A DNA stretch of 60,496 bases from a virus (IMGVR_UViG_3300033146_000395:1-60496), one strand, 5' to 3'; positions 1-60,496 are shown, counted from the stretch's first letter. Translations and numbers: made by a program. Notes: a model not told the origin generated them from the sequence alone.

Positions 1-2
1 GT

Positions 3-341
3 AGCAACAAAAAGCTACTGAAGTCTAACAACACAAAGTATTCTCCAGTCAATGTGAAATCTTTTGGTGTTGAGATTCGAATACCAAGTGCTGTGAAAAA
101 TGTAAGGCAACTCAAATTGAGGTACGACTTGATATACAAAATCATGCATCACAGCCTGCAAACTAGACAGTCCTACGACAAGCTTCTTGAGAAGATTGAC
201 TACATACTGATGCGTATGTATAAAGACAGGCTTAAAGTCGATCAAGTCAAGAACCTGTCATACGATTTCAGGAAGTACTTACTTAGTGATGAGTACCCAA
301 ATAGTATACGAGAATATTTAGAAACAGAAGATGAAGATTAA
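3..341 (+). CDS. C-terminal part of putative amidoligase (continues from 59596-60496 across the window join)
   Basis: Frame is open from base 3 (SNKKLLKSNNTKYSPVNVKSFGVEIRIP...). KY.pvN...vEiR matches the C-terminal RY..lN...tiEfR motif of COOH-NH2 ligase/amidoligase enzymes. In frame with the ORF running off the right end. Confidence 0.75.
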   Translation, partial: SNKKLLKSNNTKYSPVNVKSFGVEIRIPSAVKNVRQLKLRYDLIYKIMHHSLQTRQSYDKLLEKIDYILMRMYKDRLKVDQVKNLSYDFRKYLLSDEYPNSIREYLETEDED

Positions 342-344
342 ATT

Positions 345-1382
345 ATGTGTGTAATTATTGTAAAACAAGACAACGACAAAGTGATCAGGCAAGATACCCT
401 GATTGCTTCAGCAACTAAGAACCCTCATGGATTGGGTGTTCTGTGGTTGGACAAGTGGAACATTGAATACTTCAACAGCGAAGACTATCGAGTCTTGCTA
501 ACGAAGAGACCATTCATTGCCCACTTCAGATACGCAACGGTTGGTAAAGTGTCGAGAGAAAACTGCCACCCGTTCAACATCAACAAGAATGAAGTGCTGT
601 TTCAGAACGGAACTATCTACAATCTTGGAGATGCAGACACAACAGATACAGAAGCTATGGCTGTGATACTCAGGGACATACCCAAAAAACATTGGGCAGA
701 TGTACTCGAGATGAATGACTGCAGGTTTGTAACAGCAAACCTAAAGACCAAAACATTCGAGCTGTACAACAAGCAAGATTGGGTACAACGTAATGGAATA
801 TATTACAGTAAAAAGAATGTGCTTGACTTGACGGCAATAGCTGTGTACGGAACATTGAAGAAGGATTACTCCAACTACTATGGCTACCTCAAGAGCGCAG
901 CCTATGTGGGAAGGGGTGAAACGAAAGACAAGTACCCTCTTGTAGTTACAGGTCTACCATACCTGCTAAACAAGAAAGGTGTTGGTCACAATGTAGAGGT
1001 TGATGTGTTCCTTGTTGATTCATACACCCTGTCTAGGGTTGATGGTCTAGAGGGACACCCCAACTGGTACGAACGCAAGAAGATCAAGATTGATCTGGGT
1101 GACAATCAGTACATCAGTGCTTGGATATACTTCAACGACACTGAAGACACTGGCGTCTATCATCAAGCTTATACTCAAGAAGTTAGATCGAGCTCATACC
1201 TTGGGTACGATAGATGGAACTCTTGGGATGACATTGATGAGGTGGGTGATGACTTTGGAACTGCAAAGTATGAACCTAAACCATCTCACGAAGCTTGCTT
1301 TTGTGGGGATCAGTTGTATGACGATCCGTTCTACCCAGGCGAGAAGTACTGTATGAGTTGTGAAGACTATGTAACTGTTTAA
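345..1382 (+). CDS. Class II glutamine amidotransferase fused to gamma-glutamylcyclotransferase (AIG2-like), with C-terminal Cys4 ribbon
   Basis: N-terminal MC (Ntn nucleophile Cys), NPHGLG, HFRYAT.G, NCHPF, QNG, TDTE; then AVYGTLK and LEGHPNWYER (GGCT); C-terminal CFC...CMSC. Confidence 0.85.
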   Translation: MCVIIVKQDNDKVIRQDTLIASATKNPHGLGVLWLDKWNIEYFNSEDYRVLLTKRPFIAHFRYATVGKVSRENCHPFNINKNEVLFQNGTIYNLGDADTTDTEAMAVILRDIPKKHWADVLEMNDCRFVTANLKTKTFELYNKQDWVQRNGIYYSKKNVLDLTAIAVYGTLKKDYSNYYGYLKSAAYVGRGETKDKYPLVVTGLPYLLNKKGVGHNVEVDVFLVDSYTLSRVDGLEGHPNWYERKKIKIDLGDNQYISAWIYFNDTEDTGVYHQAYTQEVRSSSYLGYDRWNSWDDIDEVGDDFGTAKYEPKPSHEACFCGDQLYDDPFYPGEKYCMSCEDYVTV

Positions 1383-1394
1383 ATATAAATTAAT

Positions 1395-1613
1395 ATGAAA
1401 AATACTATTGATAACGAAGACTTCATTCCTGTTGTTAGCGAAATTGCAAGTCGCCTGACTGAAGAAAAATATGGGAGACACACGTGGATTTTTGATAAAG
1501 CAAACGACTCCTATATATACACAGACAAGGCACAGGACTTTTTCAATATCACATACGATGAGATTGAACATATATTAATAACAAATTTAAACTTAGAAAT
1601 ACATTTTAATTAA
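1395..1613 (+). CDS. hypothetical phage protein
   Basis: 72-aa ORF, AT-rich leader, in operon orientation. Confidence 0.65.
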   Translation: MKNTIDNEDFIPVVSEIASRLTEEKYGRHTWIFDKANDSYIYTDKAQDFFNITYDEIEHILITNLNLEIHFN

Positions 1614-1619
1614 ATAGAT

Positions 1620-2228
1620 ATGCCTAATCATGTATATAATTCTATCTCGGTTGAAGAAAAGTATGCCGAGAAGCTAGCAGAGATTGCTAAGGTGGGGCTG
1701 TGTAAATACTACAAGCCGATGCCTGATGACTTGCAGGGGACAACCAGTCCTCAGCGTATTCCTGAGACAATATCTCAGCAACAATATGATATCCTCATGG
1801 AGAAGTATGGATGTACCGATTGGTATGAGTGGGCTAATCGTGAGTGGGGTACAAAGTGGGGTGCTTATGATAACAATTCCGAGGACCGACTTTACACATT
1901 CACAACAGCGTGGTCTCCTCCTAACGATGAGATACTTTCCATGCTAATGGAGGACATACCAAGCTTCACTTACTTCTGGGAAGAAGAGCAAGGGTATGGT
2001 ATGGAGTTCGAAGTAGAGGACGGAGAGGTAACAAATGTTTTCGAGTGGGACATTGCGCCATGGGAAATGGTCGAAGATGAGGATGAAATTACATTCTTGT
2101 CTGAAGACTACGAAAATTATATGGGTAAATTCAAGAAAGGATATTACCAACACTATGACCTCGAGGGTGGCTACCTTGGGGCTACATTAGAGGAAGCCAA
2201 AGACAATTTAATATCATTTAATAATTAA
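1620..2228 (+). CDS. YubB/DUF1281-like ferredoxin-fold protein
   Basis: MPNHVYN start, DWYEWANREWGTKWGA, FTTAWSPP, YFWEEE motifs typical of this family. Confidence 0.75.
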   Translation: MPNHVYNSISVEEKYAEKLAEIAKVGLCKYYKPMPDDLQGTTSPQRIPETISQQQYDILMEKYGCTDWYEWANREWGTKWGAYDNNSEDRLYTFTTAWSPPNDEILSMLMEDIPSFTYFWEEEQGYGMEFEVEDGEVTNVFEWDIAPWEMVEDEDEITFLSEDYENYMGKFKKGYYQHYDLEGGYLGATLEEAKDNLISFNN

Positions 2229-2230
2229 TT

Positions 2231-2608
2231 ATGAGTAATTTAAAATCAGCGAGAGGAAAACTCTCACAGGAACAACGTGATTTCTTAATCACAAATAGCG
2301 AAATGCCTACAACTAAGTTGAAGACAGAGTTTCGTAGAAAGTTTAATCGTAAGATTAGCGTGAATAGTTTAGCTAACTTTTATAGCCGAACCAATTCAGA
2401 GCCCACAAACTTTGATGAGCATACTACATGTAACTTCGATACGGAGTATGTGTACTTGCGTAATTCAAATGGAGATGAGGTAAAGATAGACGCACGTGTC
2501 TTCTCGAAGAACTTCCTTTCAGAAGTGGCTTCAATGAAGCAGATCCAACTACGAAGAGAGCATGACAATGCTGTTTTGTTTTGGAATAATTTAGTTCAGA
2601 GTGTATAA
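2231..2608 (+). CDS. hypothetical protein, possible N-terminal HTH
   Basis: 125-aa ORF with basic helical N-terminus (LKTEFRRKFNRKISVNSL). Confidence 0.6.
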   Translation: MSNLKSARGKLSQEQRDFLITNSEMPTTKLKTEFRRKFNRKISVNSLANFYSRTNSEPTNFDEHTTCNFDTEYVYLRNSNGDEVKIDARVFSKNFLSEVASMKQIQLRREHDNAVLFWNNLVQSV

Positions 2609-2612
2609 AAAA

Positions 2613-2644
2613 TTTGCATATTAAAATATAAGTATTTATATTTG
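2613..2644 (+). promoter_or_regulatory. Bacteroidota sigma-A-type promoter (-33 TTTG, -7 TATATTTG)
   Basis: TTTG 2613-2616, 20-nt spacer, TATATTTG 2637-2644 in an intergenic gap. Confidence 0.75.
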
Positions 2645-2677
2645 ATGCAAACATTTGTATTCATAACGTGAGGTCCT

Positions 2678-2717
2678 AACCCCTCACCTCAAGGACAAAA
2701 GAGGGGTTTTTTATTTT
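2678..2717 (+). terminator. Intrinsic terminator/attenuator hairpin
   Basis: AACCCCTC (2678-2685) pairs with GAGGGGTT (2701-2708), followed by TTTTATTTT. Confidence 0.6.
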
Positions 2718-2723
2718 AATCAA

Positions 2724-2900
2724 ATGGGAAAGAGTAAAGAGTTATTTAATAAGAGAAGGGAAGAAAGTTTGCTTGATCATGTTGATGATGAGTTCTTCTA
2801 TGATAAGTACAAGAGAGGTCAATCAAAAGTTATATTGAGTTCAAGTATGGTCGATCATATTTTCAATAGCCCTCCGTTTAAAATCAAATCTAATGATTGA
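2724..2900 (+). CDS. small hypothetical protein (58 aa, not in ORF track)
   Basis: Translated by hand: MGKSKELFNKRREESLLDHVDDEFFYDKY...; overlaps the next start. Confidence 0.6.
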   Translation: MGKSKELFNKRREESLLDHVDDEFFYDKYKRGQSKVILSSSMVDHIFNSPPFKIKSND

Positions 2901-3171
2901 AGATATATTTAAAAGAGCAGTCAAGTCTGTATCTGAATCCGTGGGATGTAACCGAAAGCAGTTGCTGTCTTCTTCCAGAAAGTTTTCTGATGTCGAAGCC
3001 AGGGATTTACTTTACTATGTTTGCTACTCTAACTTGCTGAAGCTCAAGCATATACAAAAGTGTATGGAAGATTACAATTGTGAAACGTCTCTGTCTACAA
3101 TCAGTAGAGGTGTTAACAAAGTTGAAGGCAACAGAGATCTGCGCAGTATAGCTAAGTCAATTAAGATATGA
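2893..3171 (+). CDS. DnaA C-terminal (domain IV)-like HTH protein
   Basis: LLSSSRKFSDVEARDLLYY...STISRGVNKV resembles the DnaA domain IV pattern. Confidence 0.55.
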   Translation: MIEDIFKRAVKSVSESVGCNRKQLLSSSRKFSDVEARDLLYYVCYSNLLKLKHIQKCMEDYNCETSLSTISRGVNKVEGNRDLRSIAKSIKI

Positions 3172-3593
3172 GTGATTGTTTTTCAAGAGAATTTTTGATG
3201 CAACAAGCTAGAGATTCTTCTTATGCAACAGACATAAGTACAGAGTCAGCTGAAGCTTATATTATTAAGGGAGTTATTATCAAGAGAGATTTAGATCTGA
3301 ATATAAAAATACTTAATGCAAAGAAGGGTGGAATGTTTTATAAGGAGATTACTGATGATCAGTATTTCTTTTTTGCACAACATGGATTCACACTTGGATG
3401 TATAGAAGTTGCTATGGATAATTATCGTGAGTCTCTTGACAAAGTCAAGGGGATTATACGAGAGGAAATGAGTCTGAGGAAAAACACAAAAGCACTAGCC
3501 TCAGCTAAGATAAGAAGGGAGTTTCTTATGAATAAGATAAACGACGTTCTTAAATTGAAATCTAAAATAATTAAATCACAAGTTTATGAGTAA
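3168..3593 (+). CDS. hypothetical phage protein
   Basis: 141-aa ORF overlapping both neighbours. Confidence 0.7.
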   Translation: MSDCFSREFLMQQARDSSYATDISTESAEAYIIKGVIIKRDLDLNIKILNAKKGGMFYKEITDDQYFFFAQHGFTLGCIEVAMDNYRESLDKVKGIIREEMSLRKNTKALASAKIRREFLMNKINDVLKLKSKIIKSQVYE

Positions 3594-4191
3594 TTCAAAA
3601 TCAGTTTTTGAAACATTGAACTCTATCAATGTAAACGACAAGACAGAAACCATACGTGCTGGCCAACGGCAGCTGACTTATTTGTCTTGGGCGTGGGCAT
3701 GGAGCGAAGTTAAGAAAAACTATCCGAACTCTACATATACTATATATGAGAATGCAGATGGACTTAACTATCACCATGATGGCATGACAGCTTGGGTCAA
3801 GACAGGTGTTACTATTGAGGATGTTGAACACATCGAGTATCTTCCTGTCATGAACAACTACAACAAGTCTATCCCACTAGCAGAGATCACGTCATTCAAT
3901 GTTAACTCGTCCATTCAGCGTAGCTTAACCAAAGCTATTGCAAGACATGGGTTGGGTCTATACATATATGCTGGAGAGGATCTTCCTGAGAGCTCAGAGC
4001 CTGAGCAGGCAACACCTGAGACGAAGATCAAGTTGTTGAAGGGAGATGATAATTGGGACAAGGTGTTAGGATATATTCAAGCTACCAAAAGTAAGATACA
4101 GTTTGAAGATATATTGAACACATTCAAAACCAAGTATCAAATATCTAATGCAACTAAGAATGCTTTAGAAAAAGTATATAACGAAGCATGA
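3586..4191 (+). CDS. Sak3/DUF1071-like single-strand annealing protein
   Basis: LTYLSWAWAW, EYLPVMN, NSSIQRSLTKAIARHGLGLYIYAGEDLP. Confidence 0.85.
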   Translation: MSNSKSVFETLNSINVNDKTETIRAGQRQLTYLSWAWAWSEVKKNYPNSTYTIYENADGLNYHHDGMTAWVKTGVTIEDVEHIEYLPVMNNYNKSIPLAEITSFNVNSSIQRSLTKAIARHGLGLYIYAGEDLPESSEPEQATPETKIKLLKGDDNWDKVLGYIQATKSKIQFEDILNTFKTKYQISNATKNALEKVYNEA

Positions 4192-4919
4192 CAAAGGATG
4201 TTATAGATAAGCTCCGTGATGACAAACATTACTACGGAGATTTTGGTAGAAAGTTTTTGTCCAACTCTGACATAGGTTCTTTGTTGTGGTCTCCTGATAA
4301 CTTCAGGAAAAACAAAATGGAGAGCAAAGCTTTGTTGGAAGGTAGATACTTTCACACCACCATGCTTGAACCTGATAAGCTAGATACATTTTACATATCA
4401 AAAGCTAATGTTAGAAGGGGCAAGGTATGGGATGCTGAGGTCGAGGAGTTCGGTGAAAACATTTTACTTGAGAAGGAAAGGGATCACTTAGAAATGCTTG
4501 CATACAAAATGAAATCTAATTTGTATTTTTACGATCTCATTTACGATGCCAAAAATAAATACGAAGAACCCGGCATCATGGAGTTGTTTGGTGAACTATG
4601 GAAAGGCAAGGCCGATGTAGTTTCCGACGACTATATAATTGATTTGAAAACCACAAGCTCTATATCGGATTTTAGAAACAAAGTTAGCAGCTATTGTTAT
4701 GATAGCCAGGCTTATATATATAGAGCAATTTTTGGTAAGCCAATGCTATTCCTTGTGGTTGACAAACGATCAGCTCGCCTAGGTCAGTTCGCTGTTTCCG
4801 AACACACCTATGATAGAGGCAGACTGAAAGTAAGCCAGGCGGTAGATGCTTATAGAAAATACTATGGGCCTAATCCGACTGAAGATATAACCAATTATTA
4901 TATACATGAAGTTATTTAA
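4188..4919 (+). CDS. RecE/exonuclease VIII-like PD-(D/E)XK nuclease (DUF3799-like)
   Basis: LSNSDI, GRYFHT..LEP, KGKAD, IIDLKTT, YDSQAYIY; adjacent to the annealase. Confidence 0.85.
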   Translation: MTKDVIDKLRDDKHYYGDFGRKFLSNSDIGSLLWSPDNFRKNKMESKALLEGRYFHTTMLEPDKLDTFYISKANVRRGKVWDAEVEEFGENILLEKERDHLEMLAYKMKSNLYFYDLIYDAKNKYEEPGIMELFGELWKGKADVVSDDYIIDLKTTSSISDFRNKVSSYCYDSQAYIYRAIFGKPMLFLVVDKRSARLGQFAVSEHTYDRGRLKVSQAVDAYRKYYGPNPTEDITNYYIHEVI

Positions 4920-5055
4920 AAAAATCTTTCGCAAGAAAGAGGATCAGTTTTTGTGGTTAAGAGTTCCACTTAAGTGCAAAGACCGAGAGGATTCTGAAAG
5001 AATCATCTTTGAAACAATAAAAATATTGGAACAAAAATTAATTTTAAATAAATAG
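4906..5055 (+). CDS. small hypothetical protein (49 aa, not in ORF track)
   Basis: MKLFKKIFRKKEDQFLWLRVP...; fills the gap between two genes. Confidence 0.5.
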   Translation: MKLFKKIFRKKEDQFLWLRVPLKCKDREDSERIIFETIKILEQKLILNK

Positions 5056-5058
5056 AAT

Positions 5059-5313
5059 ATGTCAAAACCTAAAATTTTTGCAGACGGATTTACCTTCAAG
5101 AGACCAAAAGAAAATGCACCTGATTGGGTGGTTGGTCACGTCTCTTTGAACGCAGAGAAAGCTGTTGCTTTCATTCAATCTCATACGAAGAATGGATGGG
5201 TAAACCTAAACATCAATCGCTCACAATCTGGTAAAGATTACATCGAGCTTGACACCTTCGAGCCTAAAAAGCAGAATGCTAACGCTCAACAGAAGGTGAA
5301 TATAGATTATTAG
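5059..5313 (+). CDS. small phage protein, possible ssDNA-binding protein
   Basis: KIFADG...APDWVVG...GWVNLNI...Y.ELDTFEPK with flexible tail; sits between recombination and primase genes. Confidence 0.5.
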   Translation: MSKPKIFADGFTFKRPKENAPDWVVGHVSLNAEKAVAFIQSHTKNGWVNLNINRSQSGKDYIELDTFEPKKQNANAQQKVNIDY

Positions 5314-5345
5314 TCATTAATTTTCATTATAAAATAGACGCGTGT

Positions 5346-5401
5346 TAGGGTGCGAGGGGGTTTCAAATTCTTGGTTCTTTTAAAATTCCCCCTTAGCCCT
5401 A
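5346..5401 (+). other. GC-rich stem-loop upstream of the primase-helicase
   Basis: TAGGG..GAGGGGG arm pairs with CCCCCTT..CCCTA; no U tract. Confidence 0.5.
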
Positions 5402-5436
5402 TCCTTAATTAAATAATACAATTAAATTTTAACTAA

Positions 5437-7860
5437 GTGATAACTATATTTAAGAACATAAAGGAAACGTCCACTCCTTATTACAGGGATGTAAAGGTTG
5501 TCTTAGATAGAATAAAGAATGGGAGCTCAAAGGAAAGGGTAAAGTTAATACGACAAGAGAAAGATAAATCAAACAGAAACAAACTAAAACAGGATTTACC
5601 TGCCGTTTGTTTTTCAGGAACATTCTCAAAGAGATCGGACACAGGACTTCAGGATCACAGCGGACTTATATGTCTTGACTTTGATGGGTACAAGACCAAG
5701 AAAGATTTGATGTCAGACAAGGATCAGCTTTCTAAAAACAAGTATGTTTATTCTGTTTTTGTTTCTCCATCCGGGAATGGACTAAAGGCTTTGGTTAAAA
5801 TACCAAAGGATCCTGACAATCATGTTGGATATTTCAGAGCATTGGAAGAATACTTTCAGTCTGAATACTTTGACAAAGCATGTAAGAATATTAGTCGTGT
5901 TTGTTACGAGTCTTATGATCCACTCATTCATGTCAACGAGACATCTAGTTTGTGGGACAAGATTGCTGAGCATGAGTACAGACCCATAGACAAATACAAG
6001 GAGAGACCAACCATACCTATTACAGACGAGAACAAAGTTGTTGATCGACTTATGTCTTGGTGGAAAAAGAAGTATGGTATTATAGAAGGGGAGCGAAACA
6101 ACAATGTGTATGTTTTAGCTGCAGCCTTCAATGACTTCGGAGTCAATAGATCTTTGGCTGAGTATGTCATGTCGGAGTTTCAAACAAGAGACTTCCCCAT
6201 GTCTGAAATAAAAACGACTATCGACTCTGCATACAGGCACACAACTAAGTTTGGTAGCAAGTATTATGAAGACGAAGAAAGAGTCTATCAGATACGCCAA
6301 AAGATTAAGAAGGGTGTGCCAAAAAAAGAGATACGTTCTCAGTTAATAGACTCCAATATTGAGGACGTTGTAGCAGACACAGTCATAAACCAAATAGAGG
6401 AAGATGAATCTTCTAAAAGGTTTTGGACTAAGAGTGATAAGGGAGTCATCAATATCGTTCACTATTTATTCAGAGAGTTTCTTGAGGACAGTGGGTTTTT
6501 TAAATACTGCCCTGAAGGAGCAAAAAGCTTTGTGTTTGTTAAGGTAACTAACAACCTTATAGATCACACCAATGAGGCTGAAATCAAAGATCATGTCCTT
6601 GATTATCTAGAGAATAAAGTAGAGGATCTGGAAGTGTACAACTTCTTTGCAGATAAAACAAGGTTTTTTAGAGAAGACTTTCTTTCTTTGTTGAGCCCGG
6701 TTAACGCATTCTTCATATCTGATGATAAGCACACAGCTTATTTGTATTACAAGAACTGCGCTGTCAAGGTGACGAAGAAGGCTGTAACTACTATTGACTA
6801 TATAGATCTAGATGGATTTGTATGGAAAGACCACGTAATAGATAGGGATTTTAAAAGTTGTGAGATAACAGATTGTGACTTTCAGAAGTTTATATCTAAC
6901 GTATGTGGGGGAGACGAAAAAAGAATAAAGTCAATGGAGAGTACCATAGGTTATTTGCTGCACGCATTCAAGAACCTATCTTATTCTCCTGCAGTTATAC
7001 TAAATGACGAGGTTATATCTGATAACCCTGAAGGTGGGACAGGTAAGGGTATATTTATGAATGCCTTGTCTCAAATGAAGAAGGTTGTCACGATAGATGG
7101 TAAAGGGTTTACGTTTGAGAAATCGTTTGCCTATCAGCTTGTATCTGCAGACACGCAGGTGCTTGTGTTTGATGATGTTAGAAAACACTTTGACTTTGAA
7201 AGATTATTTTCTGTTGTTACGGAAGGCCTTACCCTTGAGAAGAAAAACAAAGATGCGATCAAAATCCCATTCAGTAAATCACCGAAGATCGCAATCACAA
7301 CTAACTACGCTATCAAGGGTAAAGGTTCTTCTTTTGAAAGAAGGAAATGGGAGTTAGAATTTAAGCAGCACTACAGCTCTGAGCACACGCCTCTTGATGA
7401 GTTCGGCAGGTTGTTGTTTGGAGATTGGAATGATGATGAGTGGTGTGTGTTTGACAACTACATGATACGAAACCTGTCTAACTTTTTATCTACAGGTCTA
7501 GTTAAGAGTGAGTTTGTCAACCTTAAAATTAGGAAGCTATCAGCTGAAACATCCCACGAATTCATCGAGTGGTGCGGATTGACAAGAGGATCTGAAAACA
7601 ATGAGAGGTTAGTTACAAACCAATATTTACTTTGCCAAGATTTATATGCAGAATTCATTCAAGAGAACACAGACTACGGGCCAAGAGGTAAGATGAGTAT
7701 ATCAAAGACTAAATTTTACAGGTGGCTTATAGCGTATGGGTTGTTCTTGACAGGAAGGAATCCTGAACAAAGTAAATCTTCACAAGGTAAAACTATAATG
7801 TTTATTGATGAGACGAAAGAAGAAAACCAGAAAGAACATGCCATCGACATTCCATTCTGA
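5437..7860 (+). CDS. Primase-helicase (BT4734/VirE-N-like primase domain, PriCT, SF3 P-loop helicase)
   Basis: KQDLPAVCFSG, HSGLICLDFD, FVSPSGNGLK, SRVCYESYDP, GERNNN, Walker A GGTGKG, VLVFDD; GTG start. Confidence 0.85.
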   Translation: MITIFKNIKETSTPYYRDVKVVLDRIKNGSSKERVKLIRQEKDKSNRNKLKQDLPAVCFSGTFSKRSDTGLQDHSGLICLDFDGYKTKKDLMSDKDQLSKNKYVYSVFVSPSGNGLKALVKIPKDPDNHVGYFRALEEYFQSEYFDKACKNISRVCYESYDPLIHVNETSSLWDKIAEHEYRPIDKYKERPTIPITDENKVVDRLMSWWKKKYGIIEGERNNNVYVLAAAFNDFGVNRSLAEYVMSEFQTRDFPMSEIKTTIDSAYRHTTKFGSKYYEDEERVYQIRQKIKKGVPKKEIRSQLIDSNIEDVVADTVINQIEEDESSKRFWTKSDKGVINIVHYLFREFLEDSGFFKYCPEGAKSFVFVKVTNNLIDHTNEAEIKDHVLDYLENKVEDLEVYNFFADKTRFFREDFLSLLSPVNAFFISDDKHTAYLYYKNCAVKVTKKAVTTIDYIDLDGFVWKDHVIDRDFKSCEITDCDFQKFISNVCGGDEKRIKSMESTIGYLLHAFKNLSYSPAVILNDEVISDNPEGGTGKGIFMNALSQMKKVVTIDGKGFTFEKSFAYQLVSADTQVLVFDDVRKHFDFERLFSVVTEGLTLEKKNKDAIKIPFSKSPKIAITTNYAIKGKGSSFERRKWELEFKQHYSSEHTPLDEFGRLLFGDWNDDEWCVFDNYMIRNLSNFLSTGLVKSEFVNLKIRKLSAETSHEFIEWCGLTRGSENNERLVTNQYLLCQDLYAEFIQENTDYGPRGKMSISKTKFYRWLIAYGLFLTGRNPEQSKSSQGKTIMFIDETKEENQKEHAIDIPF

Positions 7861-8101
7861 TTTGAAATGGTGTATCGAAAATGATTGGCAAGTCTATGTT
7901 GTACCCTCTTTGGGTGGGCCTAAGATAGGTGTACGTAAAGGCGGTATATCTTCTTGTGGCAAAGATTATCATGTAGATAATAACGGCAAGACACACTACA
8001 GCTCAGAGCAACTTGGACAGAATGTATACAAGTCTCAGTCTGAGGCTGGAGTCGAGGCAGCTATATTAATGAAGAAGCTAAGAGAAAAGTATGACCGATG
8101 A
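7838..8101 (+). CDS. hypothetical phage protein
   Basis: ORF 7805-8101; more likely start is MPSTF at 7838. Confidence 0.6.
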   Translation: MPSTFHSDLKWCIENDWQVYVVPSLGGPKIGVRKGGISSCGKDYHVDNNGKTHYSSEQLGQNVYKSQSEAGVEAAILMKKLREKYDR

Positions 8102-8315
8102 AGAGATAGTACATATCGCTATGCTCAATTCATATGACGTCCTTGTCAAGAAGGATGATGTTAATCTGTTTTTAGAAACGGATGAAAGCTACTTTGCTCA
8201 CGACATAAGCACCCTGATCACTAACGATGAACTTGCTGACATGATAAGTTATTGGCAAGAGTTAGAGGAATACGAGAGGTGTTCAGAACTTATAAAGTTA
8301 ATGAAAGTTATATGA
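8091..8315 (+). CDS. hypothetical protein with C-terminal UVR-like helix
   Basis: YWQELEEYERCSEL motif. Confidence 0.6.
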   Translation: MTDEEIVHIAMLNSYDVLVKKDDVNLFLETDESYFAHDISTLITNDELADMISYWQELEEYERCSELIKLMKVI

Positions 8316-9541
8316 TTAAATTTAGAGACTACCAGCAATCTATTATAGATAAAGGAACTGATATACTCAGACAGAGTAGGTTCTTATATCTAGCTATGGA
8401 GGTTAGAACAGGAAAGACTTTGACTAGCTTGGGTATAATAGATAGGGTTGGGGCAGACAACGTTCTGTTTGTTACTAAGAAGAAGGCAATAGGATCTATA
8501 GAGAGTGACTACAAGATGCTCAAACCTGGCTACAATCTTCACGTAATAAACTACGAAAGCCTGCACAAAATACCACGGGTTAGGTGGGATGCAGTTGTGT
8601 GTGATGAAGCTCACAGCATGGGTGCGTTCCCCAAGCCAAACAAGAGGGCCAAAACTATCAAAGATATAATAAATAATCATAGCCCGTTGGTAGTGCTGTT
8701 GTCGGGGACGCCTACGCCTGAATCGTACAGTCAAATGTATCATCAGGTGTACGGCATTCCTGGCAATCCTTTCAATGAGTTTACTAATTTCTATAAGTTC
8801 GCCAGGAAGTATGTGTTTGTTAAAGCCAGGATGATCAATGGGTATTCAGTCAACGATTACTCTGGCGGAAACAAATCAATCATACAAGCCATGCAACCAT
8901 ACACAATCTCTTACACTCAAAAGCAAGCAGGCTTTGTTGTTGATACCAAGGAGACTGTGTTGAGTGTTAAGATGTCTGATTCAACATACGATCTTGTGAA
9001 GAGACTTAGAAAGGATCTGGTGATTGATGGTGAGGAAGAAACCATTCTTGCTGAGACATCAGTCAAGCTGATGAACAAACTCCATCAACTGTACTCTGGC
9101 ACAGTTAAGTTTGAAAGTGGCAACTCAATGGTTATTGATACCTCAAAAGCTGAGTTCATCAGGGACAAATTCAAAGGTAAAAAGATAGGTATCTTCTATA
9201 AGTTTAGAGCTGAGCTAGATGCTTTGAAGCAGGTGTTTGCTGACAACTTATGCACAGATCTTGACACATTCAATAGTACAGATAAGCACATTGCTCTACA
9301 GATTGTGAGTGGCAGAGAGGGTATAAGTTTAAGGAATGCTGACGCTCTTGTGTATTACAACATAGACTTCTCTGCAACATCTTATTGGCAGAGCCGAGAT
9401 CGTATGACTACAAAGGATAGACTTAAGAATGATATCTATTGGGTGTTTGCTGAGAAAGGTATTGAGAGTCAGATATATAAGATGGTTACAAAGAAGAAGG
9501 ATTACACCCTTTACCATTTCAAAAAAGACTTTGTATTGTAA
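8312..9541 (+). CDS. SNF2-like SF2 helicase
   Basis: FRDYQ Q-motif, RTGKT, DEAH, LSGTP, GREGISL, QSRDR; start placed at ATG 8312, overlapping the upstream stop. Confidence 0.9.
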   Translation: MIKFRDYQQSIIDKGTDILRQSRFLYLAMEVRTGKTLTSLGIIDRVGADNVLFVTKKKAIGSIESDYKMLKPGYNLHVINYESLHKIPRVRWDAVVCDEAHSMGAFPKPNKRAKTIKDIINNHSPLVVLLSGTPTPESYSQMYHQVYGIPGNPFNEFTNFYKFARKYVFVKARMINGYSVNDYSGGNKSIIQAMQPYTISYTQKQAGFVVDTKETVLSVKMSDSTYDLVKRLRKDLVIDGEEETILAETSVKLMNKLHQLYSGTVKFESGNSMVIDTSKAEFIRDKFKGKKIGIFYKFRAELDALKQVFADNLCTDLDTFNSTDKHIALQIVSGREGISLRNADALVYYNIDFSATSYWQSRDRMTTKDRLKNDIYWVFAEKGIESQIYKMVTKKKDYTLYHFKKDFVL

Positions 9542-9545
9542 TCGT

Positions 9546-9553
9546 TAACTTTG
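9546..9553 (+). promoter_or_regulatory. -7 promoter element TAACTTTG directly before the VRR-NUC start
   Basis: Exact TAnnTTTG, 4 nt before ATG 9558. Confidence 0.5.
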
Positions 9554-9557
9554 CATT

Positions 9558-9806
9558 ATGACCGAGCAGCAAATACAATCCAAAAGAATTAAACAACTTG
9601 AGGCTGAAGGTTACTACGTGATCAAGCTAATCAAGACCAACAAGAACGGAATACCCGACATACTAGCTATACCAAAAGACGCTGATGTTTTGTTCTCAGA
9701 AGTTAAGAAACCAAGTGGAAAGGTTTCGGTGTTACAGAAATATAGATTAAAAGAATTACAAAGTTATGGATTTAGAACAGAGGTTTACAGAGGAGTTGAC
9801 GTTTGA
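9558..9806 (+). CDS. VRR-NUC domain nuclease (resolvase-like)
   Basis: EQQIQ, GIPD, FSEVK, S.LQKYR. Confidence 0.85.
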   Translation: MTEQQIQSKRIKQLEAEGYYVIKLIKTNKNGIPDILAIPKDADVLFSEVKKPSGKVSVLQKYRLKELQSYGFRTEVYRGVDV

Positions 9807-10089
9807 ATTAGAAGAGACGTTCCTCGAAAAGATGAGAGCATGTGACACTAGGTTAGGCATGCGTATTGCTTCGGCTATAGACAAGTTAAATCGAACTGAG
9901 ATTCCTATAGACAAGGATGAGTTTCAGATCTTCGGAGGAAGGGCTAGGTACAGGGGTGAAGATAACTTTTTTGCAGTAGAGATATGGAAGGATTCTCACT
10001 CAATTATAATTATCAACGATATATTCACAATATCTGCAGATAATTACTTAGATTTGTATAACGAAAACAAAATAATAAATCAAAAATGA
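9766..10089 (+). CDS. hypothetical phage protein
   Basis: 107-aa ORF in operon. Confidence 0.6.
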   Translation: MDLEQRFTEELTFELEETFLEKMRACDTRLGMRIASAIDKLNRTEIPIDKDEFQIFGGRARYRGEDNFFAVEIWKDSHSIIIINDIFTISADNYLDLYNENKIINQK

Positions 10090-10610
10090 AATCAAATATA
10101 GACGCATTGCTGGATCTAACTAAAGAATATTGTAAAGCAGATCCTATGGAGAACTCTAGGAAAAGAGAAGTTGTATACGCAAGAATGATTGTGTATAAAA
10201 TACTGATAGACTTTCATAAGTTTACTTTGGCAAGAGCAGCCAGGATTTTTGGTAAGAATCACGCAACAGTTTTGCACGCCCAGAGAAGCTTCGATAGTTT
10301 GATGGAGCAGGATGAAGAATTCTCTGATGCATTCAGTTCTATTTTGAAAGAGTACTCTGATATAGTAAGTATAAGTGGACCTATAACAGACGTCTATGTT
10401 GAAAATAAAATATTAAAGTCTCGAGTAGAGGTGTTAACGAGACAACTAAAGACCACTAAAAGAGTTTATAAAATCATTGATGGTCTACCAGAGGATGCTA
10501 TGGAGCAGATGCTTTTTAAATTAAAAATTATGGCTTCAGCAGCTAAGAAAAATATTAATCCGAGGGGCTATAATGGCGAGGTTTACCAAGCTAATATGGC
10601 TTCGTATTAA
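10086..10610 (+). CDS. DnaA C-terminal (domain IV)-like DNA-binding protein with coiled coil
   Basis: SRKREVVYARMI...ARIFGKNHATVLHA matches the DnaA R.r....aRqi...G.rdHtTVlha signature. Confidence 0.8.
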   Translation: MKSNIDALLDLTKEYCKADPMENSRKREVVYARMIVYKILIDFHKFTLARAARIFGKNHATVLHAQRSFDSLMEQDEEFSDAFSSILKEYSDIVSISGPITDVYVENKILKSRVEVLTRQLKTTKRVYKIIDGLPEDAMEQMLFKLKIMASAAKKNINPRGYNGEVYQANMASY

Positions 10611-10620
10611 ATATAGAGTT

Positions 10621-10851
10621 ATGTACGGTTACGATGACATAGATAAAATAGTTGAATTCAAAACGTGGAAAAGACGCAAGAAGATTGACGAGCTTTTTAG
10701 AATCGACAGCTGGATGTATACGAACCTAGGTTCTGAATCCACTAAAGCTGAGAAAGCTGCGGTTAAAAGAAAGTCAAAAGCTATATACAAAGCTGTCAAT
10801 AAAATCAATCCTTCTATTGGCAAGTCTTTAATTTTCCACATGGATGATTAA
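10621..10851 (+). CDS. hypothetical phage protein
   Basis: Basic ORF; likely start MYGYDD at 10621. Confidence 0.65.
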   Translation: MYGYDDIDKIVEFKTWKRRKKIDELFRIDSWMYTNLGSESTKAEKAAVKRKSKAIYKAVNKINPSIGKSLIFHMDD

Positions 10852-10919
10852 AAAAAATTAAATAAACGCTTGTTTATTTGAAATATTTATTCCTATCTTA
10901 GTGGGAAACAAATAAACCT

Positions 10920-11108
10920 GTGTTTGAAAACAAAGCAAATAATCATTCGATAGCGTTTGTAAACCTAGTTATGAACTCCATAAATGGGCTTACGGACAAT
11001 ATATATGAGGCCCTTATGGACAGGGAAACTGATGATGTTAACTCTAATATTGACGAACTCATAAATGTTTTGAAGGATCTACAGGTGTCATGTAAGGATG
11101 AGTTATAA
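10920..11108 (+). CDS. hypothetical helical protein
   Basis: 62-aa ORF preceded by TTG...TATCTTAG, a promoter-like sequence. Confidence 0.55.
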   Translation: MFENKANNHSIAFVNLVMNSINGLTDNIYEALMDRETDDVNSNIDELINVLKDLQVSCKDEL

Positions 11109-11814
11109 GGATTTTAGACCAAGGTTGAGTGGTAATAAAAAGATTGCCTACGACAACCTAATGAGGAAAGAAAGAAGAGTACTTGTTGTTGGAGATATAC
11201 ATGCTCCATTTGAACTAGAAGGATATCTAGAGTTTTGTCAAGAAACTTATGCCAAGTACAATTGTAATCAAGTAGTTTTTATAGGGGATATAATTGACAA
11301 TCACTATGCGTCATACCACGAAACAGATCCTAATGGAATGGGTGGTGGAGAAGAGTTGTCTTACGCAATAGATGATGTTAAGAGATGGGCAGATGCTTTT
11401 CCTGTAGCTGATGTGTGTATAGGAAACCACGACAGAATGATAATGAGAAAGGCGTTTACTTCAGCTATCCCAAAAGAATGGATCAAGGATTACAATGAAG
11501 TGCTAGGAACTAATTGGAAGTGGGCAGATAGATTTGTTTATGATGGCGTTCAGTACATACACGGAGAGGGTGGTACAGCCAGGACTAGAGCAAAGAATGA
11601 TATGATGTCTACTGTTCAGGGACATATACACACACAATCATACACCGAATGGATGGTTGGTAGAAACTTCAGGGTGTTTGGAATGCAAGTGGGTTGTGGG
11701 ATTGATGCTAACGCATACGCTGCAGCTTACGCTAAGCACTTTAAGAAACAAGCTATTGGCTGCGGAGTAGTTCTTGGTGGGCATACAGCTATAAACTGTT
11801 TAATGGAATTATGA
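11098..11814 (+). CDS. Calcineurin-like metallophosphoesterase
   Basis: GDIH, GDIID, GNHD, HG, GHIH motifs. Confidence 0.9.
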   Translation: MSYKDFRPRLSGNKKIAYDNLMRKERRVLVVGDIHAPFELEGYLEFCQETYAKYNCNQVVFIGDIIDNHYASYHETDPNGMGGGEELSYAIDDVKRWADAFPVADVCIGNHDRMIMRKAFTSAIPKEWIKDYNEVLGTNWKWADRFVYDGVQYIHGEGGTARTRAKNDMMSTVQGHIHTQSYTEWMVGRNFRVFGMQVGCGIDANAYAAAYAKHFKKQAIGCGVVLGGHTAINCLMEL

Positions 11815-12005
11815 GTTGGATAACTGACACTACAATAGGAGATATAGATGTTATCTATACCATTGTTACACCTAACGATATGGACGATAAGAAGAAAGAG
11901 ATTGTCGAGGCTATCAACAGAGAGAAGATGTCTGAGAAGCCTAACTTCGACACAATTAGAATGTTACAACAACAGCTTGATAACCTGGAGGTTAATGAAG
12001 AATGA
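11811..12005 (+). CDS. hypothetical protein
   Basis: 64-aa ORF with ATGA overlap. Confidence 0.55.
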   Translation: MSWITDTTIGDIDVIYTIVTPNDMDDKKKEIVEAINREKMSEKPNFDTIRMLQQQLDNLEVNEE

Positions 12006-12063
12006 AGATACAGCACCCTGGATTATAGCTATATTTGTTAGCGCATGCTTTTGGTACTCTATT

Positions 12064-15000
12064 CTAAGGCATTTCCTGTAGCTCAACATCTTGTATTTCG
12101 CTGTACTTTTTAAATAGCTTTAGGTAAGTCTTATTGAATTGATCAAACAGTCTATCTTCTGCAGTCTCTATCTTTTTTAGAATCCTTTTCTTTTTAGATT
12201 CATCTTTTATTTTTTCGGCATTAACCCTTGTTTCTCTCAGGCCTTTCAGGCTTTTATCTATGTTCTTGTACACTTTTTCTAATGCCAAGGCGCTAGAGTA
12301 AACCTTGTTATCTAAAGATGGCCTTTGTCCTGATGCTATTGACTCTTTGTAATCTCTAACTAGAGTAGATATCTCATCTCTTCGTTTGTAGTATTGAGAT
12401 TGATCTATATATCTACTGTTCTCACCAGCAAATCTTCTTGCGAAAGGAATCTTTCTAGTCTCTAAATCAAACTCTTCTCCTGCAGCTGCATCAACAAGAC
12501 CTTCGGTTGTTGCCATTATATTCTTTACGAACTGACCTGTCCCTCCTATATACTGATCTACTATGTATTCAAAAATCTCTGGCTGAACATCTATTGATCC
12601 AGATCTAAACTCGCCTCCTCCACTAACTTCGTTGAGCCACTTTGATATGGCTTTATATGCTTCAGGAGTTGTTCTTCTTCCAAGCTGACTCTCTGGCTTT
12701 GGCGCACCAGCTGGAAAATTTTCCTCAAATATTTGAGTTCCAAAAAAGTTTTCATTCGCAAGAATATCACCAAGAGGTTTTACTACTGAAGGTGTAACTA
12801 ACTTCCCTGCTTGAGTCAACTTGCTGTCGCTAGTTGGAACAGTAAGTGGAGAGAATGCTCCAGTGAAAGACCTAACTAAAAATTCAGATGTGTCTCCAGC
12901 ATCTTTGTTTCCTGTAGATACGTCATGAAGGGCTTGCCCCATGTTATAGAATACATTATATCCGTAGGGCAGTGGTATTTTTATGTAATCTTTACCGTTA
13001 GGCTTCATGATTATAAGGTTTCTTTCTTTCTCATAATCAGGTATCTTACTAAAGAAAGACTCTCCATCATCATCAATATCAGACATCTCTTCATTCATTG
13101 CAGCTAGTAGAGCACTACCCCCTACTATTCCAAACGCAACTTTCTGAGCAGGGTTTAATTTTTTCTTAGTCTTACCTGTAACTGGGTCAATTGTTGTGGA
13201 TAGGGTTGTCATTGCTTTACCAAATCTAGCAGTACCCTGTACTGAAGCGTTGAAGAATAAGAACAAGGAGTTAAACAATCCTCCTAATTCACCCTTTTGA
13301 TTGAAGTTAACCGTCAAATCTTTAGCTATTGACGCAGCCTTTTGTCTGTCTACACCAGATTTTCTAGCCTCCATGTATGCAGCTAAACGTGTGGAGTTCT
13401 CAGCAGCTGAGTTCAAAGCGTCCACAAGCTTGCTTGTCTTTTTGAAAAACTCTTTTGTACTCCCAGGTTTTTGAACTGAACTAGCAAACCCATCCAATTG
13501 TTTTTTTATATCTTCATTGCTTTTGGTATAGAAGTAACCTGTCTTAGCTCCGTCTTCCACAAAGTCATTATAATATTTAACAAGCTCCGGATCTAAACCT
13601 TTAGCTATAAGCTCTTGATCACCAAGCAACCTTCCCTCTGCATCTTTTGTTTTACCTCTTTCAACTGCAGCAATAGTCTTAAGTGACTTGCGTGAATTAT
13701 TTGCTATAGATAAAGCTAATTGCGTTGGGTTCTGCATGGGTATACCACTATCAGCTAAAGCGTTTAGGATTCCTGTTTGAATATCTCTGACGTAGTTTAC
13801 GGCAATAAACTCTGGGTTGGCAGTTGTAAATACTTTTCTTAAATAATTATTGATCAAAGCCAATCCTCTTATTCCATTTTGCAGAACACCTACACCTCCT
13901 ATACTCGCATCGTTTAGAGATTTGGTTATTGATTCGTCTTTAAATTTTATGAAATAATCTTTACCATCCTTCACGACTCTAACATAATCTTCTTTGTTTG
14001 CAGACATTTCTCTTGGGGTCAACGGAGACATAACTCTTTGCCCTCCTTCTAATTTAGGGGCCATGTCTGGTGATTCTGCAGTATAAACAGTATATGCTTC
14101 GCTTGGGTTTTCTTGGACCAAGTTTAATAAGTTTTGCATAACAGCGTTCTTCTCAGCTCTCATTATGGCTGTGGTTCTAGCTTGTATTATATTAGAAAGA
14201 ACATCTCCCGCCTTACTTCTTCTACCAAGCGCAGCCCTTGTTTCCCCACCCCTTAACGGAAGAACGCTTGATGACTCTCCAACTATGTCTGTTATTCTAT
14301 CAACTCCAGATTTCTCGTCAAATCCTTTTAAAGGAACGTAGTTTTGGTATTGATTTTGTTTTAGATTCTGATACTCCTGTTCTGTTATTAAGCCACGGTC
14401 TCTAAGTATTTGAAGTGTCTGATCTGTGATTCCTAAAAACTTATCTGCAGCTTTATCTAACGCAGCCTTTTGTTTAGGGGTAAAGCTATCTATAATTTTT
14501 TGAGCCTCTTGATCTGTCATACCAGATCCTGCTTCATTGTCCGGGTCTCTTGTTTCTTTAATGAACTTGTTTCTTTCTGGCGCATGCAAAGCGTACAGGT
14601 AATCAGATATTTGGTCAGGAGTTACTCCTGATTTAGCCGCTTCCTTTACGGAGGCCTCGACTTCAGCTTCAAATTTATCTAGTTGATTTCTGGTTTTACC
14701 ATACAATAATTTCTCTGCTGTATCAAAATCTCTGTCTCTCTGTGTCTTTTTTCCGGCTGCCTTTTCTACTCCTCGCTGCAGCTTTCTAACTCCATATAGC
14801 CTATCGACAAAAGCCTTGGTCGCTCGGTCTATTAGACTTCCAATACGTGTAGACTTACCAGCTATCTCTTCTTCTGTTAAAATCTTTTGAGGCTCATCAT
14901 CTACCGCAACCTCTGTTTCCGTCTCTGATTCAACTTGGTCTTGGGTTTCAATCGTTTCGGTAGTTGGTTGTACTTCACCGGGTACTCCTTCAGCCACTTC

Positions 15001-16536
15001 TTCAGTAACTGCGGATTCTCCGACGCTAGCTTCCTCCATTGTGCTTGGCTTCTTACTGGCATATTTTTCGTATATTAAATCTAACTCATTATTGATATCC
15101 TTTTTTCTTTCAGCTGCAGTTCTTGAGCTATCTCCCTCTAATTGTTTTAGTTCCATCTCCAACACGATGATAGCATCTCTATCGTCTCTGTCGGTGATTC
15201 GATCAGGTATCAGCGCATCCATCTTGCTATTGAATATTGCGTCTTGTTTTTTGAGCGCAAACTTATTCTTAAGATCAGGATCGTTTTTTATTTCAACAGT
15301 AACTCCTGCAACGTCCTCTGGTTTACCTTTCTCTAAAATATCTACCACCTCATCCCTACTTCTTCTCTCTCCATTTATCTTGTAAGACGGAGTTTTATAT
15401 AATGCAAGACCTACAGATATAGGAGCTGTGGTAGTTCCTGTAACTGTTTCAAACCCAATCTCCGCTACATCCATTTCTTGTCCAGCAACCTTTCTAGCTA
15501 CAGTCTCCCCTGTGCCTCCACCTACCGCTTCAATACCTATACCTGTTGTTGCGCCTTTCAGTTTAGGAGCTTTTTTAGCAGCAGATGCTACGGCTTTTGT
15601 GGCTTTACCTGCAATGCCTGCTGTTATACCTTCTATTAGCCCTATAGCTATGCCTCTTCCAGCTGCACGTCTTCGTATTCTACCCATTTTATCTGGGTCA
15701 GATATTACTTCTCTTACATTCTCTAATGTAAATTCTTTTCCTTCTAACTCCTCTATAAGAAACTCATTTAACGACATAGCTGTTTCTAAAGATCCGGAAG
15801 CTCCCATTATGAATCCCCCTATAGCCCCTGGCACAGCTCCAATACCTGAAGCTGAAGCGCCTACTAATGCTCCTGCTCCCGATAATGCTGCACCGTAAGC
15901 TAAAGCATCTGCATCTAACATGCCTCGTACTGATGAAGTAAATAGCTGTGGAATTACCGTTGGGTTTTTGTATATGCCTTTTAAGAACCCCCATACACCT
16001 TCACCCTCTTCTTGATATACTTTTTGAAAGTTATTCATTTCATCTGAAGGTCCGAAGGACTCCATGTTTTTTACTGCAGCTATATACTCTTGTAATTCAT
16101 CATCTGAAATTTCAGAACCTTGACCAAACAAACGCATGGCATCATCAATAGTGTCACCCTGTGCAGCGCCTTGTTGCCAAGATCTATATATGTCTCCAAA
16201 AAAATCTGTGAACTCGTTCTTACCGAACTGTCTTTCTATTGCTGTTAGCTTTTCTGTAGACCCCAATCCAGATGGACTGACTTCTTCCGATGTAATAGAT
16301 TCCATAACGCCCCCTTGAGAAGAAGAAAGAGAGTCGTCTTTTTTTTTTAAACCTGTGTTGTCAGCCCAATCATTAAAAGAACTGTCTGTAAGTTTTTTAT
16401 CAACCAAATAAGTATAAATAGTTTGCTGAACAGACGGATCATTAGATACGTTTACAACCCACTCCTCAAAAGAACTCGTGGTTTTACCGTCCCTTGTTAG
16501 TTGATCCCAAATATTTTTTAACAACTGCTCGTTCAT
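12064..16536 (-). CDS. Large internal virion/ejection protein with C-terminal LPD38-like domain
   Basis: 1490 aa; Gly/Ala-rich hydrophobic segment, YVPLKG, NYVRD, VNFNQKG, FFNASVQG, IPLPYGYNVF, ANENFFG; last gene of the virion arm. Confidence 0.7.
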   Translation of the reverse strand: MNEQLLKNIWDQLTRDGKTTSSFEEWVVNVSNDPSVQQTIYTYLVDKKLTDSSFNDWADNTGLKKKDDSLSSSQGGVMESITSEEVSPSGLGSTEKLTAIERQFGKNEFTDFFGDIYRSWQQGAAQGDTIDDAMRLFGQGSEISDDELQEYIAAVKNMESFGPSDEMNNFQKVYQEEGEGVWGFLKGIYKNPTVIPQLFTSSVRGMLDADALAYGAALSGAGALVGASASGIGAVPGAIGGFIMGASGSLETAMSLNEFLIEELEGKEFTLENVREVISDPDKMGRIRRRAAGRGIAIGLIEGITAGIAGKATKAVASAAKKAPKLKGATTGIGIEAVGGGTGETVARKVAGQEMDVAEIGFETVTGTTTAPISVGLALYKTPSYKINGERRSRDEVVDILEKGKPEDVAGVTVEIKNDPDLKNKFALKKQDAIFNSKMDALIPDRITDRDDRDAIIVLEMELKQLEGDSSRTAAERKKDINNELDLIYEKYASKKPSTMEEASVGESAVTEEVAEGVPGEVQPTTETIETQDQVESETETEVAVDDEPQKILTEEEIAGKSTRIGSLIDRATKAFVDRLYGVRKLQRGVEKAAGKKTQRDRDFDTAEKLLYGKTRNQLDKFEAEVEASVKEAAKSGVTPDQISDYLYALHAPERNKFIKETRDPDNEAGSGMTDQEAQKIIDSFTPKQKAALDKAADKFLGITDQTLQILRDRGLITEQEYQNLKQNQYQNYVPLKGFDEKSGVDRITDIVGESSSVLPLRGGETRAALGRRSKAGDVLSNIIQARTTAIMRAEKNAVMQNLLNLVQENPSEAYTVYTAESPDMAPKLEGGQRVMSPLTPREMSANKEDYVRVVKDGKDYFIKFKDESITKSLNDASIGGVGVLQNGIRGLALINNYLRKVFTTANPEFIAVNYVRDIQTGILNALADSGIPMQNPTQLALSIANNSRKSLKTIAAVERGKTKDAEGRLLGDQELIAKGLDPELVKYYNDFVEDGAKTGYFYTKSNEDIKKQLDGFASSVQKPGSTKEFFKKTSKLVDALNSAAENSTRLAAYMEARKSGVDRQKAASIAKDLTVNFNQKGELGGLFNSLFLFFNASVQGTARFGKAMTTLSTTIDPVTGKTKKKLNPAQKVAFGIVGGSALLAAMNEEMSDIDDDGESFFSKIPDYEKERNLIIMKPNGKDYIKIPLPYGYNVFYNMGQALHDVSTGNKDAGDTSEFLVRSFTGAFSPLTVPTSDSKLTQAGKLVTPSVVKPLGDILANENFFGTQIFEENFPAGAPKPESQLGRRTTPEAYKAISKWLNEVSGGGEFRSGSIDVQPEIFEYIVDQYIGGTGQFVKNIMATTEGLVDAAAGEEFDLETRKIPFARRFAGENSRYIDQSQYYKRRDEISTLVRDYKESIASGQRPSLDNKVYSSALALEKVYKNIDKSLKGLRETRVNAEKIKDESKKKRILKKIETAEDRLFDQFNKTYLKLFKKYSEIQDVELQEMP

Positions 16537-18419
16537 TATCCGAATGGTTTTGGCTCTGATGTTTGTGGTGGCACTGATTTTTTAAGTTGGCTGGCAACCT
16601 CCTCAACTCTTCTTATAAGAGCACTTGGGGTTAAGTCAAATAAGTTTTCGTCAATAGTTTGTGTTTTACCACCCACCTCAATGGTTATTTGAGCAATAGG
16701 TTTTTCTGACTTTCTATCTCCTTTACCCTTACCTCTCTTCGGGTCTACGTCTACGCCATAATAATCTGATAGGTTTGTAACAATCACCGATCCATTCACG
16801 TTTTGCAAAGCTTGATTTAAAGCTACTTCGTATTGATCTAAAATGTAAGCGTCTTTTTCTTCATGTTCATAAAGAGGTATGTCTGATGAAGGAGACTGTA
16901 TCATGCCAGCGGTATAAGAAGGTATACCTGCAATCCTCGACTGAAGAGGAATATCTTTTCGTGTGTCAGGATCATACACTTCTACGTCACTCAAGCTTAC
17001 GGGAGGAGTAAATGTTTCTGAAACAAACCCTGACTCCTCTACAGTAGACACGGGCTTCAGAGTTCCCCCATAGTCTCTTAATGTGTTAGCGAATGAAGAT
17101 CCTGACAATGGAGTAATAAGCTCTGCTATCCTCTGATAGTTTGCTTCTAAAGAAGCGTTTGGATCTGTAGATATTTCTTCACCACTAAACCTAACTAGCG
17201 TAATTGTACCCGAATCCGGATCTCTTCTGAACGTCTTGAACTTTTGATCTGGATCAGCTATACTTGCGTTTGCTTGCTCTAATCTAGATTTTAATGTTTG
17301 GTTTGCAGTAGCGGTGTCTCCGCTAAATATAGTAACAACCTCTTGCAAGTAACCTAGATTTTCTTCCTTGTCTTTATTTAATCTTTGTTGCTCTAAACCT
17401 AATCTTTGTCGCTGAATATCTTTTGTTTCTAACGTTTGTATTTTATCTAACTTGCTTCTTAGATTTTTTTGAACCACATCAAATGCAGCTTTGACTCTTG
17501 GGTCGTTAGGATCGTTGACATTGATCACAGGTACAAGCCTGTTGGCACTGTCTGTTTTTACTAGAATTTGATTGACATCACTTGGATCGTAATCATTTTC
17601 ATTGAACACTAATTCGTAATCCTCTGTAGCCCAATCGGTTAATATACTAGCAACAGCGCTTGGGTTTTTAAGCATTGAGTTTATGGCATTGCTTTCAGCG
17701 CTAGCAAACTCTGGGTTTTCAGTGACGTCTTCTATCGTCATATCAGGAAACGCTTCTACGTATCGGCCTAGGTTCTCTGCAATAGCATTTGTCTGGGTGT
17801 CCATCTGGAATTTTTTATCCAAGTTTTTACCCCTGTTCATCATGTTGTTTACCGAAAGCATTTTGGTTGGATCAGTCTGTATAACACCATCCTCCACTGT
17901 AGCTATAAAGACTCTTCCGTCTTCAGGATTCACATAGATCTGTTTGTTTTGAAAGTCTGCAAACCCAGCATAGTTTTCAAAAGTTTTTATTCCAAGCTCA
18001 GACAACTCTCCAGATTCAAGTTGAGCTAGTGCAGTGGCGTAATCCTGATTATATGTTTTGAACGCTGTGTTTAGTTGAGTCCAATCATCTTTCAAAGTCT
18101 GTCGGTATCTGGCATAATCCGATTGGTTTATCTGTCCGTTCTTAAATAATCTATTCAGCTCCAACAATCCCTGAGACGACTGTGCTGCCCCATCTAAAAT
18201 AAATTGATTCGCAGTTTTATCTTGACCCAACTCAAGCTCATTCATTCCTCTTACAAGATCTTGAGTTTCAGTTTCAATTTTTTCTCTTTCCGTATCTCTC
18301 TTTTCTTTACGGGTATTGATGGTTGTTATTAAATCTTTTGCAATAGTTCCCCAGTCGACAAAAGAATCTTCTGATCGGGCCACATATCCTAAAGAAGAAG
18401 GTACGTTAACTTTAGCCAT
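16536..18419 (-). CDS. Putative internal virion/ejection protein
   Basis: 627 aa, helical, VDWGTIA N-terminus; lies between two other ejection-type genes. Confidence 0.55.
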   Translation of the reverse strand: MAKVNVPSSLGYVARSEDSFVDWGTIAKDLITTINTRKEKRDTEREKIETETQDLVRGMNELELGQDKTANQFILDGAAQSSQGLLELNRLFKNGQINQSDYARYRQTLKDDWTQLNTAFKTYNQDYATALAQLESGELSELGIKTFENYAGFADFQNKQIYVNPEDGRVFIATVEDGVIQTDPTKMLSVNNMMNRGKNLDKKFQMDTQTNAIAENLGRYVEAFPDMTIEDVTENPEFASAESNAINSMLKNPSAVASILTDWATEDYELVFNENDYDPSDVNQILVKTDSANRLVPVINVNDPNDPRVKAAFDVVQKNLRSKLDKIQTLETKDIQRQRLGLEQQRLNKDKEENLGYLQEVVTIFSGDTATANQTLKSRLEQANASIADPDQKFKTFRRDPDSGTITLVRFSGEEISTDPNASLEANYQRIAELITPLSGSSFANTLRDYGGTLKPVSTVEESGFVSETFTPPVSLSDVEVYDPDTRKDIPLQSRIAGIPSYTAGMIQSPSSDIPLYEHEEKDAYILDQYEVALNQALQNVNGSVIVTNLSDYYGVDVDPKRGKGKGDRKSEKPIAQITIEVGGKTQTIDENLFDLTPSALIRRVEEVASQLKKSVPPQTSEPKPFG

Positions 18420-19261
18420 TATGAAGTTTGATTAGGTGTTCCGAAAATACTTCTAAAAAAATTGCCAAGACCTGTGCCAGTTTGATCTTGATTTAAACTA
18501 TAGTCAGTATTCATAAAAATACTATAATCTAATGGTGATTGTTGTGTGGTTAATGCAGGGGATATGGGTTGAAAATAAGTTGAGGGTTGTTGAGACGGAA
18601 CAACTTGAGACCCGCCCAAGCTAGACACAGCTTCGCTGATACCCATAGCATCTACCATTGTGTCTGTTCCTTGCGCCTGTGTTGCAGCTGTTTGAAAAAA
18701 CTGTTGAAATCCTGGTGCGTTTTGATTCATGCTTCGTCCGTATAACGGAGACTCAAGACCTTCTATTCCAGCGCCTAACGCAGCAAATCCACTGCTCAAA
18801 GATTGCGCTTGCCTCCGTGCAGCATCAGCTGCTCTTTGCGCTTCTCCTGCGCTTTCGGCTAATTTTATCTGAGCAATAGAAGCGTCATCAGTCATCTTCT
18901 CTTGAACAATAGCTTCTTCTCTACCCATGGTTCTTTCTCCTATTAGGTCTGCAATATCTTGAGCTTGAGATGTTTGAATCGCCCCCTCCTTACCTATACC
19001 AGCTGCTAATAATCTTGGATCAGCTTCTTGTAAAGCCTGTAGTCTTTGCTTAGATGCTTGCGCTTGTAGCCTCTTTAACTCTTCAAATTGCTCTAGCCCT
19101 AAGCCCAACTCTTCTGTTCTTACAGTAGATACCTGTTGAAGTGCATTTTGTATCGCCTGTTTAGTTTTGGCTTCAGCTTCTCTTCGCTCTTTTTGAGCAG
19201 CAGCTGACTGTATAAAACTGCCTGCTAAACCTAAACCCGCTATTATCGCTTGTACTGCCAT
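18419..19261 (-). CDS. Putative ejection (pilot) protein
   Basis: Hydrophobic Gly/Ala N-terminus (AIIAGLGLAG) followed by Q/A-rich coiled coil. Confidence 0.6.
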   Translation of the reverse strand: MAVQAIIAGLGLAGSFIQSAAAQKERREAEAKTKQAIQNALQQVSTVRTEELGLGLEQFEELKRLQAQASKQRLQALQEADPRLLAAGIGKEGAIQTSQAQDIADLIGERTMGREEAIVQEKMTDDASIAQIKLAESAGEAQRAADAARRQAQSLSSGFAALGAGIEGLESPLYGRSMNQNAPGFQQFFQTAATQAQGTDTMVDAMGISEAVSSLGGSQVVPSQQPSTYFQPISPALTTQQSPLDYSIFMNTDYSLNQDQTGTGLGNFFRSIFGTPNQTS

Positions 19262-19284
19262 AGATATAGTATTCTTATGTTATG

Positions 19285-19292
19285 CAAATATA
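19285..19292 (-). promoter_or_regulatory. -7 element TATATTTG for the ejection-protein operon
   Basis: CAAATATA on the + strand in the intergenic gap. Confidence 0.6.
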
Positions 19293-19299
19293 CAAAAAA

Positions 19300-20058
19300 C
19301 TATGGGTAGCTTTTTAATATATCTGATGTTATAGCAAATAACTCAACAGGTGTAGTATCATTGTTTGTCAAGGTAAAGTCACAAAAATAACCCCTCATTC
19401 CCATTGATTCAGCTACGCTGTCTTTCAAAGAAAGGATAAAAGCACTTGCTGGAGGGGGTGTTCCTGCGCTACAGTCCACCGTTATTTGTTTATTAGCTCT
19501 ATCAATTGCTGTTACAACTCCAGCCTTTGTGGGAGTTGATCCAAAAAATATAGAATCACCAACACTCAGCATAGATCCTACTTCCACTTGAAACGATATT
19601 ACTGTCGCATTAGCTGGGCCGGTAACTGTAGTAGATGTTCCTATTCCATTTGCTGATCTCATGTTAAAGTTTTCTGTGCCAGACTCTGCTCTTATAAAGC
19701 TAAAATATGCGCCTTCTTTCTTTTCAAAGTAAGAGCTTTCTATAGATCCTGTCTGAAGATCTGTAACTCCATCAAACTTCCATGGTGCATCAGACTCTAA
19801 TTCTATAGTTTTAAATAATTTAACTGTGAGCGGATCTATGTTAAATACAGATGTTATTTTAGATGCATTCGCTGGATCAGAACCAGGGGTGTCGTAGTAT
19901 GAGTTTCTTTCTTCGTTGGTGTTGTGTCTGTATACGTTTCCATTCTTGAATGTGTACAAGTAGTTGTTCATACCCTTTATAAACTCAGGATAATAACTAT
20001 AAAACGAAGGCCATCCTTTTACGTCTGGACTATATGTTACTGTGAATGTTGTTGACAT
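19300..20058 (-). CDS. Tail nozzle/stabilisation protein, C-terminal module encoded separately
   Basis: TYSPDVKGWPSFYSY, KLFKTIELE, FEKKEG.YF, GMRGYF motifs typical of the C-terminus of crAss-like/flavobacterial stabilisation proteins. Confidence 0.6.
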   Translation of the reverse strand: MSTTFTVTYSPDVKGWPSFYSYYPEFIKGMNNYLYTFKNGNVYRHNTNEERNSYYDTPGSDPANASKITSVFNIDPLTVKLFKTIELESDAPWKFDGVTDLQTGSIESSYFEKKEGAYFSFIRAESGTENFNMRSANGIGTSTTVTGPANATVISFQVEVGSMLSVGDSIFFGSTPTKAGVVTAIDRANKQITVDCSAGTPPPASAFILSLKDSVAESMGMRGYFCDFTLTNNDTTPVELFAITSDILKSYP

Positions 20059-20069
20059 ATCTTTTTATT

Positions 20070-23000
20070 TTAAGTACATGCTATGTTAGCTATAACTATA
20101 CCGTTTTCAACTTGAATCGCTCTATGAGGCGCTGGACCTATTCCACTAGCATACCACCCATCATCCATTGGGGTTACACCATTAGGATCTTTAAATACAG
20201 CTCTGTAGCCATGTCGGCCAGATGCGTTGTTATTTGGCGTGTCATAAAATAGAGGGAAGGAAGGTAGGTCTGGGCCATAACTAGGTCCTCCACTGCCTAT
20301 TTCATCCACAAAACCGTTTACACCACTAAATTTTGGTAAAGGCGTAAAGTAATATGTTTCTGTTGCTAAAGCACAAACAGACGATGTTTGCTTTACACTT
20401 GCCTGGAAAGAAGGAAGAGCTGCTGGACAGAAAGCTGCTGCCTTCCAAACAGTTGAATCACATGGGCCTAAAACCTCTAATTGAATATTTTGTATAAAAG
20501 AACTTGTCTTTGGAATAACTAGGGTGTTAAAAATCTGTTGCCCAAACTGAAAAAGCCTACCTCCTGGAGTAAAGAAAGTTGTTCCAGGGCCAGGAGCGTT
20601 AGATACATTGTAGGTGTACGACTTAGAAGTGCCGGTGTTGTTCCATGAGCTTCCAGTATATCCATCGAAATATCTATATGGTACTGTGTCTTGGTTTAGG
20701 CAGTAGCTTCTAACAGTACTTGAGCAGCTATTATTTGCTATTGAGCTTCCTGCCAGAACAAATCCTCCGCTAGGATCCGACCAAACACCTCCATTAACTG
20801 TGTATTGCTGCCTATTGTAAGTGATAGTTCTAGGGCCCCTTGTGTCTACTAGCGTATTGTACGTTTGCCCATTGTATATAGCTCTAACTCCATCTATATA
20901 CCCTCGAGGGTCAAAATGTATTATAACAGCCCCAGTGTCACTACCCACGTTTAAATTTACATTATAATACCCTTCGCCTCCACTAGGTATATTTAAGTCG
21001 TCACCGCTACAAGCTTGAGACGGCGGGCATGTTGGGCACGAAGTTAAAGCTCCTAGCACACCTTGAGCATCTAGCTCTCTATACTGTCCATTCACTCCTT
21101 TATACAAACCTGGTGCAGCAAGTGTTTGCGATGCGTCAGAATAAAGAGTGTTAGAAAGTGGAGTAGTATCAAAGTTAGTCCCTAGTGGTAAGTAATATGT
21201 GTCTGAGGACGGCGACCCGCAGCACAATACATATTCATCTGATGCATCAAAAGCTAACTCAACAGAATTAACACAGACAGGGCATGTTGTAACAACTCCG
21301 AGTGTTGAAGATGATTGCTCTCTATATGTTCCTGAAGTAGGTACTTGATAGAATCCATCAGCTGCCGGAGTTAGGTTGGTGTCTGAATACAAGTTAGTTG
21401 TAGCGTCAAAAGATGATCCATCAATATAGTAAGTTGCCGTAGGTTTTGTGTTACAACATAAGTCTGTGGCATCTACACTACTGTATTCTAAAGTAATCGC
21501 AGTAACACACGAAGGACACGCAATTGCTGACTGAAGCACCCCTCCAGAAGTTTGTTCTCTGTAAGTTGTTTGTAGGTTTTCTTTATAAAATCCAGCTGCA
21601 GCTTTTGTTGTAAGTGTGTCGTCCGTGTATATGTTAGTTGCATCAGCAAATGTAGTTCCATCTACTCTAGCCATAAACACATTGGAGGTCTGCTGAGGAT
21701 CGCAACAAACTTCTTGTGCGCTTACAGAACTGTAATCTAAATTAAGAGATACAGCGCAGGTTAAACATGTAGCTGCTGTTTGAAGTGCAGATGAAGATTG
21801 CTCTCTATATTGGATTTGTCCAACAGGCAAATAGAATCCGTCAGCAGAAGGCGTTGTTAAACTTGTGTTGTCATATAGAACTGTAGCAGAATAAAACCCT
21901 CCTTCAAGTGCGCTTACATATTTAGTATTTGGTGTGAGTGATAAGCAACAAACGTCTACCGAAGAGTCAGAATCATACACTACAGACACCCCTATATAAC
22001 AATTAGGAAGTGATTGCTGTGATCCTAAAACTCCTGATGATTGTTCTCTATAGAAAGTTCCCGCAGCCTCTTTATAGAATGCATCAGGCGCTGGGTTAGT
22101 TGCCCCTATGTCTGTAAATAATGCTGGAGCATTTGCGAATGTAGTTCCATTGGCAATGTAGAATGTTCCTGACTGTGGAGTTCCACAAGTTAAATCAATA
22201 GCCGTACTATCAAACTCTAATGTAATTGCATAATGGGTAGGCGGCGTTATACATGGACTAGTTACCGATTGAACGATACCATCTATAACTTGTATGTATG
22301 AATCTGGATTAGTTCCACCCGCGCTATCAATGGTGTAATATCCGTCAGGTAAAAGGTTTTCTCCGTTTTCATCAGTGAACACCCAGTTGGATTGTTCAGG
22401 CACAGTGTTGGTTCTAACCGATATTTGTCCAGTTCCAGGTTGGTCTGCGTTTCTAGCAAAGTAAAAAGTTTCTGTCAAAGGATTGCAGCTTCCGTCAGAC
22501 TGAACTGGAGTTGAACTAAAACTTGGTAAAGCCACAGGACAAAACGTTGCTATATCAAATACAGTTCCTGTGCTTATACCTATTGACTCTACTAGCACTG
22601 TAGAAGGGAATTGATTTGGTTTTGGCACAACTATAGTCCCCCATTCAAAATTAGTGTTTGCTGTTCTGGCGTCATCTCCTGCAGATAAGGTTGCTGTTTT
22701 AGTTGATCCTGATGGAATCCAAGCTTGTGTGCTTGGGTCATAGGAATAAAATGGCAGCTCAAAACTCGTGGTAGGTCCATTAGGGAATGGTGGGTTTGGC
22801 AAAGAATCTGTTGGATCTCCAACGATTGTGAATGAACTATCTGTAGATCCTTGCGCTGGGACGAGGTCACCTATAAATGCCATTTTATTATAATACGCCC
22901 CATCATACAAAACCCTAACACCATCAGGTATTCCTCTTGGATTAAAGTAAACAATCATAGCGCCTGTATCACCAGGGTTGCTGCCGCCTTCAAAATTCAT

Positions 23001-26000
23001 TTCAGAATAACTTTCTCCTTGTATACTTGATGTAGGAGCTGGCGTGCTTGAACATGGTACAGTCGGCAAGAAACAATCTCCAACTTCTATGACAATTCCT
23101 CGTTTTACTTTTATGTAAGTAGTGTCTGATAATATGTAAAACTGCGCAGTTAGCGTGTCGTTTAATTTTGTTGTAGCTACAAAGTCTTCAAACACATAGT
23201 TACCTACAATTGGCTTATTATTAGTGTCCTCTACAAATGAACTCCCGTTCCACGTTGCATTTCTAGCAAAGAAGAATGTATTTTCGTTTGTGTCTGGAGT
23301 ACAGTTGTTGTTTAATTGAGGAGCTGAACAATTAAAAGATGGTAGTGGTGCTGGGCAGTTCACTATCCAGTTAAACTCTCCTTCATCCACACCAAAACAA
23401 TCTACCGACACATTGTATGATCCTGTCCAAGGTAAAACCATCGTATATATCGTTGGGTCTCCACCTTTAAGATCTATGTTTGTTGGATCAACAGTAACTG
23501 TTGATAATGGAAACCCTGGATTTATATAGTTCCCTGCAGAATTTAACTTAAACGTAGGAAGGTTTGAGGTGGTTTCAGGTGTTATAAAAGGTGTTCCTAT
23601 ATATGTCGGCTCCCCTGAATTGCTATTGATGCCTACAGGGTCTCCAGAATTGTTATTATATGTAAATTGATTTTGCAGTGTTGTATTTGAGAATCCAGCT
23701 CGAACTCCAAGAGGAGTGTTTGCAGGTCTAAAATAAATCACAACAGGCTGTTTTAAAGTAGTTAGTGAAATATCTCCAATATAAGTTCCGCCCACCTGGG
23801 TTGCTGATGCTAAAGTCCCGCAGTCAACAACGCAAGTTATGCATGGCTCTTCGTCTTGTAAAATCCCATTAGATTGATATCTAGATATTGTTCCGTCAGA
23901 ATAAAATTGATCAGGAGCAAGTTGAGTTAAAGATGGATTAGTGTAAACACTAGATGCTTGAGATAAAAATGGCGCATCTATATAAAATGTTGCTTTTGAA
24001 GTACACTCGCAGCAGACGTCATTTGCGCTAACTGTAGAAGTACATAACTCTATCGCATTAACATTTCTGTAATCCCAAACTAAATATAGATACGCATGAT
24101 CAGATGGATTGTTGTATGTAAACGAAGCCTGATACTTACCTGTAGATGGGTTTGATGTTGGAGTAGCCACAGTTAAGTTTGGATCTACCAATAGAGATGT
24201 TATATCTGCAGATGTGTTTTGATATAGCGTGTTTGAAACTAAATATCTAAAGTTGTGATAGTTTTCGTCAAAAACAAAATCATCGTTAGATAATTTATTT
24301 GATATGATCGTAATCGTAGCTCCGTCTGCAGGTATAAGTCCAACCGACTCTTTTCCTGTTCCGCTCTGATATTGTGAGACTACAGGCACTGGTAGCCCAC
24401 CGAACTCAATTTGTGTGCTGGATAAGGGACTCGCAGGATTAGGCGCTAACTCCCATTGATATTGATTGTGTATGTATTTATCTTCATCTTCCGGAGAAGT
24501 TATTGCCACTTGAATAACTGTTAATTCAGCTGCATCAACGCAGTTAGGCGTTATAGTGTAGTCTCCTCTTTGAGAAGGAGTGACTCTAAATTCAGCGGTA
24601 GTGGGATAAGCAAAATCTTTACTAAAAATTACAGACGATGTTCCGGCGGGTAAACTATATGTTGTGGTACTGCCATTGTAAATAATATCTAAAGATAAAT
24701 TTACTGTAGATGTATAATCTATTGTAGCGTCCCCAATTACTTCACCAAAATTTACTATAAATGAATATGGCCTTATGTCAGAGTCTTTTATAATTATAGG
24801 GGTCCCACAACCTGATTCTGGAATAGGTATAGGAATAGGTTGATCGTTAGACCCTAAAACATATTCATTCATGTATGGATCGTAACCACCTAGCTTTTGA
24901 GTTTCAAATCCCTGTTGGAATTTATCTCTAAAGTAAGATCTCATTCCAGCTTGAGAAATAACCTCCAGCTTTTCGTTTGAATAATCAGAACCTGTTAGTT
25001 TTATAACAGCGCCTCTACTTGTGTCGGTAAAATATTTATCATACCCAAACGAAGCAAAGCTTTCTGGGTTTTGACTAATACCATATTCTTCTAATCTAGC
25101 TATCTGAGTTCCTAAAACTTCAGGCACAGATGTGATAGCTCCGCCAGCTGCTGCATCAGACAATAAGTTTTTACCGGCCAAAACATAAGAAATTCTATCT
25201 TCCTGAAGAACAAGAAGGTCTGTTTCTCTAGGCGCTAGCTTCTGAATAGATCCGTAGTTTTTCTCTAAGTCTTTAAAGTTTGCAAGTCCTAAGTTGAATT
25301 CGTTTAATCTATTTACGTTTGTCTCGTTTCTAAATACACCACTGTATGTTATGCCCGCAAACCTGTGGGCTCTCTTGTAGTCTTGCTCTGATACAGAGGT
25401 AACTCTCTCTCCTAAATAAAACTTAGCTCCTGTTTGGTTATCCAAAGCTTTATAACTTTCAACGCCATTTCCAAAAGAAAAGCAGTCAAAAAAACTTAGA
25501 GTCATTATTGCTGGTTGAGTAGCGGTCTGATTTTGATCTCCGTCTTTATTTCCAGACATGTGGAATCCCCCTGATATGTCGTAGTTTTCAGAACCTTCAT
25601 AATAAAGGTCCACATCAGCGTCCAATGGTTTTGTTTCAAAAACACACAAACTTTGAGCTAGAGTCACAATGATTTCTATCTTTATTTTTGATGACTCCTG
25701 ATATGGGCAATGTTTTATGCCACACATTCCAACTAAATACATTCTCCCTGGAGTCATTGATGGAATAAAGCCTTGGGTTGTCGGTTGAACAAATTGAAGC
25801 TGATGATTCCTTCCTCTAGTTTTTGATTCTGATATTTCATATCCCCCTGCTGTAGTTAAATCGGTAGCTAGATTCGGGTAAAAAGTTATGCTTTGATTTT
25901 GAGGATCGTTATCATCATTGCCACCTTTTACTCCGTTTTCAAAATTTATGTTTTCACCTATAACAAATTGATAAAGACTATCATAGTCGGCATTTGCGGT

Positions 26001-28454
26001 AAATATTTTTGCGTCATCACCACCTAATCCGTAATCATAATAAACACTTCCACATCTTTTTTGAAATCCAGAGTCTCTGTAAAACTTAATCCTAAACTCT
26101 ACTGTCGAACCAGCTGGTATAGCATATGCATTATAGTATGGATCAGCCGGCTGCAGATCTTGACTTTCATCAAAAACTGGTTGCCACGTAAGGGCATAAT
26201 CTCCCTTGCTAAAAGAAGAGGGGTTTTTTATAACAACAACCTCATCTAGCGGTCTGCTTGCTATAAAATCATCTGGTCTAACTTCCATATATAAACCAGA
26301 GGGCTCAGGAACTTCGTCCCCTGCAGAGGTTTCATTGTTTAAAAAATCTTTAGATTTAGCCTCTAGCGACAAAACTTGTGTTTCAACAACTCTTGATATT
26401 GTCCCCGCCAAATCTCTCTTCACAATCAATTCATCTCCGCTTTTTACTTTTGTTTGGTTCTGACCTAGCAGCTGAAAGAAAACACTACTTGAGTTAGGAT
26501 CTTTAAAAGATAAATTGCTATATATAGTCTCATAGTCTGACTGAACTCTTTTTACTACAAACTTATATTTAGTTGCCCAACTTGGAGGCAAAGAATTTAG
26601 AGTTACTTTTAATTTGTTTATTGCAGTTGAAGATGAGGGAGAAGTATAAACAGAGTTATTAGAAGAAACAAGAGCAGTTGAGCTTCTGTTGTATTCGTCC
26701 ATATAAACTATTCCAACTTCATAATCTCTGTTACTGTGCAAACTTTTTTTAGATGCTGATGAAGAAAAAAATGGGCTTACTGTAAAAACAGAAAAATATT
26801 CAAACAAATTGTAAACAGTTCCTGGAGTTGTGGTATCGTCTTTAAATCTTATAGCCGGAAATTGTAAGCTAAAAATGTTTGATCCAGGATTTGCTGTTAC
26901 CACAACACCTTCAAAAGCCTTATTAACGCCAAATTCATCTTTAACCCAAGTAAAAGTATTATCAACTCTAGGGCTATCAACCGCACACACAAATCTTTCC
27001 GTCAAACTAAACCCTTGGCTAGAAGTTCCGCACGAGGAAATTGGTTGGACGTTTGGACTCCCAAACCTTGTGGAAGCTCCTATCGCAGTTTGAAAAGCTG
27101 CAGATGAAACTAAATCAAATGCATTTGCATAATCTCTTTGTAAAGAAAATGAAAAGTTTTCATCTATAGGCGCTGTTACACTTGGACTTCCAGATGTTTC
27201 TCCTGCAAAAGTGTTGTGCTGAAACTCAAATCCTATTTGAAGTAAAGACCCCGCTTTTAAATCTAATCCGCTAAAGTCAAAGGTGACTTTACTTTGAGGT
27301 ATTGATATATTGTTCTGTCCTGTTGTAAAGTTGTATACACTGCTAGAGGATGTTTCTTCTAAGTCAGAAGCTCCAGGGTTTGTTGTAATAATTTCTGTGT
27401 CAAAATCTATGTTTATGGGAGCTCCAGATTCATTAGATATATCATATCCTTCGACGTAATTACCAAACATTAGTCGGTTGCCCATCAAAACTAAAGATTT
27501 AGCTGTCAATGGAACATTGTCGTAAAGCCTTAATAACTCCGATTCTGTAAGCGTAGTATATATTTTTCCGTTATTAAAGGTAAGTGACTGTGTAGAGTTG
27601 CTTGGATATCCCAAACCTTCTTTATCTACCTTTTCAATAACGTTTATGACATTGGATTCAGGAATTTTAAAACACACATCTACACCAACAACATCTTGAG
27701 AACCTGTGTTAAAAGAAACGTTTACACTATTGTAGATGTTTTTCATTCCCTCATTGTTCATGTCTGAAAGATTGAACCTGAATTGTGAAGGCTCAAAGGC
27801 AACATCTGTAAATTGGGAAAGGGCAGAATATTCGCCGTCAACATATCTATATCTATAGGCAAAAGAAACGAACCTAGTCTCTAAATAATTTTCTTCACCC
27901 GGTGAATTTCTTAGTGATACAGAAGGCGCTTCTGATGGAGGCTTAACTATTAAGTTAATCTCTTCATCTGTAATCTTATCCACCCCATTCTCAGGAAAAT
28001 CATAATCTCTAGATACATTTATTTTTCTTGGCGGATTTAAGTTGTCTGTAAAGTATAACAGATCTTCGATCTTATCTACGCCAGTGATTAAGTGTTTGTC
28101 ACTAAAGTTTAATACAGTATAACTTTCTATATGTTTTGTTAGGTTATTATTTCTAACGTCGTATGATAATATTAAGTCGCCTATATCAGACGTTACAAAC
28201 CAATATATTGTGTCGTTCTCAGAATCAGCATAAGCCCCGATACAGGTTGGGTTCTGTCCACTTAAGCTTTGGCCATCAAAGTTAATATCAGTAAGTCTGG
28301 TGTTACCTTTTGAGTTTTCTACAGCTCCAATCTCAGATCCCTCTGTAGATCCGAGCCTAACATTCATTGCGTCAATGTACTCTCCAGGACGAATCAATCG
28401 TTCATCCACAGACTTATTCATTACGCCTCTAACAAAATTCTGAGTTGTCTTCAA
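20070..28454 (-). CDS. Tail nozzle/stabilisation protein with ~1600-aa Cys-rich repeat extension
   Basis: 2794 aa, TTG start; MNKSVDERL, FTDNLNPPRKIN, FAYRYRY.DGEYS, GNRLMFGNY, NRLNEFN, YGISQNPESF, YFTD..RG, GGYDPY; then repeated domains. Confidence 0.75.
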   Translation of the reverse strand: MKTTQNFVRGVMNKSVDERLIRPGEYIDAMNVRLGSTEGSEIGAVENSKGNTRLTDINFDGQSLSGQNPTCIGAYADSENDTIYWFVTSDIGDLILSYDVRNNNLTKHIESYTVLNFSDKHLITGVDKIEDLLYFTDNLNPPRKINVSRDYDFPENGVDKITDEEINLIVKPPSEAPSVSLRNSPGEENYLETRFVSFAYRYRYVDGEYSALSQFTDVAFEPSQFRFNLSDMNNEGMKNIYNSVNVSFNTGSQDVVGVDVCFKIPESNVINVIEKVDKEGLGYPSNSTQSLTFNNGKIYTTLTESELLRLYDNVPLTAKSLVLMGNRLMFGNYVEGYDISNESGAPINIDFDTEIITTNPGASDLEETSSSSVYNFTTGQNNISIPQSKVTFDFSGLDLKAGSLLQIGFEFQHNTFAGETSGSPSVTAPIDENFSFSLQRDYANAFDLVSSAAFQTAIGASTRFGSPNVQPISSCGTSSQGFSLTERFVCAVDSPRVDNTFTWVKDEFGVNKAFEGVVVTANPGSNIFSLQFPAIRFKDDTTTPGTVYNLFEYFSVFTVSPFFSSSASKKSLHSNRDYEVGIVYMDEYNRSSTALVSSNNSVYTSPSSSTAINKLKVTLNSLPPSWATKYKFVVKRVQSDYETIYSNLSFKDPNSSSVFFQLLGQNQTKVKSGDELIVKRDLAGTISRVVETQVLSLEAKSKDFLNNETSAGDEVPEPSGLYMEVRPDDFIASRPLDEVVVIKNPSSFSKGDYALTWQPVFDESQDLQPADPYYNAYAIPAGSTVEFRIKFYRDSGFQKRCGSVYYDYGLGGDDAKIFTANADYDSLYQFVIGENINFENGVKGGNDDNDPQNQSITFYPNLATDLTTAGGYEISESKTRGRNHQLQFVQPTTQGFIPSMTPGRMYLVGMCGIKHCPYQESSKIKIEIIVTLAQSLCVFETKPLDADVDLYYEGSENYDISGGFHMSGNKDGDQNQTATQPAIMTLSFFDCFSFGNGVESYKALDNQTGAKFYLGERVTSVSEQDYKRAHRFAGITYSGVFRNETNVNRLNEFNLGLANFKDLEKNYGSIQKLAPRETDLLVLQEDRISYVLAGKNLLSDAAAGGAITSVPEVLGTQIARLEEYGISQNPESFASFGYDKYFTDTSRGAVIKLTGSDYSNEKLEVISQAGMRSYFRDKFQQGFETQKLGGYDPYMNEYVLGSNDQPIPIPIPESGCGTPIIIKDSDIRPYSFIVNFGEVIGDATIDYTSTVNLSLDIIYNGSTTTYSLPAGTSSVIFSKDFAYPTTAEFRVTPSQRGDYTITPNCVDAAELTVIQVAITSPEDEDKYIHNQYQWELAPNPASPLSSTQIEFGGLPVPVVSQYQSGTGKESVGLIPADGATITIISNKLSNDDFVFDENYHNFRYLVSNTLYQNTSADITSLLVDPNLTVATPTSNPSTGKYQASFTYNNPSDHAYLYLVWDYRNVNAIELCTSTVSANDVCCECTSKATFYIDAPFLSQASSVYTNPSLTQLAPDQFYSDGTISRYQSNGILQDEEPCITCVVDCGTLASATQVGGTYIGDISLTTLKQPVVIYFRPANTPLGVRAGFSNTTLQNQFTYNNNSGDPVGINSNSGEPTYIGTPFITPETTSNLPTFKLNSAGNYINPGFPLSTVTVDPTNIDLKGGDPTIYTMVLPWTGSYNVSVDCFGVDEGEFNWIVNCPAPLPSFNCSAPQLNNNCTPDTNENTFFFARNATWNGSSFVEDTNNKPIVGNYVFEDFVATTKLNDTLTAQFYILSDTTYIKVKRGIVIEVGDCFLPTVPCSSTPAPTSSIQGESYSEMNFEGGSNPGDTGAMIVYFNPRGIPDGVRVLYDGAYYNKMAFIGDLVPAQGSTDSSFTIVGDPTDSLPNPPFPNGPTTSFELPFYSYDPSTQAWIPSGSTKTATLSAGDDARTANTNFEWGTIVVPKPNQFPSTVLVESIGISTGTVFDIATFCPVALPSFSSTPVQSDGSCNPLTETFYFARNADQPGTGQISVRTNTVPEQSNWVFTDENGENLLPDGYYTIDSAGGTNPDSYIQVIDGIVQSVTSPCITPPTHYAITLEFDSTAIDLTCGTPQSGTFYIANGTTFANAPALFTDIGATNPAPDAFYKEAAGTFYREQSSGVLGSQQSLPNCYIGVSVVYDSDSSVDVCCLSLTPNTKYVSALEGGFYSATVLYDNTSLTTPSADGFYLPVGQIQYREQSSSALQTAATCLTCAVSLNLDYSSVSAQEVCCDPQQTSNVFMARVDGTTFADATNIYTDDTLTTKAAAGFYKENLQTTYREQTSGGVLQSAIACPSCVTAITLEYSSVDATDLCCNTKPTATYYIDGSSFDATTNLYSDTNLTPAADGFYQVPTSGTYREQSSSTLGVVTTCPVCVNSVELAFDASDEYVLCCGSPSSDTYYLPLGTNFDTTPLSNTLYSDASQTLAAPGLYKGVNGQYRELDAQGVLGALTSCPTCPPSQACSGDDLNIPSGGEGYYNVNLNVGSDTGAVIIHFDPRGYIDGVRAIYNGQTYNTLVDTRGPRTITYNRQQYTVNGGVWSDPSGGFVLAGSSIANNSCSSTVRSYCLNQDTVPYRYFDGYTGSSWNNTGTSKSYTYNVSNAPGPGTTFFTPGGRLFQFGQQIFNTLVIPKTSSFIQNIQLEVLGPCDSTVWKAAAFCPAALPSFQASVKQTSSVCALATETYYFTPLPKFSGVNGFVDEIGSGGPSYGPDLPSFPLFYDTPNNNASGRHGYRAVFKDPNGVTPMDDGWYASGIGPAPHRAIQVENGIVIANIACT

Positions 28455-28455
28455 T

Positions 28456-29436
28456 TTACTTTATTACTTTATCCTGACCACGCAAATTCATAAGCAATCG
28501 ACCAGGGTGAATGTTACTGATTCTTATCTTAGCGTTTCTTAGTAAAGCCGACTTGTCTTTCTGGGCTCTTCTAACCACATACTCTTGTACCCCAAACCTG
28601 TTATTCAAGATAGCATATTTAATATAAGCATACACATATTCTTCAAACATCTTGTTAACACCTATCTTACTATCATCAACCAAAGGCTTATACGTGTTGT
28701 CGTCTTGCTCCACATATTGCAGCTCGTACATTCCATCAGAAACATACTCTAGAACAACTGATTTGCCCTGTAGTCCTGAACTAAAGTTTATTACCCCTCC
28801 CTTTTTGTCGATCTTAAATGTAGGGTTTGCATTGGCTGTCTCGGTGTTTAAACCAAACCTAGCTCCAACTGCATATTCAAAATACCAGTTACCATCATAA
28901 CAATAACCCTCTTGTCCATCAAACGGACTATTATCGTTTAGGTATATGCTTGGGGTTTGGTTTGTTATCCTAGAAAGAGTAACCTCTCCAAACTCAGGTT
29001 TAAGCATATCACCCTTTTCGTCAAACAATATTCTGAATTTATTATCCTGAAGATAACCTTCACTGTAATTTACCTGAATATTTTCTGTAAGCGGATAAAG
29101 AACTCCATCTTGAAAGTAAGATATTCTAATCCAGTTCACGTAATCAGGCGGAAGAACAAATCTAAGTCCGTCAGAAACGTCAAGCTGTAATACCTTAACC
29201 TCCTTGAAGGCGTCGTAATTTAACTCCTGTATAGCTCTTTTGGCGTGGAATAAAACTTGGTATCTAGATATGTTGTTAACTAGCTCATGATCTCCTTGAT
29301 ACATAAGCATAAAGTTATTTACCACATCAGGTAAAGACACATACTGATATGACCCCCAGTTCTCATCTTCTGGAGCTGTAAAGTCAGGGTTTACTCCCTG
29401 GTTTTCATAATACTGCCATCCTGATAAATATGCCAT
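28456..29436 (-). CDS. Tail ring/adaptor structural protein
   Basis: WGSYQY, FHAKRAIQELNYD, LP.DYVNW, LEYVSDG; position between capsid and nozzle genes. Confidence 0.65.
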   Translation of the reverse strand: MAYLSGWQYYENQGVNPDFTAPEDENWGSYQYVSLPDVVNNFMLMYQGDHELVNNISRYQVLFHAKRAIQELNYDAFKEVKVLQLDVSDGLRFVLPPDYVNWIRISYFQDGVLYPLTENIQVNYSEGYLQDNKFRILFDEKGDMLKPEFGEVTLSRITNQTPSIYLNDNSPFDGQEGYCYDGNWYFEYAVGARFGLNTETANANPTFKIDKKGGVINFSSGLQGKSVVLEYVSDGMYELQYVEQDDNTYKPLVDDSKIGVNKMFEEYVYAYIKYAILNNRFGVQEYVVRRAQKDKSALLRNAKIRISNIHPGRLLMNLRGQDKVIK

Positions 29437-29442
29437 ATCTTA

Positions 29443-30162
29443 TTATTTTTCTTCTAGTTCTTGCTGATTCTCTTCCGATTGAGCGTATGTAACTATATCT
29501 CCTTCTCGTATAGATATTCCAGCGTACTGTAATATTTTATAGACCAAGTTTATTGAGTCACTAGATGGGAGCTCAAAGTCTTGATAGTCTGATTGGCTTG
29601 GGTCAAACATAGGCTCTCCCCCAGCAAGAGACTGAAAAGTCCACTTTGGAACTTTAGGATATCTTATGTACTGTGCCTTGATAAGGTCCGCAGCATTAAT
29701 TGTTTCTGGATAAATAGTTATCTTATCTCCTTGTAATGTGTATGCCGGGAACGTTAAGTTAGGCGCTGTTAAATTAGAGGAAGACAGATACAAAATCTTT
29801 GATTGAGAAACCCTCTCTACCTCTGTAGTCCCATATATAACTTTGTTTACTAAATAATAAGACCCCTTTGTTGAGTTAGGATCTGTGGGTAGAGTGTACT
29901 TGTTGGCTGTATCATGAGCTAAAGTTTCCAGCATAGAGAAAGAATCAATAACCTCCTCTAAACCTTTCTTGATATCAGCATAACCTGACCCAGATCGTCT
30001 AGCGTTTTCTGAGTTTATTTGGCTATTAAACTGATAGAAATAATCCTCAAATATATCTAACTGAGCTTGCTCCGCAAACAGATTAAAATCTGATGGAGTT
30101 ATATACCCGTAATTATTTTTATTGATTACAGCGAGTACTGTGTTTCGTACCTCATTAATCAT
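29443..30162 (-). CDS. Head-tail connector/ring protein
   Basis: NKNNYGYITPSDFNLFA..AQ, YIRYPK.PKW, DFEL; position. Confidence 0.65.
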   Translation of the reverse strand: MINEVRNTVLAVINKNNYGYITPSDFNLFAEQAQLDIFEDYFYQFNSQINSENARRSGSGYADIKKGLEEVIDSFSMLETLAHDTANKYTLPTDPNSTKGSYYLVNKVIYGTTEVERVSQSKILYLSSSNLTAPNLTFPAYTLQGDKITIYPETINAADLIKAQYIRYPKVPKWTFQSLAGGEPMFDPSQSDYQDFELPSSDSINLVYKILQYAGISIREGDIVTYAQSEENQQELEEK

Positions 30163-30177
30163 CTTCTAACTTTTGTA

Positions 30178-30185
30178 CAAAGATA
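30178..30185 (-). promoter_or_regulatory. Late-type -7 element TATCTTTG(TA)
   Basis: CAAAGATA 16 nt upstream of the 30162 start. Confidence 0.65.
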
Positions 30186-30191
30186 AGAAAT

Positions 30192-30219
30192 AAAAAAAAG
30201 CACTCTAAAAATAGAGTGC
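30192..30219 (-). terminator. Intrinsic terminator
   Basis: On - strand GCACTCTA-TTTT-TAGAGTGC followed by T8. Confidence 0.8.
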
Positions 30220-30244
30220 CTCTTTGGTTGTCTCATTTTTGTTG

Positions 30245-30985
30245 TTAGTCTAAATTCTTTTCTAACAATTTATATGTCTCAATACCATCGTCACTAACAA
30301 GGTAAGATGATACAGTATACATCGGCTCTTCTCCGAATGGAACTGTAAGCATTTTGGTTTTGTTAGACTTTAGATTGAAGTACACATCACGACCCTTGTT
30401 TCTTAAAGAAATAATATTCTGATCAAAACATTTAGCCACCAAGCTGTGTGTTTTAATCATAGGATCATTTACTGCATCTAGAAAATCAGAAGGATATGTC
30501 TTTGCGTAAATAAGGATATCTCTTTTGAGTTCCGCAGAAGTCATATTGTTTACTTTTAAGCCAAGTAAAACACGACCTACGTTTTCCATAGAGCTAATGT
30601 CCATTTCTTTTGCAAGAATCAAAGCGTCTACCTCACTATTGATTTTCTCTAAATCATCTTGAGCATTCTTCTCGTGATCTACTTCTTTGTACACCATTCC
30701 GTTTCCAGGGTGTATTTCTAAAAATCTTTGAAGAACAGGATTGTCAGCACCCACAGTCAAGAATCCATCTTCAAATATGATGGGCTCTAAAACAGCATTG
30801 CCGTCTTGCTCGTCTCGGTAGGGACTCTTTTGATTTTTTGCGTACCTAAGAGGTCTGTTGGATTCGCCATCGAAATGTAGTAATGGTTGTCTGGCTGAAT
30901 CTTTTGAAGGTAAAATATAGCTAAGTGGAGCAGCCTCCCTGTTTAGTCTATACACCTTTGTCTTTAAAACTTTATTTTTTTTCAT
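30245..30985 (-). CDS. Conserved phage protein downstream of the capsid gene
   Basis: LRYAKNQKSP, IIFEDGFL.V, LQRFL..HP.N. Confidence 0.65.
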   Translation of the reverse strand: MKKNKVLKTKVYRLNREAAPLSYILPSKDSARQPLLHFDGESNRPLRYAKNQKSPYRDEQDGNAVLEPIIFEDGFLTVGADNPVLQRFLEIHPGNGMVYKEVDHEKNAQDDLEKINSEVDALILAKEMDISSMENVGRVLLGLKVNNMTSAELKRDILIYAKTYPSDFLDAVNDPMIKTHSLVAKCFDQNIISLRNKGRDVYFNLKSNKTKMLTVPFGEEPMYTVSSYLVSDDGIETYKLLEKNLD

Positions 30986-31014
30986 TTGATTTAATATTAA
31001 AATTTATAAAAATA

Positions 31015-31044
31015 TCTAGAGGGGTGGAGTCCACCCCCCTGATA
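31015..31044 (-). terminator. Hairpin terminator after major capsid gene
   Basis: GGGGTGGA/TCCACCCC inverted repeat followed by ATATTTTT on the - strand. Confidence 0.6.
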
Positions 31045-31059
31045 TTATTTAATTACTTC

Positions 31060-32505
31060 TTATTGTCCAAACAACACAAAGTTGTTAGCACCTAAAGTAC
31101 AAAGCGAACGCTCAGACAGGAAGTGTACTTCCATTGCGTCTAAGCTTGAAGTTCGTGCTCCACCAGCTGAACCAGTGATCCAAGTTTTATATCTTCGATC
31201 TTCAGTTTCGCTAGCTCTATAACGAACGTGCAAGAATGGACGCTTAGCGTTTTTACCTAGGATTTGGTCATAAACAGTAGTTGATCCAGCAGGAACAAGA
31301 ATACCATTTACTTCTCCACCTTGAATGTCTCCACGCATTGTTGGATCGTTCAAGTATTTCCAGTCAGTCTTGTAGAAGTCATATCCTCTACGGAAGCCTG
31401 TAAATCCAAGATTCAAAGCCATATCCACATCGTTGTCAAACAAACCGTAAGATGTACCATTTGTAGTAGACTGAGCAGCACCGTTAAGTTCTGCCAACAT
31501 ATCATCAATAGCAAAGCTCATAGTTCTGTTCAAGAAAATAACGTTTTCTTCAATAGATCCTTGCTTGTCTAATCGCTGGATGATGTCATCAAAATCTCCA
31601 AGAGTTGCCGGAATACCTCCGTATACATTACCACGTTGGTTAACAACATAGAAAAGACCTTCAGAACCAGCTCCTGTTTTAGCAGCATTTTGACCTAGAA
31701 CTGCAGCAGCTCCAGAGTTTTGCTCAGCAGGAACAGCTTCGATCATAGCAGTCTCTAGATAATCTTCAAATCGAAGACGGGTGTCATGCTCTGATTTTAG
31801 ATACCATAGATATCCAGTAGCTCCATCTTCAGATGTAATTTCTACCCATCCGATTTGAGCCATGTCAGAACCTGATACAGCGTACTTGTCTTTAATGATG
31901 ATCGGCTTGTTCTCAAAGATGAAGTCATCAGACTCAATAGAGTTTTCCATGCCTTCTGTTCCTTTTTTGAACTCAGATCCATAAATAAATACTGAACATG
32001 CAGTTGCTTTTGAAGGAGCAGCGCTGTTAGCAGCAAAAGTTTGTCCTCCAGCTTCGTAATAAGCCACGTCAAAAGTTCCAGCTGCATAATCTACAGATGT
32101 AACTACAGCTTTGTTTGAAAGCGTAGAAGCAGCAGTGTTGTCTGAAATCATTACCGTTTGTCCTTTACGGATAGCGATACCACCTGTACCAGGATTTAGT
32201 GCATCATTAACTGTAAAAGTAGCAACGTCATCAGCAGCAGCCGCTGTAGTGGTTACAAATTCGTATTTAGTGTGTAGTCTTCCCTGCTCTGCCCACTTTA
32301 GCAAATCAGAGTTAGTTGGCATCTCTGCGCCAACAAGTCGTAAAAATGAAGCGATGCTTCGGTTTCCGTAACGCTCGAATTCCTTTTCGTAAGTATCAGG
32401 AAGATACTGGTTAAGGAAGTCGAAGTTAGTAATATAGTTCGATTCTAAAGCCACGCGCTCAGCACTTGGCTGCAGATCAAAACCAGGGGTTGCATTTAAA
32501 GCCAT
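31060..32505 (-). CDS. Major capsid protein
   Basis: 481 aa; QYLPD.YEKEFERYGNR, WAEQGRLH, GYLWYLK, LNLGF.GFRRG, FLSERSLC; follows portal and scaffold. Confidence 0.85.
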   Translation of the reverse strand: MALNATPGFDLQPSAERVALESNYITNFDFLNQYLPDTYEKEFERYGNRSIASFLRLVGAEMPTNSDLLKWAEQGRLHTKYEFVTTTAAAADDVATFTVNDALNPGTGGIAIRKGQTVMISDNTAASTLSNKAVVTSVDYAAGTFDVAYYEAGGQTFAANSAAPSKATACSVFIYGSEFKKGTEGMENSIESDDFIFENKPIIIKDKYAVSGSDMAQIGWVEITSEDGATGYLWYLKSEHDTRLRFEDYLETAMIEAVPAEQNSGAAAVLGQNAAKTGAGSEGLFYVVNQRGNVYGGIPATLGDFDDIIQRLDKQGSIEENVIFLNRTMSFAIDDMLAELNGAAQSTTNGTSYGLFDNDVDMALNLGFTGFRRGYDFYKTDWKYLNDPTMRGDIQGGEVNGILVPAGSTTVYDQILGKNAKRPFLHVRYRASETEDRRYKTWITGSAGGARTSSLDAMEVHFLSERSLCTLGANNFVLFGQ

Positions 32506-32524
32506 TTTGTTTTGTTTTTAGTTT

Positions 32525-33640
32525 TTAACTTCTTTTTATACTCTTGATACGCAATCCTCGCCCTGAATCTGGATTCATTGCAGTTACTTTTAATCCGCTC
32601 TTGGGAGCTGACTGTGGAGTTTGTCGCACATCCATATTAATGTTTTTGGATTTTTTAGCGACGTCTTCTACAGCATCAGCCTGACCCTGCTCATAAAAAT
32701 AACGAGCAAACTTGTCTGGATTCATTGCTACAGATAGCGCTCTGTGATATCCTTTTGCGTCTGTCAACAAACCTTCTTCGCTCATGAACTTATTGATAAA
32801 AGTCATAATGTTAGATTGTTTGGACTTCAACTCATTCGCATCTCCAGGAGAAAAACTTAACAAGCGATCATTGATATTGAACTCAAAACCTTTGAACTCA
32901 TCACTGAAAACCTCGCTGGTCTTTTGTAAAAACCACTCAGATTTCTTCTGGGCTTCCGCCTGACTTGATTGCGCATCAGATACATATTTCTTGTAAGCCT
33001 CATAAGCTTCTTTATCAGCTTGAGAAACAGCCACTCCCCCTGACTCAAGAGGCGCTTTATAAGTTTCTTTTAACTCATTAAGATACTTACGAGCTTTAGC
33101 AAGCTCTCTCTTCTTTGCTCTCTGAATTTTTTTAACTTCTTTCTCATCATCAATTTCTTCGTCAAACGAAAACTTATCATTGATTAGATCTTGAATGTCA
33201 CTCGAATCCAAACCTTCTTCAGTTTGTGAGTAGTATTCATGGAGCAAAGACGTGTCGTCCATAGATCCGTAATCCTTATTTAGTTTTACATAATCCTCTA
33301 TGCCACGACCAGTTTCTTTTTTGTATCTAAAATATGCAGATACATCCTCTGGGAGTTCTTCATTTTCTTTTTGTTGAGAAAACAAATCATCTACAGATGT
33401 AAACTCCTTTTGGTATCGGTCTTTAATATATGAAAGAACGTCTTCTTCTTTTAAGCTAGGAGCATCTACCTGCTGAGGTTCTTCAACCACTGGGGTTTCA
33501 ACTTCGGGCTGTTCTACTTTTACCTCTTCGGCAACCTCTTGTTGAGCTTCAGTAGATTCGTGCTTTTCTAGCAATTCTTTTTCAACTTCTTGTGTAGACT
33601 TAGACTGAACTTCGTCTAACGCTTTTACTTTGATTTCCAT
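32525..33640 (-). CDS. Capsid scaffolding protein
   Basis: Acidic E/Q-rich N-terminus, coiled coil, FYEQG.ADA; between portal and capsid genes. Confidence 0.7.
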   Translation of the reverse strand: MEIKVKALDEVQSKSTQEVEKELLEKHESTEAQQEVAEEVKVEQPEVETPVVEEPQQVDAPSLKEEDVLSYIKDRYQKEFTSVDDLFSQQKENEELPEDVSAYFRYKKETGRGIEDYVKLNKDYGSMDDTSLLHEYYSQTEEGLDSSDIQDLINDKFSFDEEIDDEKEVKKIQRAKKRELAKARKYLNELKETYKAPLESGGVAVSQADKEAYEAYKKYVSDAQSSQAEAQKKSEWFLQKTSEVFSDEFKGFEFNINDRLLSFSPGDANELKSKQSNIMTFINKFMSEEGLLTDAKGYHRALSVAMNPDKFARYFYEQGQADAVEDVAKKSKNINMDVRQTPQSAPKSGLKVTAMNPDSGRGLRIKSIKRS

Positions 33641-33655
33641 TTGATTTTATTTTTG

Positions 33656-33663
33656 CAAAGTTA
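33656..33663 (-). promoter_or_regulatory. -7 element TAACTTTG for scaffold/capsid genes
   Basis: CAAAGTTA on the + strand in the intergenic gap. Confidence 0.6.
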
Positions 33664-33690
33664 TTAAATTATATATTCTTAAAATTAAGC

Positions 33691-36126
33691 CTATCTCGGT
33701 TCAAACTCAGCCAAATCAAAACCATCCAATGTGTCTTCATTTGACTCAAAATTTATTGGAGGTAGATTGTTTTTTCGCTGAGTGATGAGCTGAGACTGCT
33801 CTGAATTTTGTTGGCTAATCCTTTCGGCTTTACCCTTTTCTCTATCTTGCTCTCTTTTGTTTATAGAAACCTCCTCCATACCACGCAACTGTACGTTGTA
33901 CTGGAACTCCCTATCCATCAATTGAGATTTAAGAAGAGCCTCATTTTTCATCTTCTCTATTTCAAAAGCTACTTCGGCTTGCTTAGCCTGCATTTTCATT
34001 TGACCTTCGAGTTGAATCTTTTGTAGCGCAGCCTGATTAGCAGCCTGTTGAGTTTGCATGTTTGCTTGCGCTTGAGCTTGTTGCATTTGAAGTTTCATTT
34101 GCTGATCCTTCTCTTGCTTTTGAATTCTCTTGACTTTTAACAACTGGTTGGCCATCTTAATATTCTTGACCTCCCGTATATCAATAGCATCTTCAAGGTT
34201 TATGTCACCCTTAGATAGAGCCATCTGTATGTTTTGTTCCAGCACTGCCTTTTGCTCTTCATCAGGAGAAACTTCTATGAAAACTCCAAAGTCATACAAA
34301 TAAAGATCTTTTATTTGTTCGAGCACAGAAACATTGTACTTACCTATTTGCATAGCAAACTCTTCCTTGAAGTCTGAATACTTTAGAATATCAGCCACAC
34401 GACAAGACATAGCTTCAGCTAGAGTTCGAGTTATGAATAAGCTTCCGTCAAGCACGTGTCTTGTTGCTGTATTGGAGTTAAGTGCAGCTAACTTTTGTAA
34501 GCCGACTAAAGAATCTGGATCTGGCATAGTGCCGTCTCTAGCTTCATTAAGTCCTGTCACAGCTCTAAGCATACCTAAATAGTGATTATAGTTAGCTATA
34601 AGAGCAGACATCTTAGATTGACTGGTGTTTCCTGTGAGAGGCTGAATCGGAACTCTGGCGTTGTTAAACTCTCCGTCTTGAGTGTAGCTTCTACCTACAA
34701 CACTACCCGTTTGGAAATAAAGCCTTAGGGCGTCTTCTGGATTGTAGGCTGCACCATTACCTAAGTCAACCTCGTTTAGTCCATCTGCGTCTATATAAAC
34801 ACCATCAGGGACCATCCTGTTTACTACTTGCTGAAGCTTTAAGTGAGTGATTTGAATAAGATCTGCAAATGGTATCATTCTTCTAACCAATGACTCTATT
34901 ACTCCCTTATACATTCTAGGAGCTACTGCCACATAATTAGACATAGCGTGCTGAGAAGCTGACTGTGGACGAACCATGTTCTCGGCCATCTCCCACTTGA
35001 GCATGATGTTAGTACCCATAACCATAACGCCTTCGTACCAAACATCAATGGTCTTTTCTATTCTTTCAAACTTACCTTCATCCATCATCTCTTGTGGTGG
35101 ATTGAACTGATCGTCTTTCTCAATTACACGAGATCCTCCTGAATCAAGAATCTTTTTCTTGTAAACAAACTTGTTGGTTGTCTTGTAATTAAAATAAAGA
35201 AGCGTAGCTGTATCTTTACTGAACATGCTGTTCTCATAAAACTGAGACGTGTTCCAGTAGTCATACCAAGATTGGCTGTACTGAGATATTTTTTCTAAGT
35301 CTGAGTTAGTTAAAGAGGGGTCTATCTTTAATAGTTCTGTAATTGGTACAGTTTTTATTTCGCCCCAGTAGAAGCAATCCTTAAAGTACGGATCTTCTGT
35401 ATAGCTATAAACCACATTAGCTGGATCAACGTAACTTACTTTAACACCAGCTCCAGCCAAAAACTCATGCTTAGCTATACCAACACCTAAAACAGTTAAA
35501 TCGTAATCAACTCTCTTTCTGATATCTTCATAGTGGTTCTCAGCAAATACAGTATTGATAGCCTCTTCTTCTGCAATCTCTATGCCTGGCTTATAGTTTA
35601 GCTGCATGTATAGGTTGAGTTCTTCGTCAGAAGAGGGAAGGTCTTCAGGATCTCCAGCAAAAGGATTTACTTGGAAGTCAGACTGAATCTGAGTGAACAA
35701 ATCTTTTGACACCATTTGTGCCTCTATGTCCTCTTGGAATTTATTTCTTTTCTCAGCAGACAATGCGTCTTGAGCGTATGCCTTTACAGAAAATAATCTG
35801 TCAGACATTCCGTTGACAACTATGTCTACAAACTTAGGCATAATCGGAACTGGAGTCCAATCTAGATTTAGATAAGACAAGTCCCCGTCAACAGCTAATT
35901 CATTTTTGTATTTACCTATTGGTTGTTCACCCCTTGCGTAAAGTCTACGCTTCCAGAATTCAGAGTATTGGTCAAAGTATCTACAAGTAGAACCTTGTTT
36001 TCTAAACCATTCGTATTGAATAGCCTGACCTATCTGCAAACCATACTCACTTTTCTTTTTGTCTGAATCAGAGACAAATTGCGTAGGAAAGTAAACAGAC
36101 GAAATATTGATTTTTACTTCTTCCAT
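33691..36126 (-). CDS. Portal protein
   Basis: 811 aa; RLYARGEQ, LDWTPVPI.PKFVDIVVNG, TGLNEARDG, Q-rich C-terminal barrel; directly after the terminase. Confidence 0.85.
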   Translation of the reverse strand: MEEVKINISSVYFPTQFVSDSDKKKSEYGLQIGQAIQYEWFRKQGSTCRYFDQYSEFWKRRLYARGEQPIGKYKNELAVDGDLSYLNLDWTPVPIMPKFVDIVVNGMSDRLFSVKAYAQDALSAEKRNKFQEDIEAQMVSKDLFTQIQSDFQVNPFAGDPEDLPSSDEELNLYMQLNYKPGIEIAEEEAINTVFAENHYEDIRKRVDYDLTVLGVGIAKHEFLAGAGVKVSYVDPANVVYSYTEDPYFKDCFYWGEIKTVPITELLKIDPSLTNSDLEKISQYSQSWYDYWNTSQFYENSMFSKDTATLLYFNYKTTNKFVYKKKILDSGGSRVIEKDDQFNPPQEMMDEGKFERIEKTIDVWYEGVMVMGTNIMLKWEMAENMVRPQSASQHAMSNYVAVAPRMYKGVIESLVRRMIPFADLIQITHLKLQQVVNRMVPDGVYIDADGLNEVDLGNGAAYNPEDALRLYFQTGSVVGRSYTQDGEFNNARVPIQPLTGNTSQSKMSALIANYNHYLGMLRAVTGLNEARDGTMPDPDSLVGLQKLAALNSNTATRHVLDGSLFITRTLAEAMSCRVADILKYSDFKEEFAMQIGKYNVSVLEQIKDLYLYDFGVFIEVSPDEEQKAVLEQNIQMALSKGDINLEDAIDIREVKNIKMANQLLKVKRIQKQEKDQQMKLQMQQAQAQANMQTQQAANQAALQKIQLEGQMKMQAKQAEVAFEIEKMKNEALLKSQLMDREFQYNVQLRGMEEVSINKREQDREKGKAERISQQNSEQSQLITQRKNNLPPINFESNEDTLDGFDLAEFEPR

Positions 36127-38372
36127 TAATTTAAAAGTTCACTCAAAGTTCCCTTGTTACTGTACTTTGCAAAGTTAATCTTTATTTTTGATTCTTTTTT
36201 TTGCGGTAAGTACACATGCTTCTGGTTTGCCATGATAGCTAATCCAGAACTTATTGTAGCATCAAACTTTGTTCGGTTATTAATATTGAATCTAGCCCAG
36301 TCGGCTAGTGTTTTGTTAAAGTACATAGATCCCATTGAATCTGACTCCCTGTATGTCCCCTCAAAATCCAGTCCAACATACTGCTCAATGTAACTTTCGA
36401 TAGCTGTGGCGTGAGCTTGCTTGACCGCTTCACTGGTGTTGGGTATTCCTCCTAATTCTTTTTCTGCTGTAGATAACTTGTGTTTATGTTTATCTGGTCT
36501 ATTCATAGAGAACATCCTATATCCCCTGTTCTTTAAATGGTAAAGAAGTCTAGGCTTGTTGTTTTCTGCAAGTACAGGCATTCCATAAAAGACCAAAGCC
36601 ATTAATACATCTTCAAAGAATATCTCTGCTGTTTGTGGTCTTGCTATATATTCTAAGAAAAACTCGTTACTAGGAGCTCCGGTCATATTAAACTTTGTCA
36701 ACCCGTGCAGAGCTCCGTTAGACCCTATCCCTCCTACAGTTCCGGATATATCATAAGAGTCACAACCAAAGCTGCCAACATGCTCATTTCCAGGTAGCTT
36801 CCTTCCGTTTTTATTCAGAACATTGTTTTGCATATGCTTGGGCGGCAACCAAGAAATCAGAAACCTTCCTCTTTCATCTGGAGTCCATACAACTTCTGAA
36901 TCTTTTACCCCACCTCTCCAGTGAAAACTTCCTTTGGTTAGAAAGTGAGATTTAATAAGGGTGTCATTGTAGTCTATTTGTTGGTATATCTTTGTTAAGT
37001 TGAAAAGAGACTCTTTCGTTTCATCTCTAAACGCATGAGCTTCAGTCCTAGGAAACTGTCTATAAAATTCATTTAACGCATCTGGATCATTCTTCAAAGA
37101 CTCAACCTCATTCTCCCAATAATCTACAGCCCCTTGGTGTATTGGATCTCCATAGGTATCTACTGTTGATGAGCTTGGTTTTGTAAGTACAGGCATTCCA
37201 AACTTATCTATGAACCCCTCCATGTTCCACTCCATTGGAATGAACAAACTATACATTCCGCTTTTTGTCTGGCCATTAGAGTTTCTTGTTGCGATATTCG
37301 AATCATAATATAGCTTCTTGAAGTTATCACCTCCCTTGTCCAATGCATTAGAGGTAGATCCCATCATACATTTTCCTATAATTTTACTACCGAGCCTAAG
37401 ACACGTTTTTGTTACCCTCCAGTTGTTAAGTATGTTGTTGGGTCTTAGCCATTTACCACTCTCATCATGAACTAACAATAAAAGTTTTTCACCATCATAA
37501 CTGTTGTCATCAGTATTCTTCCAGTCTATTGTGGTATCAAGTCCATCAAGATCAGTATCATCTTGAGTGTACATATTCTTTTTTGTGATCTTAGAAGCGG
37601 GAACTCTATATGCTAATTCAGTTTTAGGTTTGTCCATACCATCCTGTATGGGTTTAAAAAAGAATGGGTAGTTGCTTGATATGGGCACTACTTTATCTGT
37701 GAACATTTTCTTAGCATCAGCACCCGTTTTAGACAGTATACCTACCCTTGCGTCTTTGGCTAATGTAGCTGTACTCACACAAGAGCTAGACCCCATGTAT
37801 GAAAACCCGGATCGTCTTATCTTTAAATATATAAGCCCGAAGCATCTTGAGTCTGCCTTACAGGCTTCCCAAAATATAAAGAACAATCTATTGGCTTCTC
37901 TAAACTCAGGATATCCTACATCTATTTTGCTCCATTGCAAATACATATAGTGATCTCCAGTTATGTATGTTGGCTCTCCATTGTTATAGAACCAATAACC
38001 AAACTCTCTTTTATCAAACTCAGATTCTATGTAGTCAACCCACTTTGATTTAAAGGCGGAGGGTGCTTGATTCCAGTGAAATATTGTTTGGATCCTGCTT
38101 AACTCTGTGGGGTATTCGTATCTTTCCCAATATTGATCTGATTTCTTTTTAGATCTTTTAAATCCTGTATCATCGTACTTGGGTAGAGCAATATTTAATC
38201 CAGACACGTGCAACACAGATCCAATCTGACCTGTCTTGGATATTACAACTATATCATACTTAGGATCATAACCATACTTCCAAGTTTTATTCTTATTCTT
38301 TTTAGAAAGAACAGACTTTGGTATCAGGTCAAATACTTCGTGGGCTATACTATTTTGATCTTCTTTCTGCAA
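36126..38372 (-). CDS. terL: Terminase large subunit
   Basis: KIRRSGFS Walker A variant, LLVHDESGKW Walker B, GSTSN, nuclease motifs GCDSYD, ENNKP and FDATISSG; TTG start overlapping the upstream gene. Confidence 0.9.
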   Translation of the reverse strand: MQKEDQNSIAHEVFDLIPKSVLSKKNKNKTWKYGYDPKYDIVVISKTGQIGSVLHVSGLNIALPKYDDTGFKRSKKKSDQYWERYEYPTELSRIQTIFHWNQAPSAFKSKWVDYIESEFDKREFGYWFYNNGEPTYITGDHYMYLQWSKIDVGYPEFREANRLFFIFWEACKADSRCFGLIYLKIRRSGFSYMGSSSCVSTATLAKDARVGILSKTGADAKKMFTDKVVPISSNYPFFFKPIQDGMDKPKTELAYRVPASKITKKNMYTQDDTDLDGLDTTIDWKNTDDNSYDGEKLLLLVHDESGKWLRPNNILNNWRVTKTCLRLGSKIIGKCMMGSTSNALDKGGDNFKKLYYDSNIATRNSNGQTKSGMYSLFIPMEWNMEGFIDKFGMPVLTKPSSSTVDTYGDPIHQGAVDYWENEVESLKNDPDALNEFYRQFPRTEAHAFRDETKESLFNLTKIYQQIDYNDTLIKSHFLTKGSFHWRGGVKDSEVVWTPDERGRFLISWLPPKHMQNNVLNKNGRKLPGNEHVGSFGCDSYDISGTVGGIGSNGALHGLTKFNMTGAPSNEFFLEYIARPQTAEIFFEDVLMALVFYGMPVLAENNKPRLLYHLKNRGYRMFSMNRPDKHKHKLSTAEKELGGIPNTSEAVKQAHATAIESYIEQYVGLDFEGTYRESDSMGSMYFNKTLADWARFNINNRTKFDATISSGLAIMANQKHVYLPQKKESKIKINFAKYSNKGTLSELLN
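36170..36177 (-). promoter_or_regulatory. -7 element TAACTTTG inside the terL 3' end, upstream of portal
   Basis: CAAAGTTA 44 nt upstream of the portal ATG. Confidence 0.45.
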
Positions 38373-38628
38373 AACCTCGGGTTGTGTTTAAACTTGTGTC
38401 TGTTTCTCCCATGCTGTCTTTCTCTCCCTCGATTCTAGATAGTATTTCAAATGCATCTAATATAGCAAGCTTCTTTGTTGCTGCGGCATTCTTGAGCCTA
38501 TCTGCAGCTAACTCATCCTCTGGATCTGGTTTGATAACTTCTTCCTTGGCTATCTTAATTAGTTGTCTTACCGCTATATATCCAGCTGATATTATATCTT
38601 CTCTTATTTTTTTAGACTTATCTTCCAT
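38350..38628 (-). CDS. Putative terminase small subunit
   Basis: Helical protein (DRLKNAAATKKLAI.DAFEIL) immediately upstream of terL; start at 38628 or 38643. Confidence 0.55.
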   Translation of the reverse strand: MEDKSKKIREDIISAGYIAVRQLIKIAKEEVIKPDPEDELAADRLKNAAATKKLAILDAFEILSRIEGEKDSMGETDTSLNTTRGFAERRSK

Positions 38629-39191
38629 TACAATATAGCACAAATATTTTTTGTTTTCATTCTATACATCTTTTCACCATCTACAATAAATTCATATTCT
38701 GAGTCTGGTGTGAACATAACCTCGTCTCCTTCCTTTACTCCAAGTGTGGATAAATTTTTATTTGAATGAACCACAGTTCCAACAAGATCCTCGTTCTTTT
38801 GTGTCTTGTGGTATATAGACTTTTTACTTCTAGATGGTGACACAAAGCAATAGTCATCATGGGTGTACCATTTAACCATTTTTTTGTACATATAAAACTG
38901 ATCGTTATCTATAAAGAAAAGATTGTCTTTAAAAAAACTTCTTCCGCTTCTTTCTCTACCCTTCATATCATAGTAATACTTGAACACATTATGATGAACC
39001 AAAAGAATATCGCCAGCTTCTATAGGGCCTCTGTAGTTTAGCGGAGTTGATATTACAGAAGCAAATCTATTAGACACAGTGTGGTCTTCTTTAGATGTGC
39101 TTATGATCAGTTCTTTGTCGTCATAGTTTTTTACAGCATCATATCTAACATCTCCACACGGGGAAACTATAAAATAAAAAGGAGATCTCAT
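38628..39191 (-). CDS. Tandem GroES-like (two-domain co-chaperonin fold) protein
   Basis: Two GroES-like halves: FIVSP...VISTP...IEAGDILLVHH and FVSP...GTVV...GVKEGDEVMF...EFIVDGEKMYRMK. Confidence 0.55.
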   Translation of the reverse strand: MRSPFYFIVSPCGDVRYDAVKNYDDKELIISTSKEDHTVSNRFASVISTPLNYRGPIEAGDILLVHHNVFKYYYDMKGRERSGRSFFKDNLFFIDNDQFYMYKKMVKWYTHDDYCFVSPSRSKKSIYHKTQKNEDLVGTVVHSNKNLSTLGVKEGDEVMFTPDSEYEFIVDGEKMYRMKTKNICAIL

Positions 39192-39418
39192 TAGAAGTTA
39201 ATATTATATTCTAGAGATACCGGTATATTTTTATTAAACTCCTTCCAAAGTAGTATTTCTTTTTTATCAGATTCTATCCAAACCTTTATAGACTCTCTTT
39301 CTTTGTCGTGTTGTATTAGGTGGATTTTATGACTAGAGTTTAAGACTTCTTGTCCTACGATGTAATGCATGGCACTAGACTTATAGTCTGGCCCTACAGA
39401 TATTTTTCTTATATCCAT
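39191..39418 (-). CDS. conserved hypothetical phage protein
   Basis: IRKISVGPDYK..AMHYIVGQ; coupled to the next gene. Confidence 0.65.
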   Translation of the reverse strand: MDIRKISVGPDYKSSAMHYIVGQEVLNSSHKIHLIQHDKERESIKVWIESDKKEILLWKEFNKNIPVSLEYNINF

Positions 39419-39450
39419 TTTATTTAATTTTAAATATTACCAATAAGCTA

Positions 39451-39729
39451 TTATGACGGCTCTTCTGTTGGCTCCGGGTATTGTGTGGATTCTTCTAAAG
39501 ACTTCAAATAAGCAGCATAATCAGAAATTAAAGCTTCTGTCCATACACCGCTTGCATAAGGCTGTAGTTCTGCAGGCAATTCATCTCCGGGATAATAGCA
39601 GTCCCTACTAAAGCTTTCCGAAATAATATTGCCATTTTCTTTTACTACAGTTTTGTTTCTTGATTGCAGCGCCTTCCATTCGCCCACAAACTCTACTTTG
39701 TCTATTAAGTTTTCTTTTGTTAAACTCAT
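39451..39729 (-). CDS. Putative tail fibre assembly/chaperone protein
   Basis: MSLTKE..IDKVE.VG...VWT......Y pattern, directly after a fibre gene. Confidence 0.55.
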   Translation of the reverse strand: MSLTKENLIDKVEFVGEWKALQSRNKTVVKENGNIISESFSRDCYYPGDELPAELQPYASGVWTEALISDYAAYLKSLEESTQYPEPTEEPS

Positions 39730-39740
39730 TGTTTTAAATT

Positions 39741-42700
39741 TTAACTAGTTGTATAATATGTAAAAGCTCCTGTAAAATAATTATAACCACTTGGATTATT
39801 CCCTGGCCAGTCGCCCGCAAGCATACTAGATTCCCCGAAATAACTATAATAACCTGTAACATTATTTGGCCTATAAAAATAAGCAAAATTACTGTTATAT
39901 CCTTGCCTAATATCCACATGCCCATAATCATCTGGGAATCTATATAAAGTTACAGAGCTTGGTGCTGGTACATCATTGTGCGCAATCCAACTGAACATAC
40001 ACCCGCCGGATAAAGTTCCTTGAAGAGGCGTAAAGGGCAGGTTGCTCATGTACAAAAGGCTGCTAGAATTATTCCACGCATACGGGTGGGCACTAAATTG
40101 GAATTTTATAAATATAGTAACTATCCTGCCAACTTTTACATATTTACATTGGTTGCTCAAACTAGACCCAAAATTAGTTGTTGTAGCCGTATAATTTGTT
40201 GACCCTACTGTAAAAGTAATATTATAAGTACCTTCTTCGTAGTCGTCTAGTTCGTTATTAGCGTTGTTTCCTCCTATTCTAAGCGGGACGCCAAAATTAG
40301 AATAATCCTTTGTGATTTCAAGGGGCATTATGTTTGACTCTCCAGCGTTTCCTCCTAAGTAAAACTGATATTTACCAAAGTTTCCTGTGCCTTCGCTTGA
40401 CGTGTCTTCTATATAAATAAACTGAGCTTGTGTGTCAGTAATACCTATCTTCATAACCTGTGAAGCGACACTACCGGATCTGCTTATGCATACAGGCTCA
40501 GTGTTCGATGTTGTATCAAATACAGCAGTACCGTCAACATATAATGGGTGGGTCGCTGCTGATGTAATAGATTCCCCTTGCCCAACAGAAATTGAAGTAG
40601 CAACAGTTAATCTACCGTTTGTAGTTAATGACATTGCGCCTTGCGCCTGACTATGCCCATCATCTCCCCACCAAAACCCTCTGTCATTGTCGTTGTTAAA
40701 CTGGAATGTCATACCCCAGTCATTTAAGTGGCCATAAGTAATTCCGCTTTGCATTCCTATTACATAGGGCGCTCCCGTATAAACACTTATTTTATCTCTT
40801 GTGGTTAAGTTGTTTGTGTTTAAACCGCCAGTAAAATTTGAACGCACAGTTGTGCTAGCGCCTCTGCTAGTGACGCTTTGCAGCGTGTCTGTTTCAGTGT
40901 AGCTAGTTAGATATCTGCCATCGAGATCTACAGTTACAGCGCTAAGGCCGCTTCTGTTTAGTGTCAGAACTCCATTGCCTGTATTGAAAGAGGCGGACGT
41001 AACATAGTTATTTGTGTTGGTGTCAGTTGGAGTTGCCCAGCTAAACGTTCCATCTCCGTCTGATCTTAAAAATTGAGATGTTGTACCATTCCCAGTTACC
41101 TTTAATTCACTAGCACCTATAACATCTGCCGAAACATTAGTTGCTATGCTTGTTGTTCCGCTACCTGTAACGTCCCCCGTAAGGGATATAGTTTGGTTTC
41201 CGGTTAGATACCTTCCGTCTAAGTCTACTGTAAGCGAGCTAAGGCCACTTCTGTTTAAAGTTAATACTCCGTTTGAGGTATTGAAACTAATAGAACTAAC
41301 GTAATTATTCGTGTTGGTGTCAGTGGCATTTATCGTAATAGAATCATTAGTAGCGTTGGTTGTAAGAGAAACATTGCTACCTGCCACTAATGTTAAAGTA
41401 TCATTATTGCTATCCGCAACAACAGTTGACTGTCCACTTACGGCAAAGTTTTTAAATATGTTTTGGCTTGAACCTCTATCGGTGTTTGTAAACGTAATCT
41501 CATAGTTGGAGTTAATGGACGTGTCCATTCCTGTTCCACCTACAAATGTTACCGTAGTTCCATTTTCAATGTCTTCAGATCCTGTGTCAGCATCCGCGAA
41601 CCACGTTGGAGTGCTTAATCCTATTGTCTTTGTGTTTACCGCTGTTACATGCCCCGTGGAGTTTGTGGTTATTGAATCTATAGCAGTGAAGCTAGAGCCA
41701 AAGTTTGGGGTAATAGATGAAGTGGTATTGTTCCTAGCTGTAGTGTCGTGAGTTATTACTAAAGTAGGGCCAGATGTTGTGCTTGTTGTTATGTATGTGC
41801 TTCCTGCAAAATCTACAGTATTTCCACTATTTACAGTATAAGGCGTTCCTTGGTCTCCATCAACGCTCCAAGTATAAGTTCCCGGTATTGTGGAAATTTC
41901 AGCCCACTTATTTGTTTTGGTTAAATATCTTTCGTTTGCTCCAGACGTACCGTCCACCGCACTAAGATCGGCTGTAACTGTTACCGCACCATCGGTGGGA
42001 GAGTTTGGTGTAAGGTTTATATAAGTACCGTCTGTAGTTGTAACGGTCTCTACTACATTTGATGGTACTGCATCTGTTTCAATAATTTTACCCGAAGAAG
42101 TAATGCTTAAGTTTTTAAAAGCAGTTCCAGTAAAAGTTCCAGAACCATATTCGTCAAAGTACACGCTTCCATCTGCCCTCATTGTACTTAAAATAGTAGT
42201 TCCATCTAAACCTCCCCAAAACTGCAAAGCTCCCGTGGTGTCGCTACCATCTCTTCTTGCATATATCCTAGCAGCCGTGTTTGAAGCTGTTCCAGAGTCG
42301 GTTAATGAAAAAATTATCCCCCCACCAAATCCATTTTGTATAGTTCCACTTGAATTAGTTCTGAGATGAAATCCCGAAGCTATGCCATTTGTTGATGTCA
42401 AAGTTCCATTTCCTGTTATGCTTGTTTCTCTTTGCAGAAAGTAAACAGGGAATGATGAGCTAGTGCTTCTTATTTGACCATCCACATCTAGCTTATAGTC
42501 AGGTTGATTTGTTCCTACACCAACATTAGTTCCGTTATCAAATATTTGAGAATTACCAAGGGTACTGCCATCAGGAGTCCACTTAACTACATAGTTAGTT
42601 GTTCCAGAGCCTTCAATAAGACTCGTTTCTATTACATTACCAGAAGCGTCAACACCAAGATTATGTGTTGCTGTGCCACTAATAGACCCACTCCCATAGG

Positions 42701-42755
42701 ATGTCAACTGTAAAGACCCCTCTAATAATCCGCTATTTAAAAACTTAATCGGCAT
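39741..42755 (-). CDS. Tail fibre / receptor-binding protein
   Basis: 1004 aa T/S/G/N-rich; NVGVGT..P.YKLDV.G, VDLDGRY repeats, NELDDYEEGT, YVKVGRIVT C-terminal domain. Confidence 0.8.
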   Translation of the reverse strand: MPIKFLNSGLLEGSLQLTSYGSGSISGTATHNLGVDASGNVIETSLIEGSGTTNYVVKWTPDGSTLGNSQIFDNGTNVGVGTNQPDYKLDVDGQIRSTSSSFPVYFLQRETSITGNGTLTSTNGIASGFHLRTNSSGTIQNGFGGGIIFSLTDSGTASNTAARIYARRDGSDTTGALQFWGGLDGTTILSTMRADGSVYFDEYGSGTFTGTAFKNLSITSSGKIIETDAVPSNVVETVTTTDGTYINLTPNSPTDGAVTVTADLSAVDGTSGANERYLTKTNKWAEISTIPGTYTWSVDGDQGTPYTVNSGNTVDFAGSTYITTSTTSGPTLVITHDTTARNNTTSSITPNFGSSFTAIDSITTNSTGHVTAVNTKTIGLSTPTWFADADTGSEDIENGTTVTFVGGTGMDTSINSNYEITFTNTDRGSSQNIFKNFAVSGQSTVVADSNNDTLTLVAGSNVSLTTNATNDSITINATDTNTNNYVSSISFNTSNGVLTLNRSGLSSLTVDLDGRYLTGNQTISLTGDVTGSGTTSIATNVSADVIGASELKVTGNGTTSQFLRSDGDGTFSWATPTDTNTNNYVTSASFNTGNGVLTLNRSGLSAVTVDLDGRYLTSYTETDTLQSVTSRGASTTVRSNFTGGLNTNNLTTRDKISVYTGAPYVIGMQSGITYGHLNDWGMTFQFNNDNDRGFWWGDDGHSQAQGAMSLTTNGRLTVATSISVGQGESITSAATHPLYVDGTAVFDTTSNTEPVCISRSGSVASQVMKIGITDTQAQFIYIEDTSSEGTGNFGKYQFYLGGNAGESNIMPLEITKDYSNFGVPLRIGGNNANNELDDYEEGTYNITFTVGSTNYTATTTNFGSSLSNQCKYVKVGRIVTIFIKFQFSAHPYAWNNSSSLLYMSNLPFTPLQGTLSGGCMFSWIAHNDVPAPSSVTLYRFPDDYGHVDIRQGYNSNFAYFYRPNNVTGYYSYFGESSMLAGDWPGNNPSGYNYFTGAFTYYTTS
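40905..41324 (-). repeat. Two copies of a 41-codon repeat in the tail fibre (41202-41324 and 40905-41027)
   Basis: TDTNTNNYV.S.SFNT.NGVLTLNRSGLS..TVDLDGRYLT twice. Confidence 0.9.
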
Positions 42756-42760
42756 TTACG

Positions 42761-45700
42761 TTAATTTACATTGTTTATTAAAACTCTTATTCCATTTAAA
42801 ACCGGTGCGTTTGTGAACGATATCGTTACATTGCCACCAGATCCTCTAGTAACTAAAGGATAAACCGTATCTCCTGTACTCACCTCTACACACTGAACCA
42901 TAAATCCATCAGAGCTAGTTCCTAGTCCGTGGTTTTTATTTGGGGTAGTAGCCCCAGTGTTTTGCAACACATAACTTGTTGTGCTACCATCCCCTATAAC
43001 AACAGACGTGGACTTATTGTTTGCGTCTCTAATTATAGTAGCTAGATCAACGAGCTCAATCTTATTGTTTGTTCCAGCTCCGTTTTCAAATATAGCAATT
43101 GTACTGTCAGTATCTGCAGTTGTGATTTTAGGCAATGCATCTATATCTAAACCAATTGCTGCCGTTCCCGATGTATATGTAACATCAAGACCTCTTTTAT
43201 CTGAAGCCGTATCTTTATTTACATTACCTATTCCTACCTGAGTAAGGGAGGCAAGGTCAATATTGTTTTGAACAGTAGTCCAATCTCCTAGTGCAGTTGG
43301 CGCATCCACCTCTGCAATCAAAACATCGCCAACTCGAACTTGCTCACCAAAGAAAGTTCCATCAGTCGTCACTGTATATGTCCACCCTTTTTGTATAATG
43401 TTTGGGTTTGGAGGGGTTTGCAGTCCGTAATTACCTGGAGACGTTAAGTCTGTAACTGGATTATATCCTCCTTGATAAACTAAAGCCCCAGACACAGAGT
43501 TGTCTATGTATGTTTTAACTAATGTTAGGGCATCAACAGGAATAGTTCCAAGAGTCGTTTTCTTTACAGTCGAATCAGTAGTGTCAGAGAAATTAATTAT
43601 GTCTGTGTCGTCTGCTACTGCAGTTCCAGGGACTAATATATAGTTGTTTGATCCAGCGTAGTCGATGTTCACAGTTGGATTAACTGTAGGCACTCCTGTT
43701 ATTGTTATTCCGTCTCCACCGCTTACGCTAGTTACCGTACCTACAAACTGATCTGTAGAGTTCACTGTAAGCTGATTAGTTCCAGCGTCGTATGAAGTCG
43801 TTACGTTTGTTCCTCCAACCCAAGTAATAGTTTCTCCAGAAGCTACTGTTTCACTGCCTGAATCTGCAGCTACAGTCCAACTATAGTTTTCAGCAGAAGG
43901 CATTGTAACCGTCTTGGTGTTTATGCCTGTGACGTGTCCCGTGCTATTAATCGTTAAAGAATCTATAGCTGTAAACGTTCCGCCATATCCAGGGGAATCT
44001 GTAGATGTTGTTGGTGTTGTTGTTGTTAAATCGTGGTTTAGAGTAACATCAGTAGCAGTTCCACTATTGTTTAAATAAAGTCCAGGGGTTACAGTTTCAA
44101 CAGCAGTGTCTGTTTCGATTATATTACCGTTTGAATCAACAGATAAATTTTTAGTTGGAGTTCCTGTAAACGCACCAGATCCATACTCTTCAAATTGAAT
44201 GTCCCCATCAGCTTTAAATCTAGCTGGAAATTTGCCCGTGCCATTACTATCTCTAGTTGATATAACTACTTGCCCTCCATTCGTTTGGTTTGATAATACT
44301 AAACTATTGGCTCCAGCTGCGTTAAGGCTGTTTGGGCCATGAAATAAAATATCACCTCTGTTTGAAGTGTTAGTGCTTGTTTCTGCGGTGCGAAGCGTGA
44401 GAACTGCAGCCTGAAAATTACCACCTGTGGACTGATAACTCTCTACAGTTGCCACTGGATTGCCATCACTTCTTACGTGAAGCTCAGAATAAGGTGCATT
44501 AACTCCGATACCAACATTTCCATCAATAAAAAGATCAGAAGCTGAAACGTCTTGAGAAACAATTGAATCTCCAAGAACTCCATTAGGGCCATCTGTCCAT
44601 AGTGGTAAAGTGTTTGTTGTTCCTGTTCCTGTAGAAGCTAAAGCTGTTTCTATAACAATTCCTCCTGAATCAACAGATAAGTTTTTCACAGGAGTTCCTG
44701 TATGTGCGGATGGGTTCTGACCATACTCAACAAATCTTATTGACTTTCCTATCGCTGTCTGATTTATAGATGTAGTGGTTGCGCTTGTGCCTATAGCAAC
44801 AGAGCTATTGTGTGAAGACACAGCTGATTGTCCTATTGCAAAAGAACCTTGAGCGCTCGCCTGTGTTAAATCTCCTATAGCAAAAGCAAAGTCTGCGCTA
44901 GCTTCAGAGTTAGTACCTATAGCAAATGAACCTCTACCTTGAGCATCAGCCGTCTCTCCTAAAGCAACAGAATAAAGTCCTGATGCAGAAGAAGCCGCTC
45001 CTAGCGCAACAGACCCTGTGTTGCTAGCCGTTGAGCTACCACTAGCAAAAGAATAGTTTCCTGTAGCAGCAGCAGATGAGTTTCCAAAGCTAGCTGACTT
45101 CAATAAATCATTTACAGTTGCCGTAGTAGACTGAGCGGTGTTTGTGGAAGTTCCTACAAAAATTTTGTGTTGATCTAAATTAGGAACGTCGTTTGTTCTA
45201 AGTATAGAGGACACCACAAAGTTTCCATCGTTAGAAGTGCTAACCCTACCTACCTTACCCATGTTTTGAATAAGGTGTGGTGTGATTGGTTTAGTTGTGG
45301 TTAAAGCCGATCCAGAAGAGCCAGATGGTTTTACATATATGACATCATTTTCAGATGGTGTAAGCCCATCTATAGGTGAAGTAACTAGGTTTCTTAGCTT
45401 ACCGGTAATTACTGCTTTACCCTCTTCATTGTTTGCAAGATCTTGTTTTAACAATCCTAATGCAGGCATCTTGTTTGGGTCTGACGCATCAGCTAATTGT
45501 ACTTCTAACTTTCCAGATGCGCCAACAGAACCGGATATATAAACAGGATCTCCTTTAACAAGAGGGCCTCCAGATACGTTTTTAACGTTTGCCTCAACTA
45601 CCTCAGCACCACCAACAGATATATCCGCTAAGTTCACATAAGATAATTGGCTTTGAGAATTTGAAACTAAGATGTCGTCTTCAACACCTAGAGTAGCGGT

Positions 45701-46678
45701 ATTGTCTTTTACCTTCCCTTGAAGCACCAGTGTTGCATCCATCTCAACTTCATGTTGATCTCCAAGACCTATCGTCAAGGTGCTGTTAACAGGATCCTGA
45801 ACCATGGTTACTGGAGCTGCATCACCAAGAGTTTTGGCAGATGTCCACATGGCAATATTATTCTGCGTACCAGCCCCATCTACAGATGAGTTGTCTATCT
45901 TGTCCCAAAATACATTACCAGCGTCATCTTCAGATATAAGAGCCCAATCTCCGGGTTGCCAATCAGTAATTGTGCCCCCTCCTGATGTAGTAAGAGGCGT
46001 GCTACCAGCAACAGATACAACCCAATACTTGCCTGTGTTCCCTGGTATTAGTGGATAATTTTGCAGATCAGGACTGTTTGTGTCAGCGTTCCATGCCGAT
46101 TGAAACTCAAGTCCAGATCCTTGAAAGTTTTGCCACGTTACATTACCTAGGCCATCTGAAACTAAGACTTGTTCGTTGTTACCTAGATCATCGTTGGCGT
46201 CATATATAGGCCCTAACAAGTGTAGCTCGGATGTTGCAGCTAAAGTTGTTATCGCATTAAATATAGCGTCACCATTAAAAGTAGATAAACCTTCAACAGT
46301 GAGTGTATCAGCAACAGTTAAGTCATCGCCGACAGCCACATCCTGAGCCACAACTAAATTACCTATACCATTGCCATCATCTATAGTGATAGTAGTCCCT
46401 TGTAACACATCTCCTGAGAGCTGCGCTACATCTTGAGATATTATAGAGCTAACTAATTTTTTTGACTTTACCCCAGCTATAGACGCTGTAAACACTGGAA
46501 GTCTGAATGATACCCCATCAAAAGCTTGATCAATAACAAAATTAGCAATGCCAGACATTAGGAATGTCTTTGTTTGTTTCTCTATGGGGTTAGAGTTGGC
46601 TGCTGTCCCTATCAAATAATCAGCCCCCTCGATTGGGGACTGATTAGGATAGGCTTGTTTGTTACTTATCTTAGACAT
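42761..46678 (-). CDS. Long tail fibre protein with YadA-head-like repeats
   Basis: 1305 aa; repeats such as ASGLYSVALG / AQGRGSFAIG / ASADFAFAIG (~44760-45090); GDPVYISG..ADAS..MPALGL module; YQGGYN..GWTYTVT module. Confidence 0.8.
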   Translation of the reverse strand: MSKISNKQAYPNQSPIEGADYLIGTAANSNPIEKQTKTFLMSGIANFVIDQAFDGVSFRLPVFTASIAGVKSKKLVSSIISQDVAQLSGDVLQGTTITIDDGNGIGNLVVAQDVAVGDDLTVADTLTVEGLSTFNGDAIFNAITTLAATSELHLLGPIYDANDDLGNNEQVLVSDGLGNVTWQNFQGSGLEFQSAWNADTNSPDLQNYPLIPGNTGKYWVVSVAGSTPLTTSGGGTITDWQPGDWALISEDDAGNVFWDKIDNSSVDGAGTQNNIAMWTSAKTLGDAAPVTMVQDPVNSTLTIGLGDQHEVEMDATLVLQGKVKDNTATLGVEDDILVSNSQSQLSYVNLADISVGGAEVVEANVKNVSGGPLVKGDPVYISGSVGASGKLEVQLADASDPNKMPALGLLKQDLANNEEGKAVITGKLRNLVTSPIDGLTPSENDVIYVKPSGSSGSALTTTKPITPHLIQNMGKVGRVSTSNDGNFVVSSILRTNDVPNLDQHKIFVGTSTNTAQSTTATVNDLLKSASFGNSSAAATGNYSFASGSSTASNTGSVALGAASSASGLYSVALGETADAQGRGSFAIGTNSEASADFAFAIGDLTQASAQGSFAIGQSAVSSHNSSVAIGTSATTTSINQTAIGKSIRFVEYGQNPSAHTGTPVKNLSVDSGGIVIETALASTGTGTTNTLPLWTDGPNGVLGDSIVSQDVSASDLFIDGNVGIGVNAPYSELHVRSDGNPVATVESYQSTGGNFQAAVLTLRTAETSTNTSNRGDILFHGPNSLNAAGANSLVLSNQTNGGQVVISTRDSNGTGKFPARFKADGDIQFEEYGSGAFTGTPTKNLSVDSNGNIIETDTAVETVTPGLYLNNSGTATDVTLNHDLTTTTPTTSTDSPGYGGTFTAIDSLTINSTGHVTGINTKTVTMPSAENYSWTVAADSGSETVASGETITWVGGTNVTTSYDAGTNQLTVNSTDQFVGTVTSVSGGDGITITGVPTVNPTVNIDYAGSNNYILVPGTAVADDTDIINFSDTTDSTVKKTTLGTIPVDALTLVKTYIDNSVSGALVYQGGYNPVTDLTSPGNYGLQTPPNPNIIQKGWTYTVTTDGTFFGEQVRVGDVLIAEVDAPTALGDWTTVQNNIDLASLTQVGIGNVNKDTASDKRGLDVTYTSGTAAIGLDIDALPKITTADTDSTIAIFENGAGTNNKIELVDLATIIRDANNKSTSVVIGDGSTTSYVLQNTGATTPNKNHGLGTSSDGFMVQCVEVSTGDTVYPLVTRGSGGNVTISFTNAPVLNGIRVLINNVN

Positions 46679-46682
46679 CTAT

Positions 46683-46943
46683 TTAATCTTCTTTTTCTTT
46701 TTCTGAAGATTCTTCTGCTTTCTTTTCAGTAATCTCTCCTGTTTCTAGATTAATAACAGAATTTTCTCCATATTTCTTAATCAACTTTTCCTCTTCTTCA
46801 GCAAACTTTTGCTTTAGAATACCGATGTTTGAGATTATAATAGATTTCTGTAGTTCCAAATCTCCTAGGTTAACCTTTCCTTTGTTAAATTCAGAGATTA
46901 ATGATTGAAGAGTTTCCATCTCTTCGTTAGTAATTTTAGACAT
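46683..46943 (-). CDS. Coiled-coil protein upstream of fibres (possible fibre chaperone)
   Basis: KYGENSVINLETGEI motif; coiled coil. Confidence 0.6.
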   Translation of the reverse strand: MSKITNEEMETLQSLISEFNKGKVNLGDLELQKSIIISNIGILKQKFAEEEEKLIKKYGENSVINLETGEITEKKAEESSEKEKED

Positions 46944-46968
46944 TGTAAATTGATTTTAATTAGTGATA

Positions 46969-46976
46969 CAAAGATA
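46969..46976 (-). promoter_or_regulatory. Late-type -7 element TATCTTTG(TA)
   Basis: CAAAGATA upstream of 46943. Confidence 0.65.
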
Positions 46977-46985
46977 AGAATAAAT

Positions 46986-47120
46986 TTATCTTCTTTTCTT
47001 TCCTTGACCTCTTCTAGGTTTCTTATATCCGTTCTGAGATTTAGATGAGTTTTTTGAGTGTACGCCCTTTCTTCGAGTCTTTGGTTTTTCTATATATGAT
47101 TTAATTATCAGTCGAGCCAT
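46986..47120 (-). CDS. Small very basic protein (44 aa, not in ORF track)
   Basis: MARLIIKSYIEKPKTRRKGVHSKNSSKSQNGYKKPRRGQGKKRR; ends in the RGQG motif common in small phage proteins. Confidence 0.65.
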   Translation of the reverse strand: MARLIIKSYIEKPKTRRKGVHSKNSSKSQNGYKKPRRGQGKKRR

Positions 47121-47502
47121 TCTTTTTGTTTTTCTCCCATGTACGGCCCACGAAGTATGCACCATACACAGTTATTAATAATGATTGAAATATTGGTATG
47201 TAATCTTTTTGAACCTTAAATCCACCAACGTTTCCATCGGTAAAAGCTAGTAGCGTAAACATAGCTGTAAGAAACACCATTACAAGCGGGCGTATATTCT
47301 TGGACAAAAAACTGTCGCTCTGCATATCATACTTCCACCTTTCTGTAACCTGAGACTGAGCATCGTTATCAGCTTTTTCTAGCAATTGCTGTATCTTATG
47401 CTTTGCCTCAAGACGCTCCTCTTCAGTTGTGGTTACACTGTCGATCACACCTCCAATATCTTTTATCAGCCCTCCTGTTATAAGTTGTATTAATTTTTTC
47501 AT
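47101..47502 (-). CDS. Holin (3TM / GTA-holin-like)
   Basis: RWKYDMQSDSFLSKNIRPL, two TM helices, GAYFVGRTWEK; follows the endolysin. Confidence 0.75.
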   Translation of the reverse strand: MKKLIQLITGGLIKDIGGVIDSVTTTEEERLEAKHKIQQLLEKADNDAQSQVTERWKYDMQSDSFLSKNIRPLVMVFLTAMFTLLAFTDGNVGGFKVQKDYIPIFQSLLITVYGAYFVGRTWEKNKKNGSTDN

Positions 47503-47572
47503 TTGTATTTTTTAAACATTAATTTATACAAAAGGCTATTCCAAGTTGACTGTAATTTATCTATAAACTTTT

Positions 47573-48034
47573 TCATATAACTCTGTATTGTGTTTTGCCA
47601 TCAATCCTTTCAGCTCTCAAACACCTTCCTCTATTCCTGTCTGGAGAAACATAAGATACATGCACCCAGTCAGGGTTATTGTCATCGCCAAACTCCCATA
47701 TCATTTGATCAAAGTCTAAGTGTTTTTTTATGTACTGAAACATCTCAGCATTGGTCTTGTGTCCATAGCTATCGTCAATATCAATAGCTCTACCCTGACA
47801 ATGTTGACTGGATTCACTTCCACCAATAGCTTTGTTTAGGTCTGGAACTCTCAGAAAAGAATTTATTTTTATAGGCCCTCTAACCCATTTTCTAAGCGGC
47901 TCAAAGATATTCTCCGCTATCACTTGCATGTTTGTAAATTGATATTGATCTGGAGTATTGTCAATACCCAATCTAAGGGCAGTTACAGAACGAGTGCCCT
48001 CCTTGTAGCTAATGTGTTCGCTTATTCTCTCCAT
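47573..48034 (-). CDS. Endolysin, peptidase M15A family
   Basis: INSFLR...LNKAIGGS..SQH..GRAIDI and WVHVSY zinc-peptidase motifs. Confidence 0.9.
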   Translation of the reverse strand: MERISEHISYKEGTRSVTALRLGIDNTPDQYQFTNMQVIAENIFEPLRKWVRGPIKINSFLRVPDLNKAIGGSESSQHCQGRAIDIDDSYGHKTNAEMFQYIKKHLDFDQMIWEFGDDNNPDWVHVSYVSPDRNRGRCLRAERIDGKTQYRVI

Positions 48035-48072
48035 TTAGCAGCATCCGCAAAAATTACAAAAATCACACATAA

Positions 48073-48393
48073 CTATAATTTATCTATTACTTGTTGTATT
48101 TCGTTAAGATCAACATCTAGTTTAAAACTAAGATCTGCTGACCATTGACGAACAGGTTTATTTTTGTGGTAAACAACAACAAGGGGTACTGTTTGTACTT
48201 GCCTTCTGAAGTTGTCGTTTTGATCTTCAAGCCAAGCGAATTGAACTTCACAACCTATCAATCCATTAAGATCTATATTGTGCTGCTTGTTCCATTGAGC
48301 ATTCACTTGCAGAACTGTAATATCACTTTTGATTACCTCACCCAGAGAGGATGGTGTAAATAACAAAAACAATAAAACAATTAAAAGTCTCAT
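48073..48393 (-). CDS. Signal-peptide-bearing thioredoxin-like protein without CxxC
   Basis: Hydrophobic N-terminus; VLQVNAQWN at the usual WCxxC position; VQTVPLVVVY cis-Pro loop. Confidence 0.5.
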   Translation of the reverse strand: MRLLIVLLFLLFTPSSLGEVIKSDITVLQVNAQWNKQHNIDLNGLIGCEVQFAWLEDQNDNFRRQVQTVPLVVVYHKNKPVRQWSADLSFKLDVDLNEIQQVIDKL

Positions 48394-48662
48394 CTCAATT
48401 CATATAATCTCTGCTCAATAATCTCTAGTTTCTCAAAGTTTTTCTCTATCAATTCTCTGTTGTTCATGATCTCACTACGAATAGCTTGATCCTTTATGTC
48501 ATACTCTTGTCTAGAGATAACAGGTTCTGGCTTTTCCATAGCTTCTTTTATCTGCGCTTTTAAACTAAAGTAAAACGCTGTTGCTGTACTGATAGCTACG
48601 GCAAGAGACACAATAGTCTCTATACTCATACTAAACTTGGTCTCTTTAGATATTTCAGACAT
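48390..48662 (-). CDS. Single-TM coiled-coil membrane protein
   Basis: N-terminal TM segment then coiled coil; in the lysis region. Confidence 0.55.
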   Translation of the reverse strand: MSEISKETKFSMSIETIVSLAVAISTATAFYFSLKAQIKEAMEKPEPVISRQEYDIKDQAIRSEIMNNRELIEKNFEKLEIIEQRLYELR

Positions 48663-48663
48663 A

Positions 48664-49146
48664 CTACCAAAGGGCTACGATGTTATCTGCTGTTGTAGCA
48701 GTTTGCTTTACTTTTAAAACTTGCACCGGTATAAACGATCCGGTTGGTACGTTTTTAAAGGAAACATCATTACCGCTGGTAGTGACAACCTGAAGATCCC
48801 CAGTATCACCAACATATAAAACACATCCAGTGTTTATTCCTGCCGGTGGAGAGTAGAGTCTATATGTAGCTCCAGTTGCTCCTTGAAACGCATCAGAACT
48901 TAAGTCTAGTTCAGTTTCACTTACCACATTGATAACACTTGCTGAAGTATTATCTCTTGTGTTGTAAACTAAATCTCCAACTTTTATTTTGTCTGTTTGA
49001 AATGTTGCAGCGCTATCAATAAGCTTGCTAGCTGTTACCGTCGTGCTTGTTCCAGAAAACTCACTACCCCCTGGTACTGGTATTTCTAGATCATCACTTG
49101 GTGTCACCTCAAGAGCAGCTCCTACTTGTAGTTTTTGGTATGCCAT
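48664..49146 (-). CDS. Head spike base protein (RcGTA Rcc01079-like) with an inserted domain
   Basis: VTPSD...LYVGDTGDLQV...VSFKNVPTGSFIPVQV.KV...TTADNIVALW. Confidence 0.65.
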   Translation of the reverse strand: MAYQKLQVGAALEVTPSDDLEIPVPGGSEFSGTSTTVTASKLIDSAATFQTDKIKVGDLVYNTRDNTSASVINVVSETELDLSSDAFQGATGATYRLYSPPAGINTGCVLYVGDTGDLQVVTTSGNDVSFKNVPTGSFIPVQVLKVKQTATTADNIVALW

Positions 49147-49307
49147 TATTCATTGTTTTGATAAGGAAAAACTCTATTGAGAGTGTCTCTTCTCTGACCA
49201 CAACCACATGGTTTTCCTGTAGCCTCAGACACTTTATCTACAACAGCTTTTATTCCAGTTGCTTTAGTAAACTTTTCTATACTATCTCCTAGCCCTCTTG
49301 ATTTCAT
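49146..49307 (-). CDS. Small conserved phage protein (53 aa, not in ORF track)
   Basis: MKSRGLGDSIEKFTKATGIK...PCGCGQRRDTLNRVFPY. Confidence 0.7.
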   Translation of the reverse strand: MKSRGLGDSIEKFTKATGIKAVVDKVSEATGKPCGCGQRRDTLNRVFPYQNNE

Positions 49308-49513
49308 TTTGATGAGTGATATTTATTTAGGAATGAATTTTTAAAAGACATTTTCTCGTAACTCATAGAGTGATCTCCTCCATACGAATGTCCATAATAT
49401 TTTTTAGACATTGCTTTAGATTCGTCCCTACGATCTTTCATTGATTGAGAGTGACTGCCTTTATGTTTGTTTCCGAGTGACTCGTCTAAGCGAGCGTTAT
49501 AACCTTGTCCCAT
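49304..49513 (-). CDS. Small basic His/Ser/Lys-rich protein
   Basis: QGYNARLDESLG...QSMKDRRDESK. Confidence 0.65.
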   Translation of the reverse strand: MGQGYNARLDESLGNKHKGSHSQSMKDRRDESKAMSKKYYGHSYGGDHSMSYEKMSFKNSFLNKYHSSK

Positions 49514-49528
49514 TTGTTTTATTTTTTA

Positions 49529-49536
49529 CAAAGATA
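49529..49536 (-). promoter_or_regulatory. Late-type -7 element TATCTTTG(TA)
   Basis: CAAAGATA 16 nt upstream of 49513. Confidence 0.65.
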
Positions 49537-49542
49537 GTTATT

Positions 49543-49833
49543 TTAATATTTTCCTTTTTTTGATTTTGGCGAACTCGCTTTACTTCCGCCCGGACCTGCC
49601 CACAAATGCTTACAAGCCCAATACCTTGCTGTCATTTTATCTTTAGCAGTAGAACATTTATGTCTTGCTTTAAAAGATTTTCTTGCAGCGCTAGAGTAGT
49701 TATGACCATATCCGCTAGCTCCGAAATGAATCAGCTTTTCTCTTCCATTAGAGCAAGCCTTTACCATTTTTTTCTTACCAGCTCTGTCGCTTTTAACAAC
49801 GACATTACATTTCATTTTAGCTTTATTTGCCAT
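49543..49833 (-). CDS. Small basic phage protein
   Basis: KLIHFGASG...RKSFKARHKC...TARYWAC..LW motif seen in many aquatic phages. Confidence 0.75.
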   Translation of the reverse strand: MANKAKMKCNVVVKSDRAGKKKMVKACSNGREKLIHFGASGYGHNYSSAARKSFKARHKCSTAKDKMTARYWACKHLWAGPGGSKASSPKSKKGKY

Positions 49834-49834
49834 A

Positions 49835-50377
49835 TTAACTTAGATCTATTACACTATACCAGAAGTATAGATTCATTGTTGTGTCTCCTTGTGTTATTGT
49901 TCCCCCAGTAGCTTGATCTTCCCATCTTAATGTTAGAGCTTCGTTCACCCCTAACGTAGCTAATGGTGTTGTTGGAAACGAAACATCTGTAAAAATATCA
50001 GAGGTTGTGTTAAGGTCTGCGCTACTTAGAACAGGACCAGGGCTAGCAGATCCGTCTGCAGCCAAAGTTAGGTTGGCAGAAAAATCAAACGCAACGCTAG
50101 AAAAGTCATAGTAAACCTGAGCTTTAACTATAGATATTAGCTTGTTTTCTCCGGGAGCTTCTATAAGTTCTATCGTTTTTGTTGGAACATTATTGAATGT
50201 GAAAAACTCAAGCGTTGTTATTTGAGATTTAGACGTAACAATAGATCCACCACTAAAAGCCTGAGATATTGTACAGGTTCTAGTTTTGTTTGAGTTACTG
50301 CCATCAGTATACACCATCAAATCAGATCCTGCTGGAGCTTGAGTTGGGTATGCTCTTACGTTACTTATTCTTGCCAT
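49835..50377 (-). CDS. Virion appendage protein sharing the fibre N-terminal anchor
   Basis: MARISN..AYP...GSDL...TD..N.NKT resembles the N-terminus of 42761-46678. Confidence 0.55.
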   Translation of the reverse strand: MARISNVRAYPTQAPAGSDLMVYTDGSNSNKTRTCTISQAFSGGSIVTSKSQITTLEFFTFNNVPTKTIELIEAPGENKLISIVKAQVYYDFSSVAFDFSANLTLAADGSASPGPVLSSADLNTTSDIFTDVSFPTTPLATLGVNEALTLRWEDQATGGTITQGDTTMNLYFWYSVIDLS

Positions 50378-50383
50378 TTTATT

Positions 50384-50635
50384 TTATCTTTTTGTAAATT
50401 TTTTAGTTACTCTTCCTGCGGGAGTGTTGGCAACAAACTGCCGGCTTCTCCCTTGTCTTTTCTTTTTCTTTGCAGTAGCAGCCCTTTCTGACTTGCTCAT
50501 GCTTTGCGCCTTCTTCAAAGGAAGGCATCTGTCTGGATTCTTTTTGTCCTTGCTTGTTCCACAAGCGCCAAGGATCGAACCATCCGTACCAATACGCACC
50601 CATTTTTCGTTCACCCATTTTTTTAATTCGCCCAT
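50384..50635 (-). CDS. Small basic phage protein (DUF5872-like)
   Basis: LKKWVNEKWV...CG...RCLPLKKA..MS..ER; start placed at MGELKK. Confidence 0.7.
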   Translation of the reverse strand: MGELKKWVNEKWVRIGTDGSILGACGTSKDKKNPDRCLPLKKAQSMSKSERAATAKKKKRQGRSRQFVANTPAGRVTKKFTKR

Positions 50636-50636
50636 A

Positions 50637-51137
50637 TTATGATGATAATTCAACTGTCCAATAAAATGGGAATGATCCCCCACTTTGATATAATCTTCCT
50701 GTAAAGTTTATAGCTCCCCAATAATCTCCAGCTGGCAATGGGTTGTTTGATAGTGGAACTACAAATTTAGAGTTACATGCATTTCTGATTCCAGATCCAG
50801 CTGGCTGGGTGTATGGTCCGTATTCTCTAGCCAATAAATTTCTAGATGAGTTGAACCAAAATCTAAGGTTTAAAGATGTATATTCTATATTGTTTGGTAA
50901 ATTCACACAAACCTTCATTACAGGTTGAGCCGTGCCAGATGTAACTCTAATTGAAAAATCACTGTTAGATCTGCTTCCGGTTGAAAAATTACCCTCTTCC
51001 ACCCAAGTAAATGTAGATTGAGGAGTTCCGGAATGAGTGTTGTTTGGGAAATACTGTAAGTTTGACGCAGGGGGTGGAGTTGACGAAGTAATAACTCCGT
51101 TATCAATTCTATTCCCAACCATTATGCCTAAAGCCAT
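50637..51137 (-). CDS. Putative head spike/fibre protein
   Basis: MALGIMVG N-terminus, PPP linker, then a beta-rich domain. Confidence 0.45.
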   Translation of the reverse strand: MALGIMVGNRIDNGVITSSTPPPASNLQYFPNNTHSGTPQSTFTWVEEGNFSTGSRSNSDFSIRVTSGTAQPVMKVCVNLPNNIEYTSLNLRFWFNSSRNLLAREYGPYTQPAGSGIRNACNSKFVVPLSNNPLPAGDYWGAINFTGRLYQSGGSFPFYWTVELSS

Positions 51138-51139
51138 AC

Positions 51140-51496
51140 TTATTTCTTTTTATAGTCAAAGTTCTCTCCAGAAACAGAAAGCTTATCAATCACTTCACTC
51201 TGCAAATCTCTAAGCAGCTTTTCTAGTTTATCTTTCTCAACAACCATCTGACCAACCTTATCTTCCAATGCATCGTTCTTTGCCCTCAAAGATTCAACTT
51301 CTTCAGGGTTCTTGCCAATGAAAGTATAGATCACAACTGACAAAGACCCAACGAGCATACCTACAATAACCTTGAAGATGTCGTTGTTAGTTTGTGGGAT
51401 TTCAAAGAATGCTAAAAATAATAGCAAACCCATCACAAGCACGAACACTGTGGCAGCACCTACATAACCTCTAAGTTCTTTATCCTTTAAAATCAT
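51140..51496 (-). CDS. Two-TM membrane protein with coiled coil
   Basis: Two hydrophobic helices followed by heptad repeats. Confidence 0.65.
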   Translation of the reverse strand: MILKDKELRGYVGAATVFVLVMGLLLFLAFFEIPQTNNDIFKVIVGMLVGSLSVVIYTFIGKNPEEVESLRAKNDALEDKVGQMVVEKDKLEKLLRDLQSEVIDKLSVSGENFDYKKK

Positions 51497-51675
51497 TTAC
51501 CTACTATTTTTTTGATTGCTTTATTTTTGAATGGAGCTTTGGTGATGACACTGTCTTGAACTTTAGCGTTCTTTAGATCTTCAAGAAATGCAACATTGTA
51601 AGCATGACCTGTTGGACCTACTTTAATGGTATCTTTCTTTTTAGCTATTTTTTTAAGGTACTTTGGTGGTATCAT
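51493..51675 (-). CDS. Small basic protein
   Basis: 60 aa, Lys-rich, overlaps both neighbours. Confidence 0.55.
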   Translation of the reverse strand: MIPPKYLKKIAKKKDTIKVGPTGHAYNVAFLEDLKNAKVQDSVITKAPFKNKAIKKIVGK

Positions 51676-51797
51676 TACTTTTTCTTTTTAGATGCTTTGG
51701 CTTTTGCTCGCAAAGCTGGAAAATCCGCAGCGTTTATAATATTATATGGGTATGCAGCTTTAGCAATTTTTTTCTGTCTGACGGTTAGTTTACTCAT
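51675..51797 (-). CDS. Small basic protein (40 aa, not in ORF track)
   Basis: MSKLTVRQKKIAKAAYPYNIINAADFPALRAKAKASKKKK; stop/start coupled. Confidence 0.65.
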   Translation of the reverse strand: MSKLTVRQKKIAKAAYPYNIINAADFPALRAKAKASKKKK

Positions 51798-51913
51798 TTC
51801 TTTTTCTTTGTCATTGAGTTGATCATTCTTTCTATTTTTGCTGCCTGTTGAGCATGCATTCTAGATGCCCCCTTTAGTTGCTTAACAACATCCTTCATTT
51901 GCTTTATGTTCAT
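51794..51913 (-). CDS. Small basic protein (39 aa, not in ORF track)
   Basis: MNIKQMKDVVKQLKGASRMHAQQAAKIERMINSMTKKKK; ATGA overlaps. Confidence 0.65.
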   Translation of the reverse strand: MNIKQMKDVVKQLKGASRMHAQQAAKIERMINSMTKKKK

Positions 51914-52074
51914 TTCTTTTTTCTTTTAGACGATTTAGCGTAGTTAGGATCTTTACAGTATTTACTTGCAGCGAGATTAGCGTAGGCACTTGGATATCTA
52001 TCAAAGGTTCTTTTGGCCCACGCAATCCCAGCTGGACAAATCTTGTTTCCTTTTTTCTTAGCCTTTCTTGCCAT
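51910..52074 (-). CDS. Small basic protein (54 aa, not in ORF track)
   Basis: MARKAKKKGNKICPAGIAWAKRTFDRYPSAYANLAASKYCKDPNY... Confidence 0.7.
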   Translation of the reverse strand: MARKAKKKGNKICPAGIAWAKRTFDRYPSAYANLAASKYCKDPNYAKSSKRKKK

Positions 52075-52076
52075 GA

Positions 52077-52217
52077 CTAGTAATCTTTCTCCATGCCATA
52101 TCCTGGATTATTTGTCTTTTTACCTCCGTGCATTTTTGCGTAGCAATCTGCCTGAGCTTTACCTGTTGCGGTGTACGGAAACTTTTTAGTTTTTCCCTTT
52201 ACTTTTACTGTAGGCAT
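52077..52217 (-). CDS. Small basic protein (46 aa, not in ORF track)
   Basis: MPTVKVKGKTKKFPYTATGKAQA...; KKFPYT..G motif. Confidence 0.7.
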   Translation of the reverse strand: MPTVKVKGKTKKFPYTATGKAQADCYAKMHGGKKTNNPGYGMEKDY

Positions 52218-52247
52218 AACTTATGGTTTTAAAATATTAATTTTGTA

Positions 52248-52255
52248 CAAAGATA
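52248..52255 (-). promoter_or_regulatory. Late-type -7 element TATCTTTG(TA)
   Basis: CAAAGATA upstream of the basic mini-gene run. Confidence 0.65.
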
Positions 52256-52269
52256 ATAAATGTACTCGA

Positions 52270-52743
52270 ATGAAATTTGACAAGAAGATACGCAAAAACT
52301 ACGACAGAAAACCGCCTGGGTATGATTACATGAAGTATTACAGGGTGGTTAGGCACTGGGTAACGGCTAAGTATGGAGTTTCTACAGCTGATCTAGAGAT
52401 GATGTTCTTTCTATATAGCGAACAAATATTCAGCAGAACTAAGTTCAACGAGTTTGAAGAGCTCATGTCTTGGGATGACAAAAGATTCAAAAGACTTGTA
52501 AGGGAAGGTTGGATTGGCATATGGAGGAAGAGGCAGGGATCTCAGAAGACATTGTACGAACTATCATACAAAGGGAAGCGATTGATCACTACGGTATACA
52601 AGAAACTGAACGGTGAGGAAATATCTGAGCAGAAGAACCCCATGTTTTTAAAAGGAGCCTCCTACTCAGATCGGGTTTACAGGAACATGATCGTTGAGAT
52701 GAACAAAGCTATAAGACAACAACGACGTCTTTCTCGAGAATGA
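52270..52743 (+). CDS. Winged-helix (MarR-like) DNA-binding protein
   Basis: YGVSTADLEMMFFLY...RFKRLVREGWI...LYELSYKGK wing motif; ATG 52270 preferred over GTG 52171. Confidence 0.65.
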   Translation: MKFDKKIRKNYDRKPPGYDYMKYYRVVRHWVTAKYGVSTADLEMMFFLYSEQIFSRTKFNEFEELMSWDDKRFKRLVREGWIGIWRKRQGSQKTLYELSYKGKRLITTVYKKLNGEEISEQKNPMFLKGASYSDRVYRNMIVEMNKAIRQQRRLSRE

Positions 52744-52966
52744 CAGTGTATGGTTTGTCGTCTATAAGGACTGTATGTCCTGCGTGCTTGTCAAAATAAA
52801 TATTATCGTTTTCTTTTATTGAGTCAACAAGAGTGCCTGGTTTAATAACGACGCCCTTTTGATATCTTATGGACTTCTCGTCCTCCGCAGACAGAAGGAG
52901 TCCAGACTCAGTCTTAAACTCCTCCTTTATCTTTTCAACTATAATATATTTATTAATTGGTTTCAT
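52709..52966 (-). CDS. groES: Co-chaperonin GroES (Cpn10)
   Basis: MKPINKYIIV, KTESGLLL mobile loop, GVVIKPG, IKENDNIYF. Confidence 0.9.
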   Translation of the reverse strand: MKPINKYIIVEKIKEEFKTESGLLLSAEDEKSIRYQKGVVIKPGTLVDSIKENDNIYFDKHAGHTVLIDDKPYTVILEKDVVVVL

Positions 52967-54539
52967 ATGTTCTGGCCATTGTTACAATTGCATTTGTAGA
53001 AAGAATAGTTGTAGCTACAGAGAGTGCGTTCTTCAGTGCGTTCTTAGTAACCTTTGCTGGATCTATGATTCCCATCTTATACAGATCACCAACTTCGCCC
53101 GTCTTCGCATTCAAACCTTGACTAAAGAACTCGGTTAACTGCCCGCTCACAGAGTCTGGATCTGTTCCGGCGTTGACAAGGATTTGTCTAAACGGCGCAC
53201 GTAGTGCGTCACGCATAATTTTTTCAGCGTCACTTGCGCTATCATTGTCCCAATCAGAGGTCATCTTATATAGAACGCTACCTCCACCTGGTATGATTCC
53301 TTCTTCAAGTGCAGAGCGAACTGCACACACCGCGTCGTCAACGCGGTCAAATTTTTCTTTCTGCTCCACATCAGAGTTACCCCCAACATAAATCACGCCT
53401 ACCGAACCGCTCAGTCCTGCGATACGCTCACTGATAAAATCACGATCACCCTTCTTAGTGGTATTCTGCAGTGCTTCACGCAGCTCAACGATACGCTGGT
53501 CTATCACAGCTTGGTTATCACCCTGCTCTTTGACAAGAACCGTTTGGTCTCTTCCCACCACAATACGATCCACATGCCCTAGATCAGACATACTAATCAA
53601 CTCAAGGTTATCTCCTGTAGATTCTGAGAAGTACTTTGCTCCAACCGACACAGCGATATCCTGCATAAGCTCATGCTGACGATACCCGAAACTTGGCGGA
53701 GGAACGTTACATATCTTCAGATTGTTCTTCACGACATTAGCAGCAAGGGTGTTTATCACATTACCCGTACATGTACCTATGATCAGTAACTTCTTGTTGG
53801 CTTGAATGATCGGCTTGAGTATATTCTCAATCGCAAGTATGCTGTTTATTTCTTGGTCTGTAACCAGAACCAGAACGTCATCTAAGATACACTCGTCCTT
53901 TCTCTGGTTGTTTACAAAAAGATTCGATGAGTATCCTCTATCTATCTTCAAACCCTTTGTAACCTCAGCATACGTCTCCGTTGTTTGAGACTTCTCTACT
54001 GTCACCACACCGTTCTTCCCAACACTGTGATAAGCGTCCGATATGACTTTTCCCAGTTCTTTATCGTTATTAGCCGAGATTGTGGCTACATCGAGCATGG
54101 TCTTTTTAGTAAGCCGTTTCGCCTTAGAGTCTATACTTGATACCACTTGGTCTGTGATATTAGCCATTTCTCGTAGCGTCTCCGCCTTGTTGTTTTTAAT
54201 GTACTTTGTGCCGGCCTTGACCATTGCTTCAGTGAGCACGATGGCAGTAGTAGTACCGTCCCCAGCTTGAGTGGCTGTCTTGTCTGCAGCCTCCTTCATC
54301 ATCTTCACTGCTAAGTTCTCAACCGGATGAATAAGATCAATACTCTTGGCTACCGTCACCCCGTCCTTTGTAACCGTAATGCCGTGCGTGTGATTAGGTG
54401 ACTCAATAATAACTGTGTTGCCTCGAGGACCGAGCGTGCTCTTTACAGCTGATGCTATTTTCTCTATACCATTAACAAGATTCTCCCTACCCTTGTCGTC
54501 GAAGAAAAGTTCCTTCGGACTATAACCTGATTCGTTCAT
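52953..54539 (-). CDS. groEL: Chaperonin GroEL (Cpn60)
   Basis: TLGPRG, VTKDGVTVAK, AGDGTTTA, ISANND, EEGIIPGGG, GIIDPAKVT. Confidence 0.97.
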   Translation of the reverse strand: MNESGYSPKELFFDDKGRENLVNGIEKIASAVKSTLGPRGNTVIIESPNHTHGITVTKDGVTVAKSIDLIHPVENLAVKMMKEAADKTATQAGDGTTTAIVLTEAMVKAGTKYIKNNKAETLREMANITDQVVSSIDSKAKRLTKKTMLDVATISANNDKELGKVISDAYHSVGKNGVVTVEKSQTTETYAEVTKGLKIDRGYSSNLFVNNQRKDECILDDVLVLVTDQEINSILAIENILKPIIQANKKLLIIGTCTGNVINTLAANVVKNNLKICNVPPPSFGYRQHELMQDIAVSVGAKYFSESTGDNLELISMSDLGHVDRIVVGRDQTVLVKEQGDNQAVIDQRIVELREALQNTTKKGDRDFISERIAGLSGSVGVIYVGGNSDVEQKEKFDRVDDAVCAVRSALEEGIIPGGGSVLYKMTSDWDNDSASDAEKIMRDALRAPFRQILVNAGTDPDSVSGQLTEFFSQGLNAKTGEVGDLYKMGIIDPAKVTKNALKNALSVATTILSTNAIVTMARTYETN

Positions 54540-54559
54540 AAATTAAATTTTATTTGAAA

Positions 54560-54590
54560 CAAATATACTAAAATAATGCCATTACACAAG
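54560..54590 (-). promoter_or_regulatory. Promoter for groEL (-33 TTG, -7 TATATTTG)
   Basis: CAAATATA 54560-54567 and CAA 54587-54589 (19-nt spacer). Confidence 0.6.
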
Positions 54591-54807
54591 AATGACAGAA
54601 TGACGTTTTTTTGGTTTCAAAACACACTAATATATTTTTCTCTCTACTACTAAAAATTTTTTTCTATAAATAGGGTTTATTTTCGTCATTTCGTCATTTT
54701 AGTATAATAGTAAATAGTTAAGTAGTTGATAATAAGAGAGTTAAGTAGTTAAAGTTAAAGTGATGATTCACATTTAAAATCGTCACTCCAGTGACGAAAA
54801 TCGTCAC
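54591..54807. repeat. Cluster of short direct and inverted repeats (TCGTCA motif; AGTTAAGTAGTT x2)
   Basis: TCGTCA at 54683, 54691, 54780, 54801; reverse TGACGA at 54792 and TGACG at 54601; AGTTAAGTAGTT at 54716 and 54739. Confidence 0.8.
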
Positions 54808-54833
54808 AAAAAAGGGCTACACGTAGTAGCCCT
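54808..54833 (-). terminator. Intrinsic terminator
   Basis: On - strand AGGGCTAC-loop-GTAGCCCT followed by T-run. Confidence 0.7.
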
Positions 54834-54860
54834 AGGGTTGAGAGGAAAGGAAAGACTCTA

Positions 54861-55043
54861 CTATGAGAGTAAATCGTTACGCATTTTAGAACGCATTTCT
54901 GCTAGTTCAATTCCGTCTGCAATATCTTTTACGGCTTTAGAAGCCTTCATCTGACGTCGATACATACTTGCCTCCTCGATGCCTGAGATTCCATCAGGTC
55001 TTAGGTTGATTAGTCTTCCGTTTTTTACAATTAGTCCGTCCAT
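54861..55043 (-). CDS. hypothetical protein
   Basis: 60 aa, MDGLIVKNGRLIN. Confidence 0.6.
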   Translation of the reverse strand: MDGLIVKNGRLINLRPDGISGIEEASMYRRQMKASKAVKDIADGIELAEMRSKMRNDLLS

Positions 55044-55045
55044 GT

Positions 55046-55189
55046 TTATTTATATAATAGGTTAATTTCTAGTAATCCTAAATGGATCGAGAACTCACTA
55101 TAGTCGTACTTATCGTCCTTATGGTAGTATGACCATCCGATAGCAAAACCTGTGTGTATTCTGTTTCGGAGTTCAATGATCCAATCCAT
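55046..55189 (-). CDS. small hypothetical protein (47 aa, not in ORF track)
   Basis: MDWIIELRNRIHTGFAIGWSYY...; ends 2 nt before the next ATG. Confidence 0.55.
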   Translation of the reverse strand: MDWIIELRNRIHTGFAIGWSYYHKDDKYDYSEFSIHLGLLEINLLYK

Positions 55190-55192
55190 ATA

Positions 55193-55200
55193 CAAAGATA
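55193..55200 (-). promoter_or_regulatory. Late-type -7 element TATCTTTG(TA), first promoter of the - arm
   Basis: CAAAGATA 3 nt upstream of ATG 55189. Confidence 0.6.
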
Positions 55201-55332
55201 AGGTTTTTTCAGATACCCGTATTGATTGGGTAATATATATATTCTACGTTCGGTGTGTCAATTCGGAAATCGTTTTTTTTTCGTGGGGGGGTGTGTTTTT
55301 TCGTTTGGTTTGTTCTGATTTTTTGGCGTTTT

Positions 55333-55402
55333 TACGCGTGTGTGCGTGTGCGTATGCGTGTATGTGTGTGCGTGTGTGTACGAGCGTGCGTGTATGCGTG
55401 CG
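55333..55402. repeat. Alternating purine-pyrimidine (TG/CG/TA) tract
   Basis: 55333-55382 is 50 nt of perfect alternation, then 19 more nt after one break. Confidence 0.9.
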
Positions 55403-55518
55403 AAGTTTCAAACCCTTTTGCCCTTCCCTCGTTTACATCATCACCCCACCGAACGAAAAGAAAAGAAACAAAAAACCCCCTAATTTCCTTCGATAAACTA
55501 AAAAAAAGTGAAAAAAAA

Positions 55519-55550
55519 TTTGCGTAGTATTTTTGCATTATGTACTTTTG
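55519..55550 (+). promoter_or_regulatory. Early promoter (-33 TTTG, -7 TACTTTTG)
   Basis: TTTG 55519-55522, 20-nt spacer, TACTTTTG 55543-55550, A-tract upstream. Confidence 0.75.
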
Positions 55551-55571
55551 GCGATATAAGTTCTTTTTTTT

Positions 55572-55979
55572 ATGAATACAAAAGCGAAAAACAGCGCAGT
55601 TGTGAACAATAGTAGCAACGCGCCAAAATGGTTTGTTAATGCTCAAAACGTCATTCAAACACTAAACGCAAAAGATGAGCGTACAGCGTTCGATAGCGTT
55701 CGACTAGCAAATCAATTATTCAAAATTGAAAATCGTAGCTTAAGCAAAGTTTACAACGAACTTAAAAATTCGTCTGGGGATATTGCAAAAGCAGTTGCCG
55801 AAGTTTTAGGCAAATCAAGTTTCCCAACCTTTAAAGCGTTCAAAAACGAAGCGAAGCAAGGGCAACAATTTTTTTCAATTTACGCAGGGTTGATGATGTT
55901 AAAAAAATTCAACAAATCAGCCAAACAAGTGGCAAGGGCAAAGCGACAAAGCAAAGCCCAAGCCCAAAAAATAGCATAG
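55572..55979 (+). CDS. First early gene, basic hypothetical protein
   Basis: 135 aa K/A/Q-rich, directly downstream of the promoter. Confidence 0.7.
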   Translation: MNTKAKNSAVVNNSSNAPKWFVNAQNVIQTLNAKDERTAFDSVRLANQLFKIENRSLSKVYNELKNSSGDIAKAVAEVLGKSSFPTFKAFKNEAKQGQQFFSIYAGLMMLKKFNKSAKQVARAKRQSKAQAQKIA

Positions 55980-55985
55980 TTTGCG

Positions 55986-56672
55986 AGGGTCAAAAATGAC
56001 CCTTTGAGGGGTGCAAATCCCCTCTTATTTGCTAATCTTATCGAGTTTGACAAATGTAGGAATTTTCCTACATAGTCATAAGTAGTAGCATCAACGAGGC
56101 GCAACGCCATACAGACGCAAAGTCTATTCGTTGAAGTGAAGCCAAAATAAGAGGATATACTGATAACACAGAGGAACGACCTCTCGATGACCGACAAAGG
56201 TACATGGGAAAGGTGTATGCAGTGCCGTACAACGATACGCGCCGTAGAACTACGCTACGAACAAACACTTACACTATCCACATGCGACTGATGTTAGTGT
56301 GACTATCATGATGAAAGCGATTGACAAAAATACTCATGCATGGGGTTGCCTTGTAGTGACAGAACACAGGTATATCAAAGCCCAATATCGCTATGCATAC
56401 CTACGAGATTTCGGTACTTCGGTACAAGCGTAGGGTTTACCCTTTCAGTATGGGGCTGTTTATATATTTTCAGCCAAAAAAATACCATACGACAAGCAAG
56501 TGCAGACACAGAGGGATAAACACGTACAGATATATTGCAGTAGAACGGAACAGAGAGAAATGCAATAGACAAATATATATATAAATCTATGGCTAAGGTT
56601 GAGCTGTCTGAGAATGATTGAAAGACAAAAACCTACACTACCAACGGGGCGAGGCTCGATACCTTTCCCCGT
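55986..56672 (+). ncRNA. Candidate large structured non-coding RNA (~690 nt)
   Basis: No credible ORF; more than 12 complementary helices incl. nested junctions, a C(UUCG)G tetraloop and two T-loop-like hairpins (see findings). Confidence 0.55.
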
Positions 56673-56688
56673 ATCTAATTTTTAAGTT

Positions 56689-56901
56689 ATGCAACAGAGA
56701 AAACGAGTTCGCACTAAAAGTGTGGGCATATTCATGCATAATCAATACACCAGCAGACGAAAGAAATTTGGTGAATTGGTTAAATTAAGACTGATCGAGA
56801 AAGGTCTTGACATTACGACTGCGACATTCAAAGCAGAATGCCAACTACTAAACAATGAGTTAAGGCAAAGCAGACTTGAACGACAACTATCAATGATATG
56901 A
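56689..56901 (+). CDS. hypothetical early protein
   Basis: 70-aa basic ORF coupled to the next gene. Confidence 0.6.
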   Translation: MQQRKRVRTKSVGIFMHNQYTSRRKKFGELVKLRLIEKGLDITTATFKAECQLLNNELRQSRLERQLSMI

Positions 56902-57131
56902 AAGTAGAGTTGAAATATAAGGACGGCAAAGCCATTGGTTGGTCAATGAACGCAGAAAACCATGAGGAAAGACTGATTGTGAATACGATTAGAGACATGG
57001 AATTTTGGGGTACAGACGACAGGTGTATAGTGTATGACGGCAGAGAAGGTGGATCAATGGACTATGCAGGTAAATTAAAATGGGTACAAAAACGATACCA
57101 AAGAAAAAACATGGGTAGAAATGACTTTTAA
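56898..57131 (+). CDS. hypothetical early protein
   Basis: 77 aa, ATGA overlap. Confidence 0.65.
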   Translation: MKVELKYKDGKAIGWSMNAENHEERLIVNTIRDMEFWGTDDRCIVYDGREGGSMDYAGKLKWVQKRYQRKNMGRNDF

Positions 57132-57267
57132 ATACAAACGACTGGCAACTGGAGTTGTCATAGTCCACACTCCAACCCTATCGGGGAGTGAGAGAGTAGA
57201 GGTCTATACTAAAAATGATTTCATGTATAGGGCTCATAGTAGATTAGAGAAGCTATATAAACCATAA
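57121..57267 (+). CDS. small early protein (48 aa, not in ORF track)
   Basis: MTFKYKRLATGVVIVHTPTLSGSERVEVYT... Confidence 0.55.
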   Translation: MTFKYKRLATGVVIVHTPTLSGSERVEVYTKNDFMYRAHSRLEKLYKP

Positions 57268-57271
57268 GTAT

Positions 57272-57493
57272 ATGAGCGAAGAAAAGCACGTAAGCGTACC
57301 ACTGCAACTACTAAAAGACCTTAGAGTTCAGTTAAGGTCACATGGAGAATTGTTGAAATTATTTAAAGCATTAGATAACAATGACAACTATTTTCATGAA
57401 TGTAATGTTTGGTCAGATTATCATGACAAATATATACATGAAGATGAAGCGTATTTTGATGAAGAATACGATGATTGGAAACTTATAGAATAA
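57272..57493 (+). CDS. hypothetical early protein with acidic aromatic C-terminal motif
   Basis: VWSDYHDKYIHEDEAYFDEEYDDW. Confidence 0.65.
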   Translation: MSEEKHVSVPLQLLKDLRVQLRSHGELLKLFKALDNNDNYFHECNVWSDYHDKYIHEDEAYFDEEYDDWKLIE

Positions 57494-57500
57494 ATAAATT

Positions 57501-57809
57501 ATGACTAATTATGACAACTGGCTGGTTGAACAAGAACACAGCTATCGGGGCTGGAACAAGAAAGCCCCAAGAACATGCGATATCACAGGCGAAGGCATGT
57601 GGGAAGGATTTGTATTGCATGACACGAAGTACATTAAGTACGAACACGATCTATTGGAAGAACTACGGAAATTAGATTGGAGTGAAGAAGAACTCAAGTA
57701 CGATATGAAAGTCAGTAGAATGACCGACCAAGAGATAGTCGAGATGTCGTATGAGGAGGGTGTCCACTATTGGACTGAATGGGAAATAGAAGATGAATTT
57801 CAAGATTAA
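57501..57809 (+). CDS. hypothetical early protein
   Basis: RTCDITGEGMWEGF...YWTEWE. Confidence 0.7.
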   Translation: MTNYDNWLVEQEHSYRGWNKKAPRTCDITGEGMWEGFVLHDTKYIKYEHDLLEELRKLDWSEEELKYDMKVSRMTDQEIVEMSYEEGVHYWTEWEIEDEFQD

Positions 57810-57812
57810 ATT

Positions 57813-58280
57813 ATGGGATTAGATATGTATTTGACAAAGGAAACTTATGTCAAGCAATGGGAACATCAAACTGATGAGGAAAGACACGAAGTGAGTGTCA
57901 AAAAGGGTGGAGAAGTACACCCAACAATTCAAACCAACAGAATTTCTGGAGTGGTTGAAGAAATTATGTATTGGAGAAAGGCGAACGCCATTCATGGGTG
58001 GTTCGTGGATAATTGTCAAGACGGCATAGACCAGTGTCAAAGGGCTCATGTAAGTGTAGAGCAACTGAAAGAACTCAGGGATTTGTGTCAGAAAGTTGTA
58101 CTTGAGAAGAAACCTGAGCTTTTGCCACCAAGAGAGGGGTTTTTCTTTGGGTCAAACACAGCAGATGACTGGTACTATTCTGATTTGGCAGAGACGGTGG
58201 CAGAACTTGACAAAGAACTCAAAGGTAAAACTGAAGAGGACTCTTGGTCAGTAGACTACTATTACAGATCATCATGGTAA
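57813..58280 (+). CDS. conserved phage protein
   Basis: MGLDMYL, YWRKANAIHGWF, LLP..GFFFG, YY.SSW pattern. Confidence 0.8.
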   Translation: MGLDMYLTKETYVKQWEHQTDEERHEVSVKKGGEVHPTIQTNRISGVVEEIMYWRKANAIHGWFVDNCQDGIDQCQRAHVSVEQLKELRDLCQKVVLEKKPELLPPREGFFFGSNTADDWYYSDLAETVAELDKELKGKTEEDSWSVDYYYRSSW

Positions 58281-58429
58281 CGGAACTAACAGAACTACGA
58301 AAGTGGTTGAGAGTGTGGAAATATCCACCTAATGACGCAGCTTTTGACGAGGCTGAGCGACACCTAACAAAGGTGCACGACAAGTATGGGACAGTAGATC
58401 CCGTGATTATACAACAACTATTAAAATAA
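58274..58429 (+). CDS. small early protein
   Basis: MVTELTELRKWL...; likely start at 58274. Confidence 0.5.
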   Translation: MVTELTELRKWLRVWKYPPNDAAFDEAERHLTKVHDKYGTVDPVIIQQLLK

Positions 58430-58434
58430 AAGTA

Positions 58435-58575
58435 ATGAAATTTATAGACTTATTTTTTGACATCATAGCTTTATTCCTGATTGTAATGTGCATTCTTGGG
58501 ATAGGAAAGCTAGCACACATGTTGGTAACAGAAGGAGTGGACAATGCTACCTTCGGGATATTTGAGGTGCTATGA
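58435..58575 (+). CDS. small membrane protein (46 aa, not in ORF track)
   Basis: MKFIDLFFDIIALFLIVMCILGIGKL... Confidence 0.55.
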   Translation: MKFIDLFFDIIALFLIVMCILGIGKLAHMLVTEGVDNATFGIFEVL

Positions 58576-58670
58576 TAAGTAATTGCTGTGGTGCACCACC
58601 ATCATACTTCAGTGATGAATTGTGTGGTGCATGTTTAGAATGGGCAGAATTTGAAAACGAGGACACATGA
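58572..58670 (+). CDS. Tiny Cys-rich zinc-binding protein (32 aa, not in ORF track)
   Basis: MISNCCGAPP...LCGACLEWAEF; ATGA overlaps on both sides. Confidence 0.7.
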   Translation: MISNCCGAPPSYFSDELCGACLEWAEFENEDT

Positions 58671-59083
58671 GAAAGTTTTTTATTGAAGGGCAAGACGTTA
58701 TGGACTTGTTCTATAATCAAGAAGATGTTTGCCGAGTATCTGTTTGCGAACATGAGCCATACGCAACCGACAAAGAAAATCTGAAACACAGCGAGTGGTT
58801 TCGAGTTGTTGAGTTTGGATACACAGCGATTGCCGTACAAGACGGATGGGGTTATTCAGCAAAACCCATTAAATATGAAGATGTAACAATGGTAAAGGTC
58901 AATAGCAGTGAGGGTAAATACGTGCTTGTTAGAAATCGTGAGAACCCACCCTTTGTTTGGCTTCGTTTGTTAGAACACTACGCATGGTATGTAGATGAAG
59001 AAGAAAGTGCAGGAAACATACCACTTAAATATAGAGAGTGGTTAAACGAGTATGGGCAAATCATAATAGAAAAATACTTATGA
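58667..59083 (+). CDS. hypothetical early protein
   Basis: 138 aa, coupled to neighbours. Confidence 0.65.
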   Translation: MRKFFIEGQDVMDLFYNQEDVCRVSVCEHEPYATDKENLKHSEWFRVVEFGYTAIAVQDGWGYSAKPIKYEDVTMVKVNSSEGKYVLVRNRENPPFVWLRLLEHYAWYVDEEESAGNIPLKYREWLNEYGQIIIEKYL

Positions 59084-59271
59084 GTAGATGTAGATGTGGA
59101 AACGAGATACCCCAAGGCAGAATAGCTTTGGGGTTTTTTAATTGTGTCAGTTGTTCATCAACTGAAATGTATAGCTATGTGCCGATTATATACCATAAGA
59201 CAGGCAACACAATACAGATTGTAGACCAAGCTACAAGCAGAGCTGTACATAAATCTTGGAGGAGAAAGTGA
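59080..59271 (+). CDS. DksA/TraR-type C4 zinc-finger protein
   Basis: CRCGNEIPQGRIALGFFNCVSCS; start at 59080. Confidence 0.65.
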   Translation: MSRCRCGNEIPQGRIALGFFNCVSCSSTEMYSYVPIIYHKTGNTIQIVDQATSRAVHKSWRRK

Positions 59272-59289
59272 AAATTAAAATAAACAAAA

Positions 59290-59454
59290 GTGACTAGAGA
59301 TCAATTAATAGAGAAGGTGACAGACAAGTGGACAGATAATATATACAGCGATATCGTTGATGTATTGGAAGCATATACACTTGAATTCCAAATGGAAGAT
59401 GAAGCAAAACTTGTTGATGAAGTGATTGCTAAAATGATTGAAATGTATAAATAA
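59290..59454 (+). CDS. small acidic helical protein (54 aa, GTG start, not in ORF track)
   Basis: MTRDQLIEKVTDKW...; TAATG coupling to the next gene. Confidence 0.55.
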   Translation: MTRDQLIEKVTDKWTDNIYSDIVDVLEAYTLEFQMEDEAKLVDEVIAKMIEMYK

Positions 59455-59603
59455 TGTTTGATATAGTTTATAGATCCCAATGGGGGAATGAAGTAGTTGA
59501 CACTGCCGACACTAGGCAGGAAGCTGAATACTTGCGTGGCGAGTACATGCTAGCATTCAATAGTAGTAATATAACAATTAGAAAAGGAAGGAAAGATGAA
59601 TGA
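59454..59603 (+). CDS. small phage protein (49 aa, not in ORF track)
   Basis: MFDIVYRSQWGNEVVDTADTRQEAEYLRGEYMLAF... Confidence 0.65.
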   Translation: MFDIVYRSQWGNEVVDTADTRQEAEYLRGEYMLAFNSSNITIRKGRKDE

Positions 59604-60496
59604 GGAATTAGTTGAGGACTTGGTCCAAGTGTACCCTGATGATGGGGAACACAATAAAGACGAGTGTGTGTATGCCGACTATGTAGATAGGTATATACTA
59701 AAGGAAGATGCATATCAGTGTGAGGAAACTGGAAGCTGGTATCATCAGCATAATGTCCATGATCACATGACATGGTGCGAATATGACGGCGTGTGGGTTG
59801 AGCATGAGTATGCTTGGAGATGTGAGGCAAATGATGAGTATTTTTATCACACCGACTACAAAGGAGAGTTGTATAACAATGAAGGGTATATTCATACTGA
59901 AAACCCTGATGAGTACGAATATGTGGAGCATGGTCGCGCCGAAGGGTATTGGCTGTATCGAGACGACACTGCATGGTGCTATGATATAGATGGGCCTGTT
60001 CATAGTGATGACGCATTTTATTGCGAGGACGATGGGGAGTACTACTATGATGAAGATGAGATGCCAAGTAGATCTAACGATGAAGATATATGTTCGTATC
60101 ACGGCTCACCTCAGCCAGAGATGATTCTAAATGCAGATGATAGCTATATGAGAATCGGATTTGAGATAGAGAAGACGTACTTTAGAGGGTTCAATGGTTA
60201 TGATGTAGATTCCGAGGGTGATCATGTAGGCTCTCACACTTTGTTCAAAGGCTACGAGAGTGACAGCTCATGTGGAGTTGAAGCTATCACAAACATACTA
60301 CCACTAGATAGTCCAAGGAGTGAGGGTAGGAATGCAGTGTTTGAGTATTTTGACGAGGCAGAATGTATTATCAATTCGCCAGCGAGCAAAAGATGTGGTG
60401 GACATATATGTATATCTGTGATGGGTTGGAATCCATACGATATGCTTGACAGAATGCGTGGTAACATGGCAATACTGTACTCAATGTACAGATGGA
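59596..60496 (+). CDS. Putative amidoligase (COOH-NH2 ligase fold), N-terminal part; not in ORF track because it has no stop in the window
   Basis: Hand translation from ATG 59596: acidic Cys/His/Tyr/Trp-rich N-terminus, then RIGFEIEK, ESDSSCGVEAIT, KRCGGHICIS; open to the last base. Confidence 0.8.
   Translation, partial: MNEELVEDLVQVYPDDGEHNKDECVYADYVDRYILKEDAYQCEETGSWYHQHNVHDHMTWCEYDGVWVEHEYAWRCEANDEYFYHTDYKGELYNNEGYIHTENPDEYEYVEHGRAEGYWLYRDDTAWCYDIDGPVHSDDAFYCEDDGEYYYDEDEMPSRSNDEDICSYHGSPQPEMILNADDSYMRIGFEIEKTYFRGFNGYDVDSEGDHVGSHTLFKGYESDSSCGVEAITNILPLDSPRSEGRNAVFEYFDEAECIINSPASKRCGGHICISVMGWNPYDMLDRMRGNMAILYSMYRW

What the first reader, a model, noticed from the sequence alone, without database searches (positions are those of the whole stretch)
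55986..56672. Candidate ~690-nt highly structured ncRNA in the earliest-transcribed region
Seen: the longest gene-free stretch of a tightly packed genome is full of helices: AGGGTCA/TGACCCT (55986-56003); ATGTAGGA/TCCTACAT (56054-56073); TCAACGA/TCGTTGA (56091-56134) enclosing two GCAA-containing hairpins (3-way junction); long-range GATATAC/GTATATC (56154/56376); CCTACG/CGTAGG enclosing GTAC-TTCG-GTAC, a C(UUCG)G tetraloop (56400-56434); GTTTACCCT/AGGGATAAAC enclosing GTATGG/CCATAC and GGCTG/CAGCC (56435-56521); TATTGCA/TGCAATA; AGGTT/AACCT enclosing TGTCT/AGACA. The UUCG and GCAA loops read on the + strand, the transcribed strand. Established: phages carry large ornate RNAs (GOLLD, ROOL) of poorly known function. 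I cannot assign this one to a known class. Inference: a possibly new large RNA, perhaps partnered with the basic 135-aa protein encoded just upstream, acting as an anti-defence decoy, scaffold or antiterminator.
Basis: partly seen in the sequence, partly recalled or inferred. Interest (0 to 1): 0.85.

Follow-up and report, generated by a model that had tools for sequence, protein, structure and literature searches.

The report
New structured RNA in marine phages
The 0.7-kb gene-free stretch at the head of this marine flavobacterial phage's early genes encodes a conserved, intricately folded RNA of no catalogued class, always next to the same small unknown protein; what it does is still open.

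Summary
The finding holds in substance. Window 55980-56688 is non-coding: its variable sites show no codon periodicity (21/15/22, against 17/8/42 in the neighbouring gene). It folds better than shuffles (z -4.75). Its 5' third is a conserved RNA domain (56075-56191): a closing helix, a three-way junction and a hairpin. In 10 sequences from 4 lineages, 96% of cells pair and 18 of 25 pairs change on both sides (0 of 500 shuffles reach this). G.U pairs outnumber A.C 16 to 2, which points to the + strand.

Relatives lie in at least 7 lineages of marine phage contigs. In each the element follows a homologue of the 135-aa protein and precedes small early ORFs. Both ends carry hairpins followed by a CUAA-U-rich motif. 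In three relatives these hairpins are canonical tRNA T-arm minihelices.

The 3' half (about 56270-56640) is specific to this lineage and rests only on folding energy and one compensatory change. No Rfam, tRNA or tmRNA match was found. Contigs from four RNA libraries cover parts of the element.

Function is inferred. My first choice is an RNA cut out of the early transcript that works with the 135-aa protein. A cis-acting antitermination leader is a close rival.

The parts
55520..55550 (+). Promoter-like site of the Bacteroidota type (TTG, 20-nt spacer, TAnnTTTG) ahead of the 135-aa gene. It is the only such site on the + strand within 54500-57500.
   Evidence: Regex scan. The consensus itself is recalled from the literature, not taken from a call.
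55572..55979 (+). Gene for the 135-aa basic, all-alpha protein of unknown family. It is the constant upstream neighbour of the RNA.
   Evidence: ORF. No Pfam or PHROG match. AlphaFold2 pLDDT 83.6. No PDB fold match at E<=0.001 among 352 listed. 109 cluster representatives at E<=0.001 among 1.84 billion proteins. Codon periodicity 17/8/42.
55986..56003 (+). First hairpin after the stop codon.
   Evidence: Fold. In L037-L040 the stem changes mostly keep pairing (G-U and A-U for G-C).
56006..56024 (+). 5' cap: a G+C-rich 6-bp hairpin with a 7-nt T-loop-like loop, followed by a U-rich tail that holds CUAAU. It resembles an intrinsic terminator in this lineage only.
   Evidence: Terminator scan, fold. 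The same hairpin follows the protein gene in lineages A, B, C and D. The loop is a canonical T-loop in L048 and L340.
56046..56073 (+). Conserved TTTGACAAAT-type motif followed by hairpin P1 (56054-56073).
   Evidence: The motif and a hairpin with a different stem occur in lineages A, B, D and L041. It scores as a sigma-70-like promoter, 10 of 12, but the spacing to the downstream motif ranges from 18 to 26 nt between lineages (spacings counted by eye).
56075..56191 (+). Conserved core domain. It comprises closing helix P0 (56075-79 with 56187-91), unpaired UAAGUAGUA (56079-87), three-way junction P2 (56091-97 with 56128-34), P2a (56098-56108), P2b (56113-56125), unpaired GAAGCCAAA (56138-46) and hairpin P3 (56170-74 with 56180-84).
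   Evidence: Covariance models R1 and R2 and pair counts. Fold z -4.31.
56192..56270 (+). Rest of the 5' domain shared between lineages. It holds the ACAAAGGUA and CAGUG blocks and an A-rich block that ends near 56266.
   Evidence: Motifs shared by lineages A, B, D, L041 and G were seen by eye. No formal pair test was made.
56271..56640 (+). Lineage-specific 3' domain with nested hairpins at 56400-56434, 56435-56521 and 56533-56567 and others. No counterpart was found in other lineages.
   Evidence: Local z -3.6 to -4.6 at 56350-56575. One compensatory change, 56450/56488. No blastn similarity to other lineages. RNA-library contigs lie at 56177-56441, 56263-56413, 56373-56535 and 56485-56635.
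56644..56683 (+). 3' cap: a 6-bp outer stem (56644-49 with 56667-72) around a 4-bp stem with the 7-nt loop CUCGAUA (56651-65). CUAAUUUUU follows at 56675-83, 6 nt before the next ORF's ATG at 56689.
   Evidence: Fold z -3.46. A terminal hairpin plus CUAA, with a different stem each time, is present in every lineage.
56689..56901 (+). First small early ORF (70 aa) after the element.
   Evidence: ORF. The RNA-library contig 56543-57038 runs from the element into it.

Best explanation
Window 55980-56688 encodes, on the + strand, a member of an uncatalogued family of phage RNAs.

The RNA has four parts:
- A 5' cap hairpin.
- A conserved core of about 120-290 nt, built from a closing helix, a three-way junction with CAA/GNAAN loops, a further hairpin and strictly conserved unpaired runs.
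- A long structured 3' domain that differs between lineages.
- A 3' cap hairpin followed by CUAA and a U-run.

I infer that it is transcribed from the promoter ahead of the 135-aa gene, as part of the early transcript. My preferred mechanism is that the two caps mark where host tRNA-processing or 3'-end enzymes cut. In some relatives these caps are true acceptor-stem plus T-arm minihelices. Cutting would release a stable RNA that works with the co-inherited 135-aa protein during host take-over.

Shown: non-coding status, the structure of the core, the strand, conservation, synteny, and presence in RNA libraries.
Inferred: the promoter, the processing, the protein partnership and any role.
For: Non-coding:
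- The 58 variable sites in 55980-56339 split 21/15/22 by frame (p 0.48). The 135-aa gene gives 17/8/42 (p 9e-7) and GroEL gives p 4e-14.
- Stop-to-stop frames of 20 aa or more show no significant peptide similarity to other lineages (best E 0.014 in a tiny database).

Structure:
- R2 alignment of 10 sequences (lineages A x5, E x2, G x1, B x2): 96.1% of 230 cells pair. 18 of 25 pairs change on both sides. 0 of 500 shuffles reach the observed pairing or covariation score. Slid controls pair at 38-48%.
- The junction alone gives 97.9% pairing and 12 of 15 pairs changed on both sides.
- L340 was found through the protein, not through RNA motifs, and was not used to build the model. It still matches R1 at E 7e-6.
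- Lineage C: 24 of 121 predicted pairs are compensatory among 4 sequences.

Strand: 16 G.U cells against 2 A.C cells. Pairing is 96.1% read as + strand RNA and 90.0% read as - strand RNA.

Synteny:
- All 16 loci fetched through the protein, and L340/L345, have a gap of 470-870 nt before the first ORF family that recurs downstream. Some gaps hold short non-recurring ORFs.
- L089 and L135 (C-terminal end only), found through DNA motifs alone, also carry the protein upstream.

Caps:
- L340 has an acceptor-like stem plus a T-arm with loops UUCGAGU and UUCGAUU at both ends, each followed by CUAAC.
- L135 has one at the 3' end and L048 has one at the 5' end.
- The T-arm part of Rfam's tmRNA model hits those two hairpins, below threshold (E 0.009 and 0.028).

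Transcription:
- Contigs from 4 metatranscriptome runs of 4 studies lie on 56177-56635. One spans 56543-57038.
- No Bacteroidota-type promoter lies inside the element.

Divergence: promoter, gene and RNA core together form one divergent patch (55245-56320, 61-90% of columns identical) between flanks that are mostly 95-100% identical in four close relatives.
Against: - No transcript ends were measured. Contigs cannot show starts, ends or strand, and DNA carry-over in RNA libraries is not excluded.
- One RNA contig bridges the 3' cap into the next ORF, so cutting or termination there is at most partial.
- The window's own caps are only loosely T-arm-like (loops UGCAAAU and CUCGAUA). Loose matches of that kind occur 17 and 12 times on the two strands of the genome.
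- ARAGORN calls no tRNA or tmRNA in the window or in 19 relatives.
- The 3' domain is not conserved between lineages, which fits a spacer or leader as well as a functional RNA body.
- In L194 the cap hairpin plus CUAAUUUUU follows an ORF rather than the non-coding stretch. The cap may therefore be an independent signal.
- Nothing shows that the protein binds RNA. No fold match was found, and the language-model likeness to the RegA translation repressor family scores only 0.88, below the tool's 0.9 line.
Confidence: 0.42

Rival explanations
1. A cis-acting leader that sets read-through into the delayed-early genes.

The 135-aa protein would be made first. Transcription would pause or stop at the cap hairpins. 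The conserved core would act like a nut or put site, with or without the protein, and make RNA polymerase resistant to terminators. The RNA would then never need to leave the mRNA.
For: - The element sits on the coding strand between the first gene and the rest of a long early/replication operon.
- The only consensus promoter lies upstream of the first gene.
- The 5' cap scores as an intrinsic terminator in this lineage. A strong terminator lies further down the module at 59109-59134.
- An RNA contig runs from the element into the next ORFs.
- P2b is a 4-bp stem with a GNAAN pentaloop. This recalls boxB hairpins (from memory).
- Promoter, gene and core diverge as one patch, as immunity and nut regions do in lambdoid phages (the comparison is from memory).
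Against: - Known nut and put sites are tens of nucleotides long (recalled), not 500-870 nt.
- In most lineages the caps lack a U-run directly after the stem. The 3' cap's U-run starts 7 nt after the stem, so they are poor intrinsic terminators.
- Canonical T-arm minihelices, as in L340, are not needed for termination.
- The protein is predicted to be a folded helical bundle, unlike the disordered arginine-rich N proteins (recalled).
- No boxA-like element was identified.
Confidence: 0.3
2. An origin-region transcript. The structured RNA would prime or activate DNA replication, in the manner of ColE1 RNA II or R-loop origins.
For: - The cumulative GC skew reaches its minimum at 54-56 kb, where the two gene modules diverge, a few hundred bases upstream.
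- Replication genes follow on the same strand: an annealing protein, an exonuclease, a primase-helicase and a helicase.
Against: - The skew switch and the odd alternating GT/GC tract lie at 54540-55571, before the 135-aa gene and not in the element.
- The skew also tracks the switch in coding strand.
- No iterons or direct repeats were noticed on reading the element (no repeat search was run).
- Conserved unpaired motifs and a variable 3' domain are not expected of a primer.
Confidence: 0.07
3. No dedicated RNA function. The stretch would be a run of terminators, promoters and spacer DNA, or DNA-level hairpins, with incidental structure. Alternatively it would encode small proteins.
For: - 56200-56350 and 56500-56650 fold no better than shuffles.
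- The 3' domain is not conserved between lineages.
- The minus strand also folds well (z -3.75).
- Frames of 59 and 63 aa are open in all 5 close relatives.
Against: - Covariation in five helices, with conserved unpaired runs between them.
- The G.U asymmetry favours an RNA read from the + strand.
- No codon periodicity, and no ORF shared between lineages.
Confidence: 0.06

Closest known systems
Large 'ornate' bacterial and phage RNAs (GOLLD, ROOL)
   Same: Several hundred nucleotides long, many helices, phage-borne, function unknown.
   Different: - No Rfam match at gathering score in the window or at E<=10 in the region.
- Only the 5' ~290 nt and the terminal hairpin are conserved here.
- The element lies inside an operon and has a constant protein neighbour.
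- Multimer formation was not tested.
That GOLLD and ROOL form RNA-only complexes comes from a search listing and abstract only (10.1101/2024.12.08.627333).
Lambda nut/N and HK022 put antitermination RNAs (recalled)
   Same: An RNA element on the early transcript just after the first gene, ahead of terminators and replication genes. Small stem-loops with purine-rich loops. In lambda, a small basic phage protein is the partner.
   Different: - Ten times larger.
- No boxA.
- The protein is predicted to be folded and helical.
- tRNA-like caps are present.
- No functional test was made.
P1 c4 and P4 CI RNAs, and tRNA punctuation (recalled)
   Same: A regulatory RNA carried in the leader of the operon it belongs to and released by RNase P. 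tRNA-like elements serve as processing marks.
   Different: - Those RNAs are under 100 nt and act by antisense pairing to sites nearby.
- No complement of the conserved unpaired runs was found in this genome: the full 9-nt complement of UAAGUAGUA is absent. The complement of GAAGCCAAA occurs twice, at unrelated places.
tRNA-like structures: the tmRNA tRNA-like domain, bacterial Y RNAs (YrlA), viral 3' tRNA-like ends
   Same: Acceptor-like stem stacked on a T-arm with a UUCRANY loop. This is seen at the ends of the element in L340, L135 and L048.
   Different: - ARAGORN finds nothing.
- Rfam gives only T-arm-sized partial tmRNA hits below threshold in two relatives, and a 17-bit Tymo_tRNA-like hit (gathering score 40) in the window.
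- There is no anticodon or D arm.
- The window's own caps are degenerate.
The YrlA description comes from a listing and abstract only (PMC4201824).
phi29 pRNA (recalled)
   Same: A phage RNA built around a three-way junction and encoded beside early genes of a podovirus.
   Different: - No Rfam match.
- Different size and sequence.
- There is no evidence of a role in packaging.

Membership tests
Any Rfam 15 family (including GOLLD, ROOL, pRNA, RNase P, tmRNA, 6S, riboswitches) | Covariance-model score at or above the family's gathering score. | tested here: not met
   0 matches in the whole window. In the region at E<=10 there were 4 matches, all far below gathering score. Among 8 relatives' loci, only a DUF805b motif elsewhere on the locus passed.
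tRNA / tmRNA | Cloverleaf or tRNA-like domain with a tag reading frame, as recognised by ARAGORN. | tested here: not met
   0 genes in the window and in 19 relatives' loci.
tRNA-like minihelix (acceptor stem plus T-arm) | A 5-bp G+C-rich stem with a 7-nt loop UUCRANY, directly followed by the 3' strand of a flanking stem. | tested here: inconclusive
   Met in L340 at both ends, in L135 at the 3' end and in L048 at the 5' end. In the window the loops are UGCAAAU and CUCGAUA. Loose matches of that kind are common by chance, 17 and 12 per strand.
Intrinsic (rho-independent) terminator | G+C-rich hairpin followed within 0-2 nt by a U-run. | tested here: inconclusive
   56006-56024 passes the scan. 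The 3' cap does not pass, because its U-run begins 7 nt after the stem. The 5' cap lacks a U-run in lineages B, C and D.
Lambda-type nut site | boxA consensus plus a boxB hairpin (5-bp stem, GNRA-like pentaloop), bound by an arginine-rich N protein. | not testable with these tools
   P2b has a 4-bp stem and a GNAAN pentaloop. No boxA model or N-family profile was at hand. The protein has no Pfam or PHROG match.
Protein-coding small ORFs | Third-position bias of substitutions, and an ORF kept across lineages. | tested here: not met
   21/15/22, p 0.48, against controls at p 9e-7 and 4e-14. No ORF is shared by lineages B, C and the others.
Structured RNA (general) | Base pairs kept through compensatory changes beyond shuffled and slid controls, with a strand-specific G.U excess. 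| tested here: met
   for 56075-56191. One compensatory pair supports the 3' domain.

The most novel reading that the evidence does not exclude
A new class of phage ribonucleoprotein. A large RNA with tRNA-like caps is punched out of the early transcript by the host's own tRNA-processing enzymes. Together with the co-evolving 135-aa protein it captures or decoys a host machine, such as a tRNA-directed defence nuclease, an RNase or RNA polymerase. The swappable 3' domain would set which target is hit.
Probability: 0.15. Interest if true: 0.88.

Novelty: new variant of a known kind. Interest (0 to 1): 0.68.

Why it matters
Few large structured RNAs are known from phages, and none, as far as my searches reach, from phages of marine Flavobacteriia, a major group of ocean bacteria. 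(Rfam. Full-text searches.)

This family has several useful properties:
- A core with unusually clear covariation.
- Conserved unpaired runs that look like binding sites.
- A fixed protein partner gene with no known fold.
- Ends that in some members are bona fide tRNA-arm mimics.

It therefore offers a concrete new RNA-protein pair to test for a role in early host take-over. It is also a possible example of tRNA-type punctuation in a phage operon. Its sequence is present in marine metagenomes and metatranscriptomes from 11 studies, so it is not a one-off.

Tried and rejected
- blastn of 55400-57000 against 50,697 phage records: no match.
- tblastn of the 135-aa protein against the same records: no match.
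- The closest deposited relative, MW202828.1 (67% identity in the capsid-type protein), has no long gap at the same place and no R1 hit.
- R1 found nothing convincing in 37 other loci, including 30 that carry only the downstream 155-aa protein family. It found nothing in lineage C, L194 or L244. L041 was missed by both models, although by eye it has the motifs.
- Lineage D rows were aligned inconsistently by R1. I left them out of the final counts.
- The genome-contig scan gave 76 stretches. None showed blastn or tblastn support, so there is no host or prophage lead.
Most of its 117 stretches were chance matches or an unrelated conserved gene.
- Long-range helices:
  - GATATAC/GTATATC is unsupported.
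  - GGGAAAGGU (56205) with ACCUUUCCC (56661) is predicted, but it never covaries and is broken in 2 of 5 sequences.
- A pairing of the run after the 5' cap with UAAGUAGU holds only in lineage B (seen by eye).
- The upstream proteins of L194 and L244 show no detectable homology to the 135-aa family (hhalign probabilities 0.3% and 1.2%).
- Ten longer family members have no Pfam domain.
- Parts of the stretch without RNA-contig cover say nothing either way.
- mafft-qinsi is not installed.
- The six putative ncRNAs of Cellulophaga phage phi38:1 are mentioned in a passage of PMC5335546. Their positions are in supplements that I could not open, so I cannot say whether any of them is related.

Full report
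**Setting.**
- The window is a whole 60,496-bp virus record rated complete.
- Its capsid-type protein matches 85 phage records, all podoviruses of Flavobacterium, Cellulophaga or Maribacter or uncultured relatives. The best match is 67% identical.
- Genes on the + strand run from 55572 to the window end and on through 1-11814. They encode small ORFs, an annealing protein, an exonuclease, a primase-helicase and a helicase.
- Genes on the - strand (12064-54539) encode terminase, portal, structural proteins and a GroEL homologue.
- The cumulative GC skew turns at 54-56 kb.
- The finding therefore lies just inside the early/replication module, after its first gene.

- All the listed helices are in the sequence.
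- The 711-nt stretch folds at -193.7 kcal/mol against -161.7 +/- 6.7 for dinucleotide shuffles (z -4.75, 0 of 20 as good). The reverse strand gives z -3.75.
- In 150-nt windows the excess sits at 55900-56200 and 56350-56575. It is absent at 56200-56350 and 56500-56650.
- Rfam gives nothing at gathering score for the window. In the region there are four chance-level hits. ARAGORN finds no tRNA or tmRNA.

**Relatives.**
- The phage collection holds no DNA or protein relative of the region.
- The 135-aa protein has relatives in metagenomes: 8 at E<=0.001 in the word-indexed search, and 109 cluster representatives in the exhaustive search.
- Loci were fetched through the protein and through RNA motifs. 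They fall into these lineages:
  - A: the window and L037-L040.
  - B: L033, L035 and copies.
  - C: L011, L045, L046, L048.
  - D: L043, L044, L178.
  - L041, on its own.
  - E: L089, L135.
  - G: L340, L345.
  - Partial relatives: L244 and L194.
- In every locus with the protein, a stretch of 470-870 nt without a recurring ORF follows on the same strand, and small ORFs follow that.

**Non-coding.**
- Among four close genomes, the 135-aa gene and GroEL show strong third-position bias (17/8/42 and 86/21/24).
- The 58 variable sites of 55980-56339 are flat (21/15/22, p 0.48).
- No frame is kept across lineages, and no peptide similarity was found.

**Structure of the core.**
- Close relatives already show compensatory changes in the junction and in P3, and pairing-preserving changes in the first hairpin.
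- Model R1 covers the junction and was built from the five lineage-A sequences only.
  - It finds lineages E, B and D.
  - It also finds L340, which had been fetched through the protein, at E 7e-6.
  - On the ten best matches, 97.9% of cells pair and 12 of 15 pairs change on both sides.
- Model R2 adds a closing helix and P3. It gives 96.1% pairing over 230 cells and 18 of 25 pairs changed on both sides. No shuffle of 500 reaches the observed pairing or covariation score, and slid controls pair at 38-48%.
- These alignments are fitted to the model and lean towards it. The sequences are also related, so the shuffle counts are not probabilities. The size of the gap to both controls, and the independent L340 hit, carry the argument.
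- G.U cells outnumber A.C cells 16 to 2, so the folded strand is the + strand.
- Between the helices, the runs UAAGUAGUA and GAAGCCAAA and an AUAUUGA-type run are nearly invariant.
- Lineage C lacks this junction but has its own well-supported fold, with 24 of 121 pairs compensatory among 4 sequences.

**What is and is not shared between lineages.**
- Shared blocks:
  - The hairpin right after the stop codon.
  - A TTTGACA/TCGGCA-AAU motif with hairpin P1.
  - The core.
  - A further ~80 nt with shared blocks.
  - At the far end, a hairpin followed by CUAA and a U-run.
- Between these lie 200-450 nt that differ by lineage. B resembles L041. D, L135, L194 and L340 share blocks. A and C each stand alone.
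- The window's 3' half is invariant among its close relatives. So is most of the surrounding genome.
- The stretch 55245-56320 (promoter, gene and RNA core) is instead the divergent patch.
- The 3' half is therefore supported only by folding energy and by one compensatory change, 56450/56488.

**The caps.**
- In L340 both ends of the gene-free stretch are acceptor-like stems stacked on T-arms with canonical loops. Each is followed by CUAAC.
- L135 has such a minihelix at the 3' end and L048 has one at the 5' end. Rfam's tmRNA model touches just these hairpins, below threshold.
- Lineages B, C and D, and L089, L194 and L244, carry instead a long hairpin with a conserved GUAGAGAAUAU-type loop. 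CUAA follows it again.
- The window has a 6-bp hairpin with the 7-nt loop UGCAAAU at 56006-56024.
- At 56644-56672 it has a nested hairpin with loop CUCGAUA, then CUAAUUUUU.
- Such loose T-arm matches are common by chance. For the window the tRNA likeness therefore rests on homology of position, not on its own sequence.

**Transcription.**
- A match to the Bacteroidota promoter consensus (recalled) lies at 55520-55550, ahead of the 135-aa gene. A second lies on the other strand, ahead of GroEL. None lies inside the element.
- Of the 24 runs listed, six are on record as RNA. I laid the four RNA runs with the largest word share.
  - Their contigs lie at 56177-56441, 56263-56413, 56485-56635 and 56373-56535.
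  - One lies at 56543-57038 and crosses into the next ORFs.
  - This shows the sequence is present in RNA libraries. It does not show ends, strand or abundance.

**The protein.**
- It has no family assignment.
- The predicted model is confident and all-helical.
- There is no PDB fold match and only a homologue among viral models.
- The language-model search returns viral hypothetical proteins. A RegA translation-repressor cluster scores 0.88, which is a lead only.

**Reading.**
- The core is a genuine RNA domain of a new family.
- I rank a processed, stable RNA that works with the neighbouring protein first (0.42). The grounds are the tRNA-type caps, the conserved unpaired runs and the constant gene pairing.
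- A cis-acting read-through leader of the nut/put kind is close behind (0.30). It explains the position, the lack of an internal promoter, the terminator-like 5' cap and the bridging contig.
- An origin transcript (0.07) and 'no dedicated function or small ORFs' (0.06) are less likely.
- About 0.15 remains for something not considered here.

Noticed in passing
window 55326-55402: A ~75-nt tract of alternating purine-pyrimidine GT/GC repeats lies in the divergent intergenic region, between the GroEL-side and early-side promoters. It could adopt a left-handed or otherwise unusual DNA form, or mark the origin. L194 has a shorter CA-rich run at the comparable place.
   Followed up: no
window 52953-54539 (-): The phage encodes a full-length GroEL-type chaperonin (PHROG 5725, E 5e-138). 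The relative MW202828.1 also carries an annotated GroES next to it.
   Followed up: partly
window 20070-28454 (-): A 2794-aa protein whose first ~335 residues match the crAss-like phage muzzle protein family (PF25731, E 1.4e-13).
   Followed up: no
L011 5575-5607; L135 10332-10363 (-): A DUF805b RNA motif (RF02914) lies just after the homologue of the window's 155-aa protein. It scores 42 bits in L011, above the gathering score of 35.6, and 28 bits in L135. The window itself has no such match.
   Followed up: no
window 57220-57520: Among four otherwise near-identical relatives this stretch is replaced (0-41% of columns identical). It covers the 73-aa ORF at 57272-57493. One RNA-library contig joins 57262 to 57501, with 9 other letters in between.
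   Followed up: no
window 54780-54833 (-): Two strong terminator-like hairpins lie back to back on the - strand (local fold z -7.4 and -8.4), in the region upstream of GroEL that holds only tiny ORFs. An RNA-library contig lies at 55034-55187.
   Followed up: no
window 59109-59134 (+): The strongest intrinsic-terminator-like site of the early module (10-bp stem, then six U). It follows the ORF at 58667-59083.
   Followed up: no
L194 (reverse strand), about 10060-11200 in locus coordinates: The order differs in this relative. A ~600-nt non-coding stretch with a P1-like hairpin pair comes first, then a 143-aa basic ORF with no detectable homology to the 135-aa family. Only after that come the conserved cap hairpin and CUAAUUUUU.
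   Followed up: partly
window 56689-56901 and counterparts in L011 and L135: The first small ORF after the element seems to be a conserved family with a basic N-terminus (K/R-R-x-R-x-K-S/V pattern), seen by eye only. In L135 it appears to start with GTG.
   Followed up: no
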